Of a stretch of DNA of 64,000 nucleotides, positions 1 through 64,000 are shown piece after piece. How positions within the stretch are numbered: position 1 is the stretch's first letter; each line of letters opens with the position of its first letter. Made by a program: the position numbers and the translations under genes. Source of the stretch: Candidatus Micrarchaeota archaeon (lineage in GTDB: Archaea > Micrarchaeota > Micrarchaeia > Burarchaeales > Fermentimicrarchaeaceae); NCBI GenBank assembly GCA_013425335.1, contig JACCLG010000050.1:17532-81531 (forward strand), read 5' to 3'. Below the pieces are notes generated by a model. It did not search any database. It saw only the letters and a program-made list of their open reading frames with translations, and was not told the origin of the DNA.

Positions 1-930
1 GGGCAGAGGGTCTACCTCCATGTGGATGCCGAGAGGAGAAGGGCCCTCATGAGGCACCACAGTGCAACTCATATACTGAACTACACCTGCAGGAGGGTTC
101 TCGGCAACCATGTCTGGCAGGCTGGCGCAAAGAAGGAAAAGGACAGGGCGCATCTAGACATAACCCACTACGAGAAGCTCTCCCCGGAGCAGATGAAGCA
201 GATAGAGCTTGTCGCCAACAGAATTGTCCTGGAAGACAGGAAAATAAGCATAACAACCATGGAGAGGAGCGATGCTGAGAAGAAGTTCGGGTTCACAATC
301 TACCAGGGAGGCGCATCCCCAGGCAAGCTAGTGAGGATAGTGGAGATTGAGGGCGGGGTTGACGCAGAGGCATGCGGCGGCTTGCACATGCCCAACACGG
401 GAAAGGTCGGCATCATCAAGATAATAAAGGAGGAGAGAATTCAGGATGGGATAAGCAGGATTGAGTTCGCCGCAGGCGAGGCAGCCCTGGGCTACATCCA
501 GAAGGAGGATGAGGTGCTGAGAGAGGCTTCGGAAAAGCTCAAGGTGTCTCCTGAACAGCTCGCCTCAACTGAGGAGCGCTTCTTCGCTGAATGGAAGGAG
601 AGGGGTAAGAAGCTTGTGGAGCTGGAGGACCGTGTTGCCGAGCTGGAGTCTGAGAGGCTGCTGCCTGAAGCTAAAGGCGGCGTTGTGAGAAAGGTGCTTA
701 ATGTTGATGCCAAGCTGCTGGAGAAGATTGCCCTGTGCATATCCGAGAGGGATGTCACCGCAGTGCTGGCGAACCAGAACAACGACGTTGTTGCAGCAAC
801 CTCTGAGGGCTCTGAGATGGATTCGAGCAAGCTGCTCTCCCAGCTATACTCAAAGTTCGGCGGTGCAGGAGGAGGGAACAAGAGGTTTGCCAGAGGCAGA
901 ACCAAAGAGAAAGTCTCCTTCTCTGCCTAA
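1..930 (+). CDS. alaS: Alanyl-tRNA synthetase, C-terminal portion (5'-truncated by window edge)
   Basis: ORF 22..930 runs in frame from position 1; the translation shows AlaRS editing and C-terminal region motifs (HSATHILN, GGLH). Confidence 0.8.
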   Translation, partial: GQRVYLHVDAERRRALMRHHSATHILNYTCRRVLGNHVWQAGAKKEKDRAHLDITHYEKLSPEQMKQIELVANRIVLEDRKISITTMERSDAEKKFGFTIYQGGASPGKLVRIVEIEGGVDAEACGGLHMPNTGKVGIIKIIKEERIQDGISRIEFAAGEAALGYIQKEDEVLREASEKLKVSPEQLASTEERFFAEWKERGKKLVELEDRVAELESERLLPEAKGGVVRKVLNVDAKLLEKIALCISERDVTAVLANQNNDVVAATSEGSEMDSSKLLSQLYSKFGGAGGGNKRFARGRTKEKVSFSA

Positions 931-1499
931 GTTTTTATTATTCTGTAGCCCTCCAGCCATTCCTTTGCTTTCTTCTTTATAGAGCTGTGCTTTGAGCGGC
1001 TGGCGAGCTCCCTAACATATGATATTTTCTCCTCGTTCCTTACGTGACTCCTCAGTATGAAATTGAGCGTTCTCTTCGCAACTGAGAGGTGGTCGGTGTG
1101 CGCCCCTATGTAATTGGCGCTCTTCAGCTTGTCCTTGTCGTCCAAGCTGCTTTTTTCTATGTAATCCAGAGCATCTATGGCAACCGGCTCATGTGTCGAA
1201 AAGCTGGCAATGAGCCTTGCCTTTTCAACTTTATCGCTCTCAGGCATGGCTGCTACTTCTATCCTCTCCCATGCATTCTCAGCGACTGAAAGATGTGGCG
1301 CGAATATGGCGGTATCGCCAAAGTAGTGGCCCTTGTCCCATTCCGAGAGCATCTTGCTGCCTGCAATGATGTCAACCGCGGTGCGCCCAACTCCCTCGTC
1401 GCAATGAGTAACCGCAGCCTGATGGAGTTTCTTATAGTTGCTCAGAAACAGCCCTATCCTATCGGTAAAAGATGCCCCCTTGCAAGTCCTCTTTGCCAT
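927..1499 (-). CDS. Hypothetical protein (190 aa), possible metal-dependent hydrolase
   Basis: Clean 190-aa ORF; 4-nt overlap with alaS stop; no confident family match by eye. Confidence 0.4.
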   Translation of the reverse strand: MAKRTCKGASFTDRIGLFLSNYKKLHQAAVTHCDEGVGRTAVDIIAGSKMLSEWDKGHYFGDTAIFAPHLSVAENAWERIEVAAMPESDKVEKARLIASFSTHEPVAIDALDYIEKSSLDDKDKLKSANYIGAHTDHLSVAKRTLNFILRSHVRNEEKISYVRELASRSKHSSIKKKAKEWLEGYRIIKT

Positions 1500-1593
1500 A
1501 CTACCTATTTTTAAGAATTCATCTATATTAAATTATCCTATTCGAGACGCCTTGGCAAGGGGCAGGCTGGGAAATTCTTGCAGAGTGAGCAGC

Positions 1594-2280
1594 ATGGATG
1601 AAGTGATAAGGGTTGAAGACCTTAGGAAGACGTACCTCATGGGAGAGTACGAGCTGGAGGTGCTGAGAGGCATAGACCTCGCCGTAAAGAAAGGCGACAC
1701 GCTCTCAATAATGGGCCCCTCTGGAAGCGGAAAGAGCACCCTCATACAGATAATGGGGTGCCTTGACATACCAACGAGCGGTAAGCTTTACATAGATGGA
1801 GTTGATACTTCAACAATGAACTCTGACCAGCTTGCGGCAATACGAAGCAAGAAGATAGGCTTCGTCTTCCAGTTCTTCTACCTAATCCCGACCCTCAGTT
1901 CGCAGGATAACGTTGAGTTGCCAATGGTTTTTAACGGCTTATCACATGAGGAAAGGCATAAGAAGGCATATGAGCTCCTTGAACTTGTCGGGCTTGCTGA
2001 GAGAGCGGATCACCGGCCGTCAGAGCTCAGCGGGGGTGAGAGACAGAGGGTTGCAATTGCAAGGGCGCTGGCAAACGACCCTCAAATAATTTTTGCAGAT
2101 GAACCAACAGGTAACCTTGACTCGAAATCTGGCCAGGAAATAGTACACCTGTTGATGAAGCTTAATACAAAGGGTTACACTATCATAATGGTATCGCATG
2201 ACTTTGAAATAGCGAGACATGCGAGAAGAATAATTTATGTTAAAGATGGACTTATAGAAAAGACTGAGGTGGTCAAATGA
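1594..2280 (+). CDS. ABC transporter ATP-binding protein (MacB/LolD-like)
   Basis: Walker A GPSGSGKST, signature LSGGERQRVAIARAL, Walker B IIFADEPT, H-loop; internal ATG 1594 chosen because typical N-terminus MDEVIRVEDLRKTY follows it. Confidence 0.85.
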   Translation: MDEVIRVEDLRKTYLMGEYELEVLRGIDLAVKKGDTLSIMGPSGSGKSTLIQIMGCLDIPTSGKLYIDGVDTSTMNSDQLAAIRSKKIGFVFQFFYLIPTLSSQDNVELPMVFNGLSHEERHKKAYELLELVGLAERADHRPSELSGGERQRVAIARALANDPQIIFADEPTGNLDSKSGQEIVHLLMKLNTKGYTIIMVSHDFEIARHARRIIYVKDGLIEKTEVVK

Positions 2281-3794
2281 GAAAAGAAGCTTTGTTTATG
2301 GTGCTGCTTGCGATGGTAGCATTCGTATCGGCAGACGCGCAGATAACATCATACTCTGTGCTGCCTACTACTCTTAAGCCTGGGGTGACTGGCTCAGCAA
2401 CAATAACTGTCTACAACCCCTCAACTACAACCTTAACAGGAGTTGTGATATATCAGGGTGGGGAGCAGTTCACGTTTAATTCAAATAGGGTGCAGCTAGG
2501 AGACCTTGGTGCTCTAGGCTCGACAGTCATAACAATACCATTCACCATAAAGGCAGATGTACCCCCAGGAATATACAACTTGAGGCTAGATGCATTCTGG
2601 ACAGAGGGCAGCGAGACCTTAACAAAATCATTCTCGATACCCATAAATATTACAAACCCGCCGATATTTCATTTCTCTTTCGCACCACTTAACCAAATAA
2701 CGCCAGGGCAGAGTTTCATAGTGCATGGGCAGATAACGAATGACGGAGGCAGCGTGTCAAAGATAGTGATAACTCTGAACTCAGCATCATTCTTCCTTGA
2801 TGGAATATCCCAGCTTTCTCTGGGAAATCTCCCAAGTGGAAGCAATGCATCTTTCACCATCCCACTTGTTGCAAGTGCGTCGGTAAGCCCAGGGGTTCAG
2901 TCAATACCCCTAACCGTGGCTTATCAGGACCCCCAGGGAGCATTACAGCAAACGACAATAAGCATAAACCCTGTCCAAGTGGCTAAGAGCTCGGTTGACT
3001 TCCTACTTGACGCGCAACCTGACAAAAAATCGCTATCACCGGGGGATAAGACGCGGCTCTCAGTTAACATCACAAATAATGGTAACAGCAAGGCATACTC
3101 GGCAAAGGTCACTGTCTCAGCAGCCTCCCAGTATTTCACATCGCTTGGCTCTTCCGAAAGATACTTCGATATCATCAGTCCGGGCTCCGAAGAGCACATG
3201 GAGTTTGAAATTGGAGTAAGCGGAAGCACACCGGCGGGCTACTACCCCCTCATCGTAACCATCAACTACCTCAACGTCAATGGTGAGACGCAGACCGCAA
3301 TACAAAAGCAGATTGGTGTCGAAGTGGGCGGTACCCCCGAGATAACCATAACTCCAAATACAAATCCATCACCGATATCTTCAGGAAATAAGTACTCGCT
3401 TTCGATGCAGTTCTCAAATACTGGCAATATAAATGTAAGAGCGCTCGGAGTGACGCTAACAAGCGATTCTTTTGAGATTCTTGATCCCCCGACAAGCTAT
3501 ATCGGTAGCTTGAACGTAGATGACTACACAAGCGTCCAATACATGATCTACTCCAAGAAAGATTTGAAGCCAGGCATATATCCACTACATGTTTCAATGC
3601 GCTGCAAGGATGCATATAACATCGAGTACAATATAACACGGGACGTGATGCTGGAAGTCGTGTCATCAGACATCGCAGCCCTTACACAGACGTCGGCAGG
3701 CATGAGTCTAGCATCAACAATCCTGATAGTCGTCGTGGTGGGAACGGTCGGGTACTTCGTGTACAAGAAGTACCTCAAGAAGAAGGCGAAGTAG
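2277..3794 (+). CDS. Secreted surface protein with signal peptide and C-terminal TM anchor (middle gene of ABC-ATPase/surface-protein/FtsX triad)
   Basis: ATGA overlap with upstream ABC ATPase; N-terminal signal peptide; Thr/Ser-rich beta-rich repeats; C-terminal hydrophobic anchor followed by KKYLKKKAK. Confidence 0.7.
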   Translation: MRKEALFMVLLAMVAFVSADAQITSYSVLPTTLKPGVTGSATITVYNPSTTTLTGVVIYQGGEQFTFNSNRVQLGDLGALGSTVITIPFTIKADVPPGIYNLRLDAFWTEGSETLTKSFSIPINITNPPIFHFSFAPLNQITPGQSFIVHGQITNDGGSVSKIVITLNSASFFLDGISQLSLGNLPSGSNASFTIPLVASASVSPGVQSIPLTVAYQDPQGALQQTTISINPVQVAKSSVDFLLDAQPDKKSLSPGDKTRLSVNITNNGNSKAYSAKVTVSAASQYFTSLGSSERYFDIISPGSEEHMEFEIGVSGSTPAGYYPLIVTINYLNVNGETQTAIQKQIGVEVGGTPEITITPNTNPSPISSGNKYSLSMQFSNTGNINVRALGVTLTSDSFEILDPPTSYIGSLNVDDYTSVQYMIYSKKDLKPGIYPLHVSMRCKDAYNIEYNITRDVMLEVVSSDIAALTQTSAGMSLASTILIVVVVGTVGYFVYKKYLKKKAK

Positions 3795-4991
3795 ATGCAA
3801 CACTTGGACCTGCTGAATTATTCAATAAAGAACCTCACAAGCAGGAAGCTGAGGAGCTATCTTACCATCCTTGGTATAGTCATAGGCATAGCCGCGATAG
3901 TCACCCTCATATCAGTTGCTCAGGGAGTCAATGATTTCATAATGGACCAGCTTGGAATGCTTGGGGGGAACTGGATAACCATAACTCCTGGAAGCCTGAG
4001 ACAGAGCATAATGGGGGGCACTACTGGCAAGGTGACCACACTGGATGGAAATGCTTTAAGAGCAATCCCCGGAGTTACGGATATTATGTACGAGCTCCAA
4101 ATTATGAGAGTGCCGGTCCAGTACAAGAACGAGACTGCAAATGCAATTGGAGGCGGTTGGACCACAAATGTTTTCTCATTCACCTCGCTTATAGAGATTG
4201 GTGAAGGGAGACCATTCAAGGAGAATGAAAGACACGTGGTAGTTATAGGTTACAACCTGGCAAACGATCTGTTTAAAGATAAAATCCAAGTTAACCAGCT
4301 AATAAAAATCGGAAACACAACTTTCAGAGTTGTCGGCATAACGAAGAAAAGCACTGGACTCGCCGCCGCTACCGGCAGCATGGTTGCTATGCCGCTCGAT
4401 GATGCGAGGGAGTTTCTGGGAAATCAAAGACTCCCTAATCAGGTTGATGAGATTGGTGTATTAGTAGCGGATGGATACGATGTAGATAAAATTGGTGAGC
4501 AGGTAACGGCCAAGATGAGACAGCTACATCACGTGGGTGAGGATAATGAAGATTTTACCGTAATGACCCCATCTTTTATAGCAGAGAGAGTCAACTTGAT
4601 AACTGGCACTCTTGAGCTCTTCCTTTCTGGTATAGCGGGAATAGCGCTGCTCGTTGGTGGGATAGGCATTGCCAACACGATGTTCATGTCAGTGATGGAG
4701 AGGACAAAGGAAATAGGAGTACTCAAGGCGATAGGAGCTACCGATAATATCGTGCTTGAGATGTTCCTTCTCGAATCGAGTATCATCGGACTCGTGGGTG
4801 GAGCTATAGGGCTTATGCTCGCAGCCATTGCAACTCTTGTGCTCAACTACTTTGGGGTTCCAACTGAAATATCACCTGAACTTGCAATCTTCGGATTGTC
4901 CTTCTCCGTAGTAGTCGGAGCTGTTTCAGGCTTCTTCCCAGCAAGGAGGGCGGCAAGGCTCCTGCCTGTGGAAGCACTGAGGTACGAGTAG
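3795..4991 (+). CDS. ABC transporter permease, FtsX/MacB-type (large extracytoplasmic domain + 4 TM)
   Basis: N-terminal TM, large periplasmic domain, C-terminal FtsX-like TM bundle; immediately follows ATPase and surface-protein genes. Confidence 0.8.
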   Translation: MQHLDLLNYSIKNLTSRKLRSYLTILGIVIGIAAIVTLISVAQGVNDFIMDQLGMLGGNWITITPGSLRQSIMGGTTGKVTTLDGNALRAIPGVTDIMYELQIMRVPVQYKNETANAIGGGWTTNVFSFTSLIEIGEGRPFKENERHVVVIGYNLANDLFKDKIQVNQLIKIGNTTFRVVGITKKSTGLAAATGSMVAMPLDDAREFLGNQRLPNQVDEIGVLVADGYDVDKIGEQVTAKMRQLHHVGEDNEDFTVMTPSFIAERVNLITGTLELFLSGIAGIALLVGGIGIANTMFMSVMERTKEIGVLKAIGATDNIVLEMFLLESSIIGLVGGAIGLMLAAIATLVLNYFGVPTEISPELAIFGLSFSVVVGAVSGFFPARRAARLLPVEALRYE

Positions 4992-5022
4992 CCTTTTATA
5001 CCGCGGCAGCAAAAAGTTTACC

Positions 5023-5403
5023 ATGGTCAATCCTAAGAAAGTTGCAGTGAAGACAACTGCGTTAGTCTTTGAATTCCTATCATTCCTTTCTGGTATAATC
5101 CTTGTGCTTTCGCTCTGCGCAGTTTTGGTCATGCTCATTTTCCCCTCGCAATACTTCTCAATTTTCAAGAATTATGGCAGGCAAGTCTTCCTTCAGGCCG
5201 GGGATTCGTGCGATGGGATGAGCGGCTCCAATATTTTTTTGCTTCCCCCTCTTGACATAAACCATCTTGACATGAACCAAATGGAGGAATACTGCATTGG
5301 GTGGGATAAAATCATTATGTTTATAGGTTCTGTGACGTTTATCCTAACCGTATTATTTGAGGAAATAATCAGGAAGAGATACTTGAAAATAGCTCAGGTG
5401 TAG
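5023..5403 (+). CDS. Possible small membrane protein (126 aa)
   Basis: ORF with two hydrophobic segments in an AT-richer intergenic gap; no homology recognised. Confidence 0.25.
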   Translation: MVNPKKVAVKTTALVFEFLSFLSGIILVLSLCAVLVMLIFPSQYFSIFKNYGRQVFLQAGDSCDGMSGSNIFLLPPLDINHLDMNQMEEYCIGWDKIIMFIGSVTFILTVLFEEIIRKRYLKIAQV

Positions 5404-6320
5404 CTGACCTTTACCCCGGCAGAATTGCTAAGGCTGAGAAAGTCCCTCATTGCATAGGTGATTCCCTGCCCCAGCGAGGAGAGGATTCCTCCGAATGGGT
5501 TTGTGCTGCCCATCTCGCATACTACAGGTTGATTCTTATATGACATATTGGCTAGGTTTGCTGCAGTTGTGAGCGCCAGTTTCTTATTGCCAATCTCATC
5601 AACAAGACCAACCTCTTTCGCCTGCCTCCCCGTAAGCACCCTCGCATCCAGAATCTCATTGAACTTCTGCTCGTTCAACTTGCCTTTCCTTCCCTCTTCA
5701 ACAACGGTCTTGAACTCATCAAAAATTTGGTTTATCATGGTCTGCATTATCTGCTTCTCCTTCTCTGTTGGGGGCCTCGTGTTTGTGCCCATGTCCTTGA
5801 GCTCTCCAGACTTGAATATTGTATAGTTTAAACCGAGCTTGTTGAACAGCCCGCTCATGTCCTCAAACGTTGTTGTAACTCCTATGCTGCCAGTCAAAGC
5901 GTCAGGCTCAGAAACGATGTAATCCGTAGGTGCGGATATGTAATAGGCGCCAGATGCAGCAACCTCCCTGAAATAGGCCACCTTGGGCTTCTTGATGTCT
6001 CTGACTGCTTCATATATCTCCCTGCTCGCTACAACAGAGCCTCCGGGCGAGTTGACCTCAAAAACTACCGCCTTGACGTTACCGTTGTTTTCTGCATTGT
6101 TTATTTGATTGACGATATCATCAGAGCCAATTGTCGGCGTCCCAAACAGCCCGCCGCTGGAAGTCTGCGTGCTTATCTCACCATTCACTTGGATTACCCC
6201 AACGCATTCAGTGGGTGTTGCGAGGTAATAAATGGCGTATACTGCCACTATTGTGCCGGCAACCATCAAAGCTCCTATGGCGACAAGTAGTATTGTTACA
6301 ACAAGTTTGTCAGTTTTCAT
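5394..6320 (-). CDS. sppA: Signal peptide peptidase SppA (S49 family)
   Basis: N-terminal TM; S49 motifs around NSPGG and ASGAYYIS; 308 aa, typical of the archaeal/36K type. Confidence 0.8.
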   Translation of the reverse strand: MKTDKLVVTILLVAIGALMVAGTIVAVYAIYYLATPTECVGVIQVNGEISTQTSSGGLFGTPTIGSDDIVNQINNAENNGNVKAVVFEVNSPGGSVVASREIYEAVRDIKKPKVAYFREVAASGAYYISAPTDYIVSEPDALTGSIGVTTTFEDMSGLFNKLGLNYTIFKSGELKDMGTNTRPPTEKEKQIMQTMINQIFDEFKTVVEEGRKGKLNEQKFNEILDARVLTGRQAKEVGLVDEIGNKKLALTTAANLANMSYKNQPVVCEMGSTNPFGGILSSLGQGITYAMRDFLSLSNSAGVKVSYT

Positions 6321-6353
6321 ATTGTAATAAATACTTTTGTACCCTTATAAATA

Positions 6354-6887
6354 TTGTGGTGTAAGATGAATCTTGTTCAGGCATTGCTTTTCATACTTCC
6401 CGCCTACATTGCCAATGCAACGCCTGTTATTTTTGGGGGCGGGATGCCCGTTGATTTCAGGAGAAAATTCAAAGACGGGGAGAGGATACTCGGCGACGGG
6501 AAAACCTGGAGGGGCCTGCTTGCCGGGCTCTGCTTCGGAAGCCTCACCGGGCTGGTTGAGGCACAGCTGTACTCATCTGCAATGCTGCAGGGAGTGCCAG
6601 GCATGAATTTTTTGCCACTGGGCTTTGCTCTCTCGCTTGGCACAATGCTGGGTGACCTGACAGGGAGTTTCATAAAAAGGAGAATGAGGATAAAGAGAGG
6701 GCATCCATCGCTTATTCTTGACCAACTGTCATTCCTGCTTTTCGCACTTTTGTTCTCAGTCCCATTTGCGCCATCTGGATTTTTTGCTCTGGATTCACTA
6801 GTTTTCCTGGTTGTGCTGACATACCTGCTTCACGTCCTCACAAATATTTTCGCAAATAGGCTCGGCCTTAAGAAAGTTCCCTGGTGA
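6354..6887 (+). CDS. carS: CDP-archaeol synthase (CDP-2,3-bis-O-geranylgeranyl-sn-glycerol synthase, DUF46)
   Basis: Multi-TM 177-aa protein with characteristic N-terminus LPAYIANATPVIFGGG...DGKTWRG. Confidence 0.8.
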   Translation: MWCKMNLVQALLFILPAYIANATPVIFGGGMPVDFRRKFKDGERILGDGKTWRGLLAGLCFGSLTGLVEAQLYSSAMLQGVPGMNFLPLGFALSLGTMLGDLTGSFIKRRMRIKRGHPSLILDQLSFLLFALLFSVPFAPSGFFALDSLVFLVVLTYLLHVLTNIFANRLGLKKVPW

Positions 6888-6891
6888 GGAG

Positions 6892-8670
6892 CTAGTTACA
6901 TCCAGAGCAACCATCGCAGTCGTTTCCGTTATCCGATATGGTGTTTGATGTAAATGTTGGGTTGGAGTTGTAGCAGTAAATCCCATACTGCGTGTGGTGC
7001 CTCACAATATTCTCAATAAGTATATCGCTCGATGAGTCCATGTATATGCCATTCTTGCCGTTATCCTCAATCATGTTTTTACTGAACTCATCGGAATTCG
7101 AGGAGCTTGTGCGCACTCCGTAAACCTCGTTGGAGGAGATGACATTGCCCCAAATCTTGTTTGATGTGGAGTTGTACAAGTCTATGCCGTACTGGCTGTT
7201 CTCTCTAATGGCACTGCCGGATATTACGTTGGAAGATGAAGAGCTCACCGTTATGCCTACGTTATTTTTGTTTACCTTGTTGCCTGTAGCGTTGTTCTCG
7301 TATGCGAAGTGGAACCATATACCCTGTGAATTGCCCCTTAGTTCATTCCCATCTAACAAATTCAGGTGCGATGAGTACAGCCATATTCCGTAACTGCTGT
7401 TCAGGATAGTATTCGAGAGCAGGTTGTTTGACGTGGAATTCATAAGACTGATGCCCAGGTTGTTCCCGTCCAGACTGTTGCTCAACAGCGTATTGTTCTG
7501 CGAACTCTGCAACAGAACGCTCTGTGTGTTCTGCTCTATATCATTTCTGTCAATCTCATTCAAACTTGAGTATAATATGCTAATTGCATTCCTGTTGTTG
7601 CTGAGAGAGTTGCCAGTAACGCTATTGCCGTTAGATGACTGTAGCTTGATTCCATCCGTGCAGTTGGTTATGTTGTTTTTGCTCACACTGTTATTCGTAG
7701 ATGAAACCAGTGATACGCAGCTAATCGCATCTGAGCTCACATTGCTCGATCTTATGGTATTGTTTGATGAGGATTGCAGAACGATGCCCTCATAGCTATT
7801 CACTACTTCATCCGCATCCACCACATTGTAATTCGAGGAATTCAGGTATACCCCGCGGTGGTTGTTGGAATTCGCATTATTGCTAAGCACGTTGCCTGAA
7901 GAGCCGGATATGACCACCCCGGTCTCGTAATTGTCGTATATCTTATTCCTGCTTACATGCGTGCCTTCAGATGCCGGTGAAAGGTATATCCCAACATTGT
8001 TGTTGTAAATCACATTCCCTTCAATTAGGAGATTGCGCGTCAGACTGCGCGCATACACTCCGTAGACGCTGCCGGATATCGAATTACCCCTCAGCACCAC
8101 GCCCTCCGCGTCTATGACCAATCCATAGATGTTTCCGTTGATTAGGTTCCCTTCAATAACAGAATTCTGAGCCCCGATGTACGGACCTTTCATGCTCTCG
8201 GAGAGTCCAGAGCCCAGATTCAACAGCTCGGAGTTTCTCATCTCAAATTTTGCATCCTTGCGGGCAAATATGGTGGTGCTAGCCGTGGAACTATTGCCGT
8301 TCTCTATGATGCTCATGTCATAAATTGTGGCTGTGTTGTTATCGTTGTCAAGCACCCTAAGCTCTCCTCCCGGAAGCACCTCGATTATCCTCTCATTGTT
8401 GGTCTTCCCATCCATTATAACTGTAGCATTCCTAAGAGTGAGCGAGCCGCCAGGCAGAACAGTAATTCTACCGCTCATATTTATTGTTCTATTCGCGCAT
8501 ATTGTGTAGTAGGATATATTCCATCCGTCAATCTCAGGCGAGCAAGGCTGATATCTTTCTTGCGAGAAAACGCCGAAATAGTATAAAACTGCTAGTATCA
8601 TTATGATTAGCCATAAAACCCATCCATAGGCATGTACAACCTCGGCTGAAATCGGCTTCTTGCTTGGCAT
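6892..8670 (-). CDS. Right-handed parallel beta-helix repeat surface protein (NosD/pectate-lyase-like), N-terminal TM
   Basis: Long series of approximately 22-aa Asn/Ser/Gly-rich beta-helix repeats (NNxxGIxLxxSSxN pattern); N-terminal membrane anchor. Confidence 0.75.
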   Translation of the reverse strand: MPSKKPISAEVVHAYGWVLWLIIMILAVLYYFGVFSQERYQPCSPEIDGWNISYYTICANRTINMSGRITVLPGGSLTLRNATVIMDGKTNNERIIEVLPGGELRVLDNDNNTATIYDMSIIENGNSSTASTTIFARKDAKFEMRNSELLNLGSGLSESMKGPYIGAQNSVIEGNLINGNIYGLVIDAEGVVLRGNSISGSVYGVYARSLTRNLLIEGNVIYNNNVGIYLSPASEGTHVSRNKIYDNYETGVVISGSSGNVLSNNANSNNHRGVYLNSSNYNVVDADEVVNSYEGIVLQSSSNNTIRSSNVSSDAISCVSLVSSTNNSVSKNNITNCTDGIKLQSSNGNSVTGNSLSNNRNAISILYSSLNEIDRNDIEQNTQSVLLQSSQNNTLLSNSLDGNNLGISLMNSTSNNLLSNTILNSSYGIWLYSSHLNLLDGNELRGNSQGIWFHFAYENNATGNKVNKNNVGITVSSSSSNVISGSAIRENSQYGIDLYNSTSNKIWGNVISSNEVYGVRTSSSNSDEFSKNMIEDNGKNGIYMDSSSDILIENIVRHHTQYGIYCYNSNPTFTSNTISDNGNDCDGCSGCN

Positions 8671-8732
8671 TCTATTTTCACCTAGGGGTTCATGTGATAA
8701 CTAGTTAATCCAGCTTGGTATTTAATACTTCT

Positions 8733-9026
8733 CTACTCCACCTTTGTTATCTTGCCGTACTTGCCTGCGGACAGTTGCGAGTTGCCCCTGAACTCGGAAA
8801 CCCAGCCGTTCTCTATCTTTATCTTATCTCCAATTGCTATCCTACTTATGTCGTCCCCCCAAAGAGAAAGAATTATCTCGCCGCTGTCATCCTTTATGGT
8901 GGCGTTGGCCACTCTCGTCTTCTTTCCGAACCTTGTGAGCACATCTCTAGGTTCCTCAATTGCAGTTACTTCTGCAACTTCAATAGTAGCATTACCTGTT
9001 CCCGGCTTGAGCTCTGAAATCTTCAT
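8733..9026 (-). CDS. Single OB-fold nucleic-acid-binding protein (RPA/SSB-like)
   Basis: 97-aa protein with OB-fold-like beta pattern (GNATIEVAEV...ATIKDDSGEIILSLWGD); preferred over the overlapping +strand ORF, which has low complexity. Confidence 0.55.
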   Translation of the reverse strand: MKISELKPGTGNATIEVAEVTAIEEPRDVLTRFGKKTRVANATIKDDSGEIILSLWGDDISRIAIGDKIKIENGWVSEFRGNSQLSAGKYGKITKVE

Positions 9027-9072
9027 CTCTTCACCTCTTCCTTGTTTATTAACTTACTAATTTTTATACATT

Positions 9073-10002
9073 TCATTTGCGCTTTCTCAAAGCAGCAAGC
9101 ATAAGAGGAAGAATTACAGTTGCATCCCCGTCTATCGTCACCTGCTTCGCCCTCTCCTTCACTTTGCCCCAGGAGATAGCCTCCCTCAATCTTGCACCGC
9201 TCAAGCTGCCGTCATACTGGCTTGCAGTTGTAATATAGACTGCGTAATCAAGCCCTCCCTTGAACTGGTTCCACCAAATAGTATGATGTTTCGAGATGCC
9301 CCCCCCAATCATCAATGCCCCTCTTCTCTTGCTGTCGAAAACAATATCGCTGAGCTCCTTCTCATCTTTTATTAAGTTAAGTTTGAACTTGTGGTCCTGG
9401 GAGAATATCACAAGGTTTGTCCCAAAGGCACCGTCCAGTATGCCCGGGCAGTACACAGGTATGTTGTGCTTTGCGGCCTGGTAGAGAATTGAGTTTTTAT
9501 CATCAACCCTCTTGCCGAACTCATATGCCAATTCCCTGCTGCTCCACTCCTCGTTCTCTTTTGAAATCTGCTTGAGAATAGGAAGCATCCTCCTCTCCAA
9601 GATGATGCCGTAGCTTGAGTTCGGAATCAACACATTGCCGAGCCTGTTCACCCCGATCCTGTGCAGCATCTCATCGTCAAGCTCAAAGCTCCCCTCAAAA
9701 TAGCTCCCGCCCCAAGCCCTCGCCAGGTCGTGGTCAAAAGTCCCGCCTGTTGTAATGACAACGTCAAACTCCTTTATGAACTGGGCAAGAGCTCCTCTCA
9801 ATCCAGTTGCAACAATGCACGCAGGGAAGGACAGGAAATTCGTGCACTCCTTGTCTGCAAGCATCTCCCCAAGGATGCTCACTCCGCTGGCCAGATGGCG
9901 CGCCGTGAAACCCCCTGCACTGCGCATCTCCTCAACAAGCTCAGCCGCTCCCATGTTCTCCAGGAGTTTCATATCCCTGATTCTTTTTTTAGGAAGTCTC
10001 AT
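9073..10002 (-). CDS. dys: Deoxyhypusine synthase
   Basis: DHS motifs (VITTGGTFDHDLARAWG, GGGISKHH); internal ATG at 10002 chosen to avoid a 120-nt overlap with the upstream gene. Confidence 0.8.
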   Translation of the reverse strand: MRLPKKRIRDMKLLENMGAAELVEEMRSAGGFTARHLASGVSILGEMLADKECTNFLSFPACIVATGLRGALAQFIKEFDVVITTGGTFDHDLARAWGGSYFEGSFELDDEMLHRIGVNRLGNVLIPNSSYGIILERRMLPILKQISKENEEWSSRELAYEFGKRVDDKNSILYQAAKHNIPVYCPGILDGAFGTNLVIFSQDHKFKLNLIKDEKELSDIVFDSKRRGALMIGGGISKHHTIWWNQFKGGLDYAVYITTASQYDGSLSGARLREAISWGKVKERAKQVTIDGDATVILPLMLAALRKRK

Positions 10003-10006
10003 ATAA

Positions 10007-11530
10007 TCACTCGTACTTTTCCAGTATGACCTTCTGCATCTCCACTGCCTCCATAGTTCTTGAAAGCTCAAGCGCCATGGTGAGTTTTGTTTCGCTCTCT
10101 GCAATGATGTCAAACAGCACATCGCCAACCTTCACCTTGTCCCCCTGCTTGACATGCATGTACACCCCGGCACCCTTGCTCTTTGGGGCTCCTGCAGTCC
10201 TGGCGATTCTGGATATAATCCTGTTGTCAACGTGATGTATCCTGCCCTCCTTCTCCGACTTCACCTCTGCCTTGAAGTTGCCAATGGGTATGTCATCCAC
10301 TTTCACCTTCGGGTTCCCGCCCTGGGCCTCTATTATCTCCCTCATCTTCTCCAGCGCCTTTCCGGATTTCAGTATGTCGGTTGCGACTGCATAGCCCTTG
10401 CCCTTCTCCACCTTGCCGCACAGCTCAAGCAGGGCTCCTGCGAGCACCAGCGACTTCTCAGTGAGGTCTGCCGGGCCGTCCCCCTGCAGCACTCTCAGCA
10501 CATCCCTCGCCTCAAGAGCCGGACCTATGCCGTTGCCGATGGGCCCGTTCCCAACAGTTATGTAGCACTCAACCTTCATATTCAGTTTCTTACCAATCTC
10601 CAGGAAATCCTTGGCCAGCCCGTTCGCAATGCGCGTGTCCTCTATCTTCGCACCTCTCCCGACAGGTATGTCTATAACAACGTATTCAGCTCCTACAGAC
10701 TTCTTCTTTGCCAGTATGCTTGCCAGCAGCACTCCTTTCGGGTCAAGTCTCATGGAATTCCTTATCCTTATCAGCTTGTCGTCTGCAGCTGCAAGGTCCA
10801 TTGCTCCTCCCCACACGATGCACCCGTGGGTCTTGAGCACGACATTCTTCATCTCATCAAGCTTGAAAGTCACAGGAGCCAGCACCTCCATTGTATCCGC
10901 GGTGCCTGCAGGAGACGTGATTGACCTTGCCGAGGTTTTCGGTATGTAAAGGCCAGCTGCAGCTATTATCGGGACAAGAATCATTGTAGTCCTGTTCCCT
11001 GCAACCCCGCCTGAGCAGTGCTTATCCACAACCGGGTGCACCCCCAAATCCAGTATGCTTCCTGAACCGACAATTGCATTTGTGAGGTAAACAGTCTCAT
11101 CGTTGCTCAAGCCCCTTATGTACAGAGAAGTAACAAATGAGGCGAGCTCAGTCTCGCTGAGCTTGTTCTCCATAATTTCGTCTATGACAGTCTTTATCTC
11201 CTCATCCCCCAGGCTCCCCCCGTCCATTTTCTTCTTTATAATCTCAATTGAGGCAGGGTTGCTTGTTATGCTCACCTCAATCATGTCGCCTCTCTTCGCG
11301 CCTATGCCGCAGGAAGTGTCTGAAAAAAGCCCTATCTCCCCCCTTTTCACAAGCGTGTCGCTGGAGTCGACAATTGCGGTGCATCTCTTCTCCCCGTTCT
11401 TCAGCGAAACCCTGTCCCCTATAATCATATCCATATCATGTGCCTCATCCTCATTGAGCACGACAATATCCTTCCCGGTCTCAATGTCAAATGTCCTGGC
11501 TTTCAGAACATAGCTTCCTTTCTCAACCAT
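10007..11530 (-). CDS. AMP phosphorylase (thymidine phosphorylase family, archaeal DeoA-like)
   Basis: 507 aa; pyrimidine-nucleoside phosphorylase family motifs (HCSGGVAGNRTT, GAMDLAAADDKL); length and N-terminal extension typical of archaeal AMPpase. Confidence 0.8.
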   Translation of the reverse strand: MVEKGSYVLKARTFDIETGKDIVVLNEDEAHDMDMIIGDRVSLKNGEKRCTAIVDSSDTLVKRGEIGLFSDTSCGIGAKRGDMIEVSITSNPASIEIIKKKMDGGSLGDEEIKTVIDEIMENKLSETELASFVTSLYIRGLSNDETVYLTNAIVGSGSILDLGVHPVVDKHCSGGVAGNRTTMILVPIIAAAGLYIPKTSARSITSPAGTADTMEVLAPVTFKLDEMKNVVLKTHGCIVWGGAMDLAAADDKLIRIRNSMRLDPKGVLLASILAKKKSVGAEYVVIDIPVGRGAKIEDTRIANGLAKDFLEIGKKLNMKVECYITVGNGPIGNGIGPALEARDVLRVLQGDGPADLTEKSLVLAGALLELCGKVEKGKGYAVATDILKSGKALEKMREIIEAQGGNPKVKVDDIPIGNFKAEVKSEKEGRIHHVDNRIISRIARTAGAPKSKGAGVYMHVKQGDKVKVGDVLFDIIAESETKLTMALELSRTMEAVEMQKVILEKYE

Positions 11531-11538
11531 GCTACCAC

Positions 11539-12459
11539 CTAGTACAACTTTTCAATTCCTTCCCTCATGACAACATTCAGCAGGCTTTGCGGGGTTATGA
11601 CACCCATCTCGGTTATGTAAGCAGTAAGGTATCTTGCAGGGGTGACGTCAAATGCCGGGTTCCTCACCTCAACTCCCTTCAGCTTCTTTGGGTTTGTTAT
11701 CTCCTCAGGGCTCCTCTCCTCTATCCTCTCAATTCCGCCCCACAGGGTGAGGGGGTCGAACTTAAAGGTCTCCGCAGCAGAGTACATCCCTACACCATGC
11801 TCATGGGCTATCATTGCAATTCCGCATGTGCCAATCTTGTTGATTAAGTCCCCTTTTGCAGTTATTGCATCTGCCCCAACCACAACAGCATCAACATCCT
11901 TCATGAAATGGCTCACTGCAGAGTCGACTATGAGGGTGACCTTCAAGCCTGCCCTGCTGAGCTCTTTTGCCGTAATCAAACCTTGGAATCTGGGCCTCGT
12001 CTCGGTGCATATCACCTCCATGCCCTTGCTCAGCTCATTTGCCCTTTCAAGTATAGACACCACAGAGCTGCTGTGGCAGTGAGTGAGTATCACAGAGCTT
12101 CCTGAGAGCTCCCTTCCCCCGTACTCGGCTATCCTCTCCTCATCCCTCTTCATCCTCCTGAAATACTCCAGCTCCTCCTTTTCAACAAGCTTCCTGAGCT
12201 CTACAACGTCCCCCTTGCTCCTCCTCATGTGCGCAAAAAGAGCTCTCAGAGCATTTCTGAGCATGGGCTCTGTAGGCCTTGCTGAAGCCAGCTCGTCAGC
12301 TGCAACAAGGAACTCATTCACAAGCTCCTCCCTGCTTTCTGCCTTGGATTTTCTGGCAATGACGCCCATTGCTGCCATTGCCGCCTTTGCGACATTCCTG
12401 GCTCCCTGTATCCTGAGCCTCTTTATATCCTTTCTTATCCTCTCAACCTCTCTCTGCAA
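11539..12459 (-). CDS. Ribose-1,5-bisphosphate isomerase (eIF-2B alpha/beta/delta-like, e2b2 family)
   Basis: e2b2 family features (ILTHCHSSSV, GADAITAKGDLINKIGT); directly downstream of AMP phosphorylase, as in the archaeal AMP salvage pathway. Confidence 0.75.
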   Translation of the reverse strand: MQREVERIRKDIKRLRIQGARNVAKAAMAAMGVIARKSKAESREELVNEFLVAADELASARPTEPMLRNALRALFAHMRRSKGDVVELRKLVEKEELEYFRRMKRDEERIAEYGGRELSGSSVILTHCHSSSVVSILERANELSKGMEVICTETRPRFQGLITAKELSRAGLKVTLIVDSAVSHFMKDVDAVVVGADAITAKGDLINKIGTCGIAMIAHEHGVGMYSAAETFKFDPLTLWGGIERIEERSPEEITNPKKLKGVEVRNPAFDVTPARYLTAYITEMGVITPQSLLNVVMREGIEKLY

Positions 12460-12504
12460 ATTACCACCGTTGAATAAAATTATGCCTGCGCTATTTAAAA
12501 ATTA

Positions 12505-12708
12505 AGGGGCTTTGCGCATCTGTTTTATGAATTTTTTATATTCTTTTTCATCATCAAAAATTATGGGCATGGCCTTCTTCTTGCATCTCTCGCAGTAGTA
12601 CATTCCCGACATTTCAGATGCGCCCGGGACTCCTCCCTCACGCAGCGAAAATGCCCTTATCCTCAGGCTGCCGCATCTGGGGCATGCCCTTATTCTCCTG
12701 TCGCTCAT
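12505..12708 (-). CDS. Small zinc-ribbon protein (68 aa)
   Basis: CPRCGS...CERCKKK CxxC pairs. Confidence 0.5.
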
Positions 12709-12776
12709 AAACAGCTCCTTCGTTATTGTATTTTACCACAATATTCTTAAGCTATAAAATTAAAAATACTGATGCA

Positions 12777-13514
12777 ATGGCAATAAAGGTTCAAGCAGCC
12801 CTGGAATCAGAAGCCACTTATGCAGAATTTGTAATGAAGAGAAAAGATGATGAGTGGAGCGGCACAGCTGAAGAAAAAGTTGAAAAAGAGACTAGAAACA
12901 GAACTTTGAACGTAAAATACGTCAAGGGCGGGGGGGCAGACCTGACTGAAACAACCAGATACCGCAATGCACAGGGAGAGGTAGGGACTGTGGTGAAAAA
13001 GATGCACATCAACCCGGGAGGCAGAGCTGGCTGGGCCGATATTGAATTCATTTTCGGCGGTTGGAAATATCCCATACATATTGAAGTGCAGAAAGAGGAC
13101 GAGCGCATTGACAAGTCATCGCCTGACATAGTGAAAACTGACTTCGGCACTAAAAAAATAGAGGGCAGAACTAAACTCTTTAGTGGGAAAGGGACTATTC
13201 TCGGCTCCCAGCAGGATTCAATATACGCCACTCTGTCAAACAAGGACAACCTAATCTGCTACACAGAGACAATTGATGGGGCCATAAGCGCAACCAGGAT
13301 AACCATTCATCTGGAAAGGCGGTATAATCATGAGAGCAAGGCACTTGAATCAATCTCAGCCGACATATCAGTGGCTGACGGCGTTGCAAAACTTGCGCTT
13401 GATGCATCCCTGCATATTGATTCTGAGAAAGACAAATTTCTTAACTTCCTTTCCCAGCAGCCGGTTGACAGCTGGAGGAGGGAGATGGAGCTGAGGACGG
13501 GAAATCTTGGGTGA
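12777..13514 (+). CDS. Hypothetical protein (about 246 aa)
   Basis: ORF 12726..13514; start moved to ATG 12777 (MAIKVQ), located about 25 nt downstream of a TATA-like 'ctataaaatt', which suggests a leaderless mRNA. Confidence 0.5.
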   Translation: MAIKVQAALESEATYAEFVMKRKDDEWSGTAEEKVEKETRNRTLNVKYVKGGGADLTETTRYRNAQGEVGTVVKKMHINPGGRAGWADIEFIFGGWKYPIHIEVQKEDERIDKSSPDIVKTDFGTKKIEGRTKLFSGKGTILGSQQDSIYATLSNKDNLICYTETIDGAISATRITIHLERRYNHESKALESISADISVADGVAKLALDASLHIDSEKDKFLNFLSQQPVDSWRREMELRTGNLG

Positions 13515-13571
13515 AAACCGAAAGCATATAAAGCTTAATATATTAAAAGTTGTATCACAAGAGGGGATACT

Positions 13572-14633
13572 TTGATTGAGCAAAATTTTGTTTCTAAGGA
13601 TGATGAGGAGCTGCTGAAGTTCATAGAGAGCTCAGCTCCCAAAATCTATGTGGTTGGGACAGGAGGCGGAGGCTGCAACACGCTCAACAGGATATTCGAG
13701 GTGGGGATAGAGGGTGCGTCGGTCATAGCAATGAATACGGATGCCCACCACCTTGTCAAGACGAGGGCGGACAAGAAGCTTCTGCTTGGGAAGAACACCA
13801 CAAAGGGATTGGGAGCAGGCAGCAACCCAACAGTCGGTGAGGAGGCTGCAAAGGAGAGCAAGGATGAGATTGCCAAGATTATACAAAACGCACAGATGGT
13901 TTTTGTGACATGCGGGCTTGGAGGAGGCACCGGCACGGGAAGCGCCCACATAATAGCCGAGCAGGCAAAGAACGTTGGTGCTCTAACCATTGCTGTGGTT
14001 ACGCTGCCCTTCCTCTCCGAGGGAAAGGTGAGGAGGGCCAATGCTCTGGAAGGGTTGAACAAGCTCAAGAGGCAGGTTGACACTGTCATAGTCATACCGA
14101 ACGACAAGCTGCTCGCCATAGTGCCCGACTTGCCGCTCAATACTGCTTTCAAGGTTGCAGATGAGGTGCTTGCAAGCTCTGTGAAGGGCATAACCTCGCT
14201 TGTCACGAAGGTCGGGCTGGTGAACCTGGATTTTGCAGATTTGAAGACTATTCTCAAGGATGCCGGCTGTGCAGTGATAGGGTTCGGCGAGTCAGCTGCC
14301 AATGCAAAGCCTGATGAGAGGGCGGTAACTGCCGTTGAAAATGCGCTGAACAGCCCGCTGCTTGACACGGACATCTCCGAGGCAAACAAGGCCCTGGTCA
14401 ACGTCACAGGAGGGGCGGATATGACCCTGCGCGAGGCTGAGCTCATCATAGAGGAGATTTCAAAGAGGATTCACCCGAATTCTCACATCATATGGGGCGC
14501 CCGCATAGAGCCTGAGACGAACAAATCAACCCTGAAGGTTCTCGTAGTTATCGCCGGGGCAAAGCTTCCCAATTACGATAAAATCGATGTTAAGACAGAG
14601 TCTCCTGAAATAGACCTTGACTCCATAATATAG
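13572..14633 (+). CDS. ftsZ: Cell division GTPase FtsZ
   Basis: Tubulin/FtsZ signature GGGTGTG and N-terminal GTGGGGCN; TTG start in ORF track. Confidence 0.9.
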   Translation: MIEQNFVSKDDEELLKFIESSAPKIYVVGTGGGGCNTLNRIFEVGIEGASVIAMNTDAHHLVKTRADKKLLLGKNTTKGLGAGSNPTVGEEAAKESKDEIAKIIQNAQMVFVTCGLGGGTGTGSAHIIAEQAKNVGALTIAVVTLPFLSEGKVRRANALEGLNKLKRQVDTVIVIPNDKLLAIVPDLPLNTAFKVADEVLASSVKGITSLVTKVGLVNLDFADLKTILKDAGCAVIGFGESAANAKPDERAVTAVENALNSPLLDTDISEANKALVNVTGGADMTLREAELIIEEISKRIHPNSHIIWGARIEPETNKSTLKVLVVIAGAKLPNYDKIDVKTESPEIDLDSII

Positions 14634-14641
14634 GTGCTTGC

Positions 14642-14833
14642 ATGTCCGTATTAGACCAGGCAAAAGAATTCATACAGAAGGCAATGAGGGTGCTCAGGGT
14701 ATCCTACAGGCCTACCTCTGACGAGTTCTACACCACGCTAAAGATTACCGGGCTGGGCATGATACTCATAGGCATGGTTGGTTATGTTCTGACCATCATA
14801 TTCGGCTTTCTTGAAAAGGGTGGAAAATCTTGA
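14642..14833 (+). CDS. secE: Protein translocase subunit SecE/Sec61-gamma
   Basis: 63 aa, single C-terminal TM; sits between ftsZ and nusG in conserved order secE-nusG-L11. Confidence 0.75.
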   Translation: MSVLDQAKEFIQKAMRVLRVSYRPTSDEFYTTLKITGLGMILIGMVGYVLTIIFGFLEKGGKS

Positions 14834-15270
14834 TATTTGTATACCGCGTGACAGCAGGGCAGGAGAAAGTGGTAGTTGATGTGCTGAGGAATAAGCTAAG
14901 GAAGGACAACCTGCCAATATATGCAATTGCGCTCCTCGAGGACATGAGGGGCTACCTAATACTTGAGGCAGAGGACGAGGTTGTTGCAAGGCAGGCAGCC
15001 ATGAGGATACCGCACATAAAAGGGGTGCTGGCAAAGAGCATGGGCATAGAAGAGATAGCCCCGCTCATTGAGACGAGGACGACAAAGCTGCAGATAGCCA
15101 AAGGAGACGTGGTTGAGCTCGTAAGCGGGCCGTTCAAGGGTGAAAAGGCGAGGATAATAAAGATAGACGAATCAAAGGATGAGGTGACTGTCGAGCTGCT
15201 TGAAGTCGCAGTCCCGATTCCTGTCACTATAAAGATAAACATTGTCAAGGTATACCAGAAAGCGGAGTGA
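14830..15270 (+). CDS. nusG: Transcription elongation factor Spt5/NusG (NGN + KOW)
   Basis: 146 aa, NGN domain followed by KOW motif (GDVVELVSGPFKGEKARI); 4-nt overlap with secE. Confidence 0.85.
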   Translation: MIFVYRVTAGQEKVVVDVLRNKLRKDNLPIYAIALLEDMRGYLILEAEDEVVARQAAMRIPHIKGVLAKSMGIEEIAPLIETRTTKLQIAKGDVVELVSGPFKGEKARIIKIDESKDEVTVELLEVAVPIPVTIKINIVKVYQKAE

Positions 15271-15271
15271 G

Positions 15272-15757
15272 GTGTTCAAATTGGACAAGATAACCGTGCA
15301 GGCGCTTGTTGACGGAGGAAAGGCAACTCCAGGCGCTCCTTTAGGACCGACTCTCGGGCCTCTCGGCGTTAACATAGGGCAGATTGTTGCAACTATAAAC
15401 GAGAAAACAAAGAACTTTGAAGGGATGAAAATCCCTGTGAAAGTTATTGTTGACAAGGACAGCAAGACTTTTGAAATTGAGGTTGGAACCCCGCCCGCCA
15501 GCGCGCTCATAAAGAAGGAGCTGGGCATAGCGCTCGGTGCAAAGGCAAAAGGCGAAATTGTGGGGAATCTCACCATGGAGCAGGCTGTGAAGGTTGCAAA
15601 GATGAAGGGAGAGGTGAGCCTTGCCAAGGGCCTGAAGGCAACTGTGAACGAGATTCTTGGGACATGCGTCAGCATGGGAGTCACCTGCGAAGGCAAGAGC
15701 CCCAAGGAAGTCATAAAGGAAGTGAATGAGGGAAAGCACGACAAGCTTCTTTCCTAA
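15272..15757 (+). CDS. rpl11: 50S ribosomal protein L11
   Basis: L11 signature VDGGKATPGAPLGPTLGPLGVNI; GTG 15272 or TTG 15281 is the probable start, whereas the ORF-track TTG 15242 would overlap nusG. Confidence 0.85.
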   Translation: MFKLDKITVQALVDGGKATPGAPLGPTLGPLGVNIGQIVATINEKTKNFEGMKIPVKVIVDKDSKTFEIEVGTPPASALIKKELGIALGAKAKGEIVGNLTMEQAVKVAKMKGEVSLAKGLKATVNEILGTCVSMGVTCEGKSPKEVIKEVNEGKHDKLLS

Positions 15758-16476
15758 ACCTTCTTCTCTGCAACTAGGAACCAGTCACGCAGTAGGAGCG
15801 ACTGCCCGCCGACAATCGCATTTGCAGTTTCATGCCTCCACTCTTTGACTGTGAAGTTTTTCTCCAGCAGCTTTTTATAATTCTCAAAATCTTCATAATC
15901 AAAGAAGTTTCTCGGGAGTCCGCTCAGGCCATCTCTTTCAAAGCCGACAAGCATGACTGTTTTTGAAGATTTAAACTGCTTAATTCCGAGCTCGTATAAA
16001 TCGCTCTTAGTGGAGGGGAATGCTGCAATGAGAACTCCTCCATTTTTGAGAACCCTCTCTATCTCACTGAGGCATTTTTCCACGTCATCTCTCTTGAGGA
16101 ATGAGACAGTTCTGAAAAATATTGCCCCGTCAAAGCTCCCATCCTTGTATGGCAGATTCACAGCATCCGCTATAATCTGCTCCCCCTTCAGGTCATGCTC
16201 CTTCTTCTCCTCCTTTATCAGCTCATGAACTTTTTTTGAAAAATCAAGAGGAGTCACCTCAATCCCCCTTGCGGCAAGCGCAATAACGTACTTGCCTGTG
16301 CCGGGCCCTATATCAAGAATTTTCGACCCTTCTTTCAAATATCTCCAGGCAGCTTCCAGGACACAACGGCTCGTGGTGTCCCTGCCGTTTCTCAGCTCGG
16401 CTATTTCATCCCAGCTTTTCCTCACATCAGGGCTTGAGAACCCATCCTCAAAAGAATTTTCCTTCAGCTTTTTCAT
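15754..16476 (-). CDS. Class I SAM-dependent methyltransferase
   Basis: SAM motif I ILDIGPGTGKY, post-I acidic residue, motif II. Confidence 0.7.
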   Translation of the reverse strand: MKKLKENSFEDGFSSPDVRKSWDEIAELRNGRDTTSRCVLEAAWRYLKEGSKILDIGPGTGKYVIALAARGIEVTPLDFSKKVHELIKEEKKEHDLKGEQIIADAVNLPYKDGSFDGAIFFRTVSFLKRDDVEKCLSEIERVLKNGGVLIAAFPSTKSDLYELGIKQFKSSKTVMLVGFERDGLSGLPRNFFDYEDFENYKKLLEKNFTVKEWRHETANAIVGGQSLLLRDWFLVAEKKV

Positions 16477-16559
16477 GCTCTAATTCTGGATTTTTAAGTA
16501 TAAAAAGCATCCTGAAATCATCAGTATATTTATATTAACAACTTCTATAATGAATTGGT

Positions 16560-18236
16560 GTGCCAATGAGGAAGCTTTTCTTAATACTGCTCTTAATGCC
16601 TCTTCTGGCAGCGCAGCAGTCTGTCGGAAGGGAGGGTCTCAAATGGGTGTTCAGCACAGACGACTACGTCATCTCCTCCCCAGCAGTACACAATGGTGTT
16701 GTATTCTTCGGCTCTGCAGACGGCTACTTTTATGCGCTTAACTCGACAAATGGAACTCCCCTCTGGACATACGGGAGGGTCGGCAGGATACAAACCTCGC
16801 CTGCAGTCTCCGATGAGATGGTCTTCTTCGGCTCAAACGACGGATACCTTTATGCCCTTTTACTCAACGGGACGCTTGCATGGAAGTTCCAGACGGACGA
16901 CATAATTCTCTCCTCTCCAGCCTTGTCAAGCGGCATGGTCTTCTTCGGCTCAAACGATGGATACCTTTATGCCCTTTTACTCAACGGGACGCTTGCATGG
17001 AAGTTCCAGACAGGTAACAAAATAATATCCAGCCCCGCGTATGATTACGGGCTCCTTTACTTCGGCTCCACAGACGGCACCTTGTACGCATTTGACCCGT
17101 ATGCTGGAAGGATGCTGTGGAACTACACCGGAGAGGCGGCATTTGCCTCGTCACCCATAACATCAAACTGGATTGTGTACGCTGGCTCTGATGACGGCAC
17201 TCTCTACGCCTTCAATGCTTTCAATGGGACAGTTGTCTGGAAGCAGAAATACCCCGGCAAAATCCAGTCCAACTTTGCAATTTCGCCAAGTAACATATTG
17301 TATTTCTCCTGCAAGGACGGCAACATATATGCAGTCTACGCAGCCGACGGCAGCAAGTCCTGGAACATAACCACCGGAACTGAGGCGCAGTCGTCAGTGC
17401 ACTACGATGCCGACTCCGGCTTCAGCTATTTTGGAACCAGCGACAATAATCTCTACGCTGCGGATCCCCAGGGCCATATAGCATGGAGATTTGAAACAGG
17501 CAACTGGGTCATCTCAACCCCTCTCGATTACCGCGGAATACTTTATGTCGGCTCCTATGACGGGAATCTCTACGCCATATCTACAATACGCACCAGCTTC
17601 GCCTACAGCGAGATGAACGTCACCGGTCCTTTCGCTTCCATCAACGGCACATCCTACGCAGATACGGGCGTAAAATACGTTCAGGTCAGGTTCAACGAGG
17701 GGGAGTGGGAGAATGCCAGCGGGACAACGAGCTGGAGCTACACATGGAATGCATCCTCATTTAAGAACGGCGGGTATACCTTTGAGGCAAGAAGCATTGA
17801 CAATCTCAGCAATGCTGAGCTTCCGCCGTATTCCAGCTCCCTTGTCCGGCTCCAAAGCGTTGTCAGGAAGGAGATGATAGTATCGTATACCGCAACAGCC
17901 GTGGTTGGGCTGCCCATAAAGTTTGAAGTTAATGACAGTGACGGAAACCCAGTGCCGTATCCTGAAGTGACAATTTTCGGCAAGATATACCTTGGGGACA
18001 AGAACGGGGTTGTTGCCGCTGATGAGAAAGGCAACCCGATAAAATCCGATGCGGAGGGGCAGTTCAACTTCACTGTCAGCAAGCAGGGTTATATAACGCA
18101 GGAACGCACCCTGAAAGTTGAGAAGCTTGTAGACGCGCTTCCATACATTCTGGCTAGCATCGCAGTGCCGCTTGCCATCCTTCTGCCTTTGGCGTATCTG
18201 CTCATAAGGAAGCTGAGTAGCAGGAGGAAGCAATAG
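16560..18236 (+). CDS. PQQ-repeat beta-propeller protein, secreted with C-terminal TM anchor
   Basis: Signal peptide; multiple blades of the form 'FFGSxDGxLYA...G.xxW.F'; C-terminal hydrophobic anchor + RKLSSRRKQ; contains an internal 117-bp tandem duplication. Confidence 0.75.
   Translation: MPMRKLFLILLLMPLLAAQQSVGREGLKWVFSTDDYVISSPAVHNGVVFFGSADGYFYALNSTNGTPLWTYGRVGRIQTSPAVSDEMVFFGSNDGYLYALLLNGTLAWKFQTDDIILSSPALSSGMVFFGSNDGYLYALLLNGTLAWKFQTGNKIISSPAYDYGLLYFGSTDGTLYAFDPYAGRMLWNYTGEAAFASSPITSNWIVYAGSDDGTLYAFNAFNGTVVWKQKYPGKIQSNFAISPSNILYFSCKDGNIYAVYAADGSKSWNITTGTEAQSSVHYDADSGFSYFGTSDNNLYAADPQGHIAWRFETGNWVISTPLDYRGILYVGSYDGNLYAISTIRTSFAYSEMNVTGPFASINGTSYADTGVKYVQVRFNEGEWENASGTTSWSYTWNASSFKNGGYTFEARSIDNLSNAELPPYSSSLVRLQSVVRKEMIVSYTATAVVGLPIKFEVNDSDGNPVPYPEVTIFGKIYLGDKNGVVAADEKGNPIKSDAEGQFNFTVSKQGYITQERTLKVEKLVDALPYILASIAVPLAILLPLAYLLIRKLSSRRKQ
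16818..17051 (+). repeat. 117-bp (39-aa) near-perfect tandem duplication inside the PQQ-repeat gene
   Basis: 16818-16896 and 16935-17013 are identical over about 79 nt except one transition; they encode MVFFGSNDGYLYALLLNGTLAWKFQT twice. Confidence 0.9.
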
Positions 18237-18250
18237 ATTTAGAGGCAAAA

Positions 18251-18284
18251 CAGGTTTAAATAGCAAGTAAGGCATAATTTAGGC
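18251..18284 (+). promoter_or_regulatory. Leaderless core promoter: TATA 'tttaaata' + conserved 'aaggcataatttag' initiator region
   Basis: Same architecture and near-identical motif at 21306-21337, 27901-27935 and 45975-46006, each ending 2-3 nt before the start codon. Confidence 0.55.
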
Positions 18285-18899
18285 ATGGTTGAAAAGGTAA
18301 CGAATTCAACGGAAAAGCGGCTTAGGAATATTCTTAAAGACCGAGAACTGTACGGAGATTATGGTAAGAAGCTGCTTTTGATGGAGGGAGAGAAAAAGCC
18401 GCCTTTTGAAACTGTTGTAAATGCAATTCCTTTTTTTAAGGAGCACGGAGTCAAAAAAATAATAGACATCGGGTGCGGCATTGGCAGGCACTCTCTCCTA
18501 TTTGCAAGGGAAGGGTTTGATGCCACTGCCTTCGACCTTTCGAAGGTAGCGCTTGAGGCAGTAGAGAAAAGAGCCAGGGAGGAGAAGCTTGAAAACGTCC
18601 ACACTCTTCAAGGGGATGCTTGGAAAATTCCAGCTCAGGATGGAGCCTTTGACGCCGCGCTGAGCTTTCGCGTGTTGGATGCACCCTTTTATACGACTGA
18701 GGATAGGAAAGAGGCTATAAAGGAAATGGCAAGGGTTCTAAAGCCAGGCGGTGATGCGTTAGTTGTGCTGGCTTTGCCGAAGAAGGAGTTGGATGAGCTT
18801 CTGGAAACGTTCAAAGACGCCAAACTTCAAGTAACCAGTGTAGCTCTGCCTGCTGAAATATTCGTCGATTTCTGGGTCATTAAAGCTAAGAAAGAATAG
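18285..18899 (+). CDS. Class I SAM-dependent methyltransferase
   Basis: Motif I IIDIGCGIGRHS; leaderless start just after the conserved 'aaggcataatttag' promoter motif. Confidence 0.7.
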   Translation: MVEKVTNSTEKRLRNILKDRELYGDYGKKLLLMEGEKKPPFETVVNAIPFFKEHGVKKIIDIGCGIGRHSLLFAREGFDATAFDLSKVALEAVEKRAREEKLENVHTLQGDAWKIPAQDGAFDAALSFRVLDAPFYTTEDRKEAIKEMARVLKPGGDALVVLALPKKELDELLETFKDAKLQVTSVALPAEIFVDFWVIKAKKE

Positions 18900-18997
18900 C
18901 TTGTTGATTCTCAAAACCACCGATATATTTATATTCCTTACTTGGCATAATCATTCCACTCATTTTCCCGTTTACTGCTCTAAGCAGGAGGGGTGAA
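18900..18997 (+). promoter_or_regulatory. Promoter and long 5' leader of the L1-L10-L12 operon (candidate L1 autoregulatory mRNA site)
   Basis: TATA-like 'tatttata' at about 18926, then an approximately 60-nt leader ending in SD 'ggagggg'; archaeal L1 operons are known to carry an L1-binding 23S-rRNA mimic in the leader. Confidence 0.4.
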
Positions 18998-19630
18998 ATG
19001 GACAGGCAAAAGATATTGGATGCATTGAAAAAGGCTCTAGAAGACAAGGGCAAGAAAAAGTTCACGCAGAGCGTAGAGCTTGCAATTAATTTCAGGGATA
19101 TTGACTTCAACAAGCAGGAGAACAGGCTCAACCTGGAAGTTGTCCTGCCGAAAGGCAAGGGAAGGGAGCAGAAAGTTGCTGTTTTTGCAGATGGGCAGAT
19201 GGCGCTTGAGGCCAAGAAGCTCAATCTCACGCTCATAAGCACTGAGGAGCTGCCGAAACTTGCCGCAGACAAGGCAAGGCTGAAGAGCATGCTCAATTAC
19301 GAATTCCTTGCTCAGCCAAACCTCATGGCAGTTGTTGCAAAGAATCTCGGGCAGGTGCTTGGAATCAAGGGGAAGCTGCCGAGGCCTCTCATGGGAGTGA
19401 AGCTTGAGGAGGCTGTTGAGAGGGCAAAGAAGGTTGTGAGGATAAAGAGCAAGGGCAAGTACCTTCCTGTTGCGCACTGCCTTGTAGGGACAGAAAATAT
19501 GGCTCCTGAGGATATTGCAGACAATATTGAGGCGGTGCTGGATGCTGTAAAGGCAAAGACAGGCGAGCAGAGGATTAAATCAATTTTTGTCAAGCTTACA
19601 ATGGGCAAATCCCAGAAGATTGGTGAATGA
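18998..19630 (+). CDS. rpl1: 50S ribosomal protein L1
   Basis: L1 family sequence; position upstream of L10/L12. Confidence 0.85.
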   Translation: MDRQKILDALKKALEDKGKKKFTQSVELAINFRDIDFNKQENRLNLEVVLPKGKGREQKVAVFADGQMALEAKKLNLTLISTEELPKLAADKARLKSMLNYEFLAQPNLMAVVAKNLGQVLGIKGKLPRPLMGVKLEEAVERAKKVVRIKSKGKYLPVAHCLVGTENMAPEDIADNIEAVLDAVKAKTGEQRIKSIFVKLTMGKSQKIGE

Positions 19631-20472
19631 AGATGAGCGAGGAGAGCCTGAAGCAGAAGAAGGAGTTCGTCTCAAGCCTAGCGGAGAGGATAAAGAAGTT
19701 CAAGGTTATCGCGGTTGCTGACATAAGAAACTATCCAGACAAGCACCTGCAGGCACTAAGGAAGAAGCTGAGGGGAAAGGCAGATATGATTGTCGCAAAG
19801 AATTCCCTCATACAGAGGGCTCTTGAGAAGGCCGGGAAGGGGACTGAACTGGCAAGCGCAATGACAGGCCCCACAGCACTTATACTCACAGATATGAACC
19901 CGTTCCAGCTCTACAGGCTTGTGAAGCAGGGCAAGGGGAAGGCAGCTGCAAAGCCAGGGCAGATAGCGCCCTATGATATAATTATACCCGCCGGCGAAAC
20001 CTCGCTTCCGCCAGGGCCTGTGCTCTCCGAGCTCAAGCAGGGAGGAGTCAACGCACAGATTAAGGGGGGCAAGGTTTTCATTGCAACCGACTCTGTTGTG
20101 GCAAAGGCAGGTCAGAAGATAACCGATGCAGCCTCAAAAGCGTTGCAGAAGCTGGGAATTGAGCCGTTTGAGATAATGCTGAACATCCATGCAGCCTGGG
20201 AGGACAGGCTTGTCTACAAGAAGGATGTGCTTGACGTTGATGAGGAGAAGTTCCTTGCAGACCTCAGAAAAGGTGCTTCAGAAGCTCTAAACCTTTCAAT
20301 GAGCGCTTCTTATCCGACAAAGGAGAACATCAAGCTCATGCTACAGAAGGCTTACCTCAACTCAAAAAGCCTTGCAGTGAATGCTGAAATATATGAGAAG
20401 GATGTGATTGACGTAATACTCGCAAAGGCAAACATGCAGGCGGGTGCATTGAAAACAAAAATTGGTGCTTAA
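19627..20472 (+). CDS. rpl10: 50S ribosomal protein L10 (acidic ribosomal protein P0)
   Basis: P0 family; 281 aa; 4-nt overlap with L1. Confidence 0.85.
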
Positions 20473-20488
20473 ACCAGGAGGTAATTTT

Positions 20489-20782
20489 ATGGAATATGTG
20501 TATGCGGCTCTGTTGCTGCATGCTGCAAAGCAGCCAGTGAATGAAGAGAATGTCGCCAAGGTACTTGGCTCATCTGGCATGCAGGTTGACCAGGCCAGAG
20601 TGAAGGCTCTTGTGTCCTCTCTGCAGGGAGTGAACATAGAAGAGGCAATAAAGCAGGCAGCAATGCCAGTTGCGGCTCCGGCTCAGGCAGCAGCGCCAGC
20701 AGCAAAGGCAGAAGAGAAGAAAGAGGAGAAGAAACCAACAGCGGAGGAAGCTGCGGCAGGACTGTCGGCTCTATTCGGTTGA
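20489..20782 (+). CDS. rpl12: 50S ribosomal protein L12 (P1), acidic stalk protein
   Basis: N-terminus [15 protein letters not shown], Ala/Glu/Lys-rich hinge, C-terminus GLSALFG; internal ATG 20489 chosen. Confidence 0.85.
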
Positions 20783-20795
20783 TTTTTAAAAAGGG
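20783..20795 (+). terminator. T-rich stretch after L12 (candidate archaeal intrinsic terminator)
   Basis: 'ttgatttttaaaaa' immediately after the rpl12 stop. Confidence 0.3.
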
Positions 20796-21061
20796 TTGGG
20801 AGATGCCAGCGAGTTTCCTTAGCCGGCAGCTCCCATAAGGGGCAATCAGAACCCCAGGTCCGGCCATTCCTCCTTTCCACCATGCCTACGTGGCATGCTC
20901 CCACCCCTAAGGGTCTAGCTTCCTGCTTCATAGACGTTGCTTCTGCAACATCTCTCTCCTTCTGCAAGGAATTGCAGGCGTTACTTCCCCCTTGCCCAGG
21001 GGTAGCTCTCATGAGTATGCTTTTACCCCACCTCTGAAGACTGTGGGGTTTCTCGATCGCT

Positions 21062-21187
21062 TCAGCTAACGTCAAGTACCAGCCTATCCCCTATCCTTTG
21101 TATCACGGTGGAAACATTACTCATCTTGAGCCTCTCAGCGAGAGCCTCTACTTCATTCAAGGTCAGTTGCGCGATGTCAATTTTCAT
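21062..21187 (-). CDS. Small protein (41 aa), copy 1 of a paralogous pair behind a duplicated promoter/5'UTR
   Basis: Start MKIDIAQL preceded by SD 'gaggtgattgag'; the upstream 87 nt are nearly identical to 58335-58421; the ORF-track N-terminal extension is the conserved non-coding leader read through. Confidence 0.5.
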   Translation of the reverse strand: MKIDIAQLTLNEVEALAERLKMSNVSTVIQRIGDRLVLDVS

Positions 21188-21267
21188 CTCAATCACCTCT
21201 TTACTGCTAAGAGCTGGTTTTCCGGGGTATTTAAATAGGCGGAAGGGGGGTAGCTTTCCAGTGATCA
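21181..21267 (-). promoter_or_regulatory. Conserved 87-nt promoter + 5'UTR cassette (BRE/TATA 'cgcctatttaaatacc', SD 'gaggtga'), copy 1
   Basis: About 84/87 identity with 58335-58421; TATA box and SD are positioned correctly for the downstream small gene. Confidence 0.6.
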
Positions 21268-21337
21268 TAACGACGTGGCTTCGAGGTGATTACTAAACAA
21301 AAACAAGCTTAAATATCAGAAAAGGAATAATTTAGAC

Positions 21338-22207
21338 ATGGCTGAAAACGTCAAAATTATAGGAAAGCAGAACTCGGAAGAAAAAGCACCAGAAAAAGAG
21401 CACTTCCAGCATATCAAGGAGCTTATCCACCACCTGCATAGAAAGAAATTTGTCGAACCCAGCTCAGTGGAGGAGGTACTGAGATGGATAGATAATGACT
21501 GGAAAAGCGGGGCGCTGAAGAAATTTGCTGATGAACATGAAAAGGATAAGGAAAAATTCATAAAGAAGTTTAAGGCGAATGAAAAGCTTACTGCGGAGAT
21601 GAAAAGTATAATGGAGAAAGTGGGCAAGGGCGTTCTGAGCGAAGATGAGATAAAAGAGGTTAAGGAGAGATTCGGAGGGGCAAAATACTCATGGAGCCGT
21701 TACTCCGTGGCTCCCGTTATAGCCGCCCAGCAAAGAGCAAGCCATATCGAAATAATTAGAACCGTCCCCTTACTGGATGGAGCCATGCGTTACGGTGAAG
21801 AAATCCATGAGTCTGCCCACTATATACAGCTCTTTATAACGGAAAAGCAGCTTGAGCGCGGAGACATCAAGGACCCAATACTAAAAAAACTTCATGGTTA
21901 CCTGCATGAAAAATACGATACTGAGACAATTGAGACCGTAGAGCGTATCTATCTTGGCAGGAGATATGAGGAAACAATAGCCAACGCCCTTAGTTATAGT
22001 ATGTTACACTCAAGAGACACATCCAACGCTTCTCGTGATCTCAATGTAATAATTGAGTTCAGGCTAATCGGGCGGGATATCCGGGATTTGGGACATCTTG
22101 CCAAGGATAACCCCAAGAAATTCAGAGAGCTCCTAGAAAACCCGTCATGGTGGGTGGAAGCTGGCAGCGTTGAAAGCCTTGTGGAGAAGCTAAAACGGAG
22201 TGAGTAA
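21338..22207 (+). CDS. Hypothetical protein (289 aa)
   Basis: Clean ORF with leaderless start after the conserved 'aaaggaataatttagac' promoter motif. Confidence 0.55.
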   Translation: MAENVKIIGKQNSEEKAPEKEHFQHIKELIHHLHRKKFVEPSSVEEVLRWIDNDWKSGALKKFADEHEKDKEKFIKKFKANEKLTAEMKSIMEKVGKGVLSEDEIKEVKERFGGAKYSWSRYSVAPVIAAQQRASHIEIIRTVPLLDGAMRYGEEIHESAHYIQLFITEKQLERGDIKDPILKKLHGYLHEKYDTETIETVERIYLGRRYEETIANALSYSMLHSRDTSNASRDLNVIIEFRLIGRDIRDLGHLAKDNPKKFRELLENPSWWVEAGSVESLVEKLKRSE

Positions 22208-22291
22208 TCAAATGTAACCATGGTTACATACTGCACGGCTTTGTTTATGAGGCACGTAATAGGCAACCAGTACTCCAAAGTTCGAGGTGGG

Positions 22292-23131
22292 TTACTCCCC
22301 CAGCAAAAGCCTCAGGCTGACATCCACTGCCTTCACAGAATGCGTCAGGCAGCCCATGGATATGTAATCAACATCATGCTTTGCATACTCCTCTATGTTG
22401 TCAAGGGTTATCCCGCCGGAAACCTCCACAATAATTTTCTCCCTCAGCCCGCTGTCCTTAAGCATCTTGGAAGCCTTGTTAATCTCGTCATGGGGCATGT
22501 TGTCGAACATCACCACATCAGCTCCGTTTTTCGCGGCTTCAAGCGCATCGTTTGCGTTGTTCACCTCTATGCATATCCTCTTTGTGAAGCTCGCATGCGC
22601 CTTTGCCCTTGAGAGGCATTCCTCAACGCTGCCGACAACCCTCAGGTGGTTCCTCTTTATGAGAACCTCGTCGTCAAGCCTCCACCTCTCCGGGTCTCCT
22701 CCTCCAATTTCCACTGACTTCTTGTCAAGGTAACCCAGCACCGTCTTCCTGGTGCATGTTATCTTCACCTTGGGGTTGACTTTCGTTGCAATTCTCACCG
22801 CATTGTTCGTCATTGTGGCTATGCCGCTCATCCTCTGGATTATGTTCAAAGCAGTCCTCTCGGCCTCAAACAATCTTCTGCTGTTCCCGCTCACTTCAAG
22901 AAGCACATTCCCCTCCTTCATCTGAGTTCCCTCCTTCATTATTTCTTTTACAGTGAGCATATTGCTTTTGAGTATATGAGCAGCCTCCTCCACTCCTGCG
23001 CATATCCCCTCCTCGCCTGCCACAATCTCTGCGCGCAGCTCCATGTTCTTTGGTATCACTGCTGCAGTTGTAATATCCCTGAAGCCTATATCTTCCCTCA
23101 TTATCTCAAGAATTATCTCTCTCCATCCCAT
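22292..23131 (-). CDS. nadC: Nicotinate-nucleotide pyrophosphorylase [carboxylating] (quinolinate phosphoribosyltransferase)
   Basis: QAPRTase family features through N- and C-terminal domains; 279 aa. Confidence 0.8.
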   Translation of the reverse strand: MGWREIILEIMREDIGFRDITTAAVIPKNMELRAEIVAGEEGICAGVEEAAHILKSNMLTVKEIMKEGTQMKEGNVLLEVSGNSRRLFEAERTALNIIQRMSGIATMTNNAVRIATKVNPKVKITCTRKTVLGYLDKKSVEIGGGDPERWRLDDEVLIKRNHLRVVGSVEECLSRAKAHASFTKRICIEVNNANDALEAAKNGADVVMFDNMPHDEINKASKMLKDSGLREKIIVEVSGGITLDNIEEYAKHDVDYISMGCLTHSVKAVDVSLRLLLGE

Positions 23132-23261
23132 GAGACCACCTAAGCTATTGTTGCATGGAGCTATTTAAAATTAGTGCCCAAGAGGAACATCCCTCGGATA
23201 TCTCCTAACAAAAACCTAGCCATTTAAATAACTGAATTCTTAAGTAGTTCAAGGTGATAAA

Positions 23262-24110
23262 ATGGCTGAAAAAACTGACAACTCAATGCTTATCGTAGGA
23301 ATACTGATTCTGGTGCTTCTCACGGCAGGTTTAACCTACTACATAACCAAGACTACGGCGGTTCTTCCGCCATCCAGCCAGACAAACACTACCAGCAAAC
23401 CCACAATTACCGTGAGCGGTGAGGCGACAAGAACTGTAACTCCGGATGTGCTCTCAATCGGGTTTACCATACAAACCTCCGCAGTGAATACCTCGGATTC
23501 GGAGGCGCTGAATGCTGCGGAGACTGCAAAGGTAAAAGCAGCGTTGCTTGAAGCCGGCTTGAATAAATCCGAAATTCACACGCAGTCATATTCCACGTAT
23601 CCCATCTACAACCAATCCTGCTACAGTTGCTATGGCGTGGAGGCCGTAAAAGATTATTCTGGTATGGCTTCTTCTATATCGTCATATCCTCCTTGCGGGT
23701 ATACAAACTGCACAGTTGTCGGTTACCAGACCACCCACTCAATACTTATAACGAGCGGCAATACGAATGAGGGAGGGAAATACATAGATGCTGCCCTCAC
23801 TTCCTCCAACTCCACTACTGTGGGCTACGTCTACTTCTCGCTGAAAGACCAGACAAGAATCCAGATAGAGTCTGCGCTGCAGGCTGAGGCCGCAGCGAGC
23901 GCCAAAACCAAGGCAGGCAACGTAGCAAGCGGGCTCGGTGCAACCCTTGGGAAGATTGTTTCAGTGAACCCAAGCTATTACCCATTCTACCCGGTATACG
24001 CCTACCAGAACAGCGCGGGAAGCACCAAAGAAGCACCGCCGACAGAGATATTCCCGACATCTACAACTTTGAGCAGCTCTATTACAATAGTTTATGAGCT
24101 CGTGCAGTAG
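23262..24110 (+). CDS. SIMPL-domain (DUF541) secreted protein with N-terminal TM
   Basis: N-terminal TM; SIMPL-like core (TITVSGEATRTVTPDVLSIGFTIQT...). Confidence 0.55.
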   Translation: MAEKTDNSMLIVGILILVLLTAGLTYYITKTTAVLPPSSQTNTTSKPTITVSGEATRTVTPDVLSIGFTIQTSAVNTSDSEALNAAETAKVKAALLEAGLNKSEIHTQSYSTYPIYNQSCYSCYGVEAVKDYSGMASSISSYPPCGYTNCTVVGYQTTHSILITSGNTNEGGKYIDAALTSSNSTTVGYVYFSLKDQTRIQIESALQAEAAASAKTKAGNVASGLGATLGKIVSVNPSYYPFYPVYAYQNSAGSTKEAPPTEIFPTSTTLSSSITIVYELVQ

Positions 24111-24112
24111 AG

Positions 24113-25033
24113 CTACTTCCCAGAAGATTTGCTGGAGACTTCCAGCATCCTATCCAGAGCAACCCTGGCCCTTTTGATGATATTCTCATCTATCTCAACA
24201 GGGTAAACCTCCTCCTGGATAGACCTCAAAACAGCAGGAAGGGTATTCTTCTTCTGCTGTATGCATGTTGCAACAATCGCATAGAACCTCTTGTCAGGCA
24301 GCTCCAGCTTCAGCCTTTCAACCATCCCATGTTCTGTAATGATTATGAACTCTTCCGCCTCATCCTCTCTTGCGTAGTACAGCATCTGGCTCGTGCTGCA
24401 AACATAATCCGCCAGTCCAATAACATCCAGAGGGCATTCGGGATGCACCAGCACCTTCGCCTCAGGATGCAGGTTCTTCGCCTCCTTCACCTGAGCAGCG
24501 GTAATCTTCGAATGGACATAGCAGAACCCCTTCCACGGGATTATTTTTTTGCTGCTCTTGCTCTGAACATACTTGGCAAGGTTCTCATCAGGGACAAAAA
24601 TTATCTCTTTTTCCGGCAGTGAGTTGACAACTTGAACACAGTTGGAAGACGTGCAACAGATGTCCGACTCAGCTTTTGTCTCGGCAGATGTGTTGACGTA
24701 GGAAACAACCGCTGCATTGGGATGCTTTTTTTTCAAATCCAGCAGCTCATTCCTAGTAACCATCCCGGCCATGGGGCACTGCGCATCTCTTACAGGAATC
24801 AGCACTTTCTTGTCCGGGCTGAGTATCTTTGCGGACTCAGCCATGAAATCCACTCCGCAGAACACTATCATGTCTGCATCTGTCTTGGCAGCCTCCTTGC
24901 TCAGCTCCAGAGAATCTCCGATGAAGTCGGCCACTTGGTATATTTCAGGCCTCTGGTAGTTGTGGGCAAGCATAATGGCGTTCTTCTCTTTCTTCAGCCT
25001 GTTGATTTTGTTGATTAATGCCTCATCGCTCAT
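24113..25033 (-). CDS. nadA: Quinolinate synthase A
   Basis: NadA N-terminus KKEKNAIMLAHNYQRPEIYQVADFIGDSLELS and conserved Cys ligands. Confidence 0.85.
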   Translation of the reverse strand: MSDEALINKINRLKKEKNAIMLAHNYQRPEIYQVADFIGDSLELSKEAAKTDADMIVFCGVDFMAESAKILSPDKKVLIPVRDAQCPMAGMVTRNELLDLKKKHPNAAVVSYVNTSAETKAESDICCTSSNCVQVVNSLPEKEIIFVPDENLAKYVQSKSSKKIIPWKGFCYVHSKITAAQVKEAKNLHPEAKVLVHPECPLDVIGLADYVCSTSQMLYYAREDEAEEFIIITEHGMVERLKLELPDKRFYAIVATCIQQKKNTLPAVLRSIQEEVYPVEIDENIIKRARVALDRMLEVSSKSSGK

Positions 25034-25075
25034 GTCCCCACCTGAATTGTCTGAATGCTTCGGCTTGATAACTAT

Positions 25076-25837
25076 TTAAGCCTCGTATCTGACCGTGAAA
25101 GTTCCGGTTGTCGTTTTTGTTAAGTTTGTATCCATTTCGGTGTATCTCACATATATCCGTCCAGTATACGGCGCTCCAATAATCTTTGTATCTGACGGCA
25201 GATTCCCGTTTGCATCAGTGCATGTCACATTGTTAATTCCATCTGTAGCGCTAGTTGGATCCGCTATGAACGCAAAGCTTCCTGAAGGTATTGTCACATT
25301 TGTTGTAGCTGAACCTCCAATTGCATCATAGGAGATGTAGGAGCTACTTGCATAGGACTGGGAAACGTTCTGTGTGCATGAAACACCTGTCACAACTATT
25401 GTCTTCCCAGTTCCTTGCCTTATGTTTAGACTGAGCTTACCTGTATTTGCCCAGAGCTTGACTTCGTAGCACGAGATACCCGCAGGGAATTCGCACTGTA
25501 ACGGTATTGGCGGGCAGAGCATTCCTGTGGTGAACAGCATAGTGAATGTTATAACTAAGAGAAGCACTGCATCAAGCAAATGGGGAGACTTGAGCCCTAT
25601 TATAATGAGAAAGATTATGACTGCTAAGACAAATAAAGGAAAATGCCACGGAGTGCATATAGAAACCCACGTGCAGTAGATAACTACGAAAAAAATTAAT
25701 GTGAATACTATCTGTAGAATCCAAAGTAAATTTTTATTATCCTTCTTTTGAGCAACAACTTCGCTCTTCCTAGCCATTTTACCACCGGTAGGATATTCTT
25801 TTCGGTATTTAAAAATAGCAGTCATCCTGCCAGTCAT
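25076..25837 (-). CDS. Membrane protein with extracellular Ser/Thr-rich domain (start uncertain, possibly ATG 25777)
   Basis: Three TM helices followed by a Thr/Ser/Gly-rich beta-rich domain. Confidence 0.45.
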   Translation of the reverse strand: MTGRMTAIFKYRKEYPTGGKMARKSEVVAQKKDNKNLLWILQIVFTLIFFVVIYCTWVSICTPWHFPLFVLAVIIFLIIIGLKSPHLLDAVLLLVITFTMLFTTGMLCPPIPLQCEFPAGISCYEVKLWANTGKLSLNIRQGTGKTIVVTGVSCTQNVSQSYASSSYISYDAIGGSATTNVTIPSGSFAFIADPTSATDGINNVTCTDANGNLPSDTKIIGAPYTGRIYVRYTEMDTNLTKTTTGTFTVRYEA

Positions 25838-25847
25838 TTCGCCAGCT

Positions 25848-26651
25848 TTATGTCCCTATCTGGATTGATTCGGTAATCTTTTTCAAAGTTGCTACTGCGG
25901 ACAGTGCAGCCAAATAGCTTGTCTTGGGGTTGTCCGGGCTCGGAACATTCTCCGTCCTGACCTTCAGCACACCGAATCTGCCCTCTGCAGTGATCTCATG
26001 AATGTTGGACTTTATATTCGGGTCGGCAATTATCTGCACCCTTGTCCTCTTGGGGCCTATCCCCGCCAGGCTGAGGGATGCTGCAACGTTAATATTGGAA
26101 GGGAACAGCTTGACAGCTTCCTCCGCAGAGCCTTCGTATACTACTGTCGGCTTTTTGATTTCACTCAGATTCATAGGATGTTTTTCGAAGAATGGGGCGC
26201 CTTCCAGCGACTTGGGAGGCTTTGTTGTCTTTATCATCACCCTCTCTATTTCATCCCTCGCGGATTTTATGCCGTCCAGGCCGGCGATGGCGCCGGATGG
26301 CAGGTAGACTTTCAGGCTGTTCTTTTCTGCGAGCCCTCTAATCTCCTGAAGCAATTTGTCATCAACCAAGGCGCCTGTGCTCATTATCATGACATTCTTT
26401 TTTGCTTTCAGGGCTTTCGGTATGAGGGTCCTGGCTGCTTCCTGCGAGGCAGCCTCCAGCACCAAATCCAGCTCCTGCTTCAGCAGCTCGTCAAACTCCA
26501 TGTATTGCGTATGGAATTTCCCTGCAAACTCCTCAGCCTTTTTCTTATCCATATCGTAAACGCACTTCAGCTCTGCCTTTATTCTTTTTTCAGCTATATT
26601 TCTAGCAATAACGGTGCCAATAGCTCCACAGCCTATCAAACCAATCCTCAT
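25848..26651 (-). CDS. nadX: L-aspartate dehydrogenase
   Basis: N-terminus MRIGLIGCGAIG; 267 aa; located with nadA/nadC. Confidence 0.8.
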   Translation of the reverse strand: MRIGLIGCGAIGTVIARNIAEKRIKAELKCVYDMDKKKAEEFAGKFHTQYMEFDELLKQELDLVLEAASQEAARTLIPKALKAKKNVMIMSTGALVDDKLLQEIRGLAEKNSLKVYLPSGAIAGLDGIKSARDEIERVMIKTTKPPKSLEGAPFFEKHPMNLSEIKKPTVVYEGSAEEAVKLFPSNINVAASLSLAGIGPKRTRVQIIADPNIKSNIHEITAEGRFGVLKVRTENVPSPDNPKTSYLAALSAVATLKKITESIQIGT

Positions 26652-26753
26652 CTAATCACTAAAACAATGTTCTTCATCCGCAAGGGTTCGCCTTTCCCCT
26701 GCTTCAGCTCTCGCATAGTTTAATAACCATAAATAATTATAAATTATCCTCAC

Positions 26754-26838
26754 GGGCCGGTAGATCAATGGTAGATCGCTACCTTCGCATCTTCCGCGGA
26801 AAAGGTAGAGGCTGCGGGTTCGAATCCCGCCCGGTCCA
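26754..26838 (+). tRNA. tRNA-Ala (anticodon CGC) with 13-nt intron after position 37
   Basis: Acceptor stem GGGCCGG/CCGGTCC with the G3:U70 Ala identity pair, D-arm GATC/GATC, anticodon stem CTACC/GGTAG, loop TTCGCA, then insert 'tcttccgcggaaa'. T-arm GCGGG-TTCGAAT-CCCGC, discriminator A, no encoded CCA. Confidence 0.8.
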
Positions 26839-26899
26839 TCTCATCATCCCCTTCATCAAAACCAGCATCAAATTCAGTATGGGCAGTTGAATTCCTTTA

Positions 26900-27160
26900 T
26901 TATGGAGGACACAAAGGTCCAAGATAAAATACCACTCCAAATAGGGCAATTGCCAGAAGCGCCAACGGAACAGAATTCAGAATCAGAGCAATAGCTACAA
27001 GGATTATCAATGAAGGGATAAGAGACATGCCAAGTGCTCGGTTGCACAAAATACCTATATTTAAGCTAAGTAGGAGGAAGAAAAACACATACAGCAGTTT
27101 CAACCCATTGCGAAAGCTTTCATTGCCCTTCTTCTTGACTTCTCCTTTATTGCCTGCCAT
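26900..27160 (-). CDS. Small membrane protein (86 aa)
   Basis: Two TM helices; weak evidence only. Confidence 0.3.
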   Translation of the reverse strand: MAGNKGEVKKKGNESFRNGLKLLYVFFFLLLSLNIGILCNRALGMSLIPSLIILVAIALILNSVPLALLAIALFGVVFYLGPLCPP

Positions 27161-27331
27161 TCTACCACCCTACCAAACATTGTTGTTTTTATATATATTA
27201 ATTGCTTTGTATAAAAAACGATTGGGGGTGGTACGTATGAATAAGGGGGTTCGAATCCAAGGGGAGAGTAGAGGGAACCGAGAGGTTCTTCTTTTGGGCT
27301 TATGCTTAAATATCAAAGATGAGCAATTTAA

Positions 27332-27850
27332 GTGGTGATGTTTATGCCGGAAACCGATATGGGGCCAAACACTTCTGAAACTATTAAGGGAGGACCTATT
27401 GCAATGAAAAGGATGGAATCGGGTCCTGCTTTCGGTAAAATCGCAATGCGCAAGCTGGATGACTGGAGGCTCCTGGGTCACGGGAGCTGGGAAGGAGTTG
27501 GACAGGCAGTGGTGGAAATATCCTACGGAAGGGACCACAGCGACATACACGAGCCAGTTGAGAAGGGAACAATACACGTTAATCTTTACAGGGAGCACAA
27601 GGAAATCAAGGACCAGGGCTGGGAGACGGTCTGCCATGTCACTTTCAGGAGGGAGGGCCTGCTGAAGCGCTGGAACTTTGACAAGGTCCTAGAGCAGGAG
27701 AGCGGCCTTATAGTCAATAACGCTGTGAAGGATGAGTGGGAGAAGGCCTTCAGGGGGCTTATGAAGAGCAGGGAGGCAAAGGACTGGCTGAAATACCTTG
27801 AGGAGCATTACGACAAGATGAAGGAATTCAAGGTGTATAAACTCCCCTGA
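27332..27850 (+). CDS. Hypothetical protein (172 aa)
   Basis: Clean ORF upstream of the JAB-like gene; no family recognised. Confidence 0.45.
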   Translation: MVMFMPETDMGPNTSETIKGGPIAMKRMESGPAFGKIAMRKLDDWRLLGHGSWEGVGQAVVEISYGRDHSDIHEPVEKGTIHVNLYREHKEIKDQGWETVCHVTFRREGLLKRWNFDKVLEQESGLIVNNAVKDEWEKAFRGLMKSREAKDWLKYLEEHYDKMKEFKVYKLP

Positions 27851-27935
27851 TTTGCTACTTGCGCAGGGAGGTTAGAAGGGACCGCCAGGTCCCTCTCTTG
27901 AAGGTTTAAATAGCAAAAGAGGCCTAATTTAGGGT

Positions 27936-28940
27936 ATGGAAAGATACAAGTTGCATGCTCCTTATGTAAACGCAAGGCCAATCGAACTGGAAATCACGGA
28001 GATGCAGGAAAGAAGGCAGGCAAGGGAAATTGCCGATTTGCTGGAACCGCTTCAGCTTGACAAAAACTCGCTGATTCTCAGAAAAGGGGCAAAGGCATGC
28101 GCGATTCCTCTGGAAGCAGCCAAGCAGCTCGGGGAGCTGGGAAACAGGGGGTTGTACCTTGGCGGAGCCGGGCCCTACGAGCTGAGAACCCTCGGAGTTG
28201 GGGATGCCCTCAACAGGAACGTCACTTGCGTCAGGGAGTTCGTCCTGCCTAATTCTGCCAATATACTGACCATCGGGGAATTTAAGAACATTGCAGTCGG
28301 CAGGGAGCAGAAGGCGCCATCAGTGCTCGACAAGTTTCTTGACGATGAAAGAGTATACAGAAGGACAATGATTGAGCTTGTGAAGGACATAGTTGACAAG
28401 GGAAAGAAGGAGGACATTGAGCTGCTCAACGAGTACAGGGGCAGATTCCGGGAGATATTCGGCGCCGTCACATTCCAAGATCTCACGGAAAGCCACTGGG
28501 AGATGATATCAAACCCTTACGTAGTAGCATACACCAAATATTACCTTGACAGGGTGAGGAGCAAACCGGGAGGCATCGTTGCCGACTTCCACATCCACCC
28601 AGGCTTGGAGAAAACCGCTCCCTCAAGGACGGACGCGTGGATTTTCGCAGGGCCCAGTCAGTTCTGCGAGTGGTCCGGCATCCTGCATGTGGACAGGCGC
28701 GAGCTGTGGGGGTCTTTCAGGCTGGATTTGAACAGCCTTTCCGCCTACTACTCAGACATGGAGGATGCGGAGTGGCTCCGCCATGCGGTTTCAGAGCTGA
28801 GCAAGGCATCGCTGCACAGCAGGGCTCTGACATATTTTGAGCTTCTTCTTTCGGGGAAAACAAAAATCGTGCGGGATTTCATGAAAACGCATTCCGCGGA
28901 TGTAATGACATACGGGCAGCTGGTTGAGAAGGCAGAATAG
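27936..28940 (+). CDS. Hypothetical protein with C-terminal JAB/MPN (JAMM)-like metalloprotease motif
   Basis: DFHIHPGLEKTAPSRTD resembles the JAMM motif HxHx7-8Sx2D; leaderless start after the conserved 'agaggcctaatttaggg' promoter motif. Confidence 0.5.
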   Translation: MERYKLHAPYVNARPIELEITEMQERRQAREIADLLEPLQLDKNSLILRKGAKACAIPLEAAKQLGELGNRGLYLGGAGPYELRTLGVGDALNRNVTCVREFVLPNSANILTIGEFKNIAVGREQKAPSVLDKFLDDERVYRRTMIELVKDIVDKGKKEDIELLNEYRGRFREIFGAVTFQDLTESHWEMISNPYVVAYTKYYLDRVRSKPGGIVADFHIHPGLEKTAPSRTDAWIFAGPSQFCEWSGILHVDRRELWGSFRLDLNSLSAYYSDMEDAEWLRHAVSELSKASLHSRALTYFELLLSGKTKIVRDFMKTHSADVMTYGQLVEKAE

Positions 28941-29407
28941 CCGGCCATGCCCGCGGTGAAAACATCAAAAGCATCAAAAGCAGGAAAATAAACCGCAGGT
29001 AAATCGGCAGCAAATCAGGTAAAATCGGTAAAAACATCAAAAAACTCGCTAATTTCAGTTCGGGTATAAAACAACTCGTATTCATTCGGTGAAACCGGCT
29101 GCTTCCTGCTGTATGCTGCCGTCTGAGCAGCATGTTTTTCAGTTTCACTGTTTCTGCCTCTCCGAAGAGAAACTGACTTAAACCTGCTCAGGCGTAAACC
29201 GCTTTTTCTGGCAGGAAATTCAGGAATCAGGAGTGAAACTGGCGGTTTTTCAGCTTTTTCTCATTTTCAGAGGTGCTGGACTGCGTCGTTTTCCGGCTTA
29301 TCCCGGTTTAGGCGCCTGTTTCACAGGCATTTTTGAATGGTATATTATACCTATTTTATTCTTGTCGGTCTACAGAAATCCAAGCGTTATTGTAAGTGTG
29401 ATTACTG
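28941..29407. repeat. ORF-free region with iteron-like short direct/inverted repeats
   Basis: 'gtgaaac(c/t)gg' at about 29090 and 29233 (direct) and about 29139 (inverted); 'catcaaaag' x2; 'aaatcgg' x3; inverted repeat gctgc...gcagc at about 29105-29130; composition atypical for the flanking DNA. Confidence 0.5.
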
Positions 29408-29623
29408 TTAAAAATTTACTCTTAATCTGTTTCCAAATTCGGAAATGAAAGCCAAGAATATACCAAATATCATAATAAAAAATCCTATGATATTACCAAT
29501 TATATTACCTGCTGTTAACATATAACCTAAGCCAACTAGGGATAGAATTGCTCCGATAAATGCAAGAGGTTTATCTGTTGCTAGCTTAACGATTATGTCA
29601 ACTTTATTATCTGACATAGTCAA
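29408..29623 (-). CDS. Small membrane protein (71 aa, 2 TM)
   Basis: Hydrophobic helices; lies in the AT-rich island. Confidence 0.35.
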   Translation of the reverse strand: MTMSDNKVDIIVKLATDKPLAFIGAILSLVGLGYMLTAGNIIGNIIGFFIMIFGIFLAFISEFGNRLRVNF

Positions 29624-29645
29624 TCACCTCTTTAATCAATAATAA

Positions 29646-30563
29646 CTATGAATTGCCAAATCCTTTCCACAGCACACCACATGTTGGAAAGCTAGTAAAA
29701 TTGATTGCAGTAGACTGTTCTGCCGGACTAAGTGGAAATTCCCACTTTGAGATTACCCTTAAATGTCTAATTTCATGTGGTTCTAAATCAATGCTCATAT
29801 ATTGCTTTCCATTAAGCATTATTACTACAGCTAAACCTGTATCCTTATCACAGTAACTATATCCACTCTGCGGTTCTATAACGTAACTCCTTATCTCCTC
29901 ATCTTCAAAATTTTTTATCGTATAGTCCGAAACTGCATAAATCGCATTATCTTGTAACCTAAAAAAACCTATTTTTACAGCAGGAATATTAGTTTCGCAT
30001 ACATTTATAGAAGTGGACTGGTAATTCCTTCCAATAAGAGTAGCATCACAACTCATCTTGTTTAAGTCGACCTCCTGCCCGATATACACGTCCAAACTTG
30101 TGCTTTTAACTTTGAAAGCGTTAGTGTCAATATCAAGATATATTGTATTAGTCATATTATTTCCACCGTTTGAATAATACCAGCTTTCTTGTGTAAACAC
30201 TTTCACATAAGGGTTCTCTTCTACTCTTAGGAGACTGAGATAAGCATTCCCAGGAAGCTCTACGGAAAAATTATCCGACCTCTCAAAAAAAGGTAGATTG
30301 GGAAATAATGCCGTATCGATATCGTAAGTAAGTTTCGAAATTTTGAAATATTCTATATCGTACCCCCCATTCCCATTTGCCACCGGTCCTCCGTATAAAT
30401 ACATGGGTTGGCTTTTGACATCAGAAATTCTAGGTGAAAAAATCGGTTGGATTGCTTGATTGGATATAAAATAAGCCAAGACGGTTATAACTAAACCCAC
30501 AATGGCCTTAATAATTAAACTTTGCGTATCCATTTTCTTTGCCACAAGTTCACCATTATACAT
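29646..30563 (-). CDS. Membrane-anchored/secreted hypothetical protein (305 aa)
   Basis: N-terminal TM then a beta-rich Asn/Tyr-rich domain; AT-rich codon usage. Confidence 0.5.
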   Translation of the reverse strand: MYNGELVAKKMDTQSLIIKAIVGLVITVLAYFISNQAIQPIFSPRISDVKSQPMYLYGGPVANGNGGYDIEYFKISKLTYDIDTALFPNLPFFERSDNFSVELPGNAYLSLLRVEENPYVKVFTQESWYYSNGGNNMTNTIYLDIDTNAFKVKSTSLDVYIGQEVDLNKMSCDATLIGRNYQSTSINVCETNIPAVKIGFFRLQDNAIYAVSDYTIKNFEDEEIRSYVIEPQSGYSYCDKDTGLAVVIMLNGKQYMSIDLEPHEIRHLRVISKWEFPLSPAEQSTAINFTSFPTCGVLWKGFGNS

Positions 30564-30661
30564 TTTATCTCTGTAAGATTATAAATCTACTCCATCACTG
30601 GAAAGGTACCCCTTCGTGAAGTTTATAAACCATTAATACGAAGGATAATATAGGTGGATTT

Positions 30662-31507
30662 GTGGCAGAAGAGAAAGCAAAAATTACGGGCCTACTAAAT
30701 AAACTCTACGTAAAAGACTGCATAGAATTCATGCGTGAGTTACCGGAAAAATGTATAGACGTTATTGTAACTTCACCTCCTTATAACATCGGCAAAGATT
30801 ATTCAGTTTATAATGATGACAAGACTAGACAGGGATACCTTGACTGGATGGAAAAGGTAGCGGTTGGAAGTAAAAGAGTTCTAAAGGAGAATGGTTCTTT
30901 CTTCTTAAATGTTGGTGGCAAACCATCTGATCTTGTAATACCGTATGATGTTGAAAACCGTTTTAGGAGGCATTTTATTTTGCAGAATGATATAATCTGG
31001 GTTAAATCTATAGCAATAACTAAAGAAGACGTAGGGAAGAGTAATGGACTGGACCATGATGTTTTGGTAGGGCACTATAAACCGATCCAAAGCAGCCGTT
31101 TTCTGAATAATTGCCACGAGAACATCTTTCACTTTACAAAAGAGGGTAAAACAAGCCTCCATAAACTTTCTATCGGTGTCCCATATCAATACAAATCAAA
31201 TATAGCACGCTGGGGCAAAAAACAGGATATACGAGACAGAGGCGATGTTTGGTTTATCCCTTATGAGACGATACAGGAGCGTCGTCCGCATCCTGCTGTT
31301 TTTCCAAAGAAACTCCCTCTATTATGTGTAAAATTACATGGAGTTAAGAAGGATATGATTGTTTATGACCCATTTGTTGGAATAGGAACTACTGCTTTAG
31401 CTTGTTTAGACTTAAAAGTAAACTACTTAGGTACTGATGTAGACCATAATTACATCAAAATTGCAAATGAAAGAATTGAGGAAATAAAGGCACAATTAAA
31501 GCTTTGA
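30662..31507 (+). CDS. DNA methyltransferase, beta-class amino-MTase (N4-cytosine or N6-adenine)
   Basis: Motif IV TSPPY near the N-terminus and motif I DPFVGIGTT near the C-terminus, which is the circularly permuted beta-class order. Confidence 0.8.
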   Translation: MAEEKAKITGLLNKLYVKDCIEFMRELPEKCIDVIVTSPPYNIGKDYSVYNDDKTRQGYLDWMEKVAVGSKRVLKENGSFFLNVGGKPSDLVIPYDVENRFRRHFILQNDIIWVKSIAITKEDVGKSNGLDHDVLVGHYKPIQSSRFLNNCHENIFHFTKEGKTSLHKLSIGVPYQYKSNIARWGKKQDIRDRGDVWFIPYETIQERRPHPAVFPKKLPLLCVKLHGVKKDMIVYDPFVGIGTTALACLDLKVNYLGTDVDHNYIKIANERIEEIKAQLKL

Positions 31508-32002
31508 TTGTGATCCAGCCATACTGCTTAAAAGTTGGAGTGCTTTTTCACGAGAAATTTTTGTAGTAGTGCCCAATTCTCCAGCTTTCCACCACGAACG
31601 TACTTGTTCTGAAGTTATTATCCAAAAAGGAACATCCGGGAATTTTTCTATGTCCGACACTATATATCCCTTAATCTCTTTGAGTTTTACTAAAAATCCT
31701 TCTTCCTCAAAAGAACGCTTCGAACCAACCATATAACTGGGGGAAAAATATATTCCACCCTTGCTAATACTTCTGACTTCCCACTTTCCACCTTCTCTAT
31801 CTAAGAGGTCAAAACCTGCTCCTTCACTTGAGGCAAGCTTCCCATGCAAAACCTCATAAGCAAGCCGTCTTTCCAATAGAAATGAAACACGGCGCCCATC
31901 TGTAAAATAAAGGCGAACATCATCCTTGCCTATTTTTAATGCCTTAGCAATTTCTTCAATATTCCATTTGAGATAACCTTCGATTTTGCCCATGACAATC
32001 AC
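31496..32002 (-). CDS. Putative restriction endonuclease (PD-(D/E)xK-like) partnered with the methyltransferase
   Basis: 168 aa; candidate catalytic pattern FDLLD...EVRS; tail-to-tail 12-nt overlap with the MTase gene, typical of type II R-M pairs. Confidence 0.35.
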   Translation of the reverse strand: MIVMGKIEGYLKWNIEEIAKALKIGKDDVRLYFTDGRRVSFLLERRLAYEVLHGKLASSEGAGFDLLDREGGKWEVRSISKGGIYFSPSYMVGSKRSFEEEGFLVKLKEIKGYIVSDIEKFPDVPFWIITSEQVRSWWKAGELGTTTKISREKALQLLSSMAGSQSKL

Positions 32003-32010
32003 CGAGAGAC

Positions 32011-33975
32011 TCAGCTTTTATCTTTAAAATCATCGATTAAGCCATTTATATTACTAAACAGAGAGTCATTTATAACACTAAGCAGTTTTGTGAAAGACCG
32101 TTTTAAGTTATTTGGATAATTGGTAAAGTCATATCCAATTTGTTTAGCTAATTCTGAGCTTTCTTTCTTTTTTTGTTTATCATTTGATATATGCGTCAGA
32201 TGTCTACGGATACCCCTAAGCAATTTAACAGAATTTTCAATCTCATTTTGCTGCTTTTCACTTGCGTTTAGATACTTCGAAAATTCTTTTAAAGCTTCAA
32301 CATCCCCGCTGCAACTTTTGCCTAACTTATCTTCTATTTCTTTTTTATTTAAGTTTTCAATAATTAATTGATTTAGTAAATCAACACCCTGATCAAATTC
32401 TAAAGGCGTTTGTACCTCTTTCGGGAAATAAACAATTTTAACCACTTTATCAGTCGGTATATCATGAAATAATCCAAAATTAAGTTTATTGTTACTAATA
32501 CCATTTGTCTCATTAATGCGTCCGATTATTGAAATCAGCGTCAATTCAGTAAGCGTACTACTTACCAGATCCTTACTATTCCCTACTAGTCTTTTTGAAA
32601 GCTCATCAGTTGCCTTGTTAATTTCTCTGAATGTTAGGCATTGACCATACTTTTTCTCACTAAATTCTTCATCTCTAATACTTTCGAGTTTAGTTTCAAA
32701 ATCCTCTTTCGATGGTTTTCTTTTGCGAATTAAAGCAAGAATAACTGGCAGTATACTAAGAAATACATTTATGCCCTGTCTTTTTGTAATTACATAGTTA
32801 TCCCTATCGTTCCACTGCTTTTCAAAACAACTCTTTATAGCGCTTAGATAGTTGATTAGTATTACCACTATCTCTTTTTCATCACGAGACTTCAATTCCC
32901 TCTCCATAAGTTTTGGAAGAACATAAAATTGACTATTACCAATCCACTTCTTAGTCTGCCATTCATGTATCCTAATTTTTTTATATAGAGGTGAATTCGG
33001 CATTTCATTTAATCTATGGACTACCACAGCAGTTCTTCCTTTAGTATCATCTATTTTCTGCAATCTAAATAATAACCAATTACGCAAAGTTGCGGGGACT
33101 CTTTTTTGATTATCATTAATCTCTGTGAAAAGAGATATTTTCCTAGTAGATTCTAACTCTTCGAAGCCAGTAATAATAATCTTAAATTTATCAGGGGTTT
33201 TTTGCTTCTTGCATTCTTTAAAACCGTATAATCTATGCTGACCGTCTATTACTTCAACCGATTGCTCTACTAATGGAATTTCGAGATAGCCTTGTTCAAA
33301 TACTCCTTTCTTAGTTGTTGTAAAATTAACTCGTTTAGTGAAGTTGACTATAATGTTATTCGCAAGAATAGCTTTTGGTTTGTCAAGAAAAGAACCTATC
33401 TCTTTTAGTCTTTTTGGTTTTAAATATCGTTGATAACCTAGCGGCGTATTCTCTTCATCTCGGTCAACTTTGGCGATTTTGAGTAAATCTGTCGCTCTCA
33501 TAGCAAATATGTACATTTTTTCTTTTCCTTGCTTGACTCGAATCGATGGTACTGATATTAACTGAGGAGGGATTTCAAAAAATTTCTCTATCAAAATTGA
33601 TGCATAATCTTTCTTGTAAAGTTTCGAATTTTGCCAATAACTCCCCAACATAGGTTCGTCCCATATTATTATTCCTCTACTTTTTGCCCATTCTTTATTT
33701 TTTGAGCTAACCCTCTTAGAATCGAAAACTAAAAGGCCACATATCTTGTTTATTTTCTTTCTATCTAATTCGTGGACTATGCCATCTAATTCCCGAACAC
33801 AAGTTTTAACATTACGCCCCTTAGCCATCGTACATTCAATTATTAGTTTAAACTCTCTGAAACTTGCAACCACATCAATTTCTTTATCAGCTAACTCAAT
33901 TTTGGTTTTTACTTTAAATCCTGCATTTCTAAAAAGTTTGGCTACCTTTTTTTCAGTTCGATTAAGTCTTGGCAT
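32011..33975 (-). CDS. Fusion protein: N-terminal Mrr-like PD-(D/E)xK domain + DGQHR (DndB-like, ParB/Srx superfamily) domain
   Basis: N-terminal restriction-endonuclease-like fold (IDVVA...IIECT...K); DGQHR motif EVIDGQHRLYGF; 654 aa. Confidence 0.6.
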   Translation of the reverse strand: MPRLNRTEKKVAKLFRNAGFKVKTKIELADKEIDVVASFREFKLIIECTMAKGRNVKTCVRELDGIVHELDRKKINKICGLLVFDSKRVSSKNKEWAKSRGIIIWDEPMLGSYWQNSKLYKKDYASILIEKFFEIPPQLISVPSIRVKQGKEKMYIFAMRATDLLKIAKVDRDEENTPLGYQRYLKPKRLKEIGSFLDKPKAILANNIIVNFTKRVNFTTTKKGVFEQGYLEIPLVEQSVEVIDGQHRLYGFKECKKQKTPDKFKIIITGFEELESTRKISLFTEINDNQKRVPATLRNWLLFRLQKIDDTKGRTAVVVHRLNEMPNSPLYKKIRIHEWQTKKWIGNSQFYVLPKLMERELKSRDEKEIVVILINYLSAIKSCFEKQWNDRDNYVITKRQGINVFLSILPVILALIRKRKPSKEDFETKLESIRDEEFSEKKYGQCLTFREINKATDELSKRLVGNSKDLVSSTLTELTLISIIGRINETNGISNNKLNFGLFHDIPTDKVVKIVYFPKEVQTPLEFDQGVDLLNQLIIENLNKKEIEDKLGKSCSGDVEALKEFSKYLNASEKQQNEIENSVKLLRGIRRHLTHISNDKQKKKESSELAKQIGYDFTNYPNNLKRSFTKLLSVINDSLFSNINGLIDDFKDKS

Positions 33976-34063
33976 ACACTCCCTCGGATTACAGCAATAC
34001 GATTATTATTTGTGTTGTATATTAAGCTTTTTATTACGATACTTGCTTCATAACATATAACGT

Positions 34064-34324
34064 TCACACGCTCACGTACGGAGCATATTCATCCATGTGA
34101 CTGAATTTCACCCTATCCTGCTGTTCTTTCTCCAGTTCCATTTTTATGTGTGACTCCACGAAGCTCTTCACGTAAGGATGTTCGTATAACACTATAACTT
34201 CATTAAATCCGTCCTCAAAATCTTTCTTTATATTAGTCAGGGCGTTCTTGTATTCAAAAGTAACTTCAACTGCAATTCTTTTCTTATGGGGGCTTTTTTC
34301 AGTAGGAAATACCGCAACATCCAC
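34064..34324 (-). CDS. Hypothetical protein (86 aa)
   Basis: ORF only. Confidence 0.3.
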   Translation of the reverse strand: MDVAVFPTEKSPHKKRIAVEVTFEYKNALTNIKKDFEDGFNEVIVLYEHPYVKSFVESHIKMELEKEQQDRVKFSHMDEYAPYVSV

Positions 34325-34348
34325 TCTCCCGCCTCTTCCTCTCGAACA

Positions 34349-35050
34349 TTACTCCTCCAGCTCCTTAACCACCTTCACTATCCCCTCAAACCTCTCAATT
34401 GTGAAATCCGCAACATTCTCCTCCTCGGAATACCTCTGGCATCCATACTTTGCCAGGCAGGTTAGGAGCCCTGCTTTCTTTGCTCCAATTATGTCTCTCT
34501 CAGGATTATCTCCAACAAACAAAGCCTCCCTCGGAGACACTCCCAGCAGGTGAACCACCCTGAGGAAAGGCTGTTTCGACGGCTTCAACTCCTTTGTATC
34601 CTCATATGTCACAACAACGTCAAAAAGATGGTCCAGTCCTGAGAGGATGAGCCTCTGCCACGCCTTCTCCCTGGGCGCATCTGAGACTATCCCAAGCTTG
34701 TAGCTCTGCTTAAGCTTCTTCAGAGTGCCCACAACTTTCGGCCTCGGTCTCAGCAAAGCGTATTTCTTCTTCTCATATGCGATTATTGCAGCCTGCTTCG
34801 CATGCTCGTGCAGATGCGGGCCCAGAACATAGCCTGAGAGAAGCTCCTCAAACGTTCTCTGGTACTCTATTCCTCTTGTTTCGTATATTGCGAATATCTT
34901 CCCGTAAAGCTCCCTCTCCCCTGCCTTCACCCCTGCTTCCCGGATGGCTTTGGCTGCAGCAAGCGCGCTCTCCCTCTTGAAGCCTGAGAAGTCAAGCAAT
35001 GTGTTGTCCAGGTCAAAAACAATTGCCTTAATCATATAAAATCCACTCAT
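34349..35050 (-). CDS. HAD-superfamily hydrolase (subfamily IA)
   Basis: Motif I IVFDLDNTL, motif III K, motif IV GDNPERDI; GC-rich host-like composition. Confidence 0.75.
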   Translation of the reverse strand: MSGFYMIKAIVFDLDNTLLDFSGFKRESALAAAKAIREAGVKAGERELYGKIFAIYETRGIEYQRTFEELLSGYVLGPHLHEHAKQAAIIAYEKKKYALLRPRPKVVGTLKKLKQSYKLGIVSDAPREKAWQRLILSGLDHLFDVVVTYEDTKELKPSKQPFLRVVHLLGVSPREALFVGDNPERDIIGAKKAGLLTCLAKYGCQRYSEEENVADFTIERFEGIVKVVKELEE

Positions 35051-35064
35051 ACCAAATATTCTTA

Positions 35065-35085
35065 GGTATATTAAGATTGCTTTGG
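35065..35085 (-). promoter_or_regulatory. 21-nt promoter cassette 'c(c)aaagcaatcttaatatac' (TATA 'ttaatata'), copy A, upstream of the HAD hydrolase gene
   Basis: Identical 19-21-mer also at 39498-39518 and 40009-40029, each 15-55 nt upstream of a minus-strand start codon. Confidence 0.55.
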
Positions 35086-35096
35086 CTTTAATGTAT

Positions 35097-36089
35097 TCAG
35101 CTATCCCTATTCATATCTTTCCCAAATTCTTTAGATACTAATTCACGAAACGTTGTCTTAAATGAAACTTGGTGCTTTGGTCCACCCATAGTAATCTCCC
35201 TAAAAAGTTTTCGTGGCTCACCATCGATAACATATACTTTATGCTCCCAATTTAGACTAGAATCCCATCCTTCTTCTTTTACCCATTTTATATACTCGTT
35301 TTTAGCTTTGCAACCTCTCCAGCTTTCTTTAGCAGTTTCGATTTTCGTTTCTTTAACTTTACAGATATGAGTTATTGCACTGGGTAAACCATTTTTTCTA
35401 TGCGTTTCGATTACTGCTATATACAAAGCATCAGCAGCACCAGTATTTTGTACTATTATATTTTTTTCTTTTAATAGTTTGAAAAACATAGGCTTAGTAT
35501 ATACCGCAAGTACTTCAACAACATCTTCAATACGTTGTTCATCCATCTTTTTTATACTATTCATCATATCACCTATCCATACATTAAACATCTTCGTCAT
35601 TTTCTTTGTTGATTTTTCTGATAAGTCTATTAAATACTGCCAAGAATATGTTAAAAATTCTGTTTTTTCTAATTTCAACTCGCTTTGGATACTCTCAGTC
35701 TCTTCAGAAGTCAGATCTCGTTTTGTCACATATACCAAACGTATATTTGGAAAGTAGGCTCTTTGTTTGAGCAGGAAATCTGCATAATTCTTAAGCTGAG
35801 AAACGTATTCAGGTTTGTGTTCAATAATTTTTGATTCTATAATCACCATAAACTCATTTTGCTTGCGTATCATCAGATCAGTTATTCCATAAGGTTCAAT
35901 AGATTCTTGAGTTCTTATTCTAACGTCTCTGATTTTGGAATTGGGTAACTTAAGCTCTTTTAAGAATTCAGTAAAAACCTGTTGATCACTATGCAGAATG
36001 AAACCAAAAGAAATAGATAAACGATTTTCTGTTCGAGGATTTTTCGGCAATCTCGCTTGCACAAAGTCAAATATATTATCAATATTCAC
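35097..36089 (-). CDS. PD-(D/E)xK nuclease-family protein (330 aa)
   Basis: Motif ITDLMI...VIIESKI (D...ExK); AT-rich. Confidence 0.45.
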   Translation of the reverse strand: MNIDNIFDFVQARLPKNPRTENRLSISFGFILHSDQQVFTEFLKELKLPNSKIRDVRIRTQESIEPYGITDLMIRKQNEFMVIIESKIIEHKPEYVSQLKNYADFLLKQRAYFPNIRLVYVTKRDLTSEETESIQSELKLEKTEFLTYSWQYLIDLSEKSTKKMTKMFNVWIGDMMNSIKKMDEQRIEDVVEVLAVYTKPMFFKLLKEKNIIVQNTGAADALYIAVIETHRKNGLPSAITHICKVKETKIETAKESWRGCKAKNEYIKWVKEEGWDSSLNWEHKVYVIDGEPRKLFREITMGGPKHQVSFKTTFRELVSKEFGKDMNRDS

Positions 36090-36146
36090 TCTAACACCCT
36101 AAGCAATATTTACTATAATTCTGGCTGTACATATCTATTGTTTCCT

Positions 36147-37490
36147 TCAAATCTCGCACTTCCTTCCCTTTTCAGTAACCTCCGTATTCCTGCAAGCAAC
36201 ACCAAACATCCCAGGATTCATCGTATGTACTGGGAAAACCTTCTTGGCATCTATCTCCTTCACAATCTCAAAAATCTCGCTTTTGCTTGCGTGCCCGCTT
36301 GCGTGGAGCTGGTGCCTCCTCATCCCAAAATGCTCCAGCCAGTTCTCCAGCACATCATCAGAAACCTGCGACATCGGGTCCTCCTCGAAAGGCTCGCTCA
36401 TTGAATGGATGCACTCCCCCCCGGAAGGCCTCACATCCACCAGCTCAGTCAACTGCCAGAAGTCCAGCTCGAATATCAGCTCCTTCTGGTTGTCATGAAT
36501 ATACCCAGAATCAACGCAGTCGTCCATCATCGGCTTCTCCCATTTCTTGTATGTTTTCATCTTCCTGCAGTAAACCTCAATATGCTTATCCTTGAAAGGG
36601 TCAGAAAGCCCCAGAGGGTCGTCCTTCAAAGACTGAAGAAGATGGGCGGTTTTCATGGATGTCACCAGCTTCCTCCCGCTTTCCTTCGCAATATCATGGA
36701 AAGTCCTGAACCTGTCCAAGTCTTTCGGGTATCTCATTGCAAGCACAAGCCTGTCAGATTCATGGATAACTTTCTTGCTTTCCTCCTTCACAGACTCCTC
36801 GGAGTAATTCTTCCTTTTTTCCACGTCAAATACCCTGGTTCCTTCTATTATGAGTGCCTCAGGCTCAGCTTCCTTTGCCCTCTGGACGAACTCACGGGTC
36901 ATGTCGCCTCTTGGGCCGTGCTGCCTCAAGTCTCCGGTATAAGCAACCACCCCTTCAGATGTTTCAACAAGGAAGCCGTATGCGCCTGGAACGGAATGGT
37001 CGACATGGATTGGAGTTACCTTCAAATCCCCCACGGAAATCTCCTGCCCGCTCCTGAATTGCCTTATCTCGGCCCCTTCTGCGAAGTATCTGTTGCTCGT
37101 GGTCTCAGCATTGGAGTCAAGTATCTTCTTGGCAGTTTCTCCCATGTAGATAGGTATCCCTGGATGCAGATATTCCAGATGAGCCACATGGTCAAAATGG
37201 GCGTGGGAGATGAAAACCCCGTCAAACCCCGGTTCAGAGGCCTTCAGGTCAGTATGCTCAATTGCCTCATCTGAGTAAAGCCCGTTCAACTTCGGAATAA
37301 GCCCAAATTCGAAGTAATCCCTGAGCCCGAACCTGTCCCTTGGGGAGAGATAAGACTCTGGGACGAAATAATCATCCAGCAGGGAGAAGGACTGCCCGAA
37401 GTCCAGGAATATCCTTGTCTTCCTGTCCTCAAGCAGTATCTTGTTTCCGCCTATCTCCTTTACTCCGCCGAAGAATGTAAGAGATGTCAT
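36147..37490 (-). CDS. rnj: RNase J-like metallo-beta-lactamase / beta-CASP ribonuclease
   Basis: N-terminus FFGGVKEIGGNKILLE; MBL motif HAHFDH; beta-CASP region; about 447 aa as in archaeal RNase J. Confidence 0.75.
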   Translation of the reverse strand: MTSLTFFGGVKEIGGNKILLEDRKTRIFLDFGQSFSLLDDYFVPESYLSPRDRFGLRDYFEFGLIPKLNGLYSDEAIEHTDLKASEPGFDGVFISHAHFDHVAHLEYLHPGIPIYMGETAKKILDSNAETTSNRYFAEGAEIRQFRSGQEISVGDLKVTPIHVDHSVPGAYGFLVETSEGVVAYTGDLRQHGPRGDMTREFVQRAKEAEPEALIIEGTRVFDVEKRKNYSEESVKEESKKVIHESDRLVLAMRYPKDLDRFRTFHDIAKESGRKLVTSMKTAHLLQSLKDDPLGLSDPFKDKHIEVYCRKMKTYKKWEKPMMDDCVDSGYIHDNQKELIFELDFWQLTELVDVRPSGGECIHSMSEPFEEDPMSQVSDDVLENWLEHFGMRRHQLHASGHASKSEIFEIVKEIDAKKVFPVHTMNPGMFGVACRNTEVTEKGRKCEI

Positions 37491-38116
37491 TTATATCCCT
37501 CCAGCAGAAGCCTGCCCCAGAACGTCTGGGAGTACTTCTTTTCATCCTGGTTGAATGATACAAACCCAATGCTCTCAAGGTTGTTCAAATGGCGGAAAAT
37601 GCGGGGGTAATCCTTCCTATCCCCCTTCAAATCATCCACAATCTCTTTCAGCTTCCTGTCCTCTTTCACTGCTTCCAGAACCTTCTTCTGCGAGCTGCTC
37701 AGGACAAATGGAGCCGATATAGGGGGCAGCAGATCAGTTTTGAACCTATCAGCCTTCCTTATTGTTACAATGAGGTGCATTTTCCTCTTGACAAAGAAGG
37801 TTGCGTAGAGCAAAGCCAGCGCGATGTGCCTCTCCCCTCCCCCTATGTGGATGTAAAGCTCGTCATCTTTGCCTGTTGAATTGAGGATGCGGATGCACTC
37901 TCTGACTGCCTTCTCAAACGGTTCGTCTGTTATGAACTCCTCTCTGGTGCTTATCAATGTCTTTATCCTTTCGATTGTATCCCTGACCTTCTCCCTCTCC
38001 GAGCGGTCTTTTGAGTGAATCACAATGGCCCTGTCTGCCCCCGTTTTAACCGCATTCCTTAATGACTCTTCAAAAACCTTGGGGGTAAACCCCACCGACA
38101 TGACGTGAATCCGCAT
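37487..38116 (-). CDS. Csa3-like CARF + winged-HTH regulator
   Basis: N-terminal CARF-like Rossmann start MRIHVMSVGFTPKVF and HIGGGERHIALALL segment; C-terminal wHTH; 4-nt ATGA overlap with the RNase J-like gene. Confidence 0.5.
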   Translation of the reverse strand: MRIHVMSVGFTPKVFEESLRNAVKTGADRAIVIHSKDRSEREKVRDTIERIKTLISTREEFITDEPFEKAVRECIRILNSTGKDDELYIHIGGGERHIALALLYATFFVKRKMHLIVTIRKADRFKTDLLPPISAPFVLSSSQKKVLEAVKEDRKLKEIVDDLKGDRKDYPRIFRHLNNLESIGFVSFNQDEKKYSQTFWGRLLLEGYK

Positions 38117-38223
38117 GGATAGCTATTATCTGTGAAAGTATTTAAAGTTAATGTTTGCTTTTATAAAGCAACTATTTAATAAAAAGAGCAAACATTTAAA
38201 TAGAACTTCCTTCATAATTAAGG

Positions 38224-38409
38224 GTGGGTGATAGTTTGAACGGGAAATTGGTTAGAAGGAGAAGGAAGTGCGGGGGTGCCATCACGGTGGCTACGGAGGG
38301 AATGGTCATAGAAGTGGGCTCGGATAACATCAGGGAGTCTGAGCGCATCGTGAAGAGCATGCTGGAGAGTCTCAAAGAGCCGAAAAAGCAGGTAACCTAT
38401 ATCCGGTGA
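38224..38409 (+). CDS. Small hypothetical protein (61 aa)
   Basis: ORF only. Confidence 0.25.
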   Translation: MGDSLNGKLVRRRRKCGGAITVATEGMVIEVGSDNIRESERIVKSMLESLKEPKKQVTYIR

Positions 38410-38442
38410 TTGGATGTACGAGGAATATGTGGAGGTGGGGAA

Positions 38443-38739
38443 ATGTTAATAAAAGTACCAAAGCAATTCAAAGTAAAAATTCTGAAAAATCCGCGTGAGA
38501 ATAAGCAAAAAAGAGAAGATGAACTTCAGATGGTAGAACCTTTAGGTGACGAAACAAAGAATCTTTTCGACAAATACGATGATTGGAACTTCATAATTAT
38601 AAAATGGAAAAAAGACTCGGAGGAAACGGACATTAGGTATGCAACTAACATCGTGGAAAATGTGCCTTTTCCAGAAGTCTTGGGTATACTAGAGAACTCA
38701 AAGGGCCCTGTGATGGAGATAATATTTGGCGGAGATTAA
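38443..38739 (+). CDS. Small hypothetical protein (98 aa)
   Basis: ATG 38443 preceded by a strong SD 'ggaggtgggg'; the ORF track extends to TTG 38410. Confidence 0.4.
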   Translation: MLIKVPKQFKVKILKNPRENKQKREDELQMVEPLGDETKNLFDKYDDWNFIIIKWKKDSEETDIRYATNIVENVPFPEVLGILENSKGPVMEIIFGGD

Positions 38740-38908
38740 ATACCTAGGAATAATCTTTTATATAGAAAATCCGAATAATGCTTCAGGAAAGTGTGTAGCC
38801 TGTGACTGAGGTTATCAGTGCGATAAGGTCAACAGCGTCCGAGGCAAAACGACTTTTACGACGTAAAATTGGATTAACTTAAGATTGTATTTTTTAATTA
38901 GTCATTAA

Positions 38909-39475
38909 TCATCCAAATTTAAAGCTTGTTATGACGCTCTCAAAGACTGGTTTATATCTATCATAATCAGTTGGGCGAGTTGAGCAGGTGATTGTATAAA
39001 GATGCTCATTTCCTATCAAACTTACTTGCTGGACTTTGTAGTCCTGTCCTCCTCTGTTATAAGTTATGACGAACTCATGCCCCGGCATTCCGTTTAATGT
39101 CCTGTTCTCAAAAGATACAATGGTAATGCTGTTGTTTTTATAGAGTTCTATACTAGAAGCTCCCATATTATTTAAAAACTCACTAAAAGTTTCGTAGACT
39201 GGCACTGGCTGCTCTTCCCGGAGTATGCTGCATTTTGAACTGAAACCGGCTTCTTGAGGGGAAGTGAAGGTAACTTTCGCACCTCCGCTCTCTTCAACCT
39301 GCCACCCATCTGGGTAGATAAGCGAAAAACCGTAGTCATCGGACCCCCAGCAGTTTGTTACCCCCCTCTTCTTGCATTGTTCAGATTGAGTTCCTTTAGG
39401 TTGCCCCCCAGAACATCCGTAAATCAATAAGGTGAATAGCAACATGGCAATAATCTTCTTTTTCACTTTTACCAC
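38909..39475 (-). CDS. Putative lipoprotein (188 aa)
   Basis: Signal peptide with lipobox-like LIYGC; downstream of promoter cassette copy B. Confidence 0.5.
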   Translation of the reverse strand: MVKVKKKIIAMLLFTLLIYGCSGGQPKGTQSEQCKKRGVTNCWGSDDYGFSLIYPDGWQVEESGGAKVTFTSPQEAGFSSKCSILREEQPVPVYETFSEFLNNMGASSIELYKNNSITIVSFENRTLNGMPGHEFVITYNRGGQDYKVQQVSLIGNEHLYTITCSTRPTDYDRYKPVFESVITSFKFG

Positions 39476-39497
39476 CCATCAAATATCTACATTCGGG

Positions 39498-39518
39498 AGT
39501 ATATTAAGATTGCTTTGG
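39498..39518 (-). promoter_or_regulatory. 21-nt promoter cassette, copy B
   Basis: 'agtatattaagattgctttgg' identical to copies A and C; about 25 nt upstream of the lipoprotein start. Confidence 0.55.
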
Positions 39519-39598
39519 TAGGTTGGGTGGTGGAATTACAAAGACGTAATCCCACGATCTACCAACCCTTTAAATCAGGGCGGATAGATTTCGGAAAA

Positions 39599-39958
39599 CT
39601 ATCCCTTCTTCTTGGGGACTGGCAGAGGTTTTGCATAGGAAGCCAGTAGCTTTATCGCCCGCTCTAAGGCATACTTCACTTCTCTCTCATTCTTGCAGCC
39701 TGTACATATTACTTTACCGTTCTTGAAGAGCAGAAGAGATGCCTTTGGATCTTTGAGCTTGAGTATTGCACCTGGGAACTGCTCGGGCTCATACTCTATG
39801 TTCCTGACTTTCTTACCAAGAACATAAAGGTCAAGTTCCACTCCCAAATTGGCTGAAGCTACTATGTTCTCTATCTTGAATGATGGATCAATTGTAAGTT
39901 TCTTTGTCAATGAAACACCTTCTCTGCCCCCTTCCAGCCCATTTCTACTCAAAACCAC
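39599..39958 (-). CDS. Single-repeat TATA-binding-protein-like protein (half-size TBP paralog)
   Basis: 119 aa; one TBP repeat with hallmark KIENIVASANLGVELDL...YEPEQFPGAILKL...LLLFKNGKVICTG; in-frame stop 4 nt upstream of GTG start and next gene begins at 40016, so no second repeat is encoded. Confidence 0.6.
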   Translation of the reverse strand: MVLSRNGLEGGREGVSLTKKLTIDPSFKIENIVASANLGVELDLYVLGKKVRNIEYEPEQFPGAILKLKDPKASLLLFKNGKVICTGCKNEREVKYALERAIKLLASYAKPLPVPKKKG

Positions 39959-40008
39959 CTGTTAGATGCCTCCCACCATACTCTCACTCATCAAATAGTT
40001 CTGTTCTG

Positions 40009-40029
40009 TAGTATATTAAGATTGCTTTG
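40009..40029 (-). promoter_or_regulatory. 21-nt promoter cassette, copy C, upstream of the TBP-like gene
   Basis: 'tagtatattaagattgctttga'. Confidence 0.5.
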
Positions 40030-41956
40030 AATTTTCAGTAGGAAGCTCCGGATATTCCAGCAGCACTACCTTCGGGATATCCTCAAGCTTGGCGATGGCT
40101 TTCTTCTCCTCGGGAGCCAGCTTCACGTATTTCTCAAGCAGCTTCTTCCCCTCCTCTGCATTCCCTTCTGCCTCTATAGCAAGCAACTCCTTGGAAAGGG
40201 AGGCAACTCCCTCCTCGAATTTTTTCCTGTCAATCTTGTATGTCCCGTCAGCATTCCTCACAATGCCTCCATTCTCAACCAAGTAGTTGAACTCCAGGAT
40301 ATTTGCATCCACATGAGCGTCCGCCCCAAGCCCTGCCCTGAGGAAGACGAACTTATCCGAGAGGGCAGATGTATAGACAAGCTCCCTCTCCCTTTCCGTT
40401 ATGGCGCCTTTCTCGACAAGATACGGGACATGATACAGGCCGACTATGTCCGCCTTTGCTTCCTCTATTGCTGCATAAACGCCCCCCAAAGCCCTGCGCG
40501 TGTTCATCTCCGGCCCTGCAAGGGATTCCTTGAGCCCTCCCAGCGGGTGGCTTTCCTCATGGAGCAGGAATGCCAGGAAATTCCCGTAGATGAGGTCCTC
40601 CTTGCTCATGGATGAAATCGTGCTTTTGTCAATTAGTGCATCTATTATTGGAACAGACCTTGGCCGGCTTTTCTCAGCTACTGCATTGTAGAGCATTGTC
40701 GTCCTTGCCCCGTGTTCTTTTATCACCTCATCGTCATTCGGAAGGCTGAAGGCCACAGTGCTTATCGAGCCGTGTGCTTCTCCAGCATTGTATAAAGTAT
40801 CCGCAACCACTGTAGGAGCCATTTTCCTGTTTGGTTTCTTTGCCTCGTCAGTTACCGGCAAACGCTTCTCAAGCTCAGGCATCAGCGCATTTATGCCTTG
40901 CACCTTGCTTGTCTTCTCCTCATCTGTGTAATAGATTATTATCTCGGCATCCCTCCTTACCGCTACTCCCCCGTCAAGATATGTCTCAACATCCCCAACA
41001 ACTATGTTCAGCTTGGAGCGGACTTTCAGCCACGCAATGTCGCTCTCTCTGCAATTTTCCGTCATGACATCCTTGCTCCTCTTAAAGAGGTATTCCTTGA
41101 GTGTAGAGTCGTCGGTGAGCTGGCCTGCTTTGAACAGTGCATCCTTTATTATTCCTGTCTCTTCCTTGAAGTATTCCGCATAAGGTATGAATTCAACAGG
41201 TTTCCCCCCCTTGAAAACCACTATATTTGTGGGTGAGTTGAGCCCTTTCCTGACTCTTTCCCTCTCGCCTTCAGGAAATTCCATAATTAGTTTCTCCCTG
41301 AACTGCTTTCCCTCGTCACCTTTCTTGAAGAACTCGCGAGGAATGTCGGATAACCCTCCGCTGCCGATGTAAAGCCCGCCTTCAACAGGCCTCTGGTCAA
41401 AAATAGGAGTGAAAAGCTTCAAATCCATGCCAGACATGAACTTTCTCCAGAGTCTCTCTTTTGACTTGAGAGGCACCTTATTCTCAATCACTTCGAGTAT
41501 CTCTTTTCCCTTGAATTCCGGCACGAGTCTCTTGTCGCCGTTGGCTGCGTCAAAAATCGAGTGGTTCACCCTGGCGAGTTTTACATAAGAGGAGATTCTC
41601 TTAGCAAGCTCATCATCCGCGTACTTCTTTATCTCCTCAAGGAATGTTACAATTTCTGTTGTTCCCGGTGCTTTCTGCTTTGTGAATACGCTCTCAACAG
41701 GCCCGATTGCCTTCCACAGCTCGCGGACTGTTGCCATTTCAGACTTGCTGAGCCTGCTCCAGTCAAATGCGAGCTTCACGACTGCATACTCCTTCGGTAG
41801 CGCTATCTCTTCCTTCTCTCCCATCGGCTTGACGCGCGAAAACTCGTTTTCCCTCGGCACTTCTGCCTTGCCATACGCCATATGAACACCCATAAAATTG
41901 CTCATTTCAGATTTATAAACCCTTAAGAAGCTATGAAGAATTGTAACCATGGTCAC
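40016..41956 (-). CDS. Zn-dependent metallopeptidase, M49 (dipeptidyl-peptidase III)-like
   Basis: HEESHPLGG (HExxH) followed about 30 aa later by EEAKAD, resembling the M49 second motif EExxAE; 646 aa; N-terminal start uncertain. Confidence 0.5.
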   Translation of the reverse strand: MTMVTILHSFLRVYKSEMSNFMGVHMAYGKAEVPRENEFSRVKPMGEKEEIALPKEYAVVKLAFDWSRLSKSEMATVRELWKAIGPVESVFTKQKAPGTTEIVTFLEEIKKYADDELAKRISSYVKLARVNHSIFDAANGDKRLVPEFKGKEILEVIENKVPLKSKERLWRKFMSGMDLKLFTPIFDQRPVEGGLYIGSGGLSDIPREFFKKGDEGKQFREKLIMEFPEGERERVRKGLNSPTNIVVFKGGKPVEFIPYAEYFKEETGIIKDALFKAGQLTDDSTLKEYLFKRSKDVMTENCRESDIAWLKVRSKLNIVVGDVETYLDGGVAVRRDAEIIIYYTDEEKTSKVQGINALMPELEKRLPVTDEAKKPNRKMAPTVVADTLYNAGEAHGSISTVAFSLPNDDEVIKEHGARTTMLYNAVAEKSRPRSVPIIDALIDKSTISSMSKEDLIYGNFLAFLLHEESHPLGGLKESLAGPEMNTRRALGGVYAAIEEAKADIVGLYHVPYLVEKGAITERERELVYTSALSDKFVFLRAGLGADAHVDANILEFNYLVENGGIVRNADGTYKIDRKKFEEGVASLSKELLAIEAEGNAEEGKKLLEKYVKLAPEEKKAIAKLEDIPKVVLLEYPELPTENSKQS

Positions 41957-41973
41957 ATACTATATCAACGCCT

Positions 41974-43374
41974 TCAACCCATCCTCTCAGGAAGCTTCGG
42001 TGCCTTCCCTGTCAGCTCGTCCATATCGGTTATGCCTGTTTTCAGCTTATCTGTATCTATCCTGAACATTCTTCTTTCCTTGGTGTTTATCGCGACCAAC
42101 TTTCCATCTATACCTATGCCCGGCATCCAATCCTTTTTGGCGCACTTCTCTTCAAATTTCCTCAACTTTTCTTCTCCATTTTTGATTCTTTCAGATATGC
42201 CCTTAACATTATCATCAGCCAGTTCGTTGCAGAGAGTAATATAATCCCTGAAACCTTCTGCTTTTCTTGCGTAGTTTGCCTCCTCCTTATAGTGCTCAAG
42301 CAGGCTCCTCGGCGGAGAGCTGAACTTTATGACAACTGACCTGCCCTCCCCTGTTTCCTCTTTCTCAACCGAGTTCAGTATTATTGTCTTGCCTGCGCCT
42401 GCAGAGCCTCCTCCATACGAGTGGTTTCTATCTTGTTTTAAAGCAGCTGCATTCTTATAATCCTCAAAAAAAACCTGCGGAGTTGGAGTGATTACGAAAA
42501 ATGATAACTCTAGAGCAGCATATGCCCGGATCACATTGTCATTGCTGCTTAGCGAATTAGCCGCCGCAGACTGGGCTCTTCCCTCTTTATATCTCAAATC
42601 AGCCCTACGGAGTTCTGGATCCAGGATAAATTTTGAGAACTCCAGATTCTCTTTTGTTTTTTCATCCAATGGGTTCTTCCATAACTCCTTATCATACAAA
42701 TGAACTAGGAACACCGTGGCATCAGTATAAAATTTAGTCTTTTGAACTTCGTATTCATGAGCTATCTCTTCCCGACTGGCACCAGTAAGTTCGGAATAAA
42801 ACTCAACAATCTTCGATGGATCTTTGAATAGAGGTAAAAGTATCCTGTCTACTTCTTTTATCTTCTTGCCGAATGGCTCTTCAATATGGCTAATTTCATG
42901 CGGTATTTGAGAGACGGCATGAAGAATATCTAACCCTTCTTCAAACAGGATAGTAGAACCTGCTGTTCCTAAATAACCAGTTTTTGCGATGGATATATCC
43001 AATCTCTTTTTAAAATTTTCCTCTGTGTAATTGGATAAAAACTTCAATGTATGTCCATCATCTACAACTTTTTCAGAAAGATTGTTTTTCTCTGCAAAAA
43101 CTCGGTTTAATCCCTCTCCTACCTCAACTACCCTTTTTAGTATATCCCTGTCTCCTCTTATAAATGAATCCAGGAGAGCTTGTGGATTCCTAGTTTTCTG
43201 GAGAACATCCTGAGCATCGATTAATCCCGGGAGTGTTTTATTTAAAATGTCGCAAGATTGATAAAAAAACTCTCTAACTCCTTCGCTTAATACTAGCTCG
43301 CTTCTTTTTGTGGCTGTTGCTGCCATGCCTAGAATTATGCCTTTCTTGTTATTTAAGCTTGCTTTGTCTAACAA
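41974..43374 (-). CDS. Hypothetical protein with HExxH motif (ImmA/IrrE-like?) and C-terminal P-loop NTPase motif
   Basis: PHEISHIEE; Walker A GGGSAGAGKT; 466 aa. Confidence 0.45.
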   Translation of the reverse strand: MLDKASLNNKKGIILGMAATATKRSELVLSEGVREFFYQSCDILNKTLPGLIDAQDVLQKTRNPQALLDSFIRGDRDILKRVVEVGEGLNRVFAEKNNLSEKVVDDGHTLKFLSNYTEENFKKRLDISIAKTGYLGTAGSTILFEEGLDILHAVSQIPHEISHIEEPFGKKIKEVDRILLPLFKDPSKIVEFYSELTGASREEIAHEYEVQKTKFYTDATVFLVHLYDKELWKNPLDEKTKENLEFSKFILDPELRRADLRYKEGRAQSAAANSLSSNDNVIRAYAALELSFFVITPTPQVFFEDYKNAAALKQDRNHSYGGGSAGAGKTIILNSVEKEETGEGRSVVIKFSSPPRSLLEHYKEEANYARKAEGFRDYITLCNELADDNVKGISERIKNGEEKLRKFEEKCAKKDWMPGIGIDGKLVAINTKERRMFRIDTDKLKTGITDMDELTGKAPKLPERMG

Positions 43375-43380
43375 AATGAA

Positions 43381-43869
43381 TTACACTAGACCTGGTTGCT
43401 TATTGAATTTTTCAATCTGGTCAATGCCTTCAGGAGTCAGTTTATAAATCCACTGAATTTTTTCCTTCCCCACAAACTGCATTGCCAAGTAACCTGCCTT
43501 GATTAACTGTGCTAACTGGCTCTTCAGCTCATCCTCAACAAGCGATGGGCGAATTATAGTTCCTGTTTCCTCCACTATCTCTTCAACGCGTATAATCCTG
43601 CTCTCAAAAGTGGTTACCTTGCTCGCAGGTTGTACAAGAGGCTGTTTTGATATCTCCTCTCTTACATCCTGGAGTAGATTCATTTCTATAATGTTCAGTG
43701 CCGGACTTTTACCAGACTTTTGTATATTATAGATAGTGTCAAGTATCTTCCTTGCCTCAGGAGTGAGAGACGTAGGGGGTTTCTCTACAACATCAATATT
43801 ACGAAGCACATCCCTCATCGCAGAGTTCTTTTCAGTGAAAACCACAAAATCACCAATTAATTTCTGCAT
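43381..43869 (-). CDS. Winged-helix transcriptional regulator (162 aa)
   Basis: C-terminal wHTH (LAQLIKAGYLAMQFVGKEKIQWIYKLTPEG); first gene of the minus-strand operon. Confidence 0.5.
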   Translation of the reverse strand: MQKLIGDFVVFTEKNSAMRDVLRNIDVVEKPPTSLTPEARKILDTIYNIQKSGKSPALNIIEMNLLQDVREEISKQPLVQPASKVTTFESRIIRVEEIVEETGTIIRPSLVEDELKSQLAQLIKAGYLAMQFVGKEKIQWIYKLTPEGIDQIEKFNKQPGLV

Positions 43870-44730
43870 TTTTGAGTATAATAACCTTGCCCCGGATTAG
43901 GAATCGGATTTTTTGACGTCGCAGTCCATACCATTATATACGGCGGACCGCCATATAACTACGTAACTTCTTTTCTCTTTATTGAAATCTAGTTGCGGTT
44001 GGTGGAAACAATGGGACTATTCTACTCTCCTCGTCAGATGAGGATATTATTGGATATGGATAAAAATTCGAAGCGAGACGAGGTTGCTGAGGAAGAGCAG
44101 GACCAGTCAGAGTAGAGTTAAGCTTATTAAATATAAGGAATGGAAGAATCTACATTTTTGTCTTAACTTGCTTTGGCTTGAGAATCAGACTACGCATATT
44201 GCCTGTAATGCACTTTGCCCCCGTGCCTCTCCTGAGCCTTTCTCCTTCTCGTCTGTGTCCTGCACGTTGTCCTTCTCCTCTTTATCCTTGATTTCAACAA
44301 TACATCACCCTGCCCAATCTATTCTTCATCATAAATTCTGATCTGCTTCTTTTTGCCGTACCTTTCCATATACGCATGGTACTCCCTGTATATGCATTCT
44401 CTTCTTATCGAAGTCACTTAAATCACCATTGATATTTTTTTATTCCTATTCTTGTTTAATGGCAATATGCTAAACGAAATGACATTACTGCCATGCTCCA
44501 TCTTGCCTATCACTTTCACATAGAAATAGGAGAACTAACAATAATATGGAATCAGGAGTATATAAATCAATGTGTGCCGAACTTGCTTTGGTATACGCCC
44601 CTCAACTGCTTCTGCGAGCAGCGTCCGAGGGCAAGACATATTCTTCGATGGTGAATTGAACAATTTAAGCACTCTTGAGCGCTTACGAAAGTTCAGCAAA
44701 GATTAAATAACGTAGAAGTCAAAAAATAAG

Positions 44731-45876
44731 ATGACTGAGGCGAATAAGATGCTTAGCGCGGAAGAGATACTCGAATTAAAAAGAGAACATCACAGCTTAG
44801 AAAAAAGAATGGAAGAAATCGAAAAGAACCAACGTTCTACTATTGTGAAACTTTCGGAAAGGCTAAAAGAATTAATGGCGGACATAGGGTCAGTACGAGA
44901 GAAAGAAAAAAGCATGTGGAATCCAGACCTTAGCACACGGATAAAACTTTCCAAGAAAGGCATCAAACTCTCCAAGGAATTAAATTATTTTGTGATGGAT
45001 GCGGCGAGCGAGTTTGAAAAGGGCAACATCCCGGAAGATGCGGGAAAGAGGTTTATATCGCTTGCAAAGCTCATCAAAGGTAACAGGATGGATCTTGCAA
45101 AAAAGGAATTTGAGTATTTTGAAGAAATCATCGAATTAGGCAAAACATACGAAAAAAGCGAGGAGGAAATGAAAGAACAAGACAGAATACTCAAAAGAGA
45201 GCAGGCCAGGGTAGAAGCAATATTGGCAGAAATGTCTGAGCTGGAAAAAGGAACAGTTGATTTGGGAAAGGTCCTCAGCTACGAGAACCTATTGAAAAAT
45301 CTGGGAAAACTGGAAAAACTTAGAGAAACATATATCCATTCCCTCATTTCAGAACCAGTAGCAGAATTGCTTGAAGATATTGAAAAATATTCTCTGAAAG
45401 ATTATTGCCAAGCTCTTCCCGGAAAAGGGGAAATGGCGGAGTTAAAAGAGTTCTTTTCGGAATATCCTGCATTTGGAAAATGCAATGTCAATCAGCTTTG
45501 CGAGTTCTTCGAATACAGCGAAAAAAAGCTTTCACATATCTGTCCTGAAACTTCTAGATTCAGGAGATTAGTGGTGGGAAACAAAAATTTATTTGAAACA
45601 ATTCTTTCACTTGGGAAGACGACCTTCCTGGCAATGGATGATGCGAATGAAAAAGTTATGGACTTTTATGCCGAAAGGATCGAAGGTGCGCAAGAGATTG
45701 TTGAACAAATAGGACAGTTGAGAAAAGAAAAATATTCTTATAAAGAAGAATATGAAAAAAATAAAAAGATTGAAAAAACAAAGGAAGAGCTTTCAAAATA
45801 TTCAAAAAATGGATTGGAGGCAGAGTTGAGAGACATCGAACATCTTCTCGAACTTTTGCATTCCAATCGCCCCTGA
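44731..45876 (+). CDS. Coiled-coil hypothetical protein (381 aa)
   Basis: Lys/Glu-rich heptad-like sequence; AT-rich. Confidence 0.45.
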   Translation: MTEANKMLSAEEILELKREHHSLEKRMEEIEKNQRSTIVKLSERLKELMADIGSVREKEKSMWNPDLSTRIKLSKKGIKLSKELNYFVMDAASEFEKGNIPEDAGKRFISLAKLIKGNRMDLAKKEFEYFEEIIELGKTYEKSEEEMKEQDRILKREQARVEAILAEMSELEKGTVDLGKVLSYENLLKNLGKLEKLRETYIHSLISEPVAELLEDIEKYSLKDYCQALPGKGEMAELKEFFSEYPAFGKCNVNQLCEFFEYSEKKLSHICPETSRFRRLVVGNKNLFETILSLGKTTFLAMDDANEKVMDFYAERIEGAQEIVEQIGQLRKEKYSYKEEYEKNKKIEKTKEELSKYSKNGLEAELRDIEHLLELLHSNRP

Positions 45877-46161
45877 TTTTGCGAAGTAAATTGAACTAAT
45901 CTAAGCTTGCCACAAAACCGCCACTTAACTTCCGCGTTGTGGGTGTAATAACCTTATTCCGACACTTAACATTCTGCTTTAAATACTTGAAAAGGCATAA
46001 TTTAGAGTGGTGAACTTACGGCAAACAAATGGCTGGTAACAGGCTTATTCGTCCTGCTCTCCGCTACGCTAGCCTCCTTCGCGTTTGTTGGGACAAGGCA
46101 GTTCCCGGTAAAAGGCATCGGTCTGGCGAAGTGCGAGGTTAACAACTCATATACGGTAAAT

Positions 46162-46788
46162 GTGCCGTATTCTGCCACCGAGTATTACACGAAAACAGTG
46201 CCGTCCACCGTGTATGGCTCGGGAAAACAGCCCCAGAACATCCAAAAACCCAGCACAAGAACAGAATGCCTAACCGTTACCTCTACCGAAAAGGAATGCT
46301 CCCAGGAAGGGCTTGCTTATGTAATAACCGACAAAACATGCACGAGGACGGGCTGGATGCAGAACTGGTCCAATATTCAATGCACTGTGAAAAACGCAGA
46401 TTCCACTGCCGGCTACTTCAGCGTATACACAGGCTTCGGAACTGACATCAACAAGTATGTATTCATTGCAAGCGGGAGCTGGGCCGGTCTTACCGCGACA
46501 GCCGAGAGTCATACTGTTTACCTATACCCGAATGCTTCAAAGACATTTGATTTCCATATGGAGCTCCCAAGGGACGACACGCCGTTCATATGCTACTGCC
46601 ATGTGACTCCTGTAACGACAAAAGAAGTATGCCGGTATGTCAATAAAATCAGGCAGCAGTGCCATGAGGTGCTGATAGACCAAACCCTCAGCCGTCCTGC
46701 AGAGAATGCCGTGAATGAAACAAAAAGCAGGAATGTGATAAAATACCGCCAGGAGACCAGATACCGGGTTGCTGAAGAGACGTGCTGA
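46162..46788 (+). CDS. Secreted cysteine-rich protein; upstream in-frame TM/signal segment suggests the gene begins near 46007 and carries a frameshift
   Basis: ORF track starts at GTG 46162, but the same frame is open back to 46006 and encodes WLVTGLFVLLSATLASFAFVG; the promoter-aligned start GTG 46007 is in the +1 frame and stops after 10 codons. Confidence 0.5.
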   Translation: MPYSATEYYTKTVPSTVYGSGKQPQNIQKPSTRTECLTVTSTEKECSQEGLAYVITDKTCTRTGWMQNWSNIQCTVKNADSTAGYFSVYTGFGTDINKYVFIASGSWAGLTATAESHTVYLYPNASKTFDFHMELPRDDTPFICYCHVTPVTTKEVCRYVNKIRQQCHEVLIDQTLSRPAENAVNETKSRNVIKYRQETRYRVAEETC

Positions 46789-46850
46789 TTCTTACTTTTG
46801 CCTGAAAAGATTAATATAAATGGACATTCCATAACCTATCAGGTGAGGCT

Positions 46851-47156
46851 ATGGCTGAGAGAGAATGCCCAATGTGGCGGTTCTGCAGGACTCTGGGCAA
46901 CAAATGGGGCAACAGAATCTTTGAAAAGCTTGTGCAGACTGAAGAGATGGGCTTCAACGAGCTTCTCAGGGCTACCAAGGCCAACCCAAGAACCCTCTCT
47001 CTAAAGCTCAAGGCTCTGGAGGAAAACAGCCTGGTGAAGAAAAGGATTCTTGAGAAGGAGAGGCCGATAAGGGTGCTGTACTCGCTTACGGAAAAGGGCA
47101 GGCAGGCAAAACAGGTTCGGGATTACATATCCACTTGGGCGGATAAGTGGAAATAG
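46851..47156 (+). CDS. HxlR-family winged-helix transcriptional regulator
   Basis: CP..RFCRTLGNKWGNRIF...LKLKALEENSLV pattern. Confidence 0.7.
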   Translation: MAERECPMWRFCRTLGNKWGNRIFEKLVQTEEMGFNELLRATKANPRTLSLKLKALEENSLVKKRILEKERPIRVLYSLTEKGRQAKQVRDYISTWADKWK

Positions 47157-47178
47157 GGGTGATTTCATTTTCAGCAAG

Positions 47179-48075
47179 ATGTTTATCCTGGGAGCAGGGG
47201 CTATAGGGAGCTCATGCGGCGCGATGCTGTCAGGCAAGAATGATGTCACGCTTATTGGCGACAAGAAGCATGTTGATGCAATAAACGAAAAAGGGCTGGT
47301 TGTCAAGGGAGGGATGGAGGGCGTGCTGCGCATAAAGGCGGACACGCAGATAAGGGAAATTCCAGAGAACTCCCTGATAATCCTCACAACCAAGGTGCAT
47401 GACTCTCAGAAAGCTCTGGAGGGAGTTGCGAAGCTCCTGAGGGAGGATACAACCATACTCATATTGCAGAATGGGATTGGGAACGAGGAGCTTGTGAAAG
47501 CCGTTGTCGGGAACAAGCCGCACCTGGAGAGGGGCGTGCTGCACTTTGGGGCGGAATTCCTAAAGCCAGGCGAGGTCACAATAATGAAGGGCTGGGTTGT
47601 GCTCGGCAACACCGAAAAGAGTAGGGAAATTGCCAACCTGTTCAACGGGAGCGGGCTGGAGACAAGGCTGGTTGACGACTTGAAAAAGGATGTCTGGAAG
47701 AAGCTGGTGACAAACTGCGTGATAAACCCGCTCACCGCAATATTGGAGATTAGGGATTACGAGATTGTGGTGCCGAGTCTTGACAAACTGCGGCACGGCA
47801 TAGTGCACGAATGCATCCAAGTTGCAAGGGCTGAAGGGGTGGAGTTTGACGGGGGCTTTGCTGAAGCTGTGGACAAGGAGGTGGCAGGGCTTAAGAACTA
47901 CTCCTCCATGCACCAGGATTTGATGAAAGGAAAGAAGACGGAAATAGATTTTCTGAACGGGAAGATTGTTGAGATTGGGGAAAAGCATGCAATACCCACT
48001 CCCATGAATGAGGCGCTTGTCTGCATGATAAAATACCTGGAGGAAACACATGCTAGAAGGGTTGAAGGGAAATAG
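47179..48075 (+). CDS. panE: 2-dehydropantoate 2-reductase (ketopantoate reductase)
   Basis: N-terminal Rossmann ILGAGAIGS; KPR family length and C-terminal domain. Confidence 0.75.
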   Translation: MFILGAGAIGSSCGAMLSGKNDVTLIGDKKHVDAINEKGLVVKGGMEGVLRIKADTQIREIPENSLIILTTKVHDSQKALEGVAKLLREDTTILILQNGIGNEELVKAVVGNKPHLERGVLHFGAEFLKPGEVTIMKGWVVLGNTEKSREIANLFNGSGLETRLVDDLKKDVWKKLVTNCVINPLTAILEIRDYEIVVPSLDKLRHGIVHECIQVARAEGVEFDGGFAEAVDKEVAGLKNYSSMHQDLMKGKKTEIDFLNGKIVEIGEKHAIPTPMNEALVCMIKYLEETHARRVEGK

Positions 48076-48802
48076 GAAAGTCGTGATGCTCACTGCCTAC
48101 GACTACCAGGTTGCAAGGCTTGTTGAGCAGGCAGGAGTTGACCTGATTCTTGTCGGGGACAGCCTTGGCATGGTGGTGCTTGGTTACGAAAGCACAAAGC
48201 AGGTCACCATGCAAGAGATGCTGCACCACACGAGGGCAGTTGCAAGAGGGGCGAGGAATACCCCCATAATCGGGGATATGCCCATCGGCTCCTATGCCAC
48301 GCCCCAGTTGGCGGTTGAGAATGCAAGGAAGTTCATTGAAGTAGGCGCGAAGGGAGTGAAGGTTGAAGGGTGCGTGACAGATGTCATAGAAAGGCTGGTT
48401 TCAGACGGCATCCCTGTCATGGGGCACCTTGGGCTGCTCCCGCAGACTGCCGAGAGCTACAAGCTTGTTGGGAAGGGAGATGATGCAGAGAAGATATTCA
48501 GGGATGCCCAGACAGTTGACAAGCTTGGAGTTTTCTCCCTTGTTCTTGAATGCATGCCTGAGCAGCTTGCAAAGAAGATAACTGAGAATGTTAAAAGTAT
48601 AACCATAGGCATAGGGGCAGGCAAATACTGCGATGGCCAGGTGCTTGTCATCAATGATCTGCTTGGAATGGATGAAAGCTTCAAGCCCAAGTATGTGAAG
48701 AGGTATGCTAAGCTTTCAGAAGTTATAAAGAAAGCAGTTGTGGACTTCAGGGAAGAGGTTAAGGACGGAAGATTCCCGGATGATGCTCATTCTTTTCACT
48801 GA
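48050..48802 (+). CDS. panB: 3-methyl-2-oxobutanoate hydroxymethyltransferase (ketopantoate hydroxymethyltransferase)
   Basis: VVMLTAYDY...LILVGDSLGMV hallmark. Confidence 0.85.
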   Translation: MLEGLKGNRKVVMLTAYDYQVARLVEQAGVDLILVGDSLGMVVLGYESTKQVTMQEMLHHTRAVARGARNTPIIGDMPIGSYATPQLAVENARKFIEVGAKGVKVEGCVTDVIERLVSDGIPVMGHLGLLPQTAESYKLVGKGDDAEKIFRDAQTVDKLGVFSLVLECMPEQLAKKITENVKSITIGIGAGKYCDGQVLVINDLLGMDESFKPKYVKRYAKLSEVIKKAVVDFREEVKDGRFPDDAHSFH

Positions 48803-49917
48803 AAGTTGGTTCTATGATAAAAAACAGATGATACGTCCTTTATCCCTGCATTGCTTCTTACGGAATTCCTCTTGAAATGAGTTCTTGAGACTTTAAACCC
48901 TTTCTGCCTTAGCTTTTCAATGAAACTCTCGAAATTCGGGGGAGATTTCCTCACTTTCTCGGCAACCTTGTGCAAGTCGAAGTATGTCGGGGGCATGCCC
49001 GCCTCCTCCTCCATTAGAGACAGAATTTCATCAATTTTGAGCTTGTTGCCGTAGTCCCTCTGGCGGTTTATCTCCCTCATGCATCCGAGGAACCTGGCGT
49101 TCCACAGCTCGCCAAGGAAAAGCGGGCCTGCGTGCATAAGTTTCCCGCCGCATTTCGGGCATTTCTCCTTCAGAAGAGGCGGGTTGAACCTCCACTCCCT
49201 ATGCAGGCATATTGGACAGTGGGAGATGTAACCCAGCTTCTTCATGCCTGCAACCGCTCCGTCGGCACCTGCCCTGAGCTTAACAAAAAGCTTGAAGAAA
49301 TGCTGGACCGACAGAGACAGGTAGAATTCCACTCCAAGGTTCAGGGTGGACGCCTGCCTTACAACTGCGCCTGCAAGTATCCTCACCCCAATCTCATGGC
49401 AGTACTCATTGTCAATTGGCGTTGCCCCATAGTTCTTCAGGCATGCTCTCGGATGGGCGCCGCAGAGAACAGCCGTGTCTGTTGCAGTCACAGAGAGCAT
49501 TCCTTCTTTTCTGAAAGATGCAAGCGCGCTCTGCAGGTAAGGAAGAGGAGTCCCGAAAGGGTCTATCTCAACCCAGTCAAACACCCTGTTGTGAAACAGA
49601 AAGTCATTTATGTGGCAGCAGTGCACCTTGTAGCTTTTCAGCTTGTTGAGCTTTGCATTCCTCCCGGCAAGCTTGCATGCATTCTCATCCATGTCAACGA
49701 ACTCAACTTTCCCGATACAGTCATTCTCTTTGCCGTACCTTATACCTCTCGCACCTGTAGCGCACAGCCCATCAACAAGATGCATCTTTCTTCCAAGCTC
49801 CCTGCAGTATGCTCCCACCGCTATGCTGGAGATGTCCCTGCAAAGCTCCATCTGAGGGTTGAAGAAGACCTTATCTGATAATACCAGCTCAGCCTTTCCT
49901 TCTTTCACTTTTTTCAT
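48796..49917 (-). CDS. trm1: tRNA (guanine26-N2)-dimethyltransferase Trm1
   Basis: Trm1 family features (FNPQMELCRD, DGLCATGARGIRY) and C-terminal Zn cluster (CPICL...CPKCG). Confidence 0.8.
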   Translation of the reverse strand: MKKVKEGKAELVLSDKVFFNPQMELCRDISSIAVGAYCRELGRKMHLVDGLCATGARGIRYGKENDCIGKVEFVDMDENACKLAGRNAKLNKLKSYKVHCCHINDFLFHNRVFDWVEIDPFGTPLPYLQSALASFRKEGMLSVTATDTAVLCGAHPRACLKNYGATPIDNEYCHEIGVRILAGAVVRQASTLNLGVEFYLSLSVQHFFKLFVKLRAGADGAVAGMKKLGYISHCPICLHREWRFNPPLLKEKCPKCGGKLMHAGPLFLGELWNARFLGCMREINRQRDYGNKLKIDEILSLMEEEAGMPPTYFDLHKVAEKVRKSPPNFESFIEKLRQKGFKVSRTHFKRNSVRSNAGIKDVSSVFYHRTNFQ

Positions 49918-49983
49918 AAACTCATATTTCGCTGTCCAATTTTATAATCTATCTTTTTATACTTCAAAAACCATAATTTATCC

Positions 49984-50478
49984 ATGGATCTTGGGTTCAA
50001 GTATGCAGAGCATAAGGAGAAAGAGGCCCGTTTTTCCGAGCTGGCCGACGATATAAGGGAGCTTGTTGAAGCGAATATGAACTGGAAGAATAATCCAAAG
50101 CCGTTCCTAAGAAAAGTTATGGAAAAAATAAACGAAAAATCAGAATCTTTGCTCACTTTTGGGGAGAGCGAGAAGAAGTTTGCTATTTTCCTTGAGGATG
50201 CAGTGAAGCAGGCTGCAAAAGCGCCAACTGCGAAGAACCCGGCAACTGTAAAAATTCTTGACCGGAACGTAGACAACGTGATGGACATGGAAAAGGAGAT
50301 ACTCACGGACATGGGAACGATAGCGCAGGTTATAACCCTCGCCAACAGGCAGAACATTCAGGGGCTCAGCAAGTTAATAGAGAAGCCAGATTCTCAAATA
50401 ATGGTCGATTTAACTATTTCACAAGGCGAGTGGGAGAAGATAGTGAGAGCTGATTTTAGAAGGAAAGTATTGGATTGA
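49984..50478 (+). CDS. Hypothetical protein (164 aa)
   Basis: ORF only. Confidence 0.4.
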   Translation: MDLGFKYAEHKEKEARFSELADDIRELVEANMNWKNNPKPFLRKVMEKINEKSESLLTFGESEKKFAIFLEDAVKQAAKAPTAKNPATVKILDRNVDNVMDMEKEILTDMGTIAQVITLANRQNIQGLSKLIEKPDSQIMVDLTISQGEWEKIVRADFRRKVLD

Positions 50479-50479
50479 C

Positions 50480-50890
50480 TCACTTCTCAAACTTCTTTCC
50501 CTGCTCCAATTTCCCTTCTATCATCTTGTTGAAGGCAAACTCCAAAACTCTTTTGAAAGCAGCCCTCTCGCTATCTCCGAGCTTCATCGCTATCTTTGTA
50601 TTGCCCTCCACGCTGAAGAACCCCTCATTGTAGCTTATCCTATTCTTCTTTTCCACATTCTCCAGAGTGGTGAATGTATGGAATGCGCTCCAGCTCTTGT
50701 TTTTCTCCAGAGCATCTGCAAGCCCAGCAACCTCATCCGCATCAAGCTTCACCCTGTTCTTGTTCACCTTGTCGCTGAGAGTCATGAAAAGCGCGCAGTC
50801 TCCTGACCTGCAGTCGCCAAGCGATATTGTAAGGGAAGTTGTTTTTTCCTCAGTTTGGTGTATAAACGAATGAATAACGCTCAAAGGCAT
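50480..50890 (-). CDS. Hypothetical protein (136 aa)
   Basis: ORF only. Confidence 0.4.
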   Translation of the reverse strand: MPLSVIHSFIHQTEEKTTSLTISLGDCRSGDCALFMTLSDKVNKNRVKLDADEVAGLADALEKNKSWSAFHTFTTLENVEKKNRISYNEGFFSVEGNTKIAMKLGDSERAAFKRVLEFAFNKMIEGKLEQGKKFEK

Positions 50891-50894
50891 AATA

Positions 50895-51350
50895 TCACCT
50901 CTTTTTCGTTTTCAACTGGTCCATCTGGACTCCTGCCTGCTTGAAAAGCTCAAAAGCCTCCTTGTCTGCGTAATCCCCAGAATAAACAACCCTGTTTATA
51001 CCGGCGTTTATTATCATCTTGGCACATATCTTGCAGGGTATCCCGTTGACATACATTGTTGCATCCTTTGATGAAACTCCGTGAAGCGCGCACTGGATAA
51101 TTGCATTCTGCTCAGCATGAACTCCCCTGCATATCTCATGGTGAGTCCCGCTGGCTATGCCAAGCTCATCCCTTAAACAACCGAGCTCAAGGCAGTGCGG
51201 CAGTCCCTTGGGAGCTCCGTTATAGCCAGTTGCCAGCAGCCTCTTGTCTTTAACTATCACTGCTCCGAAATTGTGCCTCTTGCAGGTCGACCTCTCTGCA
51301 ACATCATTGCATATCTTCATGAAATATTCATCCCAAGAAGGCCTCGGCAT
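50895..51350 (-). CDS. dCMP deaminase (cytidine/deoxycytidylate deaminase family)
   Basis: HAEQNAI and [14 protein letters not shown] zinc-binding motifs. Confidence 0.8.
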
Positions 51351-51458
51351 GGTTCACCTCTCTTACCTATTTGCAGGGAAACGAATTTAATACTTTTATG
51401 TTCTCTAAACAAGAATTCTAGTATTCCAGCAAAGAATTTAAATTATTAACACCAATTC

Positions 51459-52601
51459 ATGTATGGTGTTTTTCTGAGAAAACAAGTTCTTTTACTGGCT
51501 ATTCTCCTTCTCTGCTTGACCGCAAACGCAGCAAATCTCACCGTCTACTTCTTCTACTCCACAAGCTGCTCGCACTGCCATGCAGAGTCAGTATTCCTCA
51601 CGAGGATTGAACCAAAATACCCCTCTCTGGAAATAAAGAGTCTTCCTGTGGACATATCATCATCAAACGCAAAGCTCATGAAAGATTTCATGGAAGCTAA
51701 TAACGTCTCCTCCACGGCAGGAGTCCCGCAGACATACATAGGAAATTCAGTGGTGATTGGCTATGCTGGTGACGACACCACAGGCAAGCTCATTGAGCAG
51801 AGGATACAGGAATGCCTGCAGAGCGGATGCAACCAAACAGTCGCCACCACAGAGGAGTATGTATTTGAATATCCAATAATCGGAAGAGTAGACATCAGGA
51901 CTCTCTCCCTCCCTTTCCTCAGCTTTCTGCTCGGCTTACTTGACGGCTTCAACCCATGCGCAATGTGGGTGCTAATCTACCTCATAACAATGCTGGCAGG
52001 GACAAGAAGCAGGAGAAAGATGATACTTGTTGTGGGGACTTTTGTGCTTGTCTCAGGACTCTGGTATTTCCTCATACTGAGCGGCTGGCTGAAGCTGTGG
52101 GACATTATAGGGTTTACCGACATAACCCGCATCCTCATCGGCATCATTGCTGTTGTCGTGGGAATACTCAACCTCAAAGATTACATAACTCTGCCGGCAG
52201 CGGTCTGCAAGGTTACTGATGCGGCTTCCCAGAGTAGCATTATGAAAAAAATTGATGAAATAACAAAGCCCAGTGCAATGCCGGCAACCCTTCTGGGCAT
52301 AATCATCCTTGCAGTCACCGTGAACACAATAGAATTTGCCTGCTCAGCTGGCTTCCCTGCCACATTCACAAGAATCCTAGCCCTCAATAAACTGCCTTCG
52401 CTTGAATACTACTTCTACATTCTCATGTACATATTCTTTTACATGCTTGATGATATGATTCTTTTCAGCATTGCAGTGCTGACCCTCAGCTCAACTGACT
52501 TCTCCGCAAAATACGGCAAGTTCTCCCAGCTCATCGGCGGTGTTGTCCTGCTTGTACTCGGGTTGCTTCTTCTACTCATGCCGGGTGTCCTTAGCGGCTG
52601 A
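51459..52601 (+). CDS. Thioredoxin-fold (CSHC) domain fused to CcdA/DsbD-like transmembrane thiol-disulfide transporter
   Basis: Signal peptide; CSHCHAE redox motif; TM domain with FNPC motif typical of CcdA/DsbD. Confidence 0.65.
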   Translation: MYGVFLRKQVLLLAILLLCLTANAANLTVYFFYSTSCSHCHAESVFLTRIEPKYPSLEIKSLPVDISSSNAKLMKDFMEANNVSSTAGVPQTYIGNSVVIGYAGDDTTGKLIEQRIQECLQSGCNQTVATTEEYVFEYPIIGRVDIRTLSLPFLSFLLGLLDGFNPCAMWVLIYLITMLAGTRSRRKMILVVGTFVLVSGLWYFLILSGWLKLWDIIGFTDITRILIGIIAVVVGILNLKDYITLPAAVCKVTDAASQSSIMKKIDEITKPSAMPATLLGIIILAVTVNTIEFACSAGFPATFTRILALNKLPSLEYYFYILMYIFFYMLDDMILFSIAVLTLSSTDFSAKYGKFSQLIGGVVLLVLGLLLLLMPGVLSG

Positions 52602-52665
52602 TTCACCCTTAAAGAATTTAAATGGTGGTTTCGAATTCATCAAAGGTGCTGTTTTGAGAAAAATT

Positions 52666-53229
52666 ATGCTTCTGTCAATATTCCTGCTTTCACTGACAGC
52701 TCAGGCAGCAAATGTGACCTTATACCTCTTCTACTCAACAACATGCTCTCACTGCCATGCTGAGCTTCTTTTCCTTGACAATATCAGCACCCAATACCCA
52801 TGGCTTGACATAAAGAAATTCGCCGTTGATACTTCTGAAGAGGACTACGCCCTCATGAAGAGGTTCGCCAAGGCATACTCTGTTCCTGCCGATTACGGGG
52901 TTCCCCAGACATACATAGGCGATGAGGCATTGGTAGGCTACTGGAACTACAACACCCACGGCAAGCTCATCCAGGAGATGATAGAGAACTGCTCCAGAAC
53001 CGGATGCGCTGACCCGCTTGCAATTGTGCAGAGAAAGGAGAGCGGACAGGCTGTGAATACAACCTTTATTGAAAATAACCTTATGGAGTTACCTCTTGTA
53101 GGCATAGTAAATACAGGTTCCATCCCGCTTTCCTATGTAATAGTGGCAGTAGTAGTTGCTCTTCTGTTCCTCCTCCTTCTGCGGGCGTTCATAAAGAAAA
53201 TACTGAAATCTCGCAGGAGCCGCTCATAG
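52666..53229 (+). CDS. Secreted thioredoxin-fold protein (CSHC) with C-terminal TM anchor; paralog of the N-terminal domain of the upstream gene
   Basis: N-terminus ANVTLYLFYSTTCSHCHAE parallels ANLTVYFFYSTSCSHCHAE upstream; internal ATG 52666 chosen. Confidence 0.6.
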   Translation: MLLSIFLLSLTAQAANVTLYLFYSTTCSHCHAELLFLDNISTQYPWLDIKKFAVDTSEEDYALMKRFAKAYSVPADYGVPQTYIGDEALVGYWNYNTHGKLIQEMIENCSRTGCADPLAIVQRKESGQAVNTTFIENNLMELPLVGIVNTGSIPLSYVIVAVVVALLFLLLLRAFIKKILKSRRSRS

Positions 53230-54309
53230 AATCTTCTCAAGCATGGTAATAATATCCTCCTTTTTCATCTCCACCAAATTTGTCTCAAGGGTTGAGGCAA
53301 CCACGCCGTCTGCTATGAGCGGTATGTCATCCTTCTTGATTCCAAACTCGCTGAGCCTTGTCTTCAGCCCAATCTCCTTGAAAAGCTCCCTCATCTTCTC
53401 AGGCCCGTACAGCTGCGTTATCCTGTTTATCTTTTCGGAACGCAGGGCATTGAACTCCATCACTTCAGGCAAAGTTAATGAGCATGCATTCCCGTGTGCA
53501 ACCCCAAAATTGATTGTGAGCGGATAGGAAATTGCATGCGCAGCGCATGTCCATGCATTGCTTATCGCCATCCCTCCGAGCAGGCTTGCGAGCGACATCT
53601 CCTCCCTGGCATCCATATTCTCAGGCTCCTGGCACGCCTTCTTCAGGTTGTCGAAAATCAACTTTGCAGCCCTCAGTGCCAGGTAATCTGTTATTGGCTG
53701 CGCCTTCTTCGACCACAGCGCCTCAAGCGCATGCGCAAGAGCATCTACCCCAGTATTTGCGGTGAGCTCAGCAGGCATGCTCGCGGTGAGCTCTGGGTCG
53801 ACCACCGCAACCTTGGGGAAGAGCTGCCTGTTTCTGATGGGTGCCTTGAGTTTCTTCTCCTTGTCGGATATCACCGCAAAAGGGGTCACCTCGCTACCTG
53901 TGCCTGCAGTTGTGGGTATTGCTATGAGAGGCAGGCCCTTCTTTTCAATCCTCTTTTTCTGGAAGGCGTAATCATATGCTTTTCCTTTGTTGACCGCTAT
54001 GGAAGCCATGAGCTTTGCAGCATCTATTACGCTCCCGCCTCCAAGTGCTATGACGAGCTCGCATCCCTCCTTTTCAATTACCTCCACCCCGCCGTCGACA
54101 TTCTGGTGAGTGGGGTTGGGCTCAACATTGTCATACACTGAAACTTGAGCATTGCTGAGCTGCTTCTTTATCCTTCCCAACGGCTCTTCGCGGAATCTGC
54201 TCTTCCCAGTCACAAACAGTACCTTTTTCCTGTCCACATTCTCCCACACCCTGCTGAGGCTGCCTCTCCCGAAAATTATCTTCGTTGGCAGCTGGAATTC
54301 CCAACCCAT
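53224..54309 (-). CDS. Iron-containing alcohol dehydrogenase family protein
   Basis: GGGSVIDAAK and HAISYPLTINFGVAHG Fe-ADH motifs. Confidence 0.7.
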   Translation of the reverse strand: MGWEFQLPTKIIFGRGSLSRVWENVDRKKVLFVTGKSRFREEPLGRIKKQLSNAQVSVYDNVEPNPTHQNVDGGVEVIEKEGCELVIALGGGSVIDAAKLMASIAVNKGKAYDYAFQKKRIEKKGLPLIAIPTTAGTGSEVTPFAVISDKEKKLKAPIRNRQLFPKVAVVDPELTASMPAELTANTGVDALAHALEALWSKKAQPITDYLALRAAKLIFDNLKKACQEPENMDAREEMSLASLLGGMAISNAWTCAAHAISYPLTINFGVAHGNACSLTLPEVMEFNALRSEKINRITQLYGPEKMRELFKEIGLKTRLSEFGIKKDDIPLIADGVVASTLETNLVEMKKEDIITMLEKIL

Positions 54310-54522
54310 TTACCTCTCCTCAAGCTTTTTTACCGCGTCAATGAGCCCGTGTGCATAATTTATGCATCCAAAAGCAGTCACATAATCCTTCTTGTCAAGG
54401 TAGAACTGCGCATCCCTGCAGTACCTGATTGCAAGCTCAACCACCTCGGGCGCGCCCTTCACTTCCTTAACGCTTTTATAGAACTGCTCTATGTCGTCCC
54501 TTATCCTCTTCTCCTCGTTCAT
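54310..54522 (-). CDS. Small hypothetical protein (70 aa)
   Basis: ORF abutting the Fe-ADH gene. Confidence 0.35.
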   Translation of the reverse strand: MNEEKRIRDDIEQFYKSVKEVKGAPEVVELAIRYCRDAQFYLDKKDYVTAFGCINYAHGLIDAVKKLEER

Positions 54523-54560
54523 GGTAGGTATTTTAATTTTCTTTTATTTTAATCTATCCT

Positions 54561-55520
54561 ATGCATGACAGAGTGATACTGGGAGGGACGTTTGAAACCC
54601 TCCATGAGGGGCACAGGAAACTGCTCAGGCTTGCCATTTCCTCAGGGAGGAGGGTTTACATAGGTTTGACAAGCGACGAGTTCACCCGGGCGAACAAAAA
54701 ATACAGGTGTTCCTCATTCGCCTCTAGAAAACGAAGGATTAAGAAATTCCTTGGAAAAAATATGAAGAGAGCAGAGATATTCAAGCTCGATGACGTCTAC
54801 GGCCCGACCCTGGAGGGCAAGTTTGATGCAATAGTTGTCAGCGAGGAGACCAGGGAGAAGGCGGAGGAGATAAACCGGCTGAGAAGCATCAAAGGGCTGA
54901 AGCCGCTGACAATAATCACAATACCCCTTCTCCATGCGGATGATTTTAAGAAGCTATCATGCGAGAGGATAAGAATGGGCGAGGTGGATGAGCAGGGCAG
55001 GAGGAGCAAGCTGGTGCTTCTGGGGGTGGGCTCCACGAACCCGGCCAAGCTGAAAGGCATTGAGAAAATTGCAAGAAAGATATTCAAAAAGTTCAGAATA
55101 CGCGGCATCAAGGTTGCCTCAAGGATTCACGGCCAGCCGTTTGACAATGATACAGTTGCAGGTGCCGTGGAAAGGGCCAAGGTTGCTAAGAAAAAGCTCA
55201 GGGCAGACTATGGTATCGGGCTGGAGAGCGGGCTTTTCAGATTCGAAGGAAGATACTTCGACTGCCTGGTTTGCGCGGTATACGACGGTGAAGTAATCAC
55301 AATTGGCTACAGCATGGCATTTGAAATTCCCAATGAGCTGGGCGAAGAGATGAGGAAAACCGGGAAAACCATGAGCCGGCTTTTCGCAAAGCTCAGCGGA
55401 GTTGCAGACATAGGCAAAAAGAAGGGGGCAATAGGCTACCTCTCCAACGGTCTGGCCGAGAGAAGCCAGATGAGCGAGCAGGCTTTCCTCTGCGCCATGA
55501 TACCGCGAATTAACCCGTGA
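54561..55520 (+). CDS. coaD: Fusion: archaeal-type phosphopantetheine adenylyltransferase (PPAT) + YjjX/DUF84-family inosine/xanthosine triphosphatase
   Basis: N-terminal nucleotidyltransferase HxGH (GGTFETLHEGHRKLL); C-terminal LGVGSTNPAKL...GKKKGAIGYLSNGLAERS matches YjjX ITPase motifs. Confidence 0.7.
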   Translation: MHDRVILGGTFETLHEGHRKLLRLAISSGRRVYIGLTSDEFTRANKKYRCSSFASRKRRIKKFLGKNMKRAEIFKLDDVYGPTLEGKFDAIVVSEETREKAEEINRLRSIKGLKPLTIITIPLLHADDFKKLSCERIRMGEVDEQGRRSKLVLLGVGSTNPAKLKGIEKIARKIFKKFRIRGIKVASRIHGQPFDNDTVAGAVERAKVAKKKLRADYGIGLESGLFRFEGRYFDCLVCAVYDGEVITIGYSMAFEIPNELGEEMRKTGKTMSRLFAKLSGVADIGKKKGAIGYLSNGLAERSQMSEQAFLCAMIPRINP

Positions 55521-55586
55521 ATTGACGGAATGAAAGTAATAAATACCCCTGGATGCACATACAACAATATAAAATAAAGAAGGTGA

Positions 55587-56234
55587 TTGGATATGGCAGA
55601 CGTTACTATGCCGCCTGGCGCTCTATCATTTCAGGAGCAGCTTGACTTGATGATAGATGACATTGACAGGTCAATAGCAGGAAAATATGTTTTCACACTG
55701 CGCGACCTGCTTGAGAATCCGGATGATTACGCTGAAACTTCGGATATTGACAAGGAGATTGACAAACTCAAGGGGGATGTGAACGCATACTTTGATGACA
55801 TGATTTCAGGCGCTTCAGAGCAGGTGGCCAAATACAAGGACGACGCAATGAAGTCGACGAGGCTGGCGGAGAAATTCGAGGGAGTCCTGAAGGACAAGGT
55901 CAAGAGCGCGAAGAAGCCCTTCGTTTCACCGTTCTACTTCGTAAGGAAAGAGGATGAGGATGAGGTAATATTCATTGACAACTATGACACCGCATACGAA
56001 GCGCTTGTGGACGAGCTGCTGAAATCCACAATGTTCGTTGTAAATGCAAGCATAGAAGTCGACACATTCAAGATGGGCCGCTGGGTTTTCGTCGGAGAGA
56101 ACAAGAACATGGGCATCTCCATATTCTTCCCGGTGAACCCCGTAGGGGTTCTGGAATTGGCGAAGGACCAGCTGGCAACTGCCCTGGACGGGGTAAAACT
56201 CGACCTGGAAGCATCGGGAAAAACCAGGGCGTAG
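55587..56234 (+). CDS. Hypothetical protein (215 aa)
   Basis: ORF only. Confidence 0.4.
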   Translation: MDMADVTMPPGALSFQEQLDLMIDDIDRSIAGKYVFTLRDLLENPDDYAETSDIDKEIDKLKGDVNAYFDDMISGASEQVAKYKDDAMKSTRLAEKFEGVLKDKVKSAKKPFVSPFYFVRKEDEDEVIFIDNYDTAYEALVDELLKSTMFVVNASIEVDTFKMGRWVFVGENKNMGISIFFPVNPVGVLELAKDQLATALDGVKLDLEASGKTRA

Positions 56235-57368
56235 TCACTCCTTAAAAATGAACTTGTCTATCTCCTTCTTAGCTTTCTCTCTTTTTTCTTGGTGTTGCTT
56301 CAGGAAAGCATTAATCTTTTCGATAAGTACTGCTTTCAGCTCTCCGGTAAGCATCTTCCCAGACTTGTAGTCTTCGTATATTTCCTTCAGCTTTCTGTCA
56401 TCTTCCTCAAAGAATGTCAGCCACCTGTAAGATACGTCAACAGCAGGGTTTCCGCCCTTCCTTCTTTGCTCTTCAACCGTGGCCTGGCCTCCTGAGAATG
56501 CATACTTGTTTATCTTCTCCCTCACAACTGCCGGGGAGTCCGTTGTGAAAATTGCCGTATGCTGCTCTGAGGACGACATCTTGCCCTGCTCCATCATTCC
56601 CCCCAGCCCAGGCAGGAACATGTCGTGTATAGCTGCAGGCTTGTAATAGCCGAGCTTGGGCAGCACATCCCTGGACACCCTGAAGTGGGCATCCTGGTCT
56701 ATGGCATGAGGGATGAGGCAGGGTATGTTCCTTCCCTCCAAAACCGACGGCAGGAAGGCTGGAACAGACTGCATCGCGGTATAAAATATCGAGCCTATGT
56801 TGGTCTCATTGTCAAAGCCGAAAACCGCCTTTGCGGTTGAGAACGTTATCTTTTTGGCTACCCTGCACGCTTCCTTGTACATCAGATTTGCATGAACAGT
56901 GTCAATTATGAAATGTGTCCTTTTCTGGTCGAACCCCAGCGCTATTACATCCAACGCATTTTCATAAGTCCATTTCTTCGTATCCTCAAGAGTCAGTTCA
57001 TCCTTGAACAAGAACTTCTCCTCATCCGGGAACTGGAACCATAGCTCCACATTAAACTTGTCCTGCAGCCATTTCGTGAACATCCACGTAGCTACATGGC
57101 CCATATGCACCGGGCCTGAGGGAGACCTGCCCGTGTACAGGAAGAACTTGTTGCCCTTGTCGTACTCATCCAGCACCCAGTCCAAATCCCTATGTGAGAA
57201 GAAGATGCCCCTCCTCAGGAAATGGCTCAAAGTCCCGGTGTGCTTCCTTATCCTTTCTAGCAAGGTCGGGTCTATCCTTTTCGTCCCGAATTCCTTTATG
57301 AGCTTGTCATAGTCAACCTCCCCGCTGACTTCCCAGGGGGTGACTGTGAATTTATTCTGCATTTTCAA
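56235..57368 (-). CDS. trpS: Tryptophanyl-tRNA synthetase (archaeal type)
   Basis: HIGH-like PSGPVHMGHV, KMSSS, N-terminal TPWEVSGEVDYDKLI typical of archaeal/eukaryotic TrpRS. Confidence 0.8.
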   Translation of the reverse strand: MKMQNKFTVTPWEVSGEVDYDKLIKEFGTKRIDPTLLERIRKHTGTLSHFLRRGIFFSHRDLDWVLDEYDKGNKFFLYTGRSPSGPVHMGHVATWMFTKWLQDKFNVELWFQFPDEEKFLFKDELTLEDTKKWTYENALDVIALGFDQKRTHFIIDTVHANLMYKEACRVAKKITFSTAKAVFGFDNETNIGSIFYTAMQSVPAFLPSVLEGRNIPCLIPHAIDQDAHFRVSRDVLPKLGYYKPAAIHDMFLPGLGGMMEQGKMSSSEQHTAIFTTDSPAVVREKINKYAFSGGQATVEEQRRKGGNPAVDVSYRWLTFFEEDDRKLKEIYEDYKSGKMLTGELKAVLIEKINAFLKQHQEKREKAKKEIDKFIFKE

Positions 57369-57376
57369 TCCACTCT

Positions 57377-58096
57377 TTATCTTCTGAAGACAAATATTAA
57401 TAATCCGACCGCCGCAGCGATTGTAATCAGCGATACCGTGCTGCTCACGCTGGCCTGGAGCAAACCGAACCTGTGAGCTTCCCTCACTGCTTTTATGAAT
57501 ATATTGACGATGTAGACTGTGACGAATATGGCGCCCAAGAATGCAACTGACAGGTGTATGGCATAGAGAAAGCCGAGCACTCCCCCCAGAATTAGAATTA
57601 CAAGCGGGGAGAGGGGAATAACCAATGAGAGCAGGTACAAGTGCTTCTTCAGGCTGCCCATTCCCCCCACGAGCATGGCGAAAGAATATGATACCATCGC
57701 AGTAATGAGCCAGAGGAGGAGGAAAATTATGTACTGTGTGGTATACACGAAAACTCCTGTAAGCGAGCCTGCGCTCTCCTCGGAAGGCGGCTTTCCCAGA
57801 ATGACGAGGAGGAAAGCGAGTATGCCTGCGGTTACCAGGCCGACAAGCAGGTTCATTACTACTCCTGCAAAGGAAGCCAACTCGCCGCTGTTCTTGAATT
57901 CCTTATCAGGCTCTGTGAAAGCTCCTATCCACCCGCCCCAGTTGATGAGGCGGATAGCCGTCTCAACCTTCTTCGGAGATATTGAGCAATCAATGCAAAT
58001 TCTGTCAGGATACTTGCTGCATTCCTCGCAGAGCGGTCTTCCGCACTTTGAGCACTGGGCAACGGCTTTTTCACCTGGGTGGTAGGCGCATTCCAT
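57377..58096 (-). CDS. Membrane protein with N-terminal zinc-ribbon (CxxC x2) and 4-5 TM helices
   Basis: CSKCGRPLCEEC...CIDCS then polytopic TM region. Confidence 0.5.
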   Translation of the reverse strand: MECAYHPGEKAVAQCSKCGRPLCEECSKYPDRICIDCSISPKKVETAIRLINWGGWIGAFTEPDKEFKNSGELASFAGVVMNLLVGLVTAGILAFLLVILGKPPSEESAGSLTGVFVYTTQYIIFLLLWLITAMVSYSFAMLVGGMGSLKKHLYLLSLVIPLSPLVILILGGVLGFLYAIHLSVAFLGAIFVTVYIVNIFIKAVREAHRFGLLQASVSSTVSLITIAAAVGLLIFVFRR

Positions 58097-58167
58097 TCAA
58101 ACCGAATAGATTGACTTTTCGCCGCTTAATATAGTTTTCTGAAAAACAGAGGGAAAAAAGAAAAAAA

Positions 58168-58341
58168 TCATATATTCTCAATTCCCAGCTCAAGCCTTGC
58201 AGGCCTTATGGAAGTTGACCTGCATATAAGCAGCAGCGTTTCCCCGTTCCTCTTGACAAAGGAGGTTATATTCCTCCTCTCCAGGAATGAAATGAGCTGG
58301 TCAATTTCTTCATCCTTGAGCTTGGTTATGTCCATTTTCAT
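58168..58341 (-). CDS. Small protein (57 aa), copy 2 of the paralogous pair behind the duplicated promoter/5'UTR
   Basis: MKMDITKL...; same SD and promoter as 21062-21187; the ORF-track extension overlaps hsp20 and is the conserved leader read through. Confidence 0.5.
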   Translation of the reverse strand: MKMDITKLKDEEIDQLISFLERRNITSFVKRNGETLLLICRSTSIRPARLELGIENI

Positions 58342-58421
58342 CTCAATCACCTCTTCACTGCTAAGAGCTGGTTTTCCAGGGTATTTAAATAGGCGGAAGG
58401 GGGGTAGCTTTCCAGTGATCA
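58335..58421 (-). promoter_or_regulatory. Conserved 87-nt promoter + 5'UTR cassette, copy 2 (immediately downstream of hsp20)
   Basis: Near-identical to 21181-21267. Confidence 0.6.
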
Positions 58422-58958
58422 CGCTATTGGTATGCTCTCTGCCTTGGGCTTGCTCTTCTCCCTCTTCTGAAGGCATACTTCCAAAACTCCATTCTTGTAA
58501 GAAGCCTTGGCGCTCTTTGAATCCACCGTAGCAGGCAGCTTCACCTCCTTGTAGAAGTCGCTCTCCTCTCCCGGAGCAGAAATTGTGAGCGTCCTGTCGG
58601 TTGTCTTGAGGTTTATCTGGCTCTTGCTCACGCCAGGGAGTTCCACAATGACCGTTATATCGCCTTCCCTCTCAATCACGTCAACAAGCGGCTCCCTCTT
58701 GTCGCTCACCATTGGTCCTTTCATAGTGGGCCTGACATTGCCGAACTTCTGTATCACCGGCTTGCCGTCAGGGCCCACCCTCATATTAACCCCGAAAACA
58801 AGGGGCTCGCCGCTCTTGAGCTCCCCAAACCCAGAGCCCATCATCCTCCTCATCATCTCATCTATAGCTCTCCTCATATCGTCAAAATCCCCGAATGTGT
58901 CATCGCCAAAGAAATCAAACGGGTTATTAGAATCTCCTTTCTTCTTCTTGTCCGCCAT
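58419..58958 (-). CDS. hsp20: Small heat shock protein (Hsp20/alpha-crystallin family)
   Basis: ACD domain (DVIEREGDITVIVELPGV...YKNGVLEVCL). Confidence 0.8.
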   Translation of the reverse strand: MADKKKKGDSNNPFDFFGDDTFGDFDDMRRAIDEMMRRMMGSGFGELKSGEPLVFGVNMRVGPDGKPVIQKFGNVRPTMKGPMVSDKREPLVDVIEREGDITVIVELPGVSKSQINLKTTDRTLTISAPGEESDFYKEVKLPATVDSKSAKASYKNGVLEVCLQKREKSKPKAESIPIA

Positions 58959-59006
58959 CCTCTCACCTTCCAGTAATGATTATAACGAGAAAATATAAAT
59001 AATTGC

Positions 59007-59501
59007 TCACTTCTTTTCCTTTCCCTTCTCGATAATTTTTTTGGCAAGCTCTGCCCGGTTGATGAGCTGCTTGTTGAAGTTCACCTTGTCCTCGGGGGTC
59101 ATAATCTTGTCATACATGAACTGGCTGTACTCCTGCGACGTCTGCGAAATGTTGAGAAGAATATCGTGGAGCTGCGGAAGCGACAGCTTGACCTCCTCAG
59201 GGCGGAGCAGGTCTATGCCTATGGGCCCGTACCTGAAGCATACGTTGATTAGCGAGTTCAAATCTCTTACTAGCAGCTTCACCTCTGCGCATGTTGAATG
59301 CATGCCTTCATACTCTATGGGCTCCTCAATCTCCCCGGTTGCATAAACAACGCCAAGCTCGTGGGTCAGCCTGCCTACCATCTCAACCATGGAGTTTTGA
59401 ATTATCTCTGCAGAATTCCCATGGATGTCAAAATATATGATGGTCAGCAGACCGCCCTTGCCCACTATCTCATCGTTGACTTCCTCAACTGACTTACTCA
59501 T
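59007..59501 (-). CDS. Hypothetical protein (about 164 aa)
   Basis: ORF 59007..59525; the internal ATG 59501 lies 1 nt after the stop of the upstream small zinc-ribbon ORF. Confidence 0.45.
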   Translation of the reverse strand: MSKSVEEVNDEIVGKGGLLTIIYFDIHGNSAEIIQNSMVEMVGRLTHELGVVYATGEIEEPIEYEGMHSTCAEVKLLVRDLNSLINVCFRYGPIGIDLLRPEEVKLSLPQLHDILLNISQTSQEYSQFMYDKIMTPEDKVNFNKQLINRAELAKKIIEKGKEKK

Positions 59502-59502
59502 T

Positions 59503-59658
59503 CTATAACCTCTCCAGCTTCCCATCCTTCATTGTGAACCTGTGCTCCGGGTTCCGTGGGCACACATAAACGTCGTTCTGCAGCTCGAGCCTCACAGATA
59601 TGCCGTCCTTGGTGAAGCAGACCAGGCATGCTTTCGTATTGCTCCAGTCCATCGCCAT
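59503..59658 (-). CDS. Small zinc-ribbon protein (51 aa), not in ORF track
   Basis: Manual translation MAMDWSNTKACLVCFTKDGISVRLELQNDVYVCPRNPEHRFTMKDGKLERL; two CxxC-like pairs; stop TAG followed 1 nt later by the next ATG. Confidence 0.4.
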   Translation of the reverse strand: MAMDWSNTKACLVCFTKDGISVRLELQNDVYVCPRNPEHRFTMKDGKLERL

Positions 59659-59700
59659 ATCATCACCCGCATATAATTTTGTCTAAGCTCTAATATAAAT

Positions 59701-61002
59701 TTACCCATTCTTGATTACTTCTATGCATTCCTCCACTCCCAGCAGCTTTTCCTCTCCGCTTCTGAAATCCCTGAGCTTAACCTTGCCCTGCCTCATCTCC
59801 TCCTTCCCTATTATCACAACGTAGGGCATGCCAAGCGAATTCGCATAGTTGAGCTGCTTTGCCAGCGACCTTTTCCTCAGGTCAATTACTGCAGCTATGC
59901 CAGTTTCCCTGAACCTGCTTGCCACCTTGAGAGTCTCATCCCTTAAACTATCGTCGACGCTTGCTATGAATGCGCTTCTCTCCTCCCCATCTTCTTTCAT
60001 ATCGCCAATAACCTCGGCAATTCTCTCAATTCCGAAGCTTATGCCAGTTGCAGGTATCTCCTTCCCCAGAAACAGGCCAATCATCCTGTCATACCTGCCC
60101 CCTCCGGCAAGGCTCCCTATGCCCTCCGAGAAGAAAACCTCAAAGATGGGGCCGGTGTAGTACTCCATCCCCCTTGCAAGGCTGAAGTCCACCTTCAGAT
60201 TTTTCTCAGCGCCCATCTTCCCAAGGTATGAGATAAGCTCCCTCATCTCTGCAATGCCCTCTTTTCCCTCTTTTACGCTCCCTATGAGCTTCTCGCACTT
60301 GTCAAGCATCTCATCAGCCGCACCATTAAGGGAAAGCAGCTCCATGAGCTTCTCCCCTGCCTTTCTCTCAATTCCCCTCTGAGAGAGTTCCTCAAAAACC
60401 TTCTCCTTCCCAATCTTCTCAAGCTTGTCTATGGCTCGGAATGCATCGTCAACCTTTGCGCTTTCTATGCCTGCAAACTTCACCATTGCAGACAGAATCT
60501 TCCTGTCGTTGAGCCTCACCGTGAACTCCTTGAAGCCCAGTGCCTTGAAAACATCAACTGCGCATGCAACTACCTCCGCGTCAGCCAGCATGCTTTCAGA
60601 ACCGACTATATCCACATCAGCCTGCCAGAACTCCCTCAGCCTTCCCCTTGCCACGTCCCCGTACCTCCATACTGCGCCAATTTGGTATCTCTTGAAAGGC
60701 AGGGGGGTGTTCGGGTTCATTGCAATGAACCTAGCGAGTGGGACTGTCAAATCATACCTCATCCCTACTCTTCTCCCTCCCTTGTCCTCAAAATTGTACG
60801 TCTCGTTCAGTATCTCGCTTCCGCCAGCGCCCTTTGCAGAAAGCACCTCCCAGCTCTCAAGGGCAGGAGTCTCCAGAGGAGCAAAACCATAGAGTTTGAA
60901 AACTCGCCTGATGCTTTCAAGCATCCTCTCTCTCATCCTCATCTCCCCAGGCTTTAGGTCTCTCATCCCCCTCGGGGTTGAGACGGCTTCTTGACTAGGC
61001 AT
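59701..61002 (-). CDS. hisS: Histidyl-tRNA synthetase
   Basis: Class II aaRS motifs and HisRS N-terminus PRGMRD; internal ATG 61002 chosen; C-terminal anticodon-binding domain. Confidence 0.8.
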   Translation of the reverse strand: MPSQEAVSTPRGMRDLKPGEMRMRERMLESIRRVFKLYGFAPLETPALESWEVLSAKGAGGSEILNETYNFEDKGGRRVGMRYDLTVPLARFIAMNPNTPLPFKRYQIGAVWRYGDVARGRLREFWQADVDIVGSESMLADAEVVACAVDVFKALGFKEFTVRLNDRKILSAMVKFAGIESAKVDDAFRAIDKLEKIGKEKVFEELSQRGIERKAGEKLMELLSLNGAADEMLDKCEKLIGSVKEGKEGIAEMRELISYLGKMGAEKNLKVDFSLARGMEYYTGPIFEVFFSEGIGSLAGGGRYDRMIGLFLGKEIPATGISFGIERIAEVIGDMKEDGEERSAFIASVDDSLRDETLKVASRFRETGIAAVIDLRKRSLAKQLNYANSLGMPYVVIIGKEEMRQGKVKLRDFRSGEEKLLGVEECIEVIKNG

Positions 61003-61176
61003 ATAAGACACCTCTTGAAGCGCAGCTAGGGAAACCTGAAAAGCAATCAATGAAGCAAATCCCCTCTCTGCATCCCATCACTTCTGGTAACATATGTTTT
61101 TCTTTATTTAAAAACCTTGGTTTTTAAAGCCTACTGGAAGTTAGATTAATATACACCTTTTTACTAAGCCTTAGTA

Positions 61177-61515
61177 ATGCTAAAGCGCGTTACAGAGACC
61201 GAGAGGAAAGAGAACCTTCTAGGTTACTCCGTGATAGCAATATTCACGCTTATCATGATGCTGATTGTATACATGCAGCAGGGCCCGACGGTATATGTCC
61301 TGCTGATACCGCTCGTGATAACCGGAGCGCTATTCTTCACCTATCAAACTTTCAAGATATTCCTGAGGATGGTGGGCAGGGAGCTTGAAATGGGGAAAAA
61401 GGAGGCTGTGGAAGAGAAGGAGCGCGGGAAGATCCTCATGCTTGTCTGCCCCAAATGCAAGGCGAAGAACCCCGCTGATGTCGTTTACTGCTTCAGCTGC
61501 GGGGAGAAGCTATAA
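61177..61515 (+). CDS. Membrane protein with C-terminal zinc-ribbon
   Basis: Two TM helices; CPKCKAKN...CFSCGEKL. Confidence 0.45.
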   Translation: MLKRVTETERKENLLGYSVIAIFTLIMMLIVYMQQGPTVYVLLIPLVITGALFFTYQTFKIFLRMVGRELEMGKKEAVEEKERGKILMLVCPKCKAKNPADVVYCFSCGEKL

Positions 61516-61700
61516 ATTAGTTCCTTCCCTAACTTCTGCAGATGATGAGCTCTGTAACTGAAGCTTAGGCTTATGAAGAAGATCTTGAATTCTGACAATG
61601 CTTTTGACCAATTGCAAATCTATTTAAACATGTGCGCACAATAAACTAACAGTTAATGCGCCTGTGAGTTAACTCACTATGTGCGCAAGTAGGTGAAAAA

Positions 61701-61892
61701 ATGGGATATGGAAATGACAGGGGACATTCGAAAAGACGCGACTTCGGTAGGAGAAGCTTCGACGGGCCAAGGGAAATGCACAAGGCTGTCTGCTCCGAGT
61801 GTGGCGCGGAATGTGAAGTCCCTTTCAAGCCAACAGAGGGAAGACCTGTTTATTGCAGGGAATGTTGGCAGAAACACAAACCAAGTTACTAG
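61701..61892 (+). CDS. Small zinc-ribbon protein (63 aa)
   Basis: CSECGAEC...CRECW; SD 'aggtga' upstream. Confidence 0.5.
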   Translation: MGYGNDRGHSKRRDFGRRSFDGPREMHKAVCSECGAECEVPFKPTEGRPVYCRECWQKHKPSY

Positions 61893-61904
61893 AAGAATAA
61901 CAAC

Positions 61905-62522
61905 CTAATTCTCTCTTTTCTCTTCCTTTTTCCTAAAGTAATTGCTGCCGAGCTCTTTTTTCAGCTTCAGGAAATATTTCCTCGTAAATTCATAGTTTTC
62001 CCTGCAAATCTTTCTTGACTGTCTGAAATGCAGGTTCCTGAACCTCTCTTTGACATTCTCACAAACATGTTCGGCTATCTCCCTTATGCCCCATCCTCTT
62101 TTTGCGTATATATCCAAGTAGCGGAACACTCCGACAGCGCCGAATGCATCCATATTGTCGCAGTCAAACAATATCTTCGATTCAAGGCTCTTTCTCTGCT
62201 TCTTCACGTCATCATGCTGCTCTATTGCCTCCAGTGCAGAAGATATTTTACCCTCGGGAAAGCCAATTCTCTCAAGCGCTTTCCTTGCTATTCTGGCACT
62301 TTCTTTCCCGTGCTTCAAATCGTTTGTATGCGCAACTCCTACATCGTGGAGGAAGACAGCTGCAACGAGCACTTCCATATCCGCGTTAAACTCCTTTCCA
62401 AGCTTCTCGGCATTCTTCCAAACCCTCATGGAGTGGTTTAAATCATGGGATTCCATCCTTCTGCCCTTAAACTCCCTCCTGCATTCCTCAGAGAGCGCAT
62501 AGAGCCATTTGGAGTATTCCAT
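61905..62522 (-). CDS. HD-domain phosphohydrolase
   Basis: H...HD motif (NHSMRVW, FLHDVGV). Confidence 0.65.
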   Translation of the reverse strand: MEYSKWLYALSEECRREFKGRRMESHDLNHSMRVWKNAEKLGKEFNADMEVLVAAVFLHDVGVAHTNDLKHGKESARIARKALERIGFPEGKISSALEAIEQHDDVKKQRKSLESKILFDCDNMDAFGAVGVFRYLDIYAKRGWGIREIAEHVCENVKERFRNLHFRQSRKICRENYEFTRKYFLKLKKELGSNYFRKKEEKREN

Positions 62523-62526
62523 CTGC

Positions 62527-63237
62527 TCATCTCACAGGCAGATATCTCTTGAAAATAGCAACTTTTTCCACAGGAATTCTGGGGAAATCCGTGATGAGCA
62601 TAAGGTTTGCGTAATAAACCGCTGAGTGGATTGGCCCCCTTTTTGAAATTCTCCTCGCTGACGTTACAACTTTCGGCTCAGGAAGGTAAACAACCCTCCC
62701 TTTCTCCCAGAGCTTTCTTGCAAATGCGCCGTCTTCCATCGGCTGGTTGGGGAACCCGCCGGTCTCAAAAAACATTTTCCTCGTAACCGCGTTGTTGAAG
62801 CCGAGTATCTCGCCCTTTCCCCTCATGCCCTTGAAAAGCAGGTAGCTGTTGGAAAGCTCCTCTATTGCATCCAGAACCCTGCTGTGCTTTTCAAATCTGA
62901 AAGCGCATGAAAGCCCGCTTATGCTATCATCAAAAAGGACTGCATTCACAGCATCCAGGTAGTTTGGCGGTATTGTCGTGTCCGCATCAACAAAGACAAG
63001 GACCTTTCCCCTGGATTTCCTGGCTCCGGTGTTCCTCCCAATCCATGTCCCTCTTTTCTCTACATTTACAACCCTGTCCGCATACCTCTCGGCAATCTCC
63101 ACAGTCCTGTCCTCGCTGCTGTTATCCGCAACTACAACCTCGTAGTTCAGTGAAGTCTTCTGCTTGCATGCGGACTCAAGCGTGCTTTTTATATACTTCT
63201 CCTCATTCAGTGCGGGTATTATTATTGAAGCGTCCAT
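62527..63237 (-). CDS. Family 2 glycosyltransferase
   Basis: N-terminal IIIPALNEE, DxD-like VFVDADT. Confidence 0.7.
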   Translation of the reverse strand: MDASIIIPALNEEKYIKSTLESACKQKTSLNYEVVVADNSSEDRTVEIAERYADRVVNVEKRGTWIGRNTGARKSRGKVLVFVDADTTIPPNYLDAVNAVLFDDSISGLSCAFRFEKHSRVLDAIEELSNSYLLFKGMRGKGEILGFNNAVTRKMFFETGGFPNQPMEDGAFARKLWEKGRVVYLPEPKVVTSARRISKRGPIHSAVYYANLMLITDFPRIPVEKVAIFKRYLPVR

Positions 63238-63295
63238 ATCAAACCTTATGCATGTTGCTAATAATAAATAGTTATCATCCTACGGAGGTTTTAGA

Positions 63296-63982
63296 ATGGG
63301 AGAGAGATTTGCTAGGGTTATGGAGAAACTCAAATCGCTCTCAGACCCAAAAGCGGTTGAGGGAATGGCGCGGTTCGGCATTAACCCGCATAACACCTAC
63401 GGCGTATCCATACCAAACATAAGAAAAATCGCCAAGGAAGCGGGGAGAAATCACCTTCTTGCGCAGCAGTTGTGGGAGTCTGGCGTGCATGAGGCCAGAA
63501 TACTTGCCTGCATGATTGACGACCCAAAAATGGTTGGAGAAGGGCAGATTGAAAGCTGGGTCAGGGGCTTTGACTCCTGGGATGTGTGCGACCAGTGCTG
63601 CAGCAACCTTTTTGACAGGACAGAATTCGCACATAGGAAAGCAGCTGAATGGAGCAGAAGAAAAGAGGAGTTTGTCAAGAGGGCTGGCTTTGCGCTCGTG
63701 GCCGCCCTCTCAGTCCATGACAAGGGAGCAACGGATGAGGAATTCCTGAAGTTTCTTCCGATAATAAAGAGGGAAGCGGATGACGAGAGGAACTTTGTCA
63801 GGAAAGCCGTGAACTGGGCTCTGAGGCAGATTGGCAAGCGCAATAAAAATTTGAACAAAGCCGCAGTTGAAACTGCAGAAGAAATCCAAAGGATGGATTC
63901 AAAAAGTGCAAAGTGGATTGCATCTGATGCTTTGAGAGAGCTGAAAAGCAGTGCTGTCCAGAAGAGGCTGAAGTCTACTTGA
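63296..63982 (+). CDS. DNA alkylation repair protein (AlkD/AlkC-like HEAT-repeat glycosylase family)
   Basis: Characteristic N-terminus ...KAVEGMARFGINPHNTYGVSIPNIRKIAKE and HEAT-like repeats. Confidence 0.65.
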   Translation: MGERFARVMEKLKSLSDPKAVEGMARFGINPHNTYGVSIPNIRKIAKEAGRNHLLAQQLWESGVHEARILACMIDDPKMVGEGQIESWVRGFDSWDVCDQCCSNLFDRTEFAHRKAAEWSRRKEEFVKRAGFALVAALSVHDKGATDEEFLKFLPIIKREADDERNFVRKAVNWALRQIGKRNKNLNKAAVETAEEIQRMDSKSAKWIASDALRELKSSAVQKRLKST

Positions 63983-64000
63983 CCAGAATCTCTTTTAGTT

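What the first reader, a model, noticed from the sequence alone, without database searches (positions are those of the whole stretch)
39599..39958. Stand-alone single-repeat TATA-binding protein paralog (half-TBP)
This 119-aa protein carries one nearly canonical TBP repeat (KIENIVASANLGVELDL ... EYEPEQFPGAILKL ... LLLFKNGKVICTGCK). Canonical archaeal and eukaryotic TBPs are about 180 aa and consist of two such repeats forming one saddle. Here an in-frame stop lies 4 nt upstream of the GTG start, and the neighbouring gene begins at 40016, so no second repeat is encoded. A single-repeat TBP would have to homodimerise to form a DNA-binding saddle. This is the architecture proposed for the ancestral TBP. 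Its promoter is one of three identical 21-nt cassettes (see the cassette finding).
Basis: partly seen in the sequence, partly recalled or inferred. Interest (0 to 1): 0.75.

Follow-up and report, generated by a model that had tools for sequence, protein, structure and literature searches.

The report
Conserved single-repeat TBP in Micrarchaeota
A tiny DPANN archaeon carries a well-conserved, independently expressed gene for only one half of the TATA-binding protein; it is a shortened copy of the normal two-half factor that probably pairs up to bind promoters, so it is a new example of a known oddity and not a relic of the ancestral form.

Summary
The ORF is real and encodes exactly one bona fide TBP repeat: Pfam TBP 98 bits, PDB TBPs at E=1e-41, and an AF2 model matching only TBP structures. 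No second repeat exists anywhere in the 64-kb window. The true start is probably the TTG at 39910, giving 103 aa rather than 119. It is not an assembly artefact or a pseudogene. At least 14 near-identical proteins of 101-118 aa exist in independent assemblies, including the closed genome of Ca. Fermentimicrarchaeum limneticum. They share the same boundaries and Shine-Dalgarno sequence, and most share the promoter. dN/dS is about 0.2. Some genomes carry two copies 1-3 kb apart. The repeat sits inside the radiation of two-repeat Micrarchaeota TBPs and carries the C-terminal-repeat signature, so it is secondarily derived, not ancestral. All DNA-intercalating and TFB-stirrup residues are kept, and Micrarchaeota TBPs are unusually symmetric. 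This makes a homodimeric (or paralogue-heterodimeric) saddle the most likely mechanism; that is inferred, not shown. I could not determine whether these genomes also keep a canonical two-repeat TBP. Single-repeat TBPs are already known from Halobacterium and Thermococcales, so this is a new member of a known kind.

The parts
39599..39910 (-). Coding sequence of the single-repeat TBP: 103 aa, TTG start at 39910..39908, TAG stop at 39601..39599.
   Evidence: The 103-aa product equals NCBI NYZ79486.1. The start position is conserved as GTG or TTG in 9 other gene copies. dN/dS is 0.1-0.33.
39638..39883 (-). The TBP repeat itself (S1-H1-S2-S3-S4-S5-H2).
   Evidence: Pfam PF00352, residues 26-107 of the 119-aa ORF. 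The AF2 model has pLDDT 87.7, and the model matches TBP chains only, with rmsd 0.8 A to 2z8u.
39911..39958 (-). Most likely this is untranslated 5' leader.
   Evidence: In the relatives this stretch differs in sequence and in frame (G-run indel), or is absent.
39916..39920 (-). Shine-Dalgarno-like AGGTG, 5 nt upstream of the TTG start.
   Evidence: 'AGGTGTTTC[A/G]' followed by GTG or TTG is identical in all 10 copies.
39907..39942 (-). An 11-codon upstream ORF (ATG...TGA) whose stop overlaps the TTG start. Its significance is doubtful.
   Evidence: Read. The same ATG is in frame with the TBP in L009 and in the third frame in L005.
40011..40029 (-). Archaeal promoter cassette CAAAGCAATCTTAATATAC, with TATA-like TTAATATA at 40019..40012. 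The TAA stop of the upstream gene (40018..40016) lies inside it.
   Evidence: There are three exact copies in the window. The same cassette lies upstream of the half-TBP genes in L005-L008 and of many other genes.
40016..41956 (-). Upstream neighbour: a 646-aa protein containing an HEESH motif. It is not functionally linked to the half-TBP.
   Evidence: Only a weak Pfam DUF7897 match. The 68%-identical orthologue in L001 is followed by seryl-tRNA synthetase, not by a TBP.
38909..39475 (-). Downstream neighbour: a PsbP-like lipoprotein driven by its own copy of the cassette (39499-39517).

Best explanation
The gene encodes a functional 103-aa single-repeat TATA-binding protein. It belongs to a small family that is conserved, and sometimes multi-copy, in one Micrarchaeota (DPANN) lineage that includes Ca. 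Fermentimicrarchaeum limneticum. The family arose secondarily from the C-terminal repeat of an ordinary two-repeat Micrarchaeota TBP. It is transcribed from its own BRE/TATA promoter and translated from a TTG or GTG start behind a strong Shine-Dalgarno sequence. Because one repeat is only half a DNA saddle, the protein most likely pairs with itself or with a paralogous half-TBP. Pairing would occur through the central S1 strands to give a symmetric two-repeat saddle that bends TATA DNA and recruits TFB, so the protein would act as an accessory or alternative TBP. Shown here: the gene, the single repeat, its conservation, purifying selection, derivation from a C-type repeat, and retention of DNA- and TFB-contact residues. 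Inferred: dimerisation, DNA binding and the accessory role.
For: One canonical TBP repeat and nothing else. The model has the TBP fold, and all 44 significant PDB matches are TBPs. There are 14 distinct proteins of 101-118 aa, 84-90% identical, in NCBI, ENA, JGI and Logan data, one of them from a closed 1,178,830-bp genome. Further copies occur in L005-L009, L011 and L021. Start position and Shine-Dalgarno sequence are conserved in all copies, and the promoter cassette in L005-L008. Pairwise dN/dS is 0.1-0.33. Derived origin: the best hits are 186-208-aa Micrarchaeota TBPs at up to 74-78% identity. The clade groups with C-type repeats in most bootstraps and has the C state at 3 of 3 discriminating columns. 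Function: residues that align with yeast TBP N159, V161, F190, P191, F207 and T215, and the acidic stirrup EYEPEQFPG, are invariant across the family (the residue roles come from published TBP-DNA and TBP-TFIIB structures, from my own knowledge). Dimer plausibility: full-length Micrarchaeota TBPs have 59-94% identity between their two repeats, against 42-55% in three crystallised archaeal TBPs. Their inter-repeat interface is therefore already almost homodimeric. Accessory role: full-length TBPs are more conserved than their neighbours (93% against about 80%; 76% against 43-61%). The half-TBP is equally or less conserved than its neighbours (90-93% against 95-96%). None of the half-TBP copies sits at the L21e-Rpb4-DUF655 locus where every full-length Micrarchaeota TBP I examined lies.
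Against: I found no full-length TBP in about 260 kb of DNA from this lineage (window, L005-L029), nor among the named top hits, so 'accessory' is not demonstrated. The family is shallow (at least 84% identity), so invariance of contact residues has limited weight. The bootstrap for clade monophyly is only 54% on 78 columns.
Confidence: 0.6

Rival explanations
1. Replacement: in this lineage the canonical two-repeat TBP has been lost. The single-repeat proteins, as homodimers or as heterodimers of paralogues, are then the only TBP and serve all promoters.
For: No two-repeat TBP appears in the 64-kb window or in about 200 kb of related loci. None of 20 inspected full-length TBP clusters holds a protein from the half-TBP genomes. 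The copies are multiple, strongly promoted and under purifying selection. All DNA and TFB contact residues are kept.
Against: The DNA sampled is a minority of a genome of about 1 Mb. No archaeon is known to lack a bipartite TBP (my own knowledge). The half-TBP evolves no more slowly than its neighbours, unlike essential full-length TBPs. No copy occupies the canonical TBP locus.
Confidence: 0.18
2. Regulatory decoy: the half-TBP does not form a productive saddle. Instead it titrates TFB through its stirrup, or caps the DNA-binding face of the full-length TBP, and so acts as a negative regulator.
For: The TFB-binding stirrup is invariant. The non-ATG start and the leader with an upstream ORF suggest controlled, limited translation. 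Amino-acid changes cluster in helix H1 and the C-terminal tail.
Against: The DNA-intercalating Phe pair and the minor-groove residues are also invariant, which a pure TFB decoy would not need. The promoter is the lineage's strongest consensus.
Confidence: 0.15
3. Cargo of a mobile element or genomic island: the half-TBP is carried by an integrated element and redirects host RNA polymerase to element genes that bear the shared promoter cassette.
For: The gene sits in different genomic contexts in different genomes. The three window cassettes all lie within 5 kb of it, and cassettes cluster around half-TBP genes in L006, L009 and L011. A low-GC defence island lies next to it. L006 has an integrase 7 kb away. 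Haloarchaeal viruses do encode TBPs.
Against: No relative was found in 2.9 million IMG/VR viral contigs. Cassette-driven genes are ordinary housekeeping-type genes (HAD hydrolase, RMMBL nuclease, lipoprotein). The F. limneticum copy has no cassette. No element boundaries or repeats were seen.
Confidence: 0.05
4. Relic of the ancestral single-repeat TBP that preceded the duplication, or alternatively a truncated pseudogene or assembly artefact.
For: It has the single-repeat architecture.
Against: It nests inside Micrarchaeota two-repeat TBPs with the C-repeat signature. It is only 40-47% identical to other archaeal TBP repeats but 74-78% identical to those of its own phylum. It is conserved in many assemblies with dN/dS of about 0.2.
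Confidence: 0.02

Closest known systems
Two-repeat TBPs of Micrarchaeota (for example P0001, 195 aa, GCA_053535515.1)
   Same: Repeat sequence is 74-78% identical. They share the same DNA and TFB contact residues, the ICTGCK motif and a similar C-terminal tail.
   Different: They have two repeats in one chain. Their gene lies next to L21e-Rpb4-DUF655. The protein here has one repeat and lies elsewhere.
Halobacterium single-TBP-domain protein TbpA and similar haloarchaeal cases (Brindefalk et al. 2013, PMC3597702; Coker and DasSarma 2007, PMC2121645)
   Same: A single repeat that clusters with the full-length TBPs of its own clade, that is, a secondarily derived half-TBP.
   Different: They are haloarchaeal and plasmid-borne, in genomes with six tbp genes. 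The single-repeat ORF I inspected on H. salinarum plasmid PHS2 is an N-terminal repeat whose C-terminal repeat lies about 550 bp downstream, so it is a disrupted gene. I did not establish that this ORF is TbpA. The gene here is a C-type repeat with its own promoter, has no partner repeat, and is conserved across genomes.
Thermococcales monopartite TBP-domain proteins (about 82-136 aa; Brindefalk et al. 2013, Table 3)
   Same: Stand-alone proteins with a single TBP domain, found in archaea that also have a normal TBP.
   Different: They are highly diverged from TBP and form their own sequence cluster. The protein here is a near-canonical TBP repeat.
TBP-like domains of RNase HIII and DNA glycosylases
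   Same: The helix-grip TBP-domain fold, present as a single copy.
   Different: Those domains are fused to catalytic domains and are not detectable as PF00352. In the fold search OGG1 appears only at E=0.55 and no RNase HIII appears.

Membership tests
TBP (Pfam PF00352 repeat; archaeal/eukaryotic TATA-binding protein) | Sequence match to the TBP repeat profile above the curated threshold | tested here: met
   98.4 bits against a cut-off of 22.9, covering profile positions 1-84 of 85. PDB TBPs match at E=2e-41.
TBP (Pfam PF00352 repeat; archaeal/eukaryotic TATA-binding protein) | Two tandem repeats in one polypeptide that together form the saddle | tested here: not met
   Only one matched stretch. 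No second repeat in any frame of the window. NCBIfam full-length TBP models score 66-95 bits against cut-offs of 181-347.
TBP (Pfam PF00352 repeat; archaeal/eukaryotic TATA-binding protein) | S1-H1-S2-S3-S4-S5-H2 fold of a TBP repeat | tested here: met
   AF2 pLDDT 87.7 with the expected order of elements. Foldseek: 44 of 44 significant PDB hits are TBPs, with rmsd 0.8 A over 81 residues to 2z8u.
TBP (Pfam PF00352 repeat; archaeal/eukaryotic TATA-binding protein) | DNA-kinking Phe pair and minor-groove Asn/Val/Thr contacts, plus the acidic TFB/TFIIB-binding stirrup | tested here: met
   By alignment, N31, V33, F61, P62, F78, T86 and EYEPEQFPG (119-aa numbering) are present and invariant in the family. 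DNA or TFB binding itself was not tested.
TBP (Pfam PF00352 repeat; archaeal/eukaryotic TATA-binding protein) | Genomic position of Micrarchaeota TBP, divergent from L21e-Rpb4-DUF655 | tested here: not met
   The full-length loci L004 and L030-L034 all show this position. Neither the window nor the half-TBP loci do.
Secondarily derived single-repeat TBPs (Halobacterium TbpA type) | Single repeat that clusters with the full-length TBPs of the same clade | tested here: met
   74-78% identity to Micrarchaeota TBP repeats, and it nests among them.
Secondarily derived single-repeat TBPs (Halobacterium TbpA type) | Co-exists with one or more full-length TBPs in the same genome | not testable with these tools
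Cluster look-ups and synteny searches did not reach the genomes concerned.
Thermococcales monopartite TBP-domain proteins | Strong divergence from TBP (a separate sequence cluster; roughly 10-40% positives) | tested here: not met
   The protein here is a high-scoring canonical TBP repeat. The family description comes from PMC3597702.
RNase HIII / DNA-glycosylase TBP-like domains | TBP-like domain fused to a catalytic domain, with no PF00352 match | tested here: not met
   The protein is stand-alone at 103 aa. PF00352 matches, and no RNase HIII appears in the fold search.

The most novel reading that the evidence does not exclude
The Fermentimicrarchaeum-related Micrarchaeota may have dispensed with the covalently linked two-repeat TBP altogether. 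They would then run all transcription initiation with dimers of one or several single-repeat TBP paralogues. That would be a living example of the homodimeric state postulated for the ancestor of TBP, reached here by reversal. It would have been made possible by the unusually high internal symmetry of Micrarchaeota TBPs.
Probability: 0.18. Interest if true: 0.9.

Novelty: new member of a known kind. Interest (0 to 1): 0.5.

Why it matters
TBP is the textbook case of a protein made by duplication and fusion of one domain. The idea that a homodimeric half-TBP came first has never had a near-canonical natural test object. This family offers one: a conserved, expressed-looking, almost canonical single repeat, in a phylum whose full-length TBPs are themselves nearly symmetric. 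It could be used to test directly whether a half-TBP homodimer binds TATA DNA, how promoter orientation is set without an N/C asymmetry, and whether combinations of paralogous halves diversify promoter choice. If the closed F. limneticum genome turns out to lack a bipartite TBP, the finding would be of high interest. If it has one, this is a further accessory TBP paralogue like those of haloarchaea.

Tried and rejected
- **Frameshifted or nearby second repeat.** Rejected by tblastn and by a six-frame HMM search.
- **Assembly artefact or pseudogene.** Rejected by recurrence in independent assemblies and by dN/dS.
- **RNase HIII-type fold.** Rejected.
- **Virus origin.** No IMG/VR relatives. In the phage collection only haloarchaeal tailed viruses have TBP genes, and those are 179-204 aa, not single-repeat.
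- **Synteny.** The only GTDB relative of the 646-aa neighbour (L001) has no TBP downstream.
- **Recent horizontal spread of a 420-bp promoter-plus-gene cassette.** I considered this because the gene is 90-94% identical in DNA while its flanks do not align. I set it aside because neighbouring genes in L005, L006 and L009 are 95-96% identical in protein, so those genomes are simply close relatives.
- **Attempts to find a full-length TBP in the same genomes. All were inconclusive.**
  - Exact look-ups of the window proteins were not on record.
  - Accession prefixes in 20 full-length clusters gave no match.
  - A DUF655 synteny search showed nothing from this lineage in the top 120 hits.
  - Look-ups of P0106 and P0068, chosen for similar contig sizes, led to other lineages without the cassette.
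  - A metagenome scan with the lineage-specific cassette returned 20 contigs holding two more half-TBPs and no full-length TBP.
- **Short-query search with the H2 and tail region.** It returned nothing because of the word index.
- **Literature.** No paper in the held library describes single-repeat TBPs in Micrarchaeota or DPANN.

Full report
**Observation**

The minus-strand ORF at 39599..39958 exists and contains the quoted motifs. Pfam assigns exactly one TBP repeat: PF00352, 98.4 bits against a gathering score of 22.9, covering profile positions 1-84 of 85. NCBIfam full-length TBP models match at only half length and far below their cut-offs. Against the PDB the best matches are archaeal TBPs (M. 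jannaschii 2z8u at E=2e-41, S. acidocaldarius 1mp9, P. woesei 1pcz), and both of their repeats align to the one repeat here.

A tblastn of the protein and a maximum-sensitivity HMM search of every open frame of the window found no other TBP-like stretch. There is therefore no frameshifted, split or nearby second repeat in 64 kb. An AlphaFold2 model has mean pLDDT 87.7 and the element order S1-H1-S2-S3-S4-S5-H2. It matches TBP chains only: 44 of 44 significant hits, with rmsd 0.8 A to 2z8u. The next hits are noise, and OGG1 appears at E=0.55.

**Gene model**

The exact 119-aa product is not in the 15-billion-protein collection. The 103-aa version starting 16 codons later is present, as NCBI NYZ79486.1 from a Candidatus Micrarchaeota MAG on a 91,208-bp contig.

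In ten gene copies from different assemblies, the codon at this position is always GTG or TTG. It is always preceded by AGGTGTTTC[A/G], a Shine-Dalgarno-like AGGTG with a 5-nt spacer. The sequence further upstream differs or shifts frame through an indel in a G-run. I therefore place the start at the TTG at 39910..39908.

The promoter is the cassette CAAAGCAATCTTAATATAC at 40029..40011, and the TAA stop of the upstream gene lies inside its TATA-like TTAATATA. The bacterial-type promoter and terminator scan is uninformative here.

**A conserved family, not an accident**

The 90%-identity cluster of the 103-aa protein has 14 members of 101-118 aa from NCBI, ENA, JGI and Logan. One of them is QLJ53181.1 from the closed 1,178,830-bp genome of Ca. 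Fermentimicrarchaeum limneticum (NCBI lineage Nanobdellati; Microcaldota; Fermentimicrarchaeales). Loci fetched around six members, and two further copies found through the promoter cassette, all show a stand-alone single repeat with the same ends.

Two assemblies (L006, L008) carry two copies 1-3 kb apart, one behind arginyl-tRNA synthetase and one in front of a CxxCxxCC protein. Four C-terminal tail types exist, which suggests several paralogue groups.

Pairwise dN/dS is 0.1-0.33, and replacements are concentrated in helix H1 and the tail. Gene DNA is 90-94% identical between loci whose flanks do not align. However, neighbouring genes of L005, L006 and L009 are 95-96% identical in protein, so these are simply close relatives with rearranged neighbourhoods. 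The only relative of the 646-aa upstream gene among GTDB species representatives (68% identical) has no TBP behind it.

**Origin**

The best database hits are ordinary 186-208-aa TBPs of Micrarchaeota, up to 74% identical over the whole repeat and 78% over the trimmed core. In these proteins N repeats have other N repeats as nearest neighbours, and C repeats other C repeats (234 of 240). Three alignment columns separate the two repeat types, and the half-TBP family has the C-type residue at all three.

In neighbour-joining trees the family is monophyletic (54% bootstrap on 78 columns). Its sister group is another single-repeat protein (P0148) or C-type repeats in most replicates, and N-type repeats in about 4%. 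The half-TBP is only 40-47% identical to the repeats of M. jannaschii, Sulfolobus and Pyrococcus TBPs. It is therefore a recent derivative of the C-terminal repeat of a two-repeat TBP, not a survivor of the pre-duplication state.

An exhaustive search of 1.84 billion representatives found further complete-looking single-repeat proteins (P0148 109 aa, P0241 105 aa, P0245 117 aa, P0274 97 aa, P0251 152 aa). Each is closest to different full-length repeats, so such truncations seem to have arisen repeatedly in this phylum.

**Mechanism**

Residues aligning with the DNA-kinking phenylalanines and minor-groove contacts of yeast TBP (N159, V161, F190, P191, F207, T215) and with the acidic stirrup that binds TFB/TFIIB (EYEPEQFPG) are present and invariant. 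The roles of these residues come from published structures, from my own knowledge.

One repeat is half a saddle, so DNA binding requires pairing. The full-length TBPs of this phylum have 59-94% identity between their two repeats (median 71.5% in a set biased towards symmetric proteins). The figure is 42-55% in three crystallised archaeal TBPs. Their inter-repeat interface is thus already nearly homotypic, and the central S1 strand (FKIENIVASA) is the same in both repeats and in the half-TBP. A homodimer, or a heterodimer of paralogous halves, is therefore the most economical mechanism.

**Is there also a normal TBP?**

This is the key open point. Every full-length Micrarchaeota TBP I looked at lies divergently next to L21e-Rpb4-DUF655. 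No half-TBP copy does, and that locus is not in the window.

Full-length TBPs are much more conserved than their neighbours: 93% against about 80%, and 76% against 43-61%. The half-TBP is no more conserved than its neighbours: 90-93% against 95-96%. This fits an accessory paralogue better than a sole essential factor.

On the other side, I found no two-repeat TBP in about 260 kb of this lineage's DNA, nor among 20 inspected full-length clusters. All routes to the rest of the genomes failed or were exhausted. I put the replacement scenario at roughly 0.18.

**Known relatives and novelty**

Single-TBP-domain proteins are already described. Halobacterium TbpA clusters with full-length TBPs, and a diverged Thermococcales group exists (Brindefalk et al. 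2013, PMC3597702; Coker and DasSarma 2007, PMC2121645). A single-repeat ORF I inspected on H. salinarum plasmid PHS2 is an N-terminal repeat whose C-terminal repeat lies about 550 bp downstream, that is, a disrupted gene. I did not establish whether this ORF is TbpA.

No paper in the held library mentions single-repeat TBPs in Micrarchaeota or DPANN. The present family differs from the known cases in four ways. It is a C-type repeat with its own promoter, it is conserved across genomes, it is sometimes duplicated, and it occurs in a phylum with unusually symmetric TBPs. It is still the same kind of thing, so I rate it a new member of a known kind, of moderate interest.

Noticed in passing
window 40011-40029, 39499-39517, 35066-35084 (all minus strand); L005-L029: The 19-nt promoter cassette CAAAGCAATCTTAATATAC is a discrete element with unrelated flanks. 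It lies 15-55 nt upstream of the start codons of diverse genes, mostly at leaderless-type spacing. There are 8 copies in 20 kb of L006 and exact copies on 20 JGI contigs. It is absent from the F. limneticum locus and from every full-length-TBP locus. In the window all three copies lie within 5 kb of the half-TBP.
   Followed up: partly
P0001-P0120 (full-length Micrarchaeota TBPs): Identity between the N and C repeats is 59-94% (median 71.5%; 94% in P0025). It is 42-55% in M. jannaschii, S. acidocaldarius and P. woesei TBPs. N and C repeats still behave as separate orthologous sets. The sample is biased towards symmetric proteins by the way it was retrieved.
   Followed up: partly
L006 10001-10309 and 12966-13280; L008 5157-5465 and 6426-6740: Two single-repeat TBP genes lie 1-3 kb apart in the same genome. 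In the tblastn alignments to the window protein they differ at 2 (L008) or 6 (L006) of 101 residues. Each has its own promoter cassette.
   Followed up: partly
P0148, P0241, P0245, P0274, P0251 (representative search): These are other complete-looking single-repeat TBPs of 97-152 aa, 54-79% identical to this one. Some have long lysine-rich N-terminal tails. Each is nearest to different full-length repeats, which suggests repeated independent truncations. Their genomic contexts could not be checked.
   Followed up: partly
P0135 (272 aa), P0136 (376 aa), P0140 (702 aa): These are TBP proteins with three or four repeats. P0135 has three near-identical euryarchaeal-type repeats. P0136 is a head-to-tail double of a eukaryote-type TBP and may be an assembly or gene-call artefact.
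   Followed up: no
window 29000-36000: A low-GC stretch (33-40%, against 45-50% in the flanks). It holds an N6/N4 DNA methylase (30662-31507), a DndB-like protein (32011-33975) and a PD-(D/E)XK nuclease (35097-36089). A Csa3-like protein (37487-38116) and an RMMBL nuclease (36147-37490) follow it. This looks like a defence or variable island next to the half-TBP.
   Followed up: partly
window 39907-39942 (minus strand): An 11-codon upstream ORF in the 5' leader ends with a TGA that overlaps the TTG start (TTGA). An indel in a G-run puts the same ATG in frame with the TBP in L009 and in the third frame in L005, so it is probably not a conserved feature.
   Followed up: yes
window 40016-41956 (minus strand); L001 8155-10116: A 646-aa protein with an HEESH zinc-protease-like motif and only a weak DUF7897 match. 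It has a 68%-identical orthologue in a Micrarchaeales MAG. Its stop codon is embedded in the TATA box of the half-TBP promoter.
   Followed up: no
L037 (H. salinarum R1 plasmid PHS2, NC_010369.1 59507-62752): A TBP gene appears to be interrupted. An N-terminal repeat ORF of 113 aa lies at 1483-1824 and a C-terminal repeat at about 2296-2553, separated by about 550 bp. Neither is annotated in the PLSDB gene table.
   Followed up: partly
L035, L036 (Halorubrum virus HRTV-9, Haloarcula virus HJTV-2): These haloarchaeal tailed viruses encode annotated TBPs of 179 and 204 aa, next to restriction-modification genes. Only one repeat of each is recognisably similar to the query.
   Followed up: no
P0218 (125 aa): A Clp_N-like N-terminus joined to a TBP repeat that is 82% identical to the query. 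It is probably a chimeric assembly.
   Followed up: no

Follow-up and report, generated by a model that had tools for sequence, protein, structure and literature searches.

A predicted zinc metallopeptidase of an orphan family beside a dipeptidyl-peptidase III gene in a Micrarchaeota chromosome

Described systems and layout of the locus

The described systems closest to the locus studied here are the ImmA/IrrE (M78) proteases with their HTH repressors and, in CBASS, the CapH/CapP pair; like them, it has an HExxH gene and, beside it in the same orientation, a gene of HTH type. A second point of reference is given by the M49 dipeptidyl-peptidases III (DPP III) of Caldithrix abyssi (CaDPP III, 6EOM) and Corallococcus (CoDPP III, 5ZUM); in CaDPP III, a Glu of the second motif, of the EEx(K/R)A(E/D) type, binds zinc (PMC5805324). 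The third is formed by the gluzincins and minigluzincins, in which a helix and a three-stranded sheet precede the helix bearing HExxH and the Glu ligand follows downstream on another helix. The stretch of DNA analysed (the window, 64,000 nucleotides) is chromosomal and comes from a MAG of Candidatus Micrarchaeota (DPANN), a tiny symbiotic archaeon.

Three neighbouring minus-strand genes were considered. In the preliminary description, these were co-directional open reading frames of 162, 466 and 646 aa, 6 and 17 nt apart, read as a wHTH repressor cleaved by an ImmA/IrrE-like fusion of protease and P-loop domain which, together with an M49 peptidase, would make up a new damage-sensing or defence switch. 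Such frames exist with those spacings (43381-43869, 41974-43374 and 40016-41956 for genes 1, 2 and 3), as do the quoted motifs (PHEISHIEE and GGGSAGAGKT in the middle frame, HEESH...EEAKAD in the third), but they are maximal ORFs, beginning at upstream ATG, TTG or GTG codons without homologue support. The NCBI calls and all homologue alignments place the starts at GTG 43845, ATG 43326 and ATG 41881, giving proteins of 154, 450 (MAATATK...) and 621 aa (MAYGKAE...), respectively (Table 1). For gene 1, this start agrees with 10 homologues of 64-88% identity, the 162-aa version being the one initiated at ATG 43869; for gene 3, it is supported by P0033 and P0034. The real intergenic gaps are thus 54 nt (genes 1 and 2) and 92 nt (genes 2 and 3) and, since each contains a TATA-like box, tight operon coupling is not demonstrated.

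Table 1. Features of the three-gene locus (window coordinates)
Feature	Coordinates	Strand	Remarks
Gene 1, H0N99_05065, 154-aa winged-helix protein	43381..43845	-	GTG 43845 start; HTH_34 profile
AAGCTTAAATA, BRE/TATA-like box	43350..43360	-	In the 54-nt gap, 24-34 nt ahead of the gene-2 start codon; likely promoter
Gene 2, H0N99_05060, 450 aa, orphan HExxH family	41974..43326	-	Predicted gluzincin-like zinc metallopeptidase
HEISH, gene-2 residues 143-147	42886..42900	-	Candidate zinc-binding/catalytic motif; invariant in 17/17 members
Glu248 codon, YKEGRA motif, gene 2	42583..42585	-	Candidate third zinc ligand (putative role)
Lineage-specific insertion of gene 2, about residues 296-340, ~45 aa	42307..42441	-	Contains GGGSAGAGKT (42385-42414)
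TTTATAAA, TATA-like box	41912..41919	-	In the 92-nt gap, 31-38 nt ahead of the DPP III start codon; putative promoter
Gene 3, H0N99_05055, 621-aa M49 dipeptidyl-peptidase III, HExxH subgroup	40016..41881	-	phmmer vs PDB
HEESH, gene-3 residues 441-445, first DPP III zinc motif	40547..40561	-	Aligned with HELMH (5ZUM) and HEISH (6EOM)
EEAKAD, gene-3 residues 473-478, second M49 motif	40448..40465	-	Aligned with EEAKAD (5ZUM) and EECKAD (6EOM)

With up to one mismatch, the 11-mer upstream of gene 2 is found 7 times in the window, compared with 1.76 expected copies, and at least three of these lie 22-34 nt upstream of ATG starts, namely those of gene 2, a 289-aa gene and a DUF7118 gene (22-33 nt in the latter two). 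Moreover, the box and the first 10 codons of gene 2 are 88% identical to those of the relative in L010, while the proteins are merely 35% identical. It is therefore likely that this element serves as the own promoter of a leaderless gene-2 mRNA. The box preceding gene 3, read directly from the sequence, is a putative promoter of DPP III, so that separate promoters are likely for the neighbouring genes.

The flanking genes and the proposed defence switch

Gene 3 is an ordinary M49 DPP III of the HExxH subgroup, with activity predicted from its sequence, and the earlier M49-like assignment holds: phmmer against the PDB retrieved two characterised enzymes, 5ZUM (E=8.9e-56) and 6EOM (E=1.5e-50), as well as 5NA6 (E=4.7e-8). 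The alignment with CaDPP III and CoDPP III extends over ~380 residues, and HEESH and EEAKAD keep the 27-residue spacing of their zinc motifs (PMC5805324, PMC9820243). H441, E442 and H445 are invariant across the six orthologues of alignment A7, and E473, E474, K476, A477 and D478 among the orthologues likewise. The protein differs from both enzymes in being archaeal (Micrarchaeota), in its length of 621 aa and in the ~240 N-terminal residues which fall outside the phmmer alignment. The Pfam model PF03571 gave no match at E<=1 on the gene-3 protein, a result of divergence which does not contradict the PDB homology; the model is carried by more distant relatives of 31-33% identity. By analogy, the enzyme would cleave dipeptides off the N-terminus of short peptides.

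Gene 1 is a winged-helix (wHTH) protein with predicted DNA-binding capacity, as had been proposed. The HTH_34 profile was matched by all 10 family members (best E=3.9e-8; E=0.0036 for the protein of the window by itself) and PadR by 5 of the 10. Its conserved neighbours are a 208-aa gene, HxlR, PanE and PanB, and this synteny is kept in three relatives (L004, L006 and L008) in which neither gene 2 nor gene 3 lies closer than 8 kb, which argues that gene 1 is no dedicated partner of these two; its conservation is that of a core gene in this clade. In addition, no gene 2 was found in the loci examined for gene-1 orthologues (L004-L009), nor any gene-1 homologue at the loci of gene-2 relatives in L001, L002, L010, L016 and L017.

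The pairing of HTH protein and protease is consequently not conserved, in contrast to the ImmA/IrrE and CapH/CapP pairs, and this lack of co-conservation of the trio largely refutes the damage-sensing or defence switch. Its appeal lay in three close, co-directional genes, one encoding a winged helix, and in the conserved HExxH motif and downstream Glu of gene 2, which are also features of M78 proteases. Nevertheless, none of 17 gene-2 family members matched the Peptidase_M78/IrrE N-terminal-like profile at E<=1, and IrrE (3DTI), although present among the non-significant fold matches, stands at noise level (E=1.7, TM 0.17), so the ImmA/IrrE identity was not borne out. Against the switch also speaks the predicted canonical promoter of gene 2. 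As regards a defence or mobile-element context, no match to any of the three proteins was obtained with PADLOC, and the PHROG, phage, plasmid and IMG/VR searches gave no matches either; unlike for CapH/CapP, there are no defence genes at the locus, the nearest defence-like genes belonging to an RM island (29.6-36.1 kb) at least 4 kb off, with housekeeping genes between. Taken together with the fate of the P-loop described below, a switch of this kind is highly improbable. Thus, most of the preliminary calls on single components were right and the system-level claim was wrong; the trio is not co-conserved, although gene 2 was assigned to no housekeeping family.

Gene 2 as the member of an orphan HExxH family

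The family of gene 2 is tiny: searches turned up only 3 homologues in 5.8 billion clusters and 19 representatives in 1.8 billion. None of the models of Pfam, NCBIfam, PADLOC or PHROG fitted the protein, and neither did any PDB sequence. The alignment of 17 family members has a mean identity of 25% and only 5 invariant columns and, because 3 of these come from HExxH, the motif is conserved far beyond chance; the early recognition of a genuine HExxH was therefore correct. Downstream, the column of Glu248 holds E in 16 members and D in one, at a gluzincin-like distance from HExxH of 24-38 aa in the short forms and 100-105 aa in the long forms; in the latter, a helical insert of 85 aa separates the candidate ligand helices. 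Apart from HExxH and this acidic position, no feature is conserved in the whole family. A putative counterpart of the EGxA string around this Glu is the NEGFA-type motif on the Glu helix of M1 enzymes.

The AF2 model of the protein (pLDDT 84.5, pTM 0.84) places three strands at residues 110-129, directly followed by the HExxH helix (134-148) and, later, by a helix with Glu248 (237-260). The AF2 models, which are confident, show the order of backing helix, three strands, HExxH helix and Glu helix, which, as a predicted order of elements, fits the topology of zincin proteases. As in gluzincins and minigluzincins, the invariant HExxH would thus sit on the helix after a helix and a three-stranded sheet, and the nearly invariant Glu on a later one. 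Nothing detectable by sequence or with Foldseek, however, relates gene 2 to a solved zincin: the search for PDB folds gave no significant match (best E 0.18 with the full model and 0.75 with the core). Among its sub-significant BFVD matches, IrrE, SprT and 'metalloprotease' entries are over-represented. Further differences are the 85-aa insert of the long forms and the flanking N- and C-terminal domains.

From the conserved residues and the models, gene 2 is probably a gluzincin-type zinc metallopeptidase, with predicted zinc binding and peptidase activity. In such an enzyme, zinc would be coordinated by His143 and His147 of the active-site helix together with Glu248, with Glu144 as the general base; the insert of the long forms and the N- and C-terminal domains may shape or limit the access of substrates. 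The family is new, uncharacterised and of modest interest as a putative metallopeptidase family. It is very small, fast-diverging and cytoplasmic, no signal peptide or membrane segment and no hydrophobic segment (maximum KD19 1.14) being found in the gene-2 protein. Such rapid divergence, unusual for a housekeeping peptidase, counts against the reading preferred below.

A P-loop domain in gene 2, the other half of the supposed fusion, was rejected. The Walker A pattern occurs in 1 of the 17 members, within an insertion which is missing in 14 of the 16 relatives, the other two (P0002 and P0023) having partial, motif-free insertions. Residues 302-339 have pLDDT values below 50 in the AF2 model, and their flanks are conserved helices of the family. 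The similarity to Zeta-toxin and AAA-type P-loop NTPases consists of the GxxxxGKT string and weak local matches below the profile cut-offs (Zeta_toxin 14 bits against a cut-off of 22.3, E=0.03; AAA_30 E=0.17), spanning no more than ~40-50 residues in the non-conserved insertion, without Walker B or an alpha/beta core. Alignment and model are both consistent with a motif that arose by chance in a disordered insertion.

Gene neighbourhoods and a possible shared role

In L016, a DPP III 85% identical to that of the window lies 46 nt ahead of a gene-2 relative, so that the order of the two genes is reversed with respect to the window and their adjacency retained. Two other orphan HExxH families appear in comparable positions. 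One of them, here called the partner family, precedes a gene-2 relative in L002, precedes DPP III in L013 with one gene in between and is fused with gene 2 in P0017; as to the other, a 290-aa HExxH protein precedes DPP III by 32 nt in L022, and a member of the 289-aa family is encoded in the window itself at 21338-22207. Altogether, an orphan HExxH gene lies within two genes of DPP III at 4 of 6 DPP III loci, with gene 2 itself adjoining in just two of the six, and DPP III is found by itself in L014 and L015.

This recurrent proximity of gene-2 relatives, two further orphan HExxH families and DPP III suggests as the most likely shared role the cytoplasmic breakdown of peptides or proteins, in which gene 2 and DPP III may cooperate: DPP III would trim oligopeptides that the HExxH proteins generate or cut down. 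According to this reading, to which we assign an even chance, the three genes are independently evolving neighbours forming no dedicated system, with gene 2 a likely zinc metallopeptidase. Every locus compared belongs, however, to a single narrow clade in which synteny extends over the region, several loci having MBL, PsbP and TBP close by; common ancestry could thus account for the proximity of gene 2 and DPP III.

The adjacency may then carry no functional meaning, gene 2 being an HExxH protein that serves an unrelated purpose, either as a regulatory protease with specific substrates or as a metal-dependent hydrolase that is no peptidase, in a region prone to rearrangement. The contexts vary in nearly every contig, including the two loci with a solitary DPP III, regional synteny (TBP, PsbP, MBL) can explain the closeness, the promoters are likely separate and gene 2 has no fold match to known peptidases. 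We nevertheless regard this explanation as rather unlikely, given the orphan HExxH genes at most DPP III loci, the adjacency maintained through the flipped order in L016 and the joining of gene 2 to the partner family in P0017, which argues for a functional coupling among HExxH families.

The unequal rates of divergence bear on another explanation. Between the window and L016, DPP III is 85% identical and gene 2 34%; between L016 and L010, Fic is 96% identical and gene 2 39%; and MBL reaches 91% where gene 2 reaches 35%, so that the counterparts of the neighbours keep 85-96% identity and the gene-2 relatives 34-39%. The gene 2, partner and 289-aa families could therefore be hypervariable accessory proteases, toxin- or effector-like and swapped at conserved loci, with a function in conflict or in the symbiont-host relationship, DPP III being a bystander. 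Long and short forms with fusion and fission, a conserved promoter and 5' end before a diverged body, the presence of RHH-ParE, Fic and AbiEii among the neighbours and the lower GC of gene 2 (0.41, versus 0.49 in DPP III) fit this possibility. On the other hand, gene 1, a core gene, is as low in GC, no defence-family matches were obtained, the gene-2 protein has neither signal peptide nor membrane segment, its family does not appear in the viral and plasmid collections, and no small cognate immunity-like gene consistently adjoins it. We judge this explanation unlikely.

The reading as independently evolving neighbours with a shared role in peptide breakdown is hence the preferred one. A bolder reading, which we hold to be quite improbable, is that gene 2 founds a structurally new zincin-like family and forms, with the partner family, the 289-aa family and DPP III, a Micrarchaeota-specific and rapidly diversifying proteolytic module whose parts are swapped at conserved loci. 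If this were true, such a swapped proteolytic module might be tied to the symbiotic lifestyle of these archaea or to conflict between genomes.

A predicted metallopeptidase and its neighbours

The product of the middle gene of the locus (gene 2) probably belongs to a new family of zinc metallopeptidases. When 17 members were aligned (mean identity 25%), three of the five invariant columns were the H, E and H of HExxH, and the motif pointed out in the preliminary description is therefore real. A glutamate in an (R)Y-x-E-G-R-A motif (E in 16 members, D in one) lies 24–38 residues after HExxH in the short forms (about 275–350 aa) and 100–105 after it in the long ones. The AF2 model (pLDDT 84.5 and pTM 0.84 at full length; pLDDT 89.9 for the core) places a helix (residues 91–105), three strands (110–114, 120–122, 125–129), the HExxH helix (134–148) and a helix with Glu248 (237–260) in the order which we take to be that of a zincin/gluzincin catalytic subdomain. 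No hydrophobic segment was found in the protein.

Searches with gene 2 gave no Pfam, NCBIfam, PADLOC, PHROG or PDB sequence match, all signals being weak or sub-threshold, and nothing meaningful came from PDB sequence and profile searches. Foldseek retrieved nothing at E<=0.001 with the full and core models against the PDB (best E-values 0.18 and 0.75, respectively) or with the core against BFVD, where the matches, all sub-significant, were enriched for IrrE, SprT and metalloprotease labels. In the PDB search the IrrE structure 3DTI scored E=1.7 with a TM of 0.17. Membership of the ImmA/IrrE group, proposed at first from the motif, is unsupported. The family is very small: a search of 5.8 billion clusters gave three homologues and one of 1.8 billion gave 19 representatives, all of them metagenomic singletons or near-singletons, unnamed or labelled 'hypothetical protein'. 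So far its members have been seen only on contigs that are of unknown origin or belong to Micrarchaeota-like DPANN archaea; the genome-collection scans yielded no relative.

The Walker A string GGGSAGAGKT, which had been read as a sign of fusion to a P-loop NTPase, occupies residues 305–314, within an insertion of about 45 residues missing in 14 of 16 relatives. Partial insertions are found at the same site in the relatives P0002 and P0023, both lacking the motif, and the pattern occurs in one of the 17 family members. Moreover, residues 302–339 are modelled with pLDDT <50 between conserved family helices, and the Zeta_toxin and AAA_30 matches are sub-threshold and confined to the Walker A stretch. 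The protein has no room for an NTPase core, and the motif is a chance one.

For the third gene, assignment to M49 dipeptidyl-peptidase III (DPP III) was borne out by its closest PDB matches (phmmer, about 380 residues aligned), 5ZUM from Corallococcus (E=8.9e-56) and 6EOM from Caldithrix (E=1.5e-50), both characterised pentapeptide-motif enzymes. HEESH of gene 3 pairs with HELMH and HEISH in these enzymes, and EEAKAD with EEAKAD and EECKAD; the motif residues are invariant among six Micrarchaeota orthologues, and PF03571 is present in more distant relatives. Searches of Pfam, NCBIfam, PADLOC and PHROGs with gene 3 itself gave DUF7897 and CiaB only, both weak, while the genome-collection scan returned only the already known contig L014 and the metagenome scan no further close DPP III locus. 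An archaeal M49 DPP III of the pentapeptide subgroup is documented in this way, the two structurally characterised HExxH-subgroup enzymes matched being bacterial.

Two further orphan HExxH families occur at these loci. The partner family (about 325 aa) carries EG[IV]AHY some 55 aa after HExxH and has no Pfam family, its sole PADLOC signal being a weak QatB match (E about 0.008). The third family (289–294 aa), also without a Pfam match, has an invariant HE-x-A-H-Y and an E-x-x-A-N-A motif about 50 aa downstream. Since hhalign gave probabilities of 1% or less in each comparison (gene-2 core with partner, gene-2 core with DPP III, partner with DPP III, and the 289-aa family with both), paralogy of the HExxH families, mutual or with M49, was dropped. 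Two further HExxH strings of the window look incidental; one is in an ABC ATPase, the other in a 305-aa protein whose N-terminal segment is hydrophobic.

Coordinates of the features discussed (window positions unless a relative's contig is named)
Feature	Location	Strand	Remarks
Gene 1, winged helix	43381-43869	minus	maximal ORF (ORF listing); start GTG 43845; H0N99_05065, 154 aa
Gene 2, orphan HExxH	41974-43374	minus	maximal ORF; start ATG 43326 (MAATATK...); H0N99_05060, 450 aa
Gene 3, DPP III	40016-41956	minus	maximal ORF; start ATG 41881 (MAYGKAE...); H0N99_05055, 621 aa
AAGCTTAAATA box	43350-43360		in 54-nt gap, 24-34 nt upstream of gene-2 ATG
AAGCTTAAATA-like box	21305-21315		upstream of 289-aa gene
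AAGCTTAAATA-like box	44699-44709		upstream of DUF7118 gene
AAGCTTAAATA-like boxes	27302-27312; 25073-25083		
TTTATAAA			in 92-nt gap, 31-38 nt upstream of DPP III ATG; from sequence reading
Gene-2 promoter and first 10 codons	43298-43364; L010 207-272		
Third HExxH family	21338-22207	plus	289-294 aa
Third HExxH family	L010 4577-5461; L022 3117-3989		
Partner family	L010 244-2316; L002 25-789; L013 6197-7168; L004 15861-16466		L010 member is fusion P0017
ABC ATPase	1438-2280		
305-aa protein	29646-30563		
Low-GC island	29646-36089		GC 0.33-0.40
N6/N4 DNA methylase	30662-31507		in island
Type II restriction enzyme	31496-32002		in island; PADLOC E=9e-52
DpdB/DndB-like protein, Mrr-like N-terminus	32011-33975		in island
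PD-(D/E)XK/Cas4-like nuclease	35097-36089		in island
RNase	36147-37490	minus	
Csa3-like protein	37487-38116	minus	
Half-size TBP-domain protein	39599-39958	minus	
Half-size TBP-domain protein	L004 15033-15344		
Spacer	43870-44730		861 bp
DUF7118 coiled-coil gene	44731-45876	plus	GC 0.38

Gene starts, promoter-like boxes and the winged-helix gene

A direct sequence check found the motifs quoted in the preliminary description in the ORFs named there. The trio is co-directional as described; its spacing of 6 and 17 nt holds for the maximal ORFs and fails with homologue-supported starts: all homologue alignments point to internal start codons shared across homologues, which widens the gaps to 54 and 92 nt. 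The database entries for the three genes, from a Candidatus Micrarchaeota MAG (contig of 91 kb), encode proteins identical to those of the window. Co-transcription of the trio is possible and is not implied by this spacing.

With up to one mismatch, 7 copies of the AAGCTTAAATA 11-mer were counted in the window, where 1.76 would be expected. Those before gene 2, the DUF7118 gene and the gene for the 289-aa protein sit 22–34 nt upstream of the ATGs, and two further copies 20–50 nt upstream of ORF starts, which suggests that AAGCTTAAATA is the BRE/TATA consensus of the lineage, driving mostly leaderless mRNAs. The promoter and first 10 codons of gene 2 have 88% DNA identity to the corresponding stretch of contig L010, while the proteins are only 35% identical; the N-terminal peptide of this conserved 5' end is MAATATK[RK]SE. 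Conservation extends to both termini of the gene-2 protein, MAATATKRSE at the N-terminus and PKLPEKMG at the C-terminus. The promoter of the 289-aa gene has an exact box and an initiator region resembling that of gene 2, and a 260-aa protein downstream of DPP III on contig L013 begins similarly, with MKATATKDE. Scans for sigma-70 promoters and intrinsic terminators were uninformative, the host being archaeal, and Rfam and tRNA scans gave no match near the locus.

The winged helix of gene 1 was confirmed, HTH_34 being matched in all ten homologues (64–88% identity, best E=3.9e-8); gene 1 itself gave weak or sub-threshold matches only in Pfam, NCBIfam, PADLOC and PHROGs. Nevertheless, it is not a dedicated HTH partner, since its synteny is conserved without gene 2 or DPP III within 8 kb in three relatives. 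The window shares a 208-aa gene, HxlR, PanE, PanB and, farther away, Trm1 with the loci of Ca. Fermentimicrarchaeum limneticum Sv326 (L004) and two relatives (L006, L008), where unrelated genes come after gene 1 and HMM searches found neither a gene-2 nor a DPP III relative. In these three loci gene 1 directly adjoins the 208-aa gene; in the window the two are separated by the DUF7118 gene, an insertion relative to the three loci, and by an unusually long intergenic spacer. Low GC was discarded as a sign that genes 1 and 2 had been acquired horizontally, since gene 1, a core gene, has equally low GC.

Gene order and divergence among relatives

The window order is gene 1, gene 2, DPP III and TBP. 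On contig L016, DPP III precedes the gene-2 relative P0016 by 46 nt, followed by a 40-aa gene and Fic on the opposite strand. On L010–L012 the same 40-aa gene and Fic lie downstream of P0017, a protein of 690 aa in which a gene-2 relative is fused with a partner (HExxH ... EG[IV]AHY). The order is partner, gene-2 relative and TPR protein on L002/L003; partner, AbrB/MazE-like gene and DPP III on L013; a 290-aa protein of the third family and, after 32 nt, DPP III on L022; and RHH, ParE and gene-2 relative on L001. DPP III stands alone on L014 and L015. L002 comes from an Sv326-like strain and has 99.5% DNA identity to the terminal part of L004, in which the partner is preceded by TBP and a zinc-ribbon gene.

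A gene-2 relative thus directly adjoins DPP III in two of six DPP III loci, in opposite orders, and some orphan HExxH gene lies within two genes of it in four. Common descent could explain part of this proximity, because all the contigs come from one narrow clade with shared regional synteny (MBL RNase, PsbP-like and TBP genes nearby). Functional coupling is indicated most strongly by the P0017 fusion, which joins gene 2 to the partner and not to DPP III.

Gene-2 relatives are far more divergent than adjacent genes. Between the window and L016, DPP III is 85% identical and gene 2 34%; between L016 and L010, Fic 96% and gene 2 39%; between the window and L010, MBL 91% and gene 2 35%; and between the window and the Sv326-like strain, TBP 94%, gene 1 64% and gene 2 47%. 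Such divergence at otherwise conserved loci merits explanation: the family may be evolving very rapidly, or else the loci are occupied by different paralogues. The divergence, and the presence of ParE, Fic and AbiEii genes nearby, keep alive a role of the family in conflict or host interaction, even though no defence model was matched and the viral, phage and plasmid collections searched held no match to gene 2.

Other genes of the window were also noted. The low-GC island is restriction-modification/defence-like. The half-size TBP-domain protein (103–119 aa) adjoining the locus has a single repeat, against two in canonical archaeal TBP, and the window and Sv326 versions are 94% identical. The gene for the Csa3-like CARF/Rossmann and wHTH protein overlaps by 4 nt, and is thereby translationally coupled, with that for the RNase, a beta-CASP/RMMBL metallo-beta-lactamase 91% identical to its L010 counterpart.

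Three neighbours and a possible role in peptide turnover

The components named in the preliminary description (winged helix, real HExxH, M49 peptidase) were largely right. The system built from them is unsupported, whether it is taken for an HTH/ImmA-like switch, a P-loop fusion or a co-conserved trio. Three neighbours evolving independently is the best-supported reading of the locus, and a false lead is removed, the trio of HTH, protease-NTPase and peptidase being no system. We infer metal binding, activity and cooperation for gene 2, and the chances are about evenly balanced that it is a new putative gluzincin-like metallopeptidase which may help, in loose cooperation with DPP III and the other orphan HExxH proteins, to turn over peptides in the cytoplasm. 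The interest of the family, which has no Pfam/NCBIfam entry, lies in its invariant HExxH, in a confident model (pTM 0.84) to which no PDB fold is significantly similar, and in its unusual pattern of evolution; it does not lie in the proposed switch. Should the family prove to be a genuine peptidase with a link to DPP III, it would enlarge what little is known of peptide processing in these reduced symbionts.
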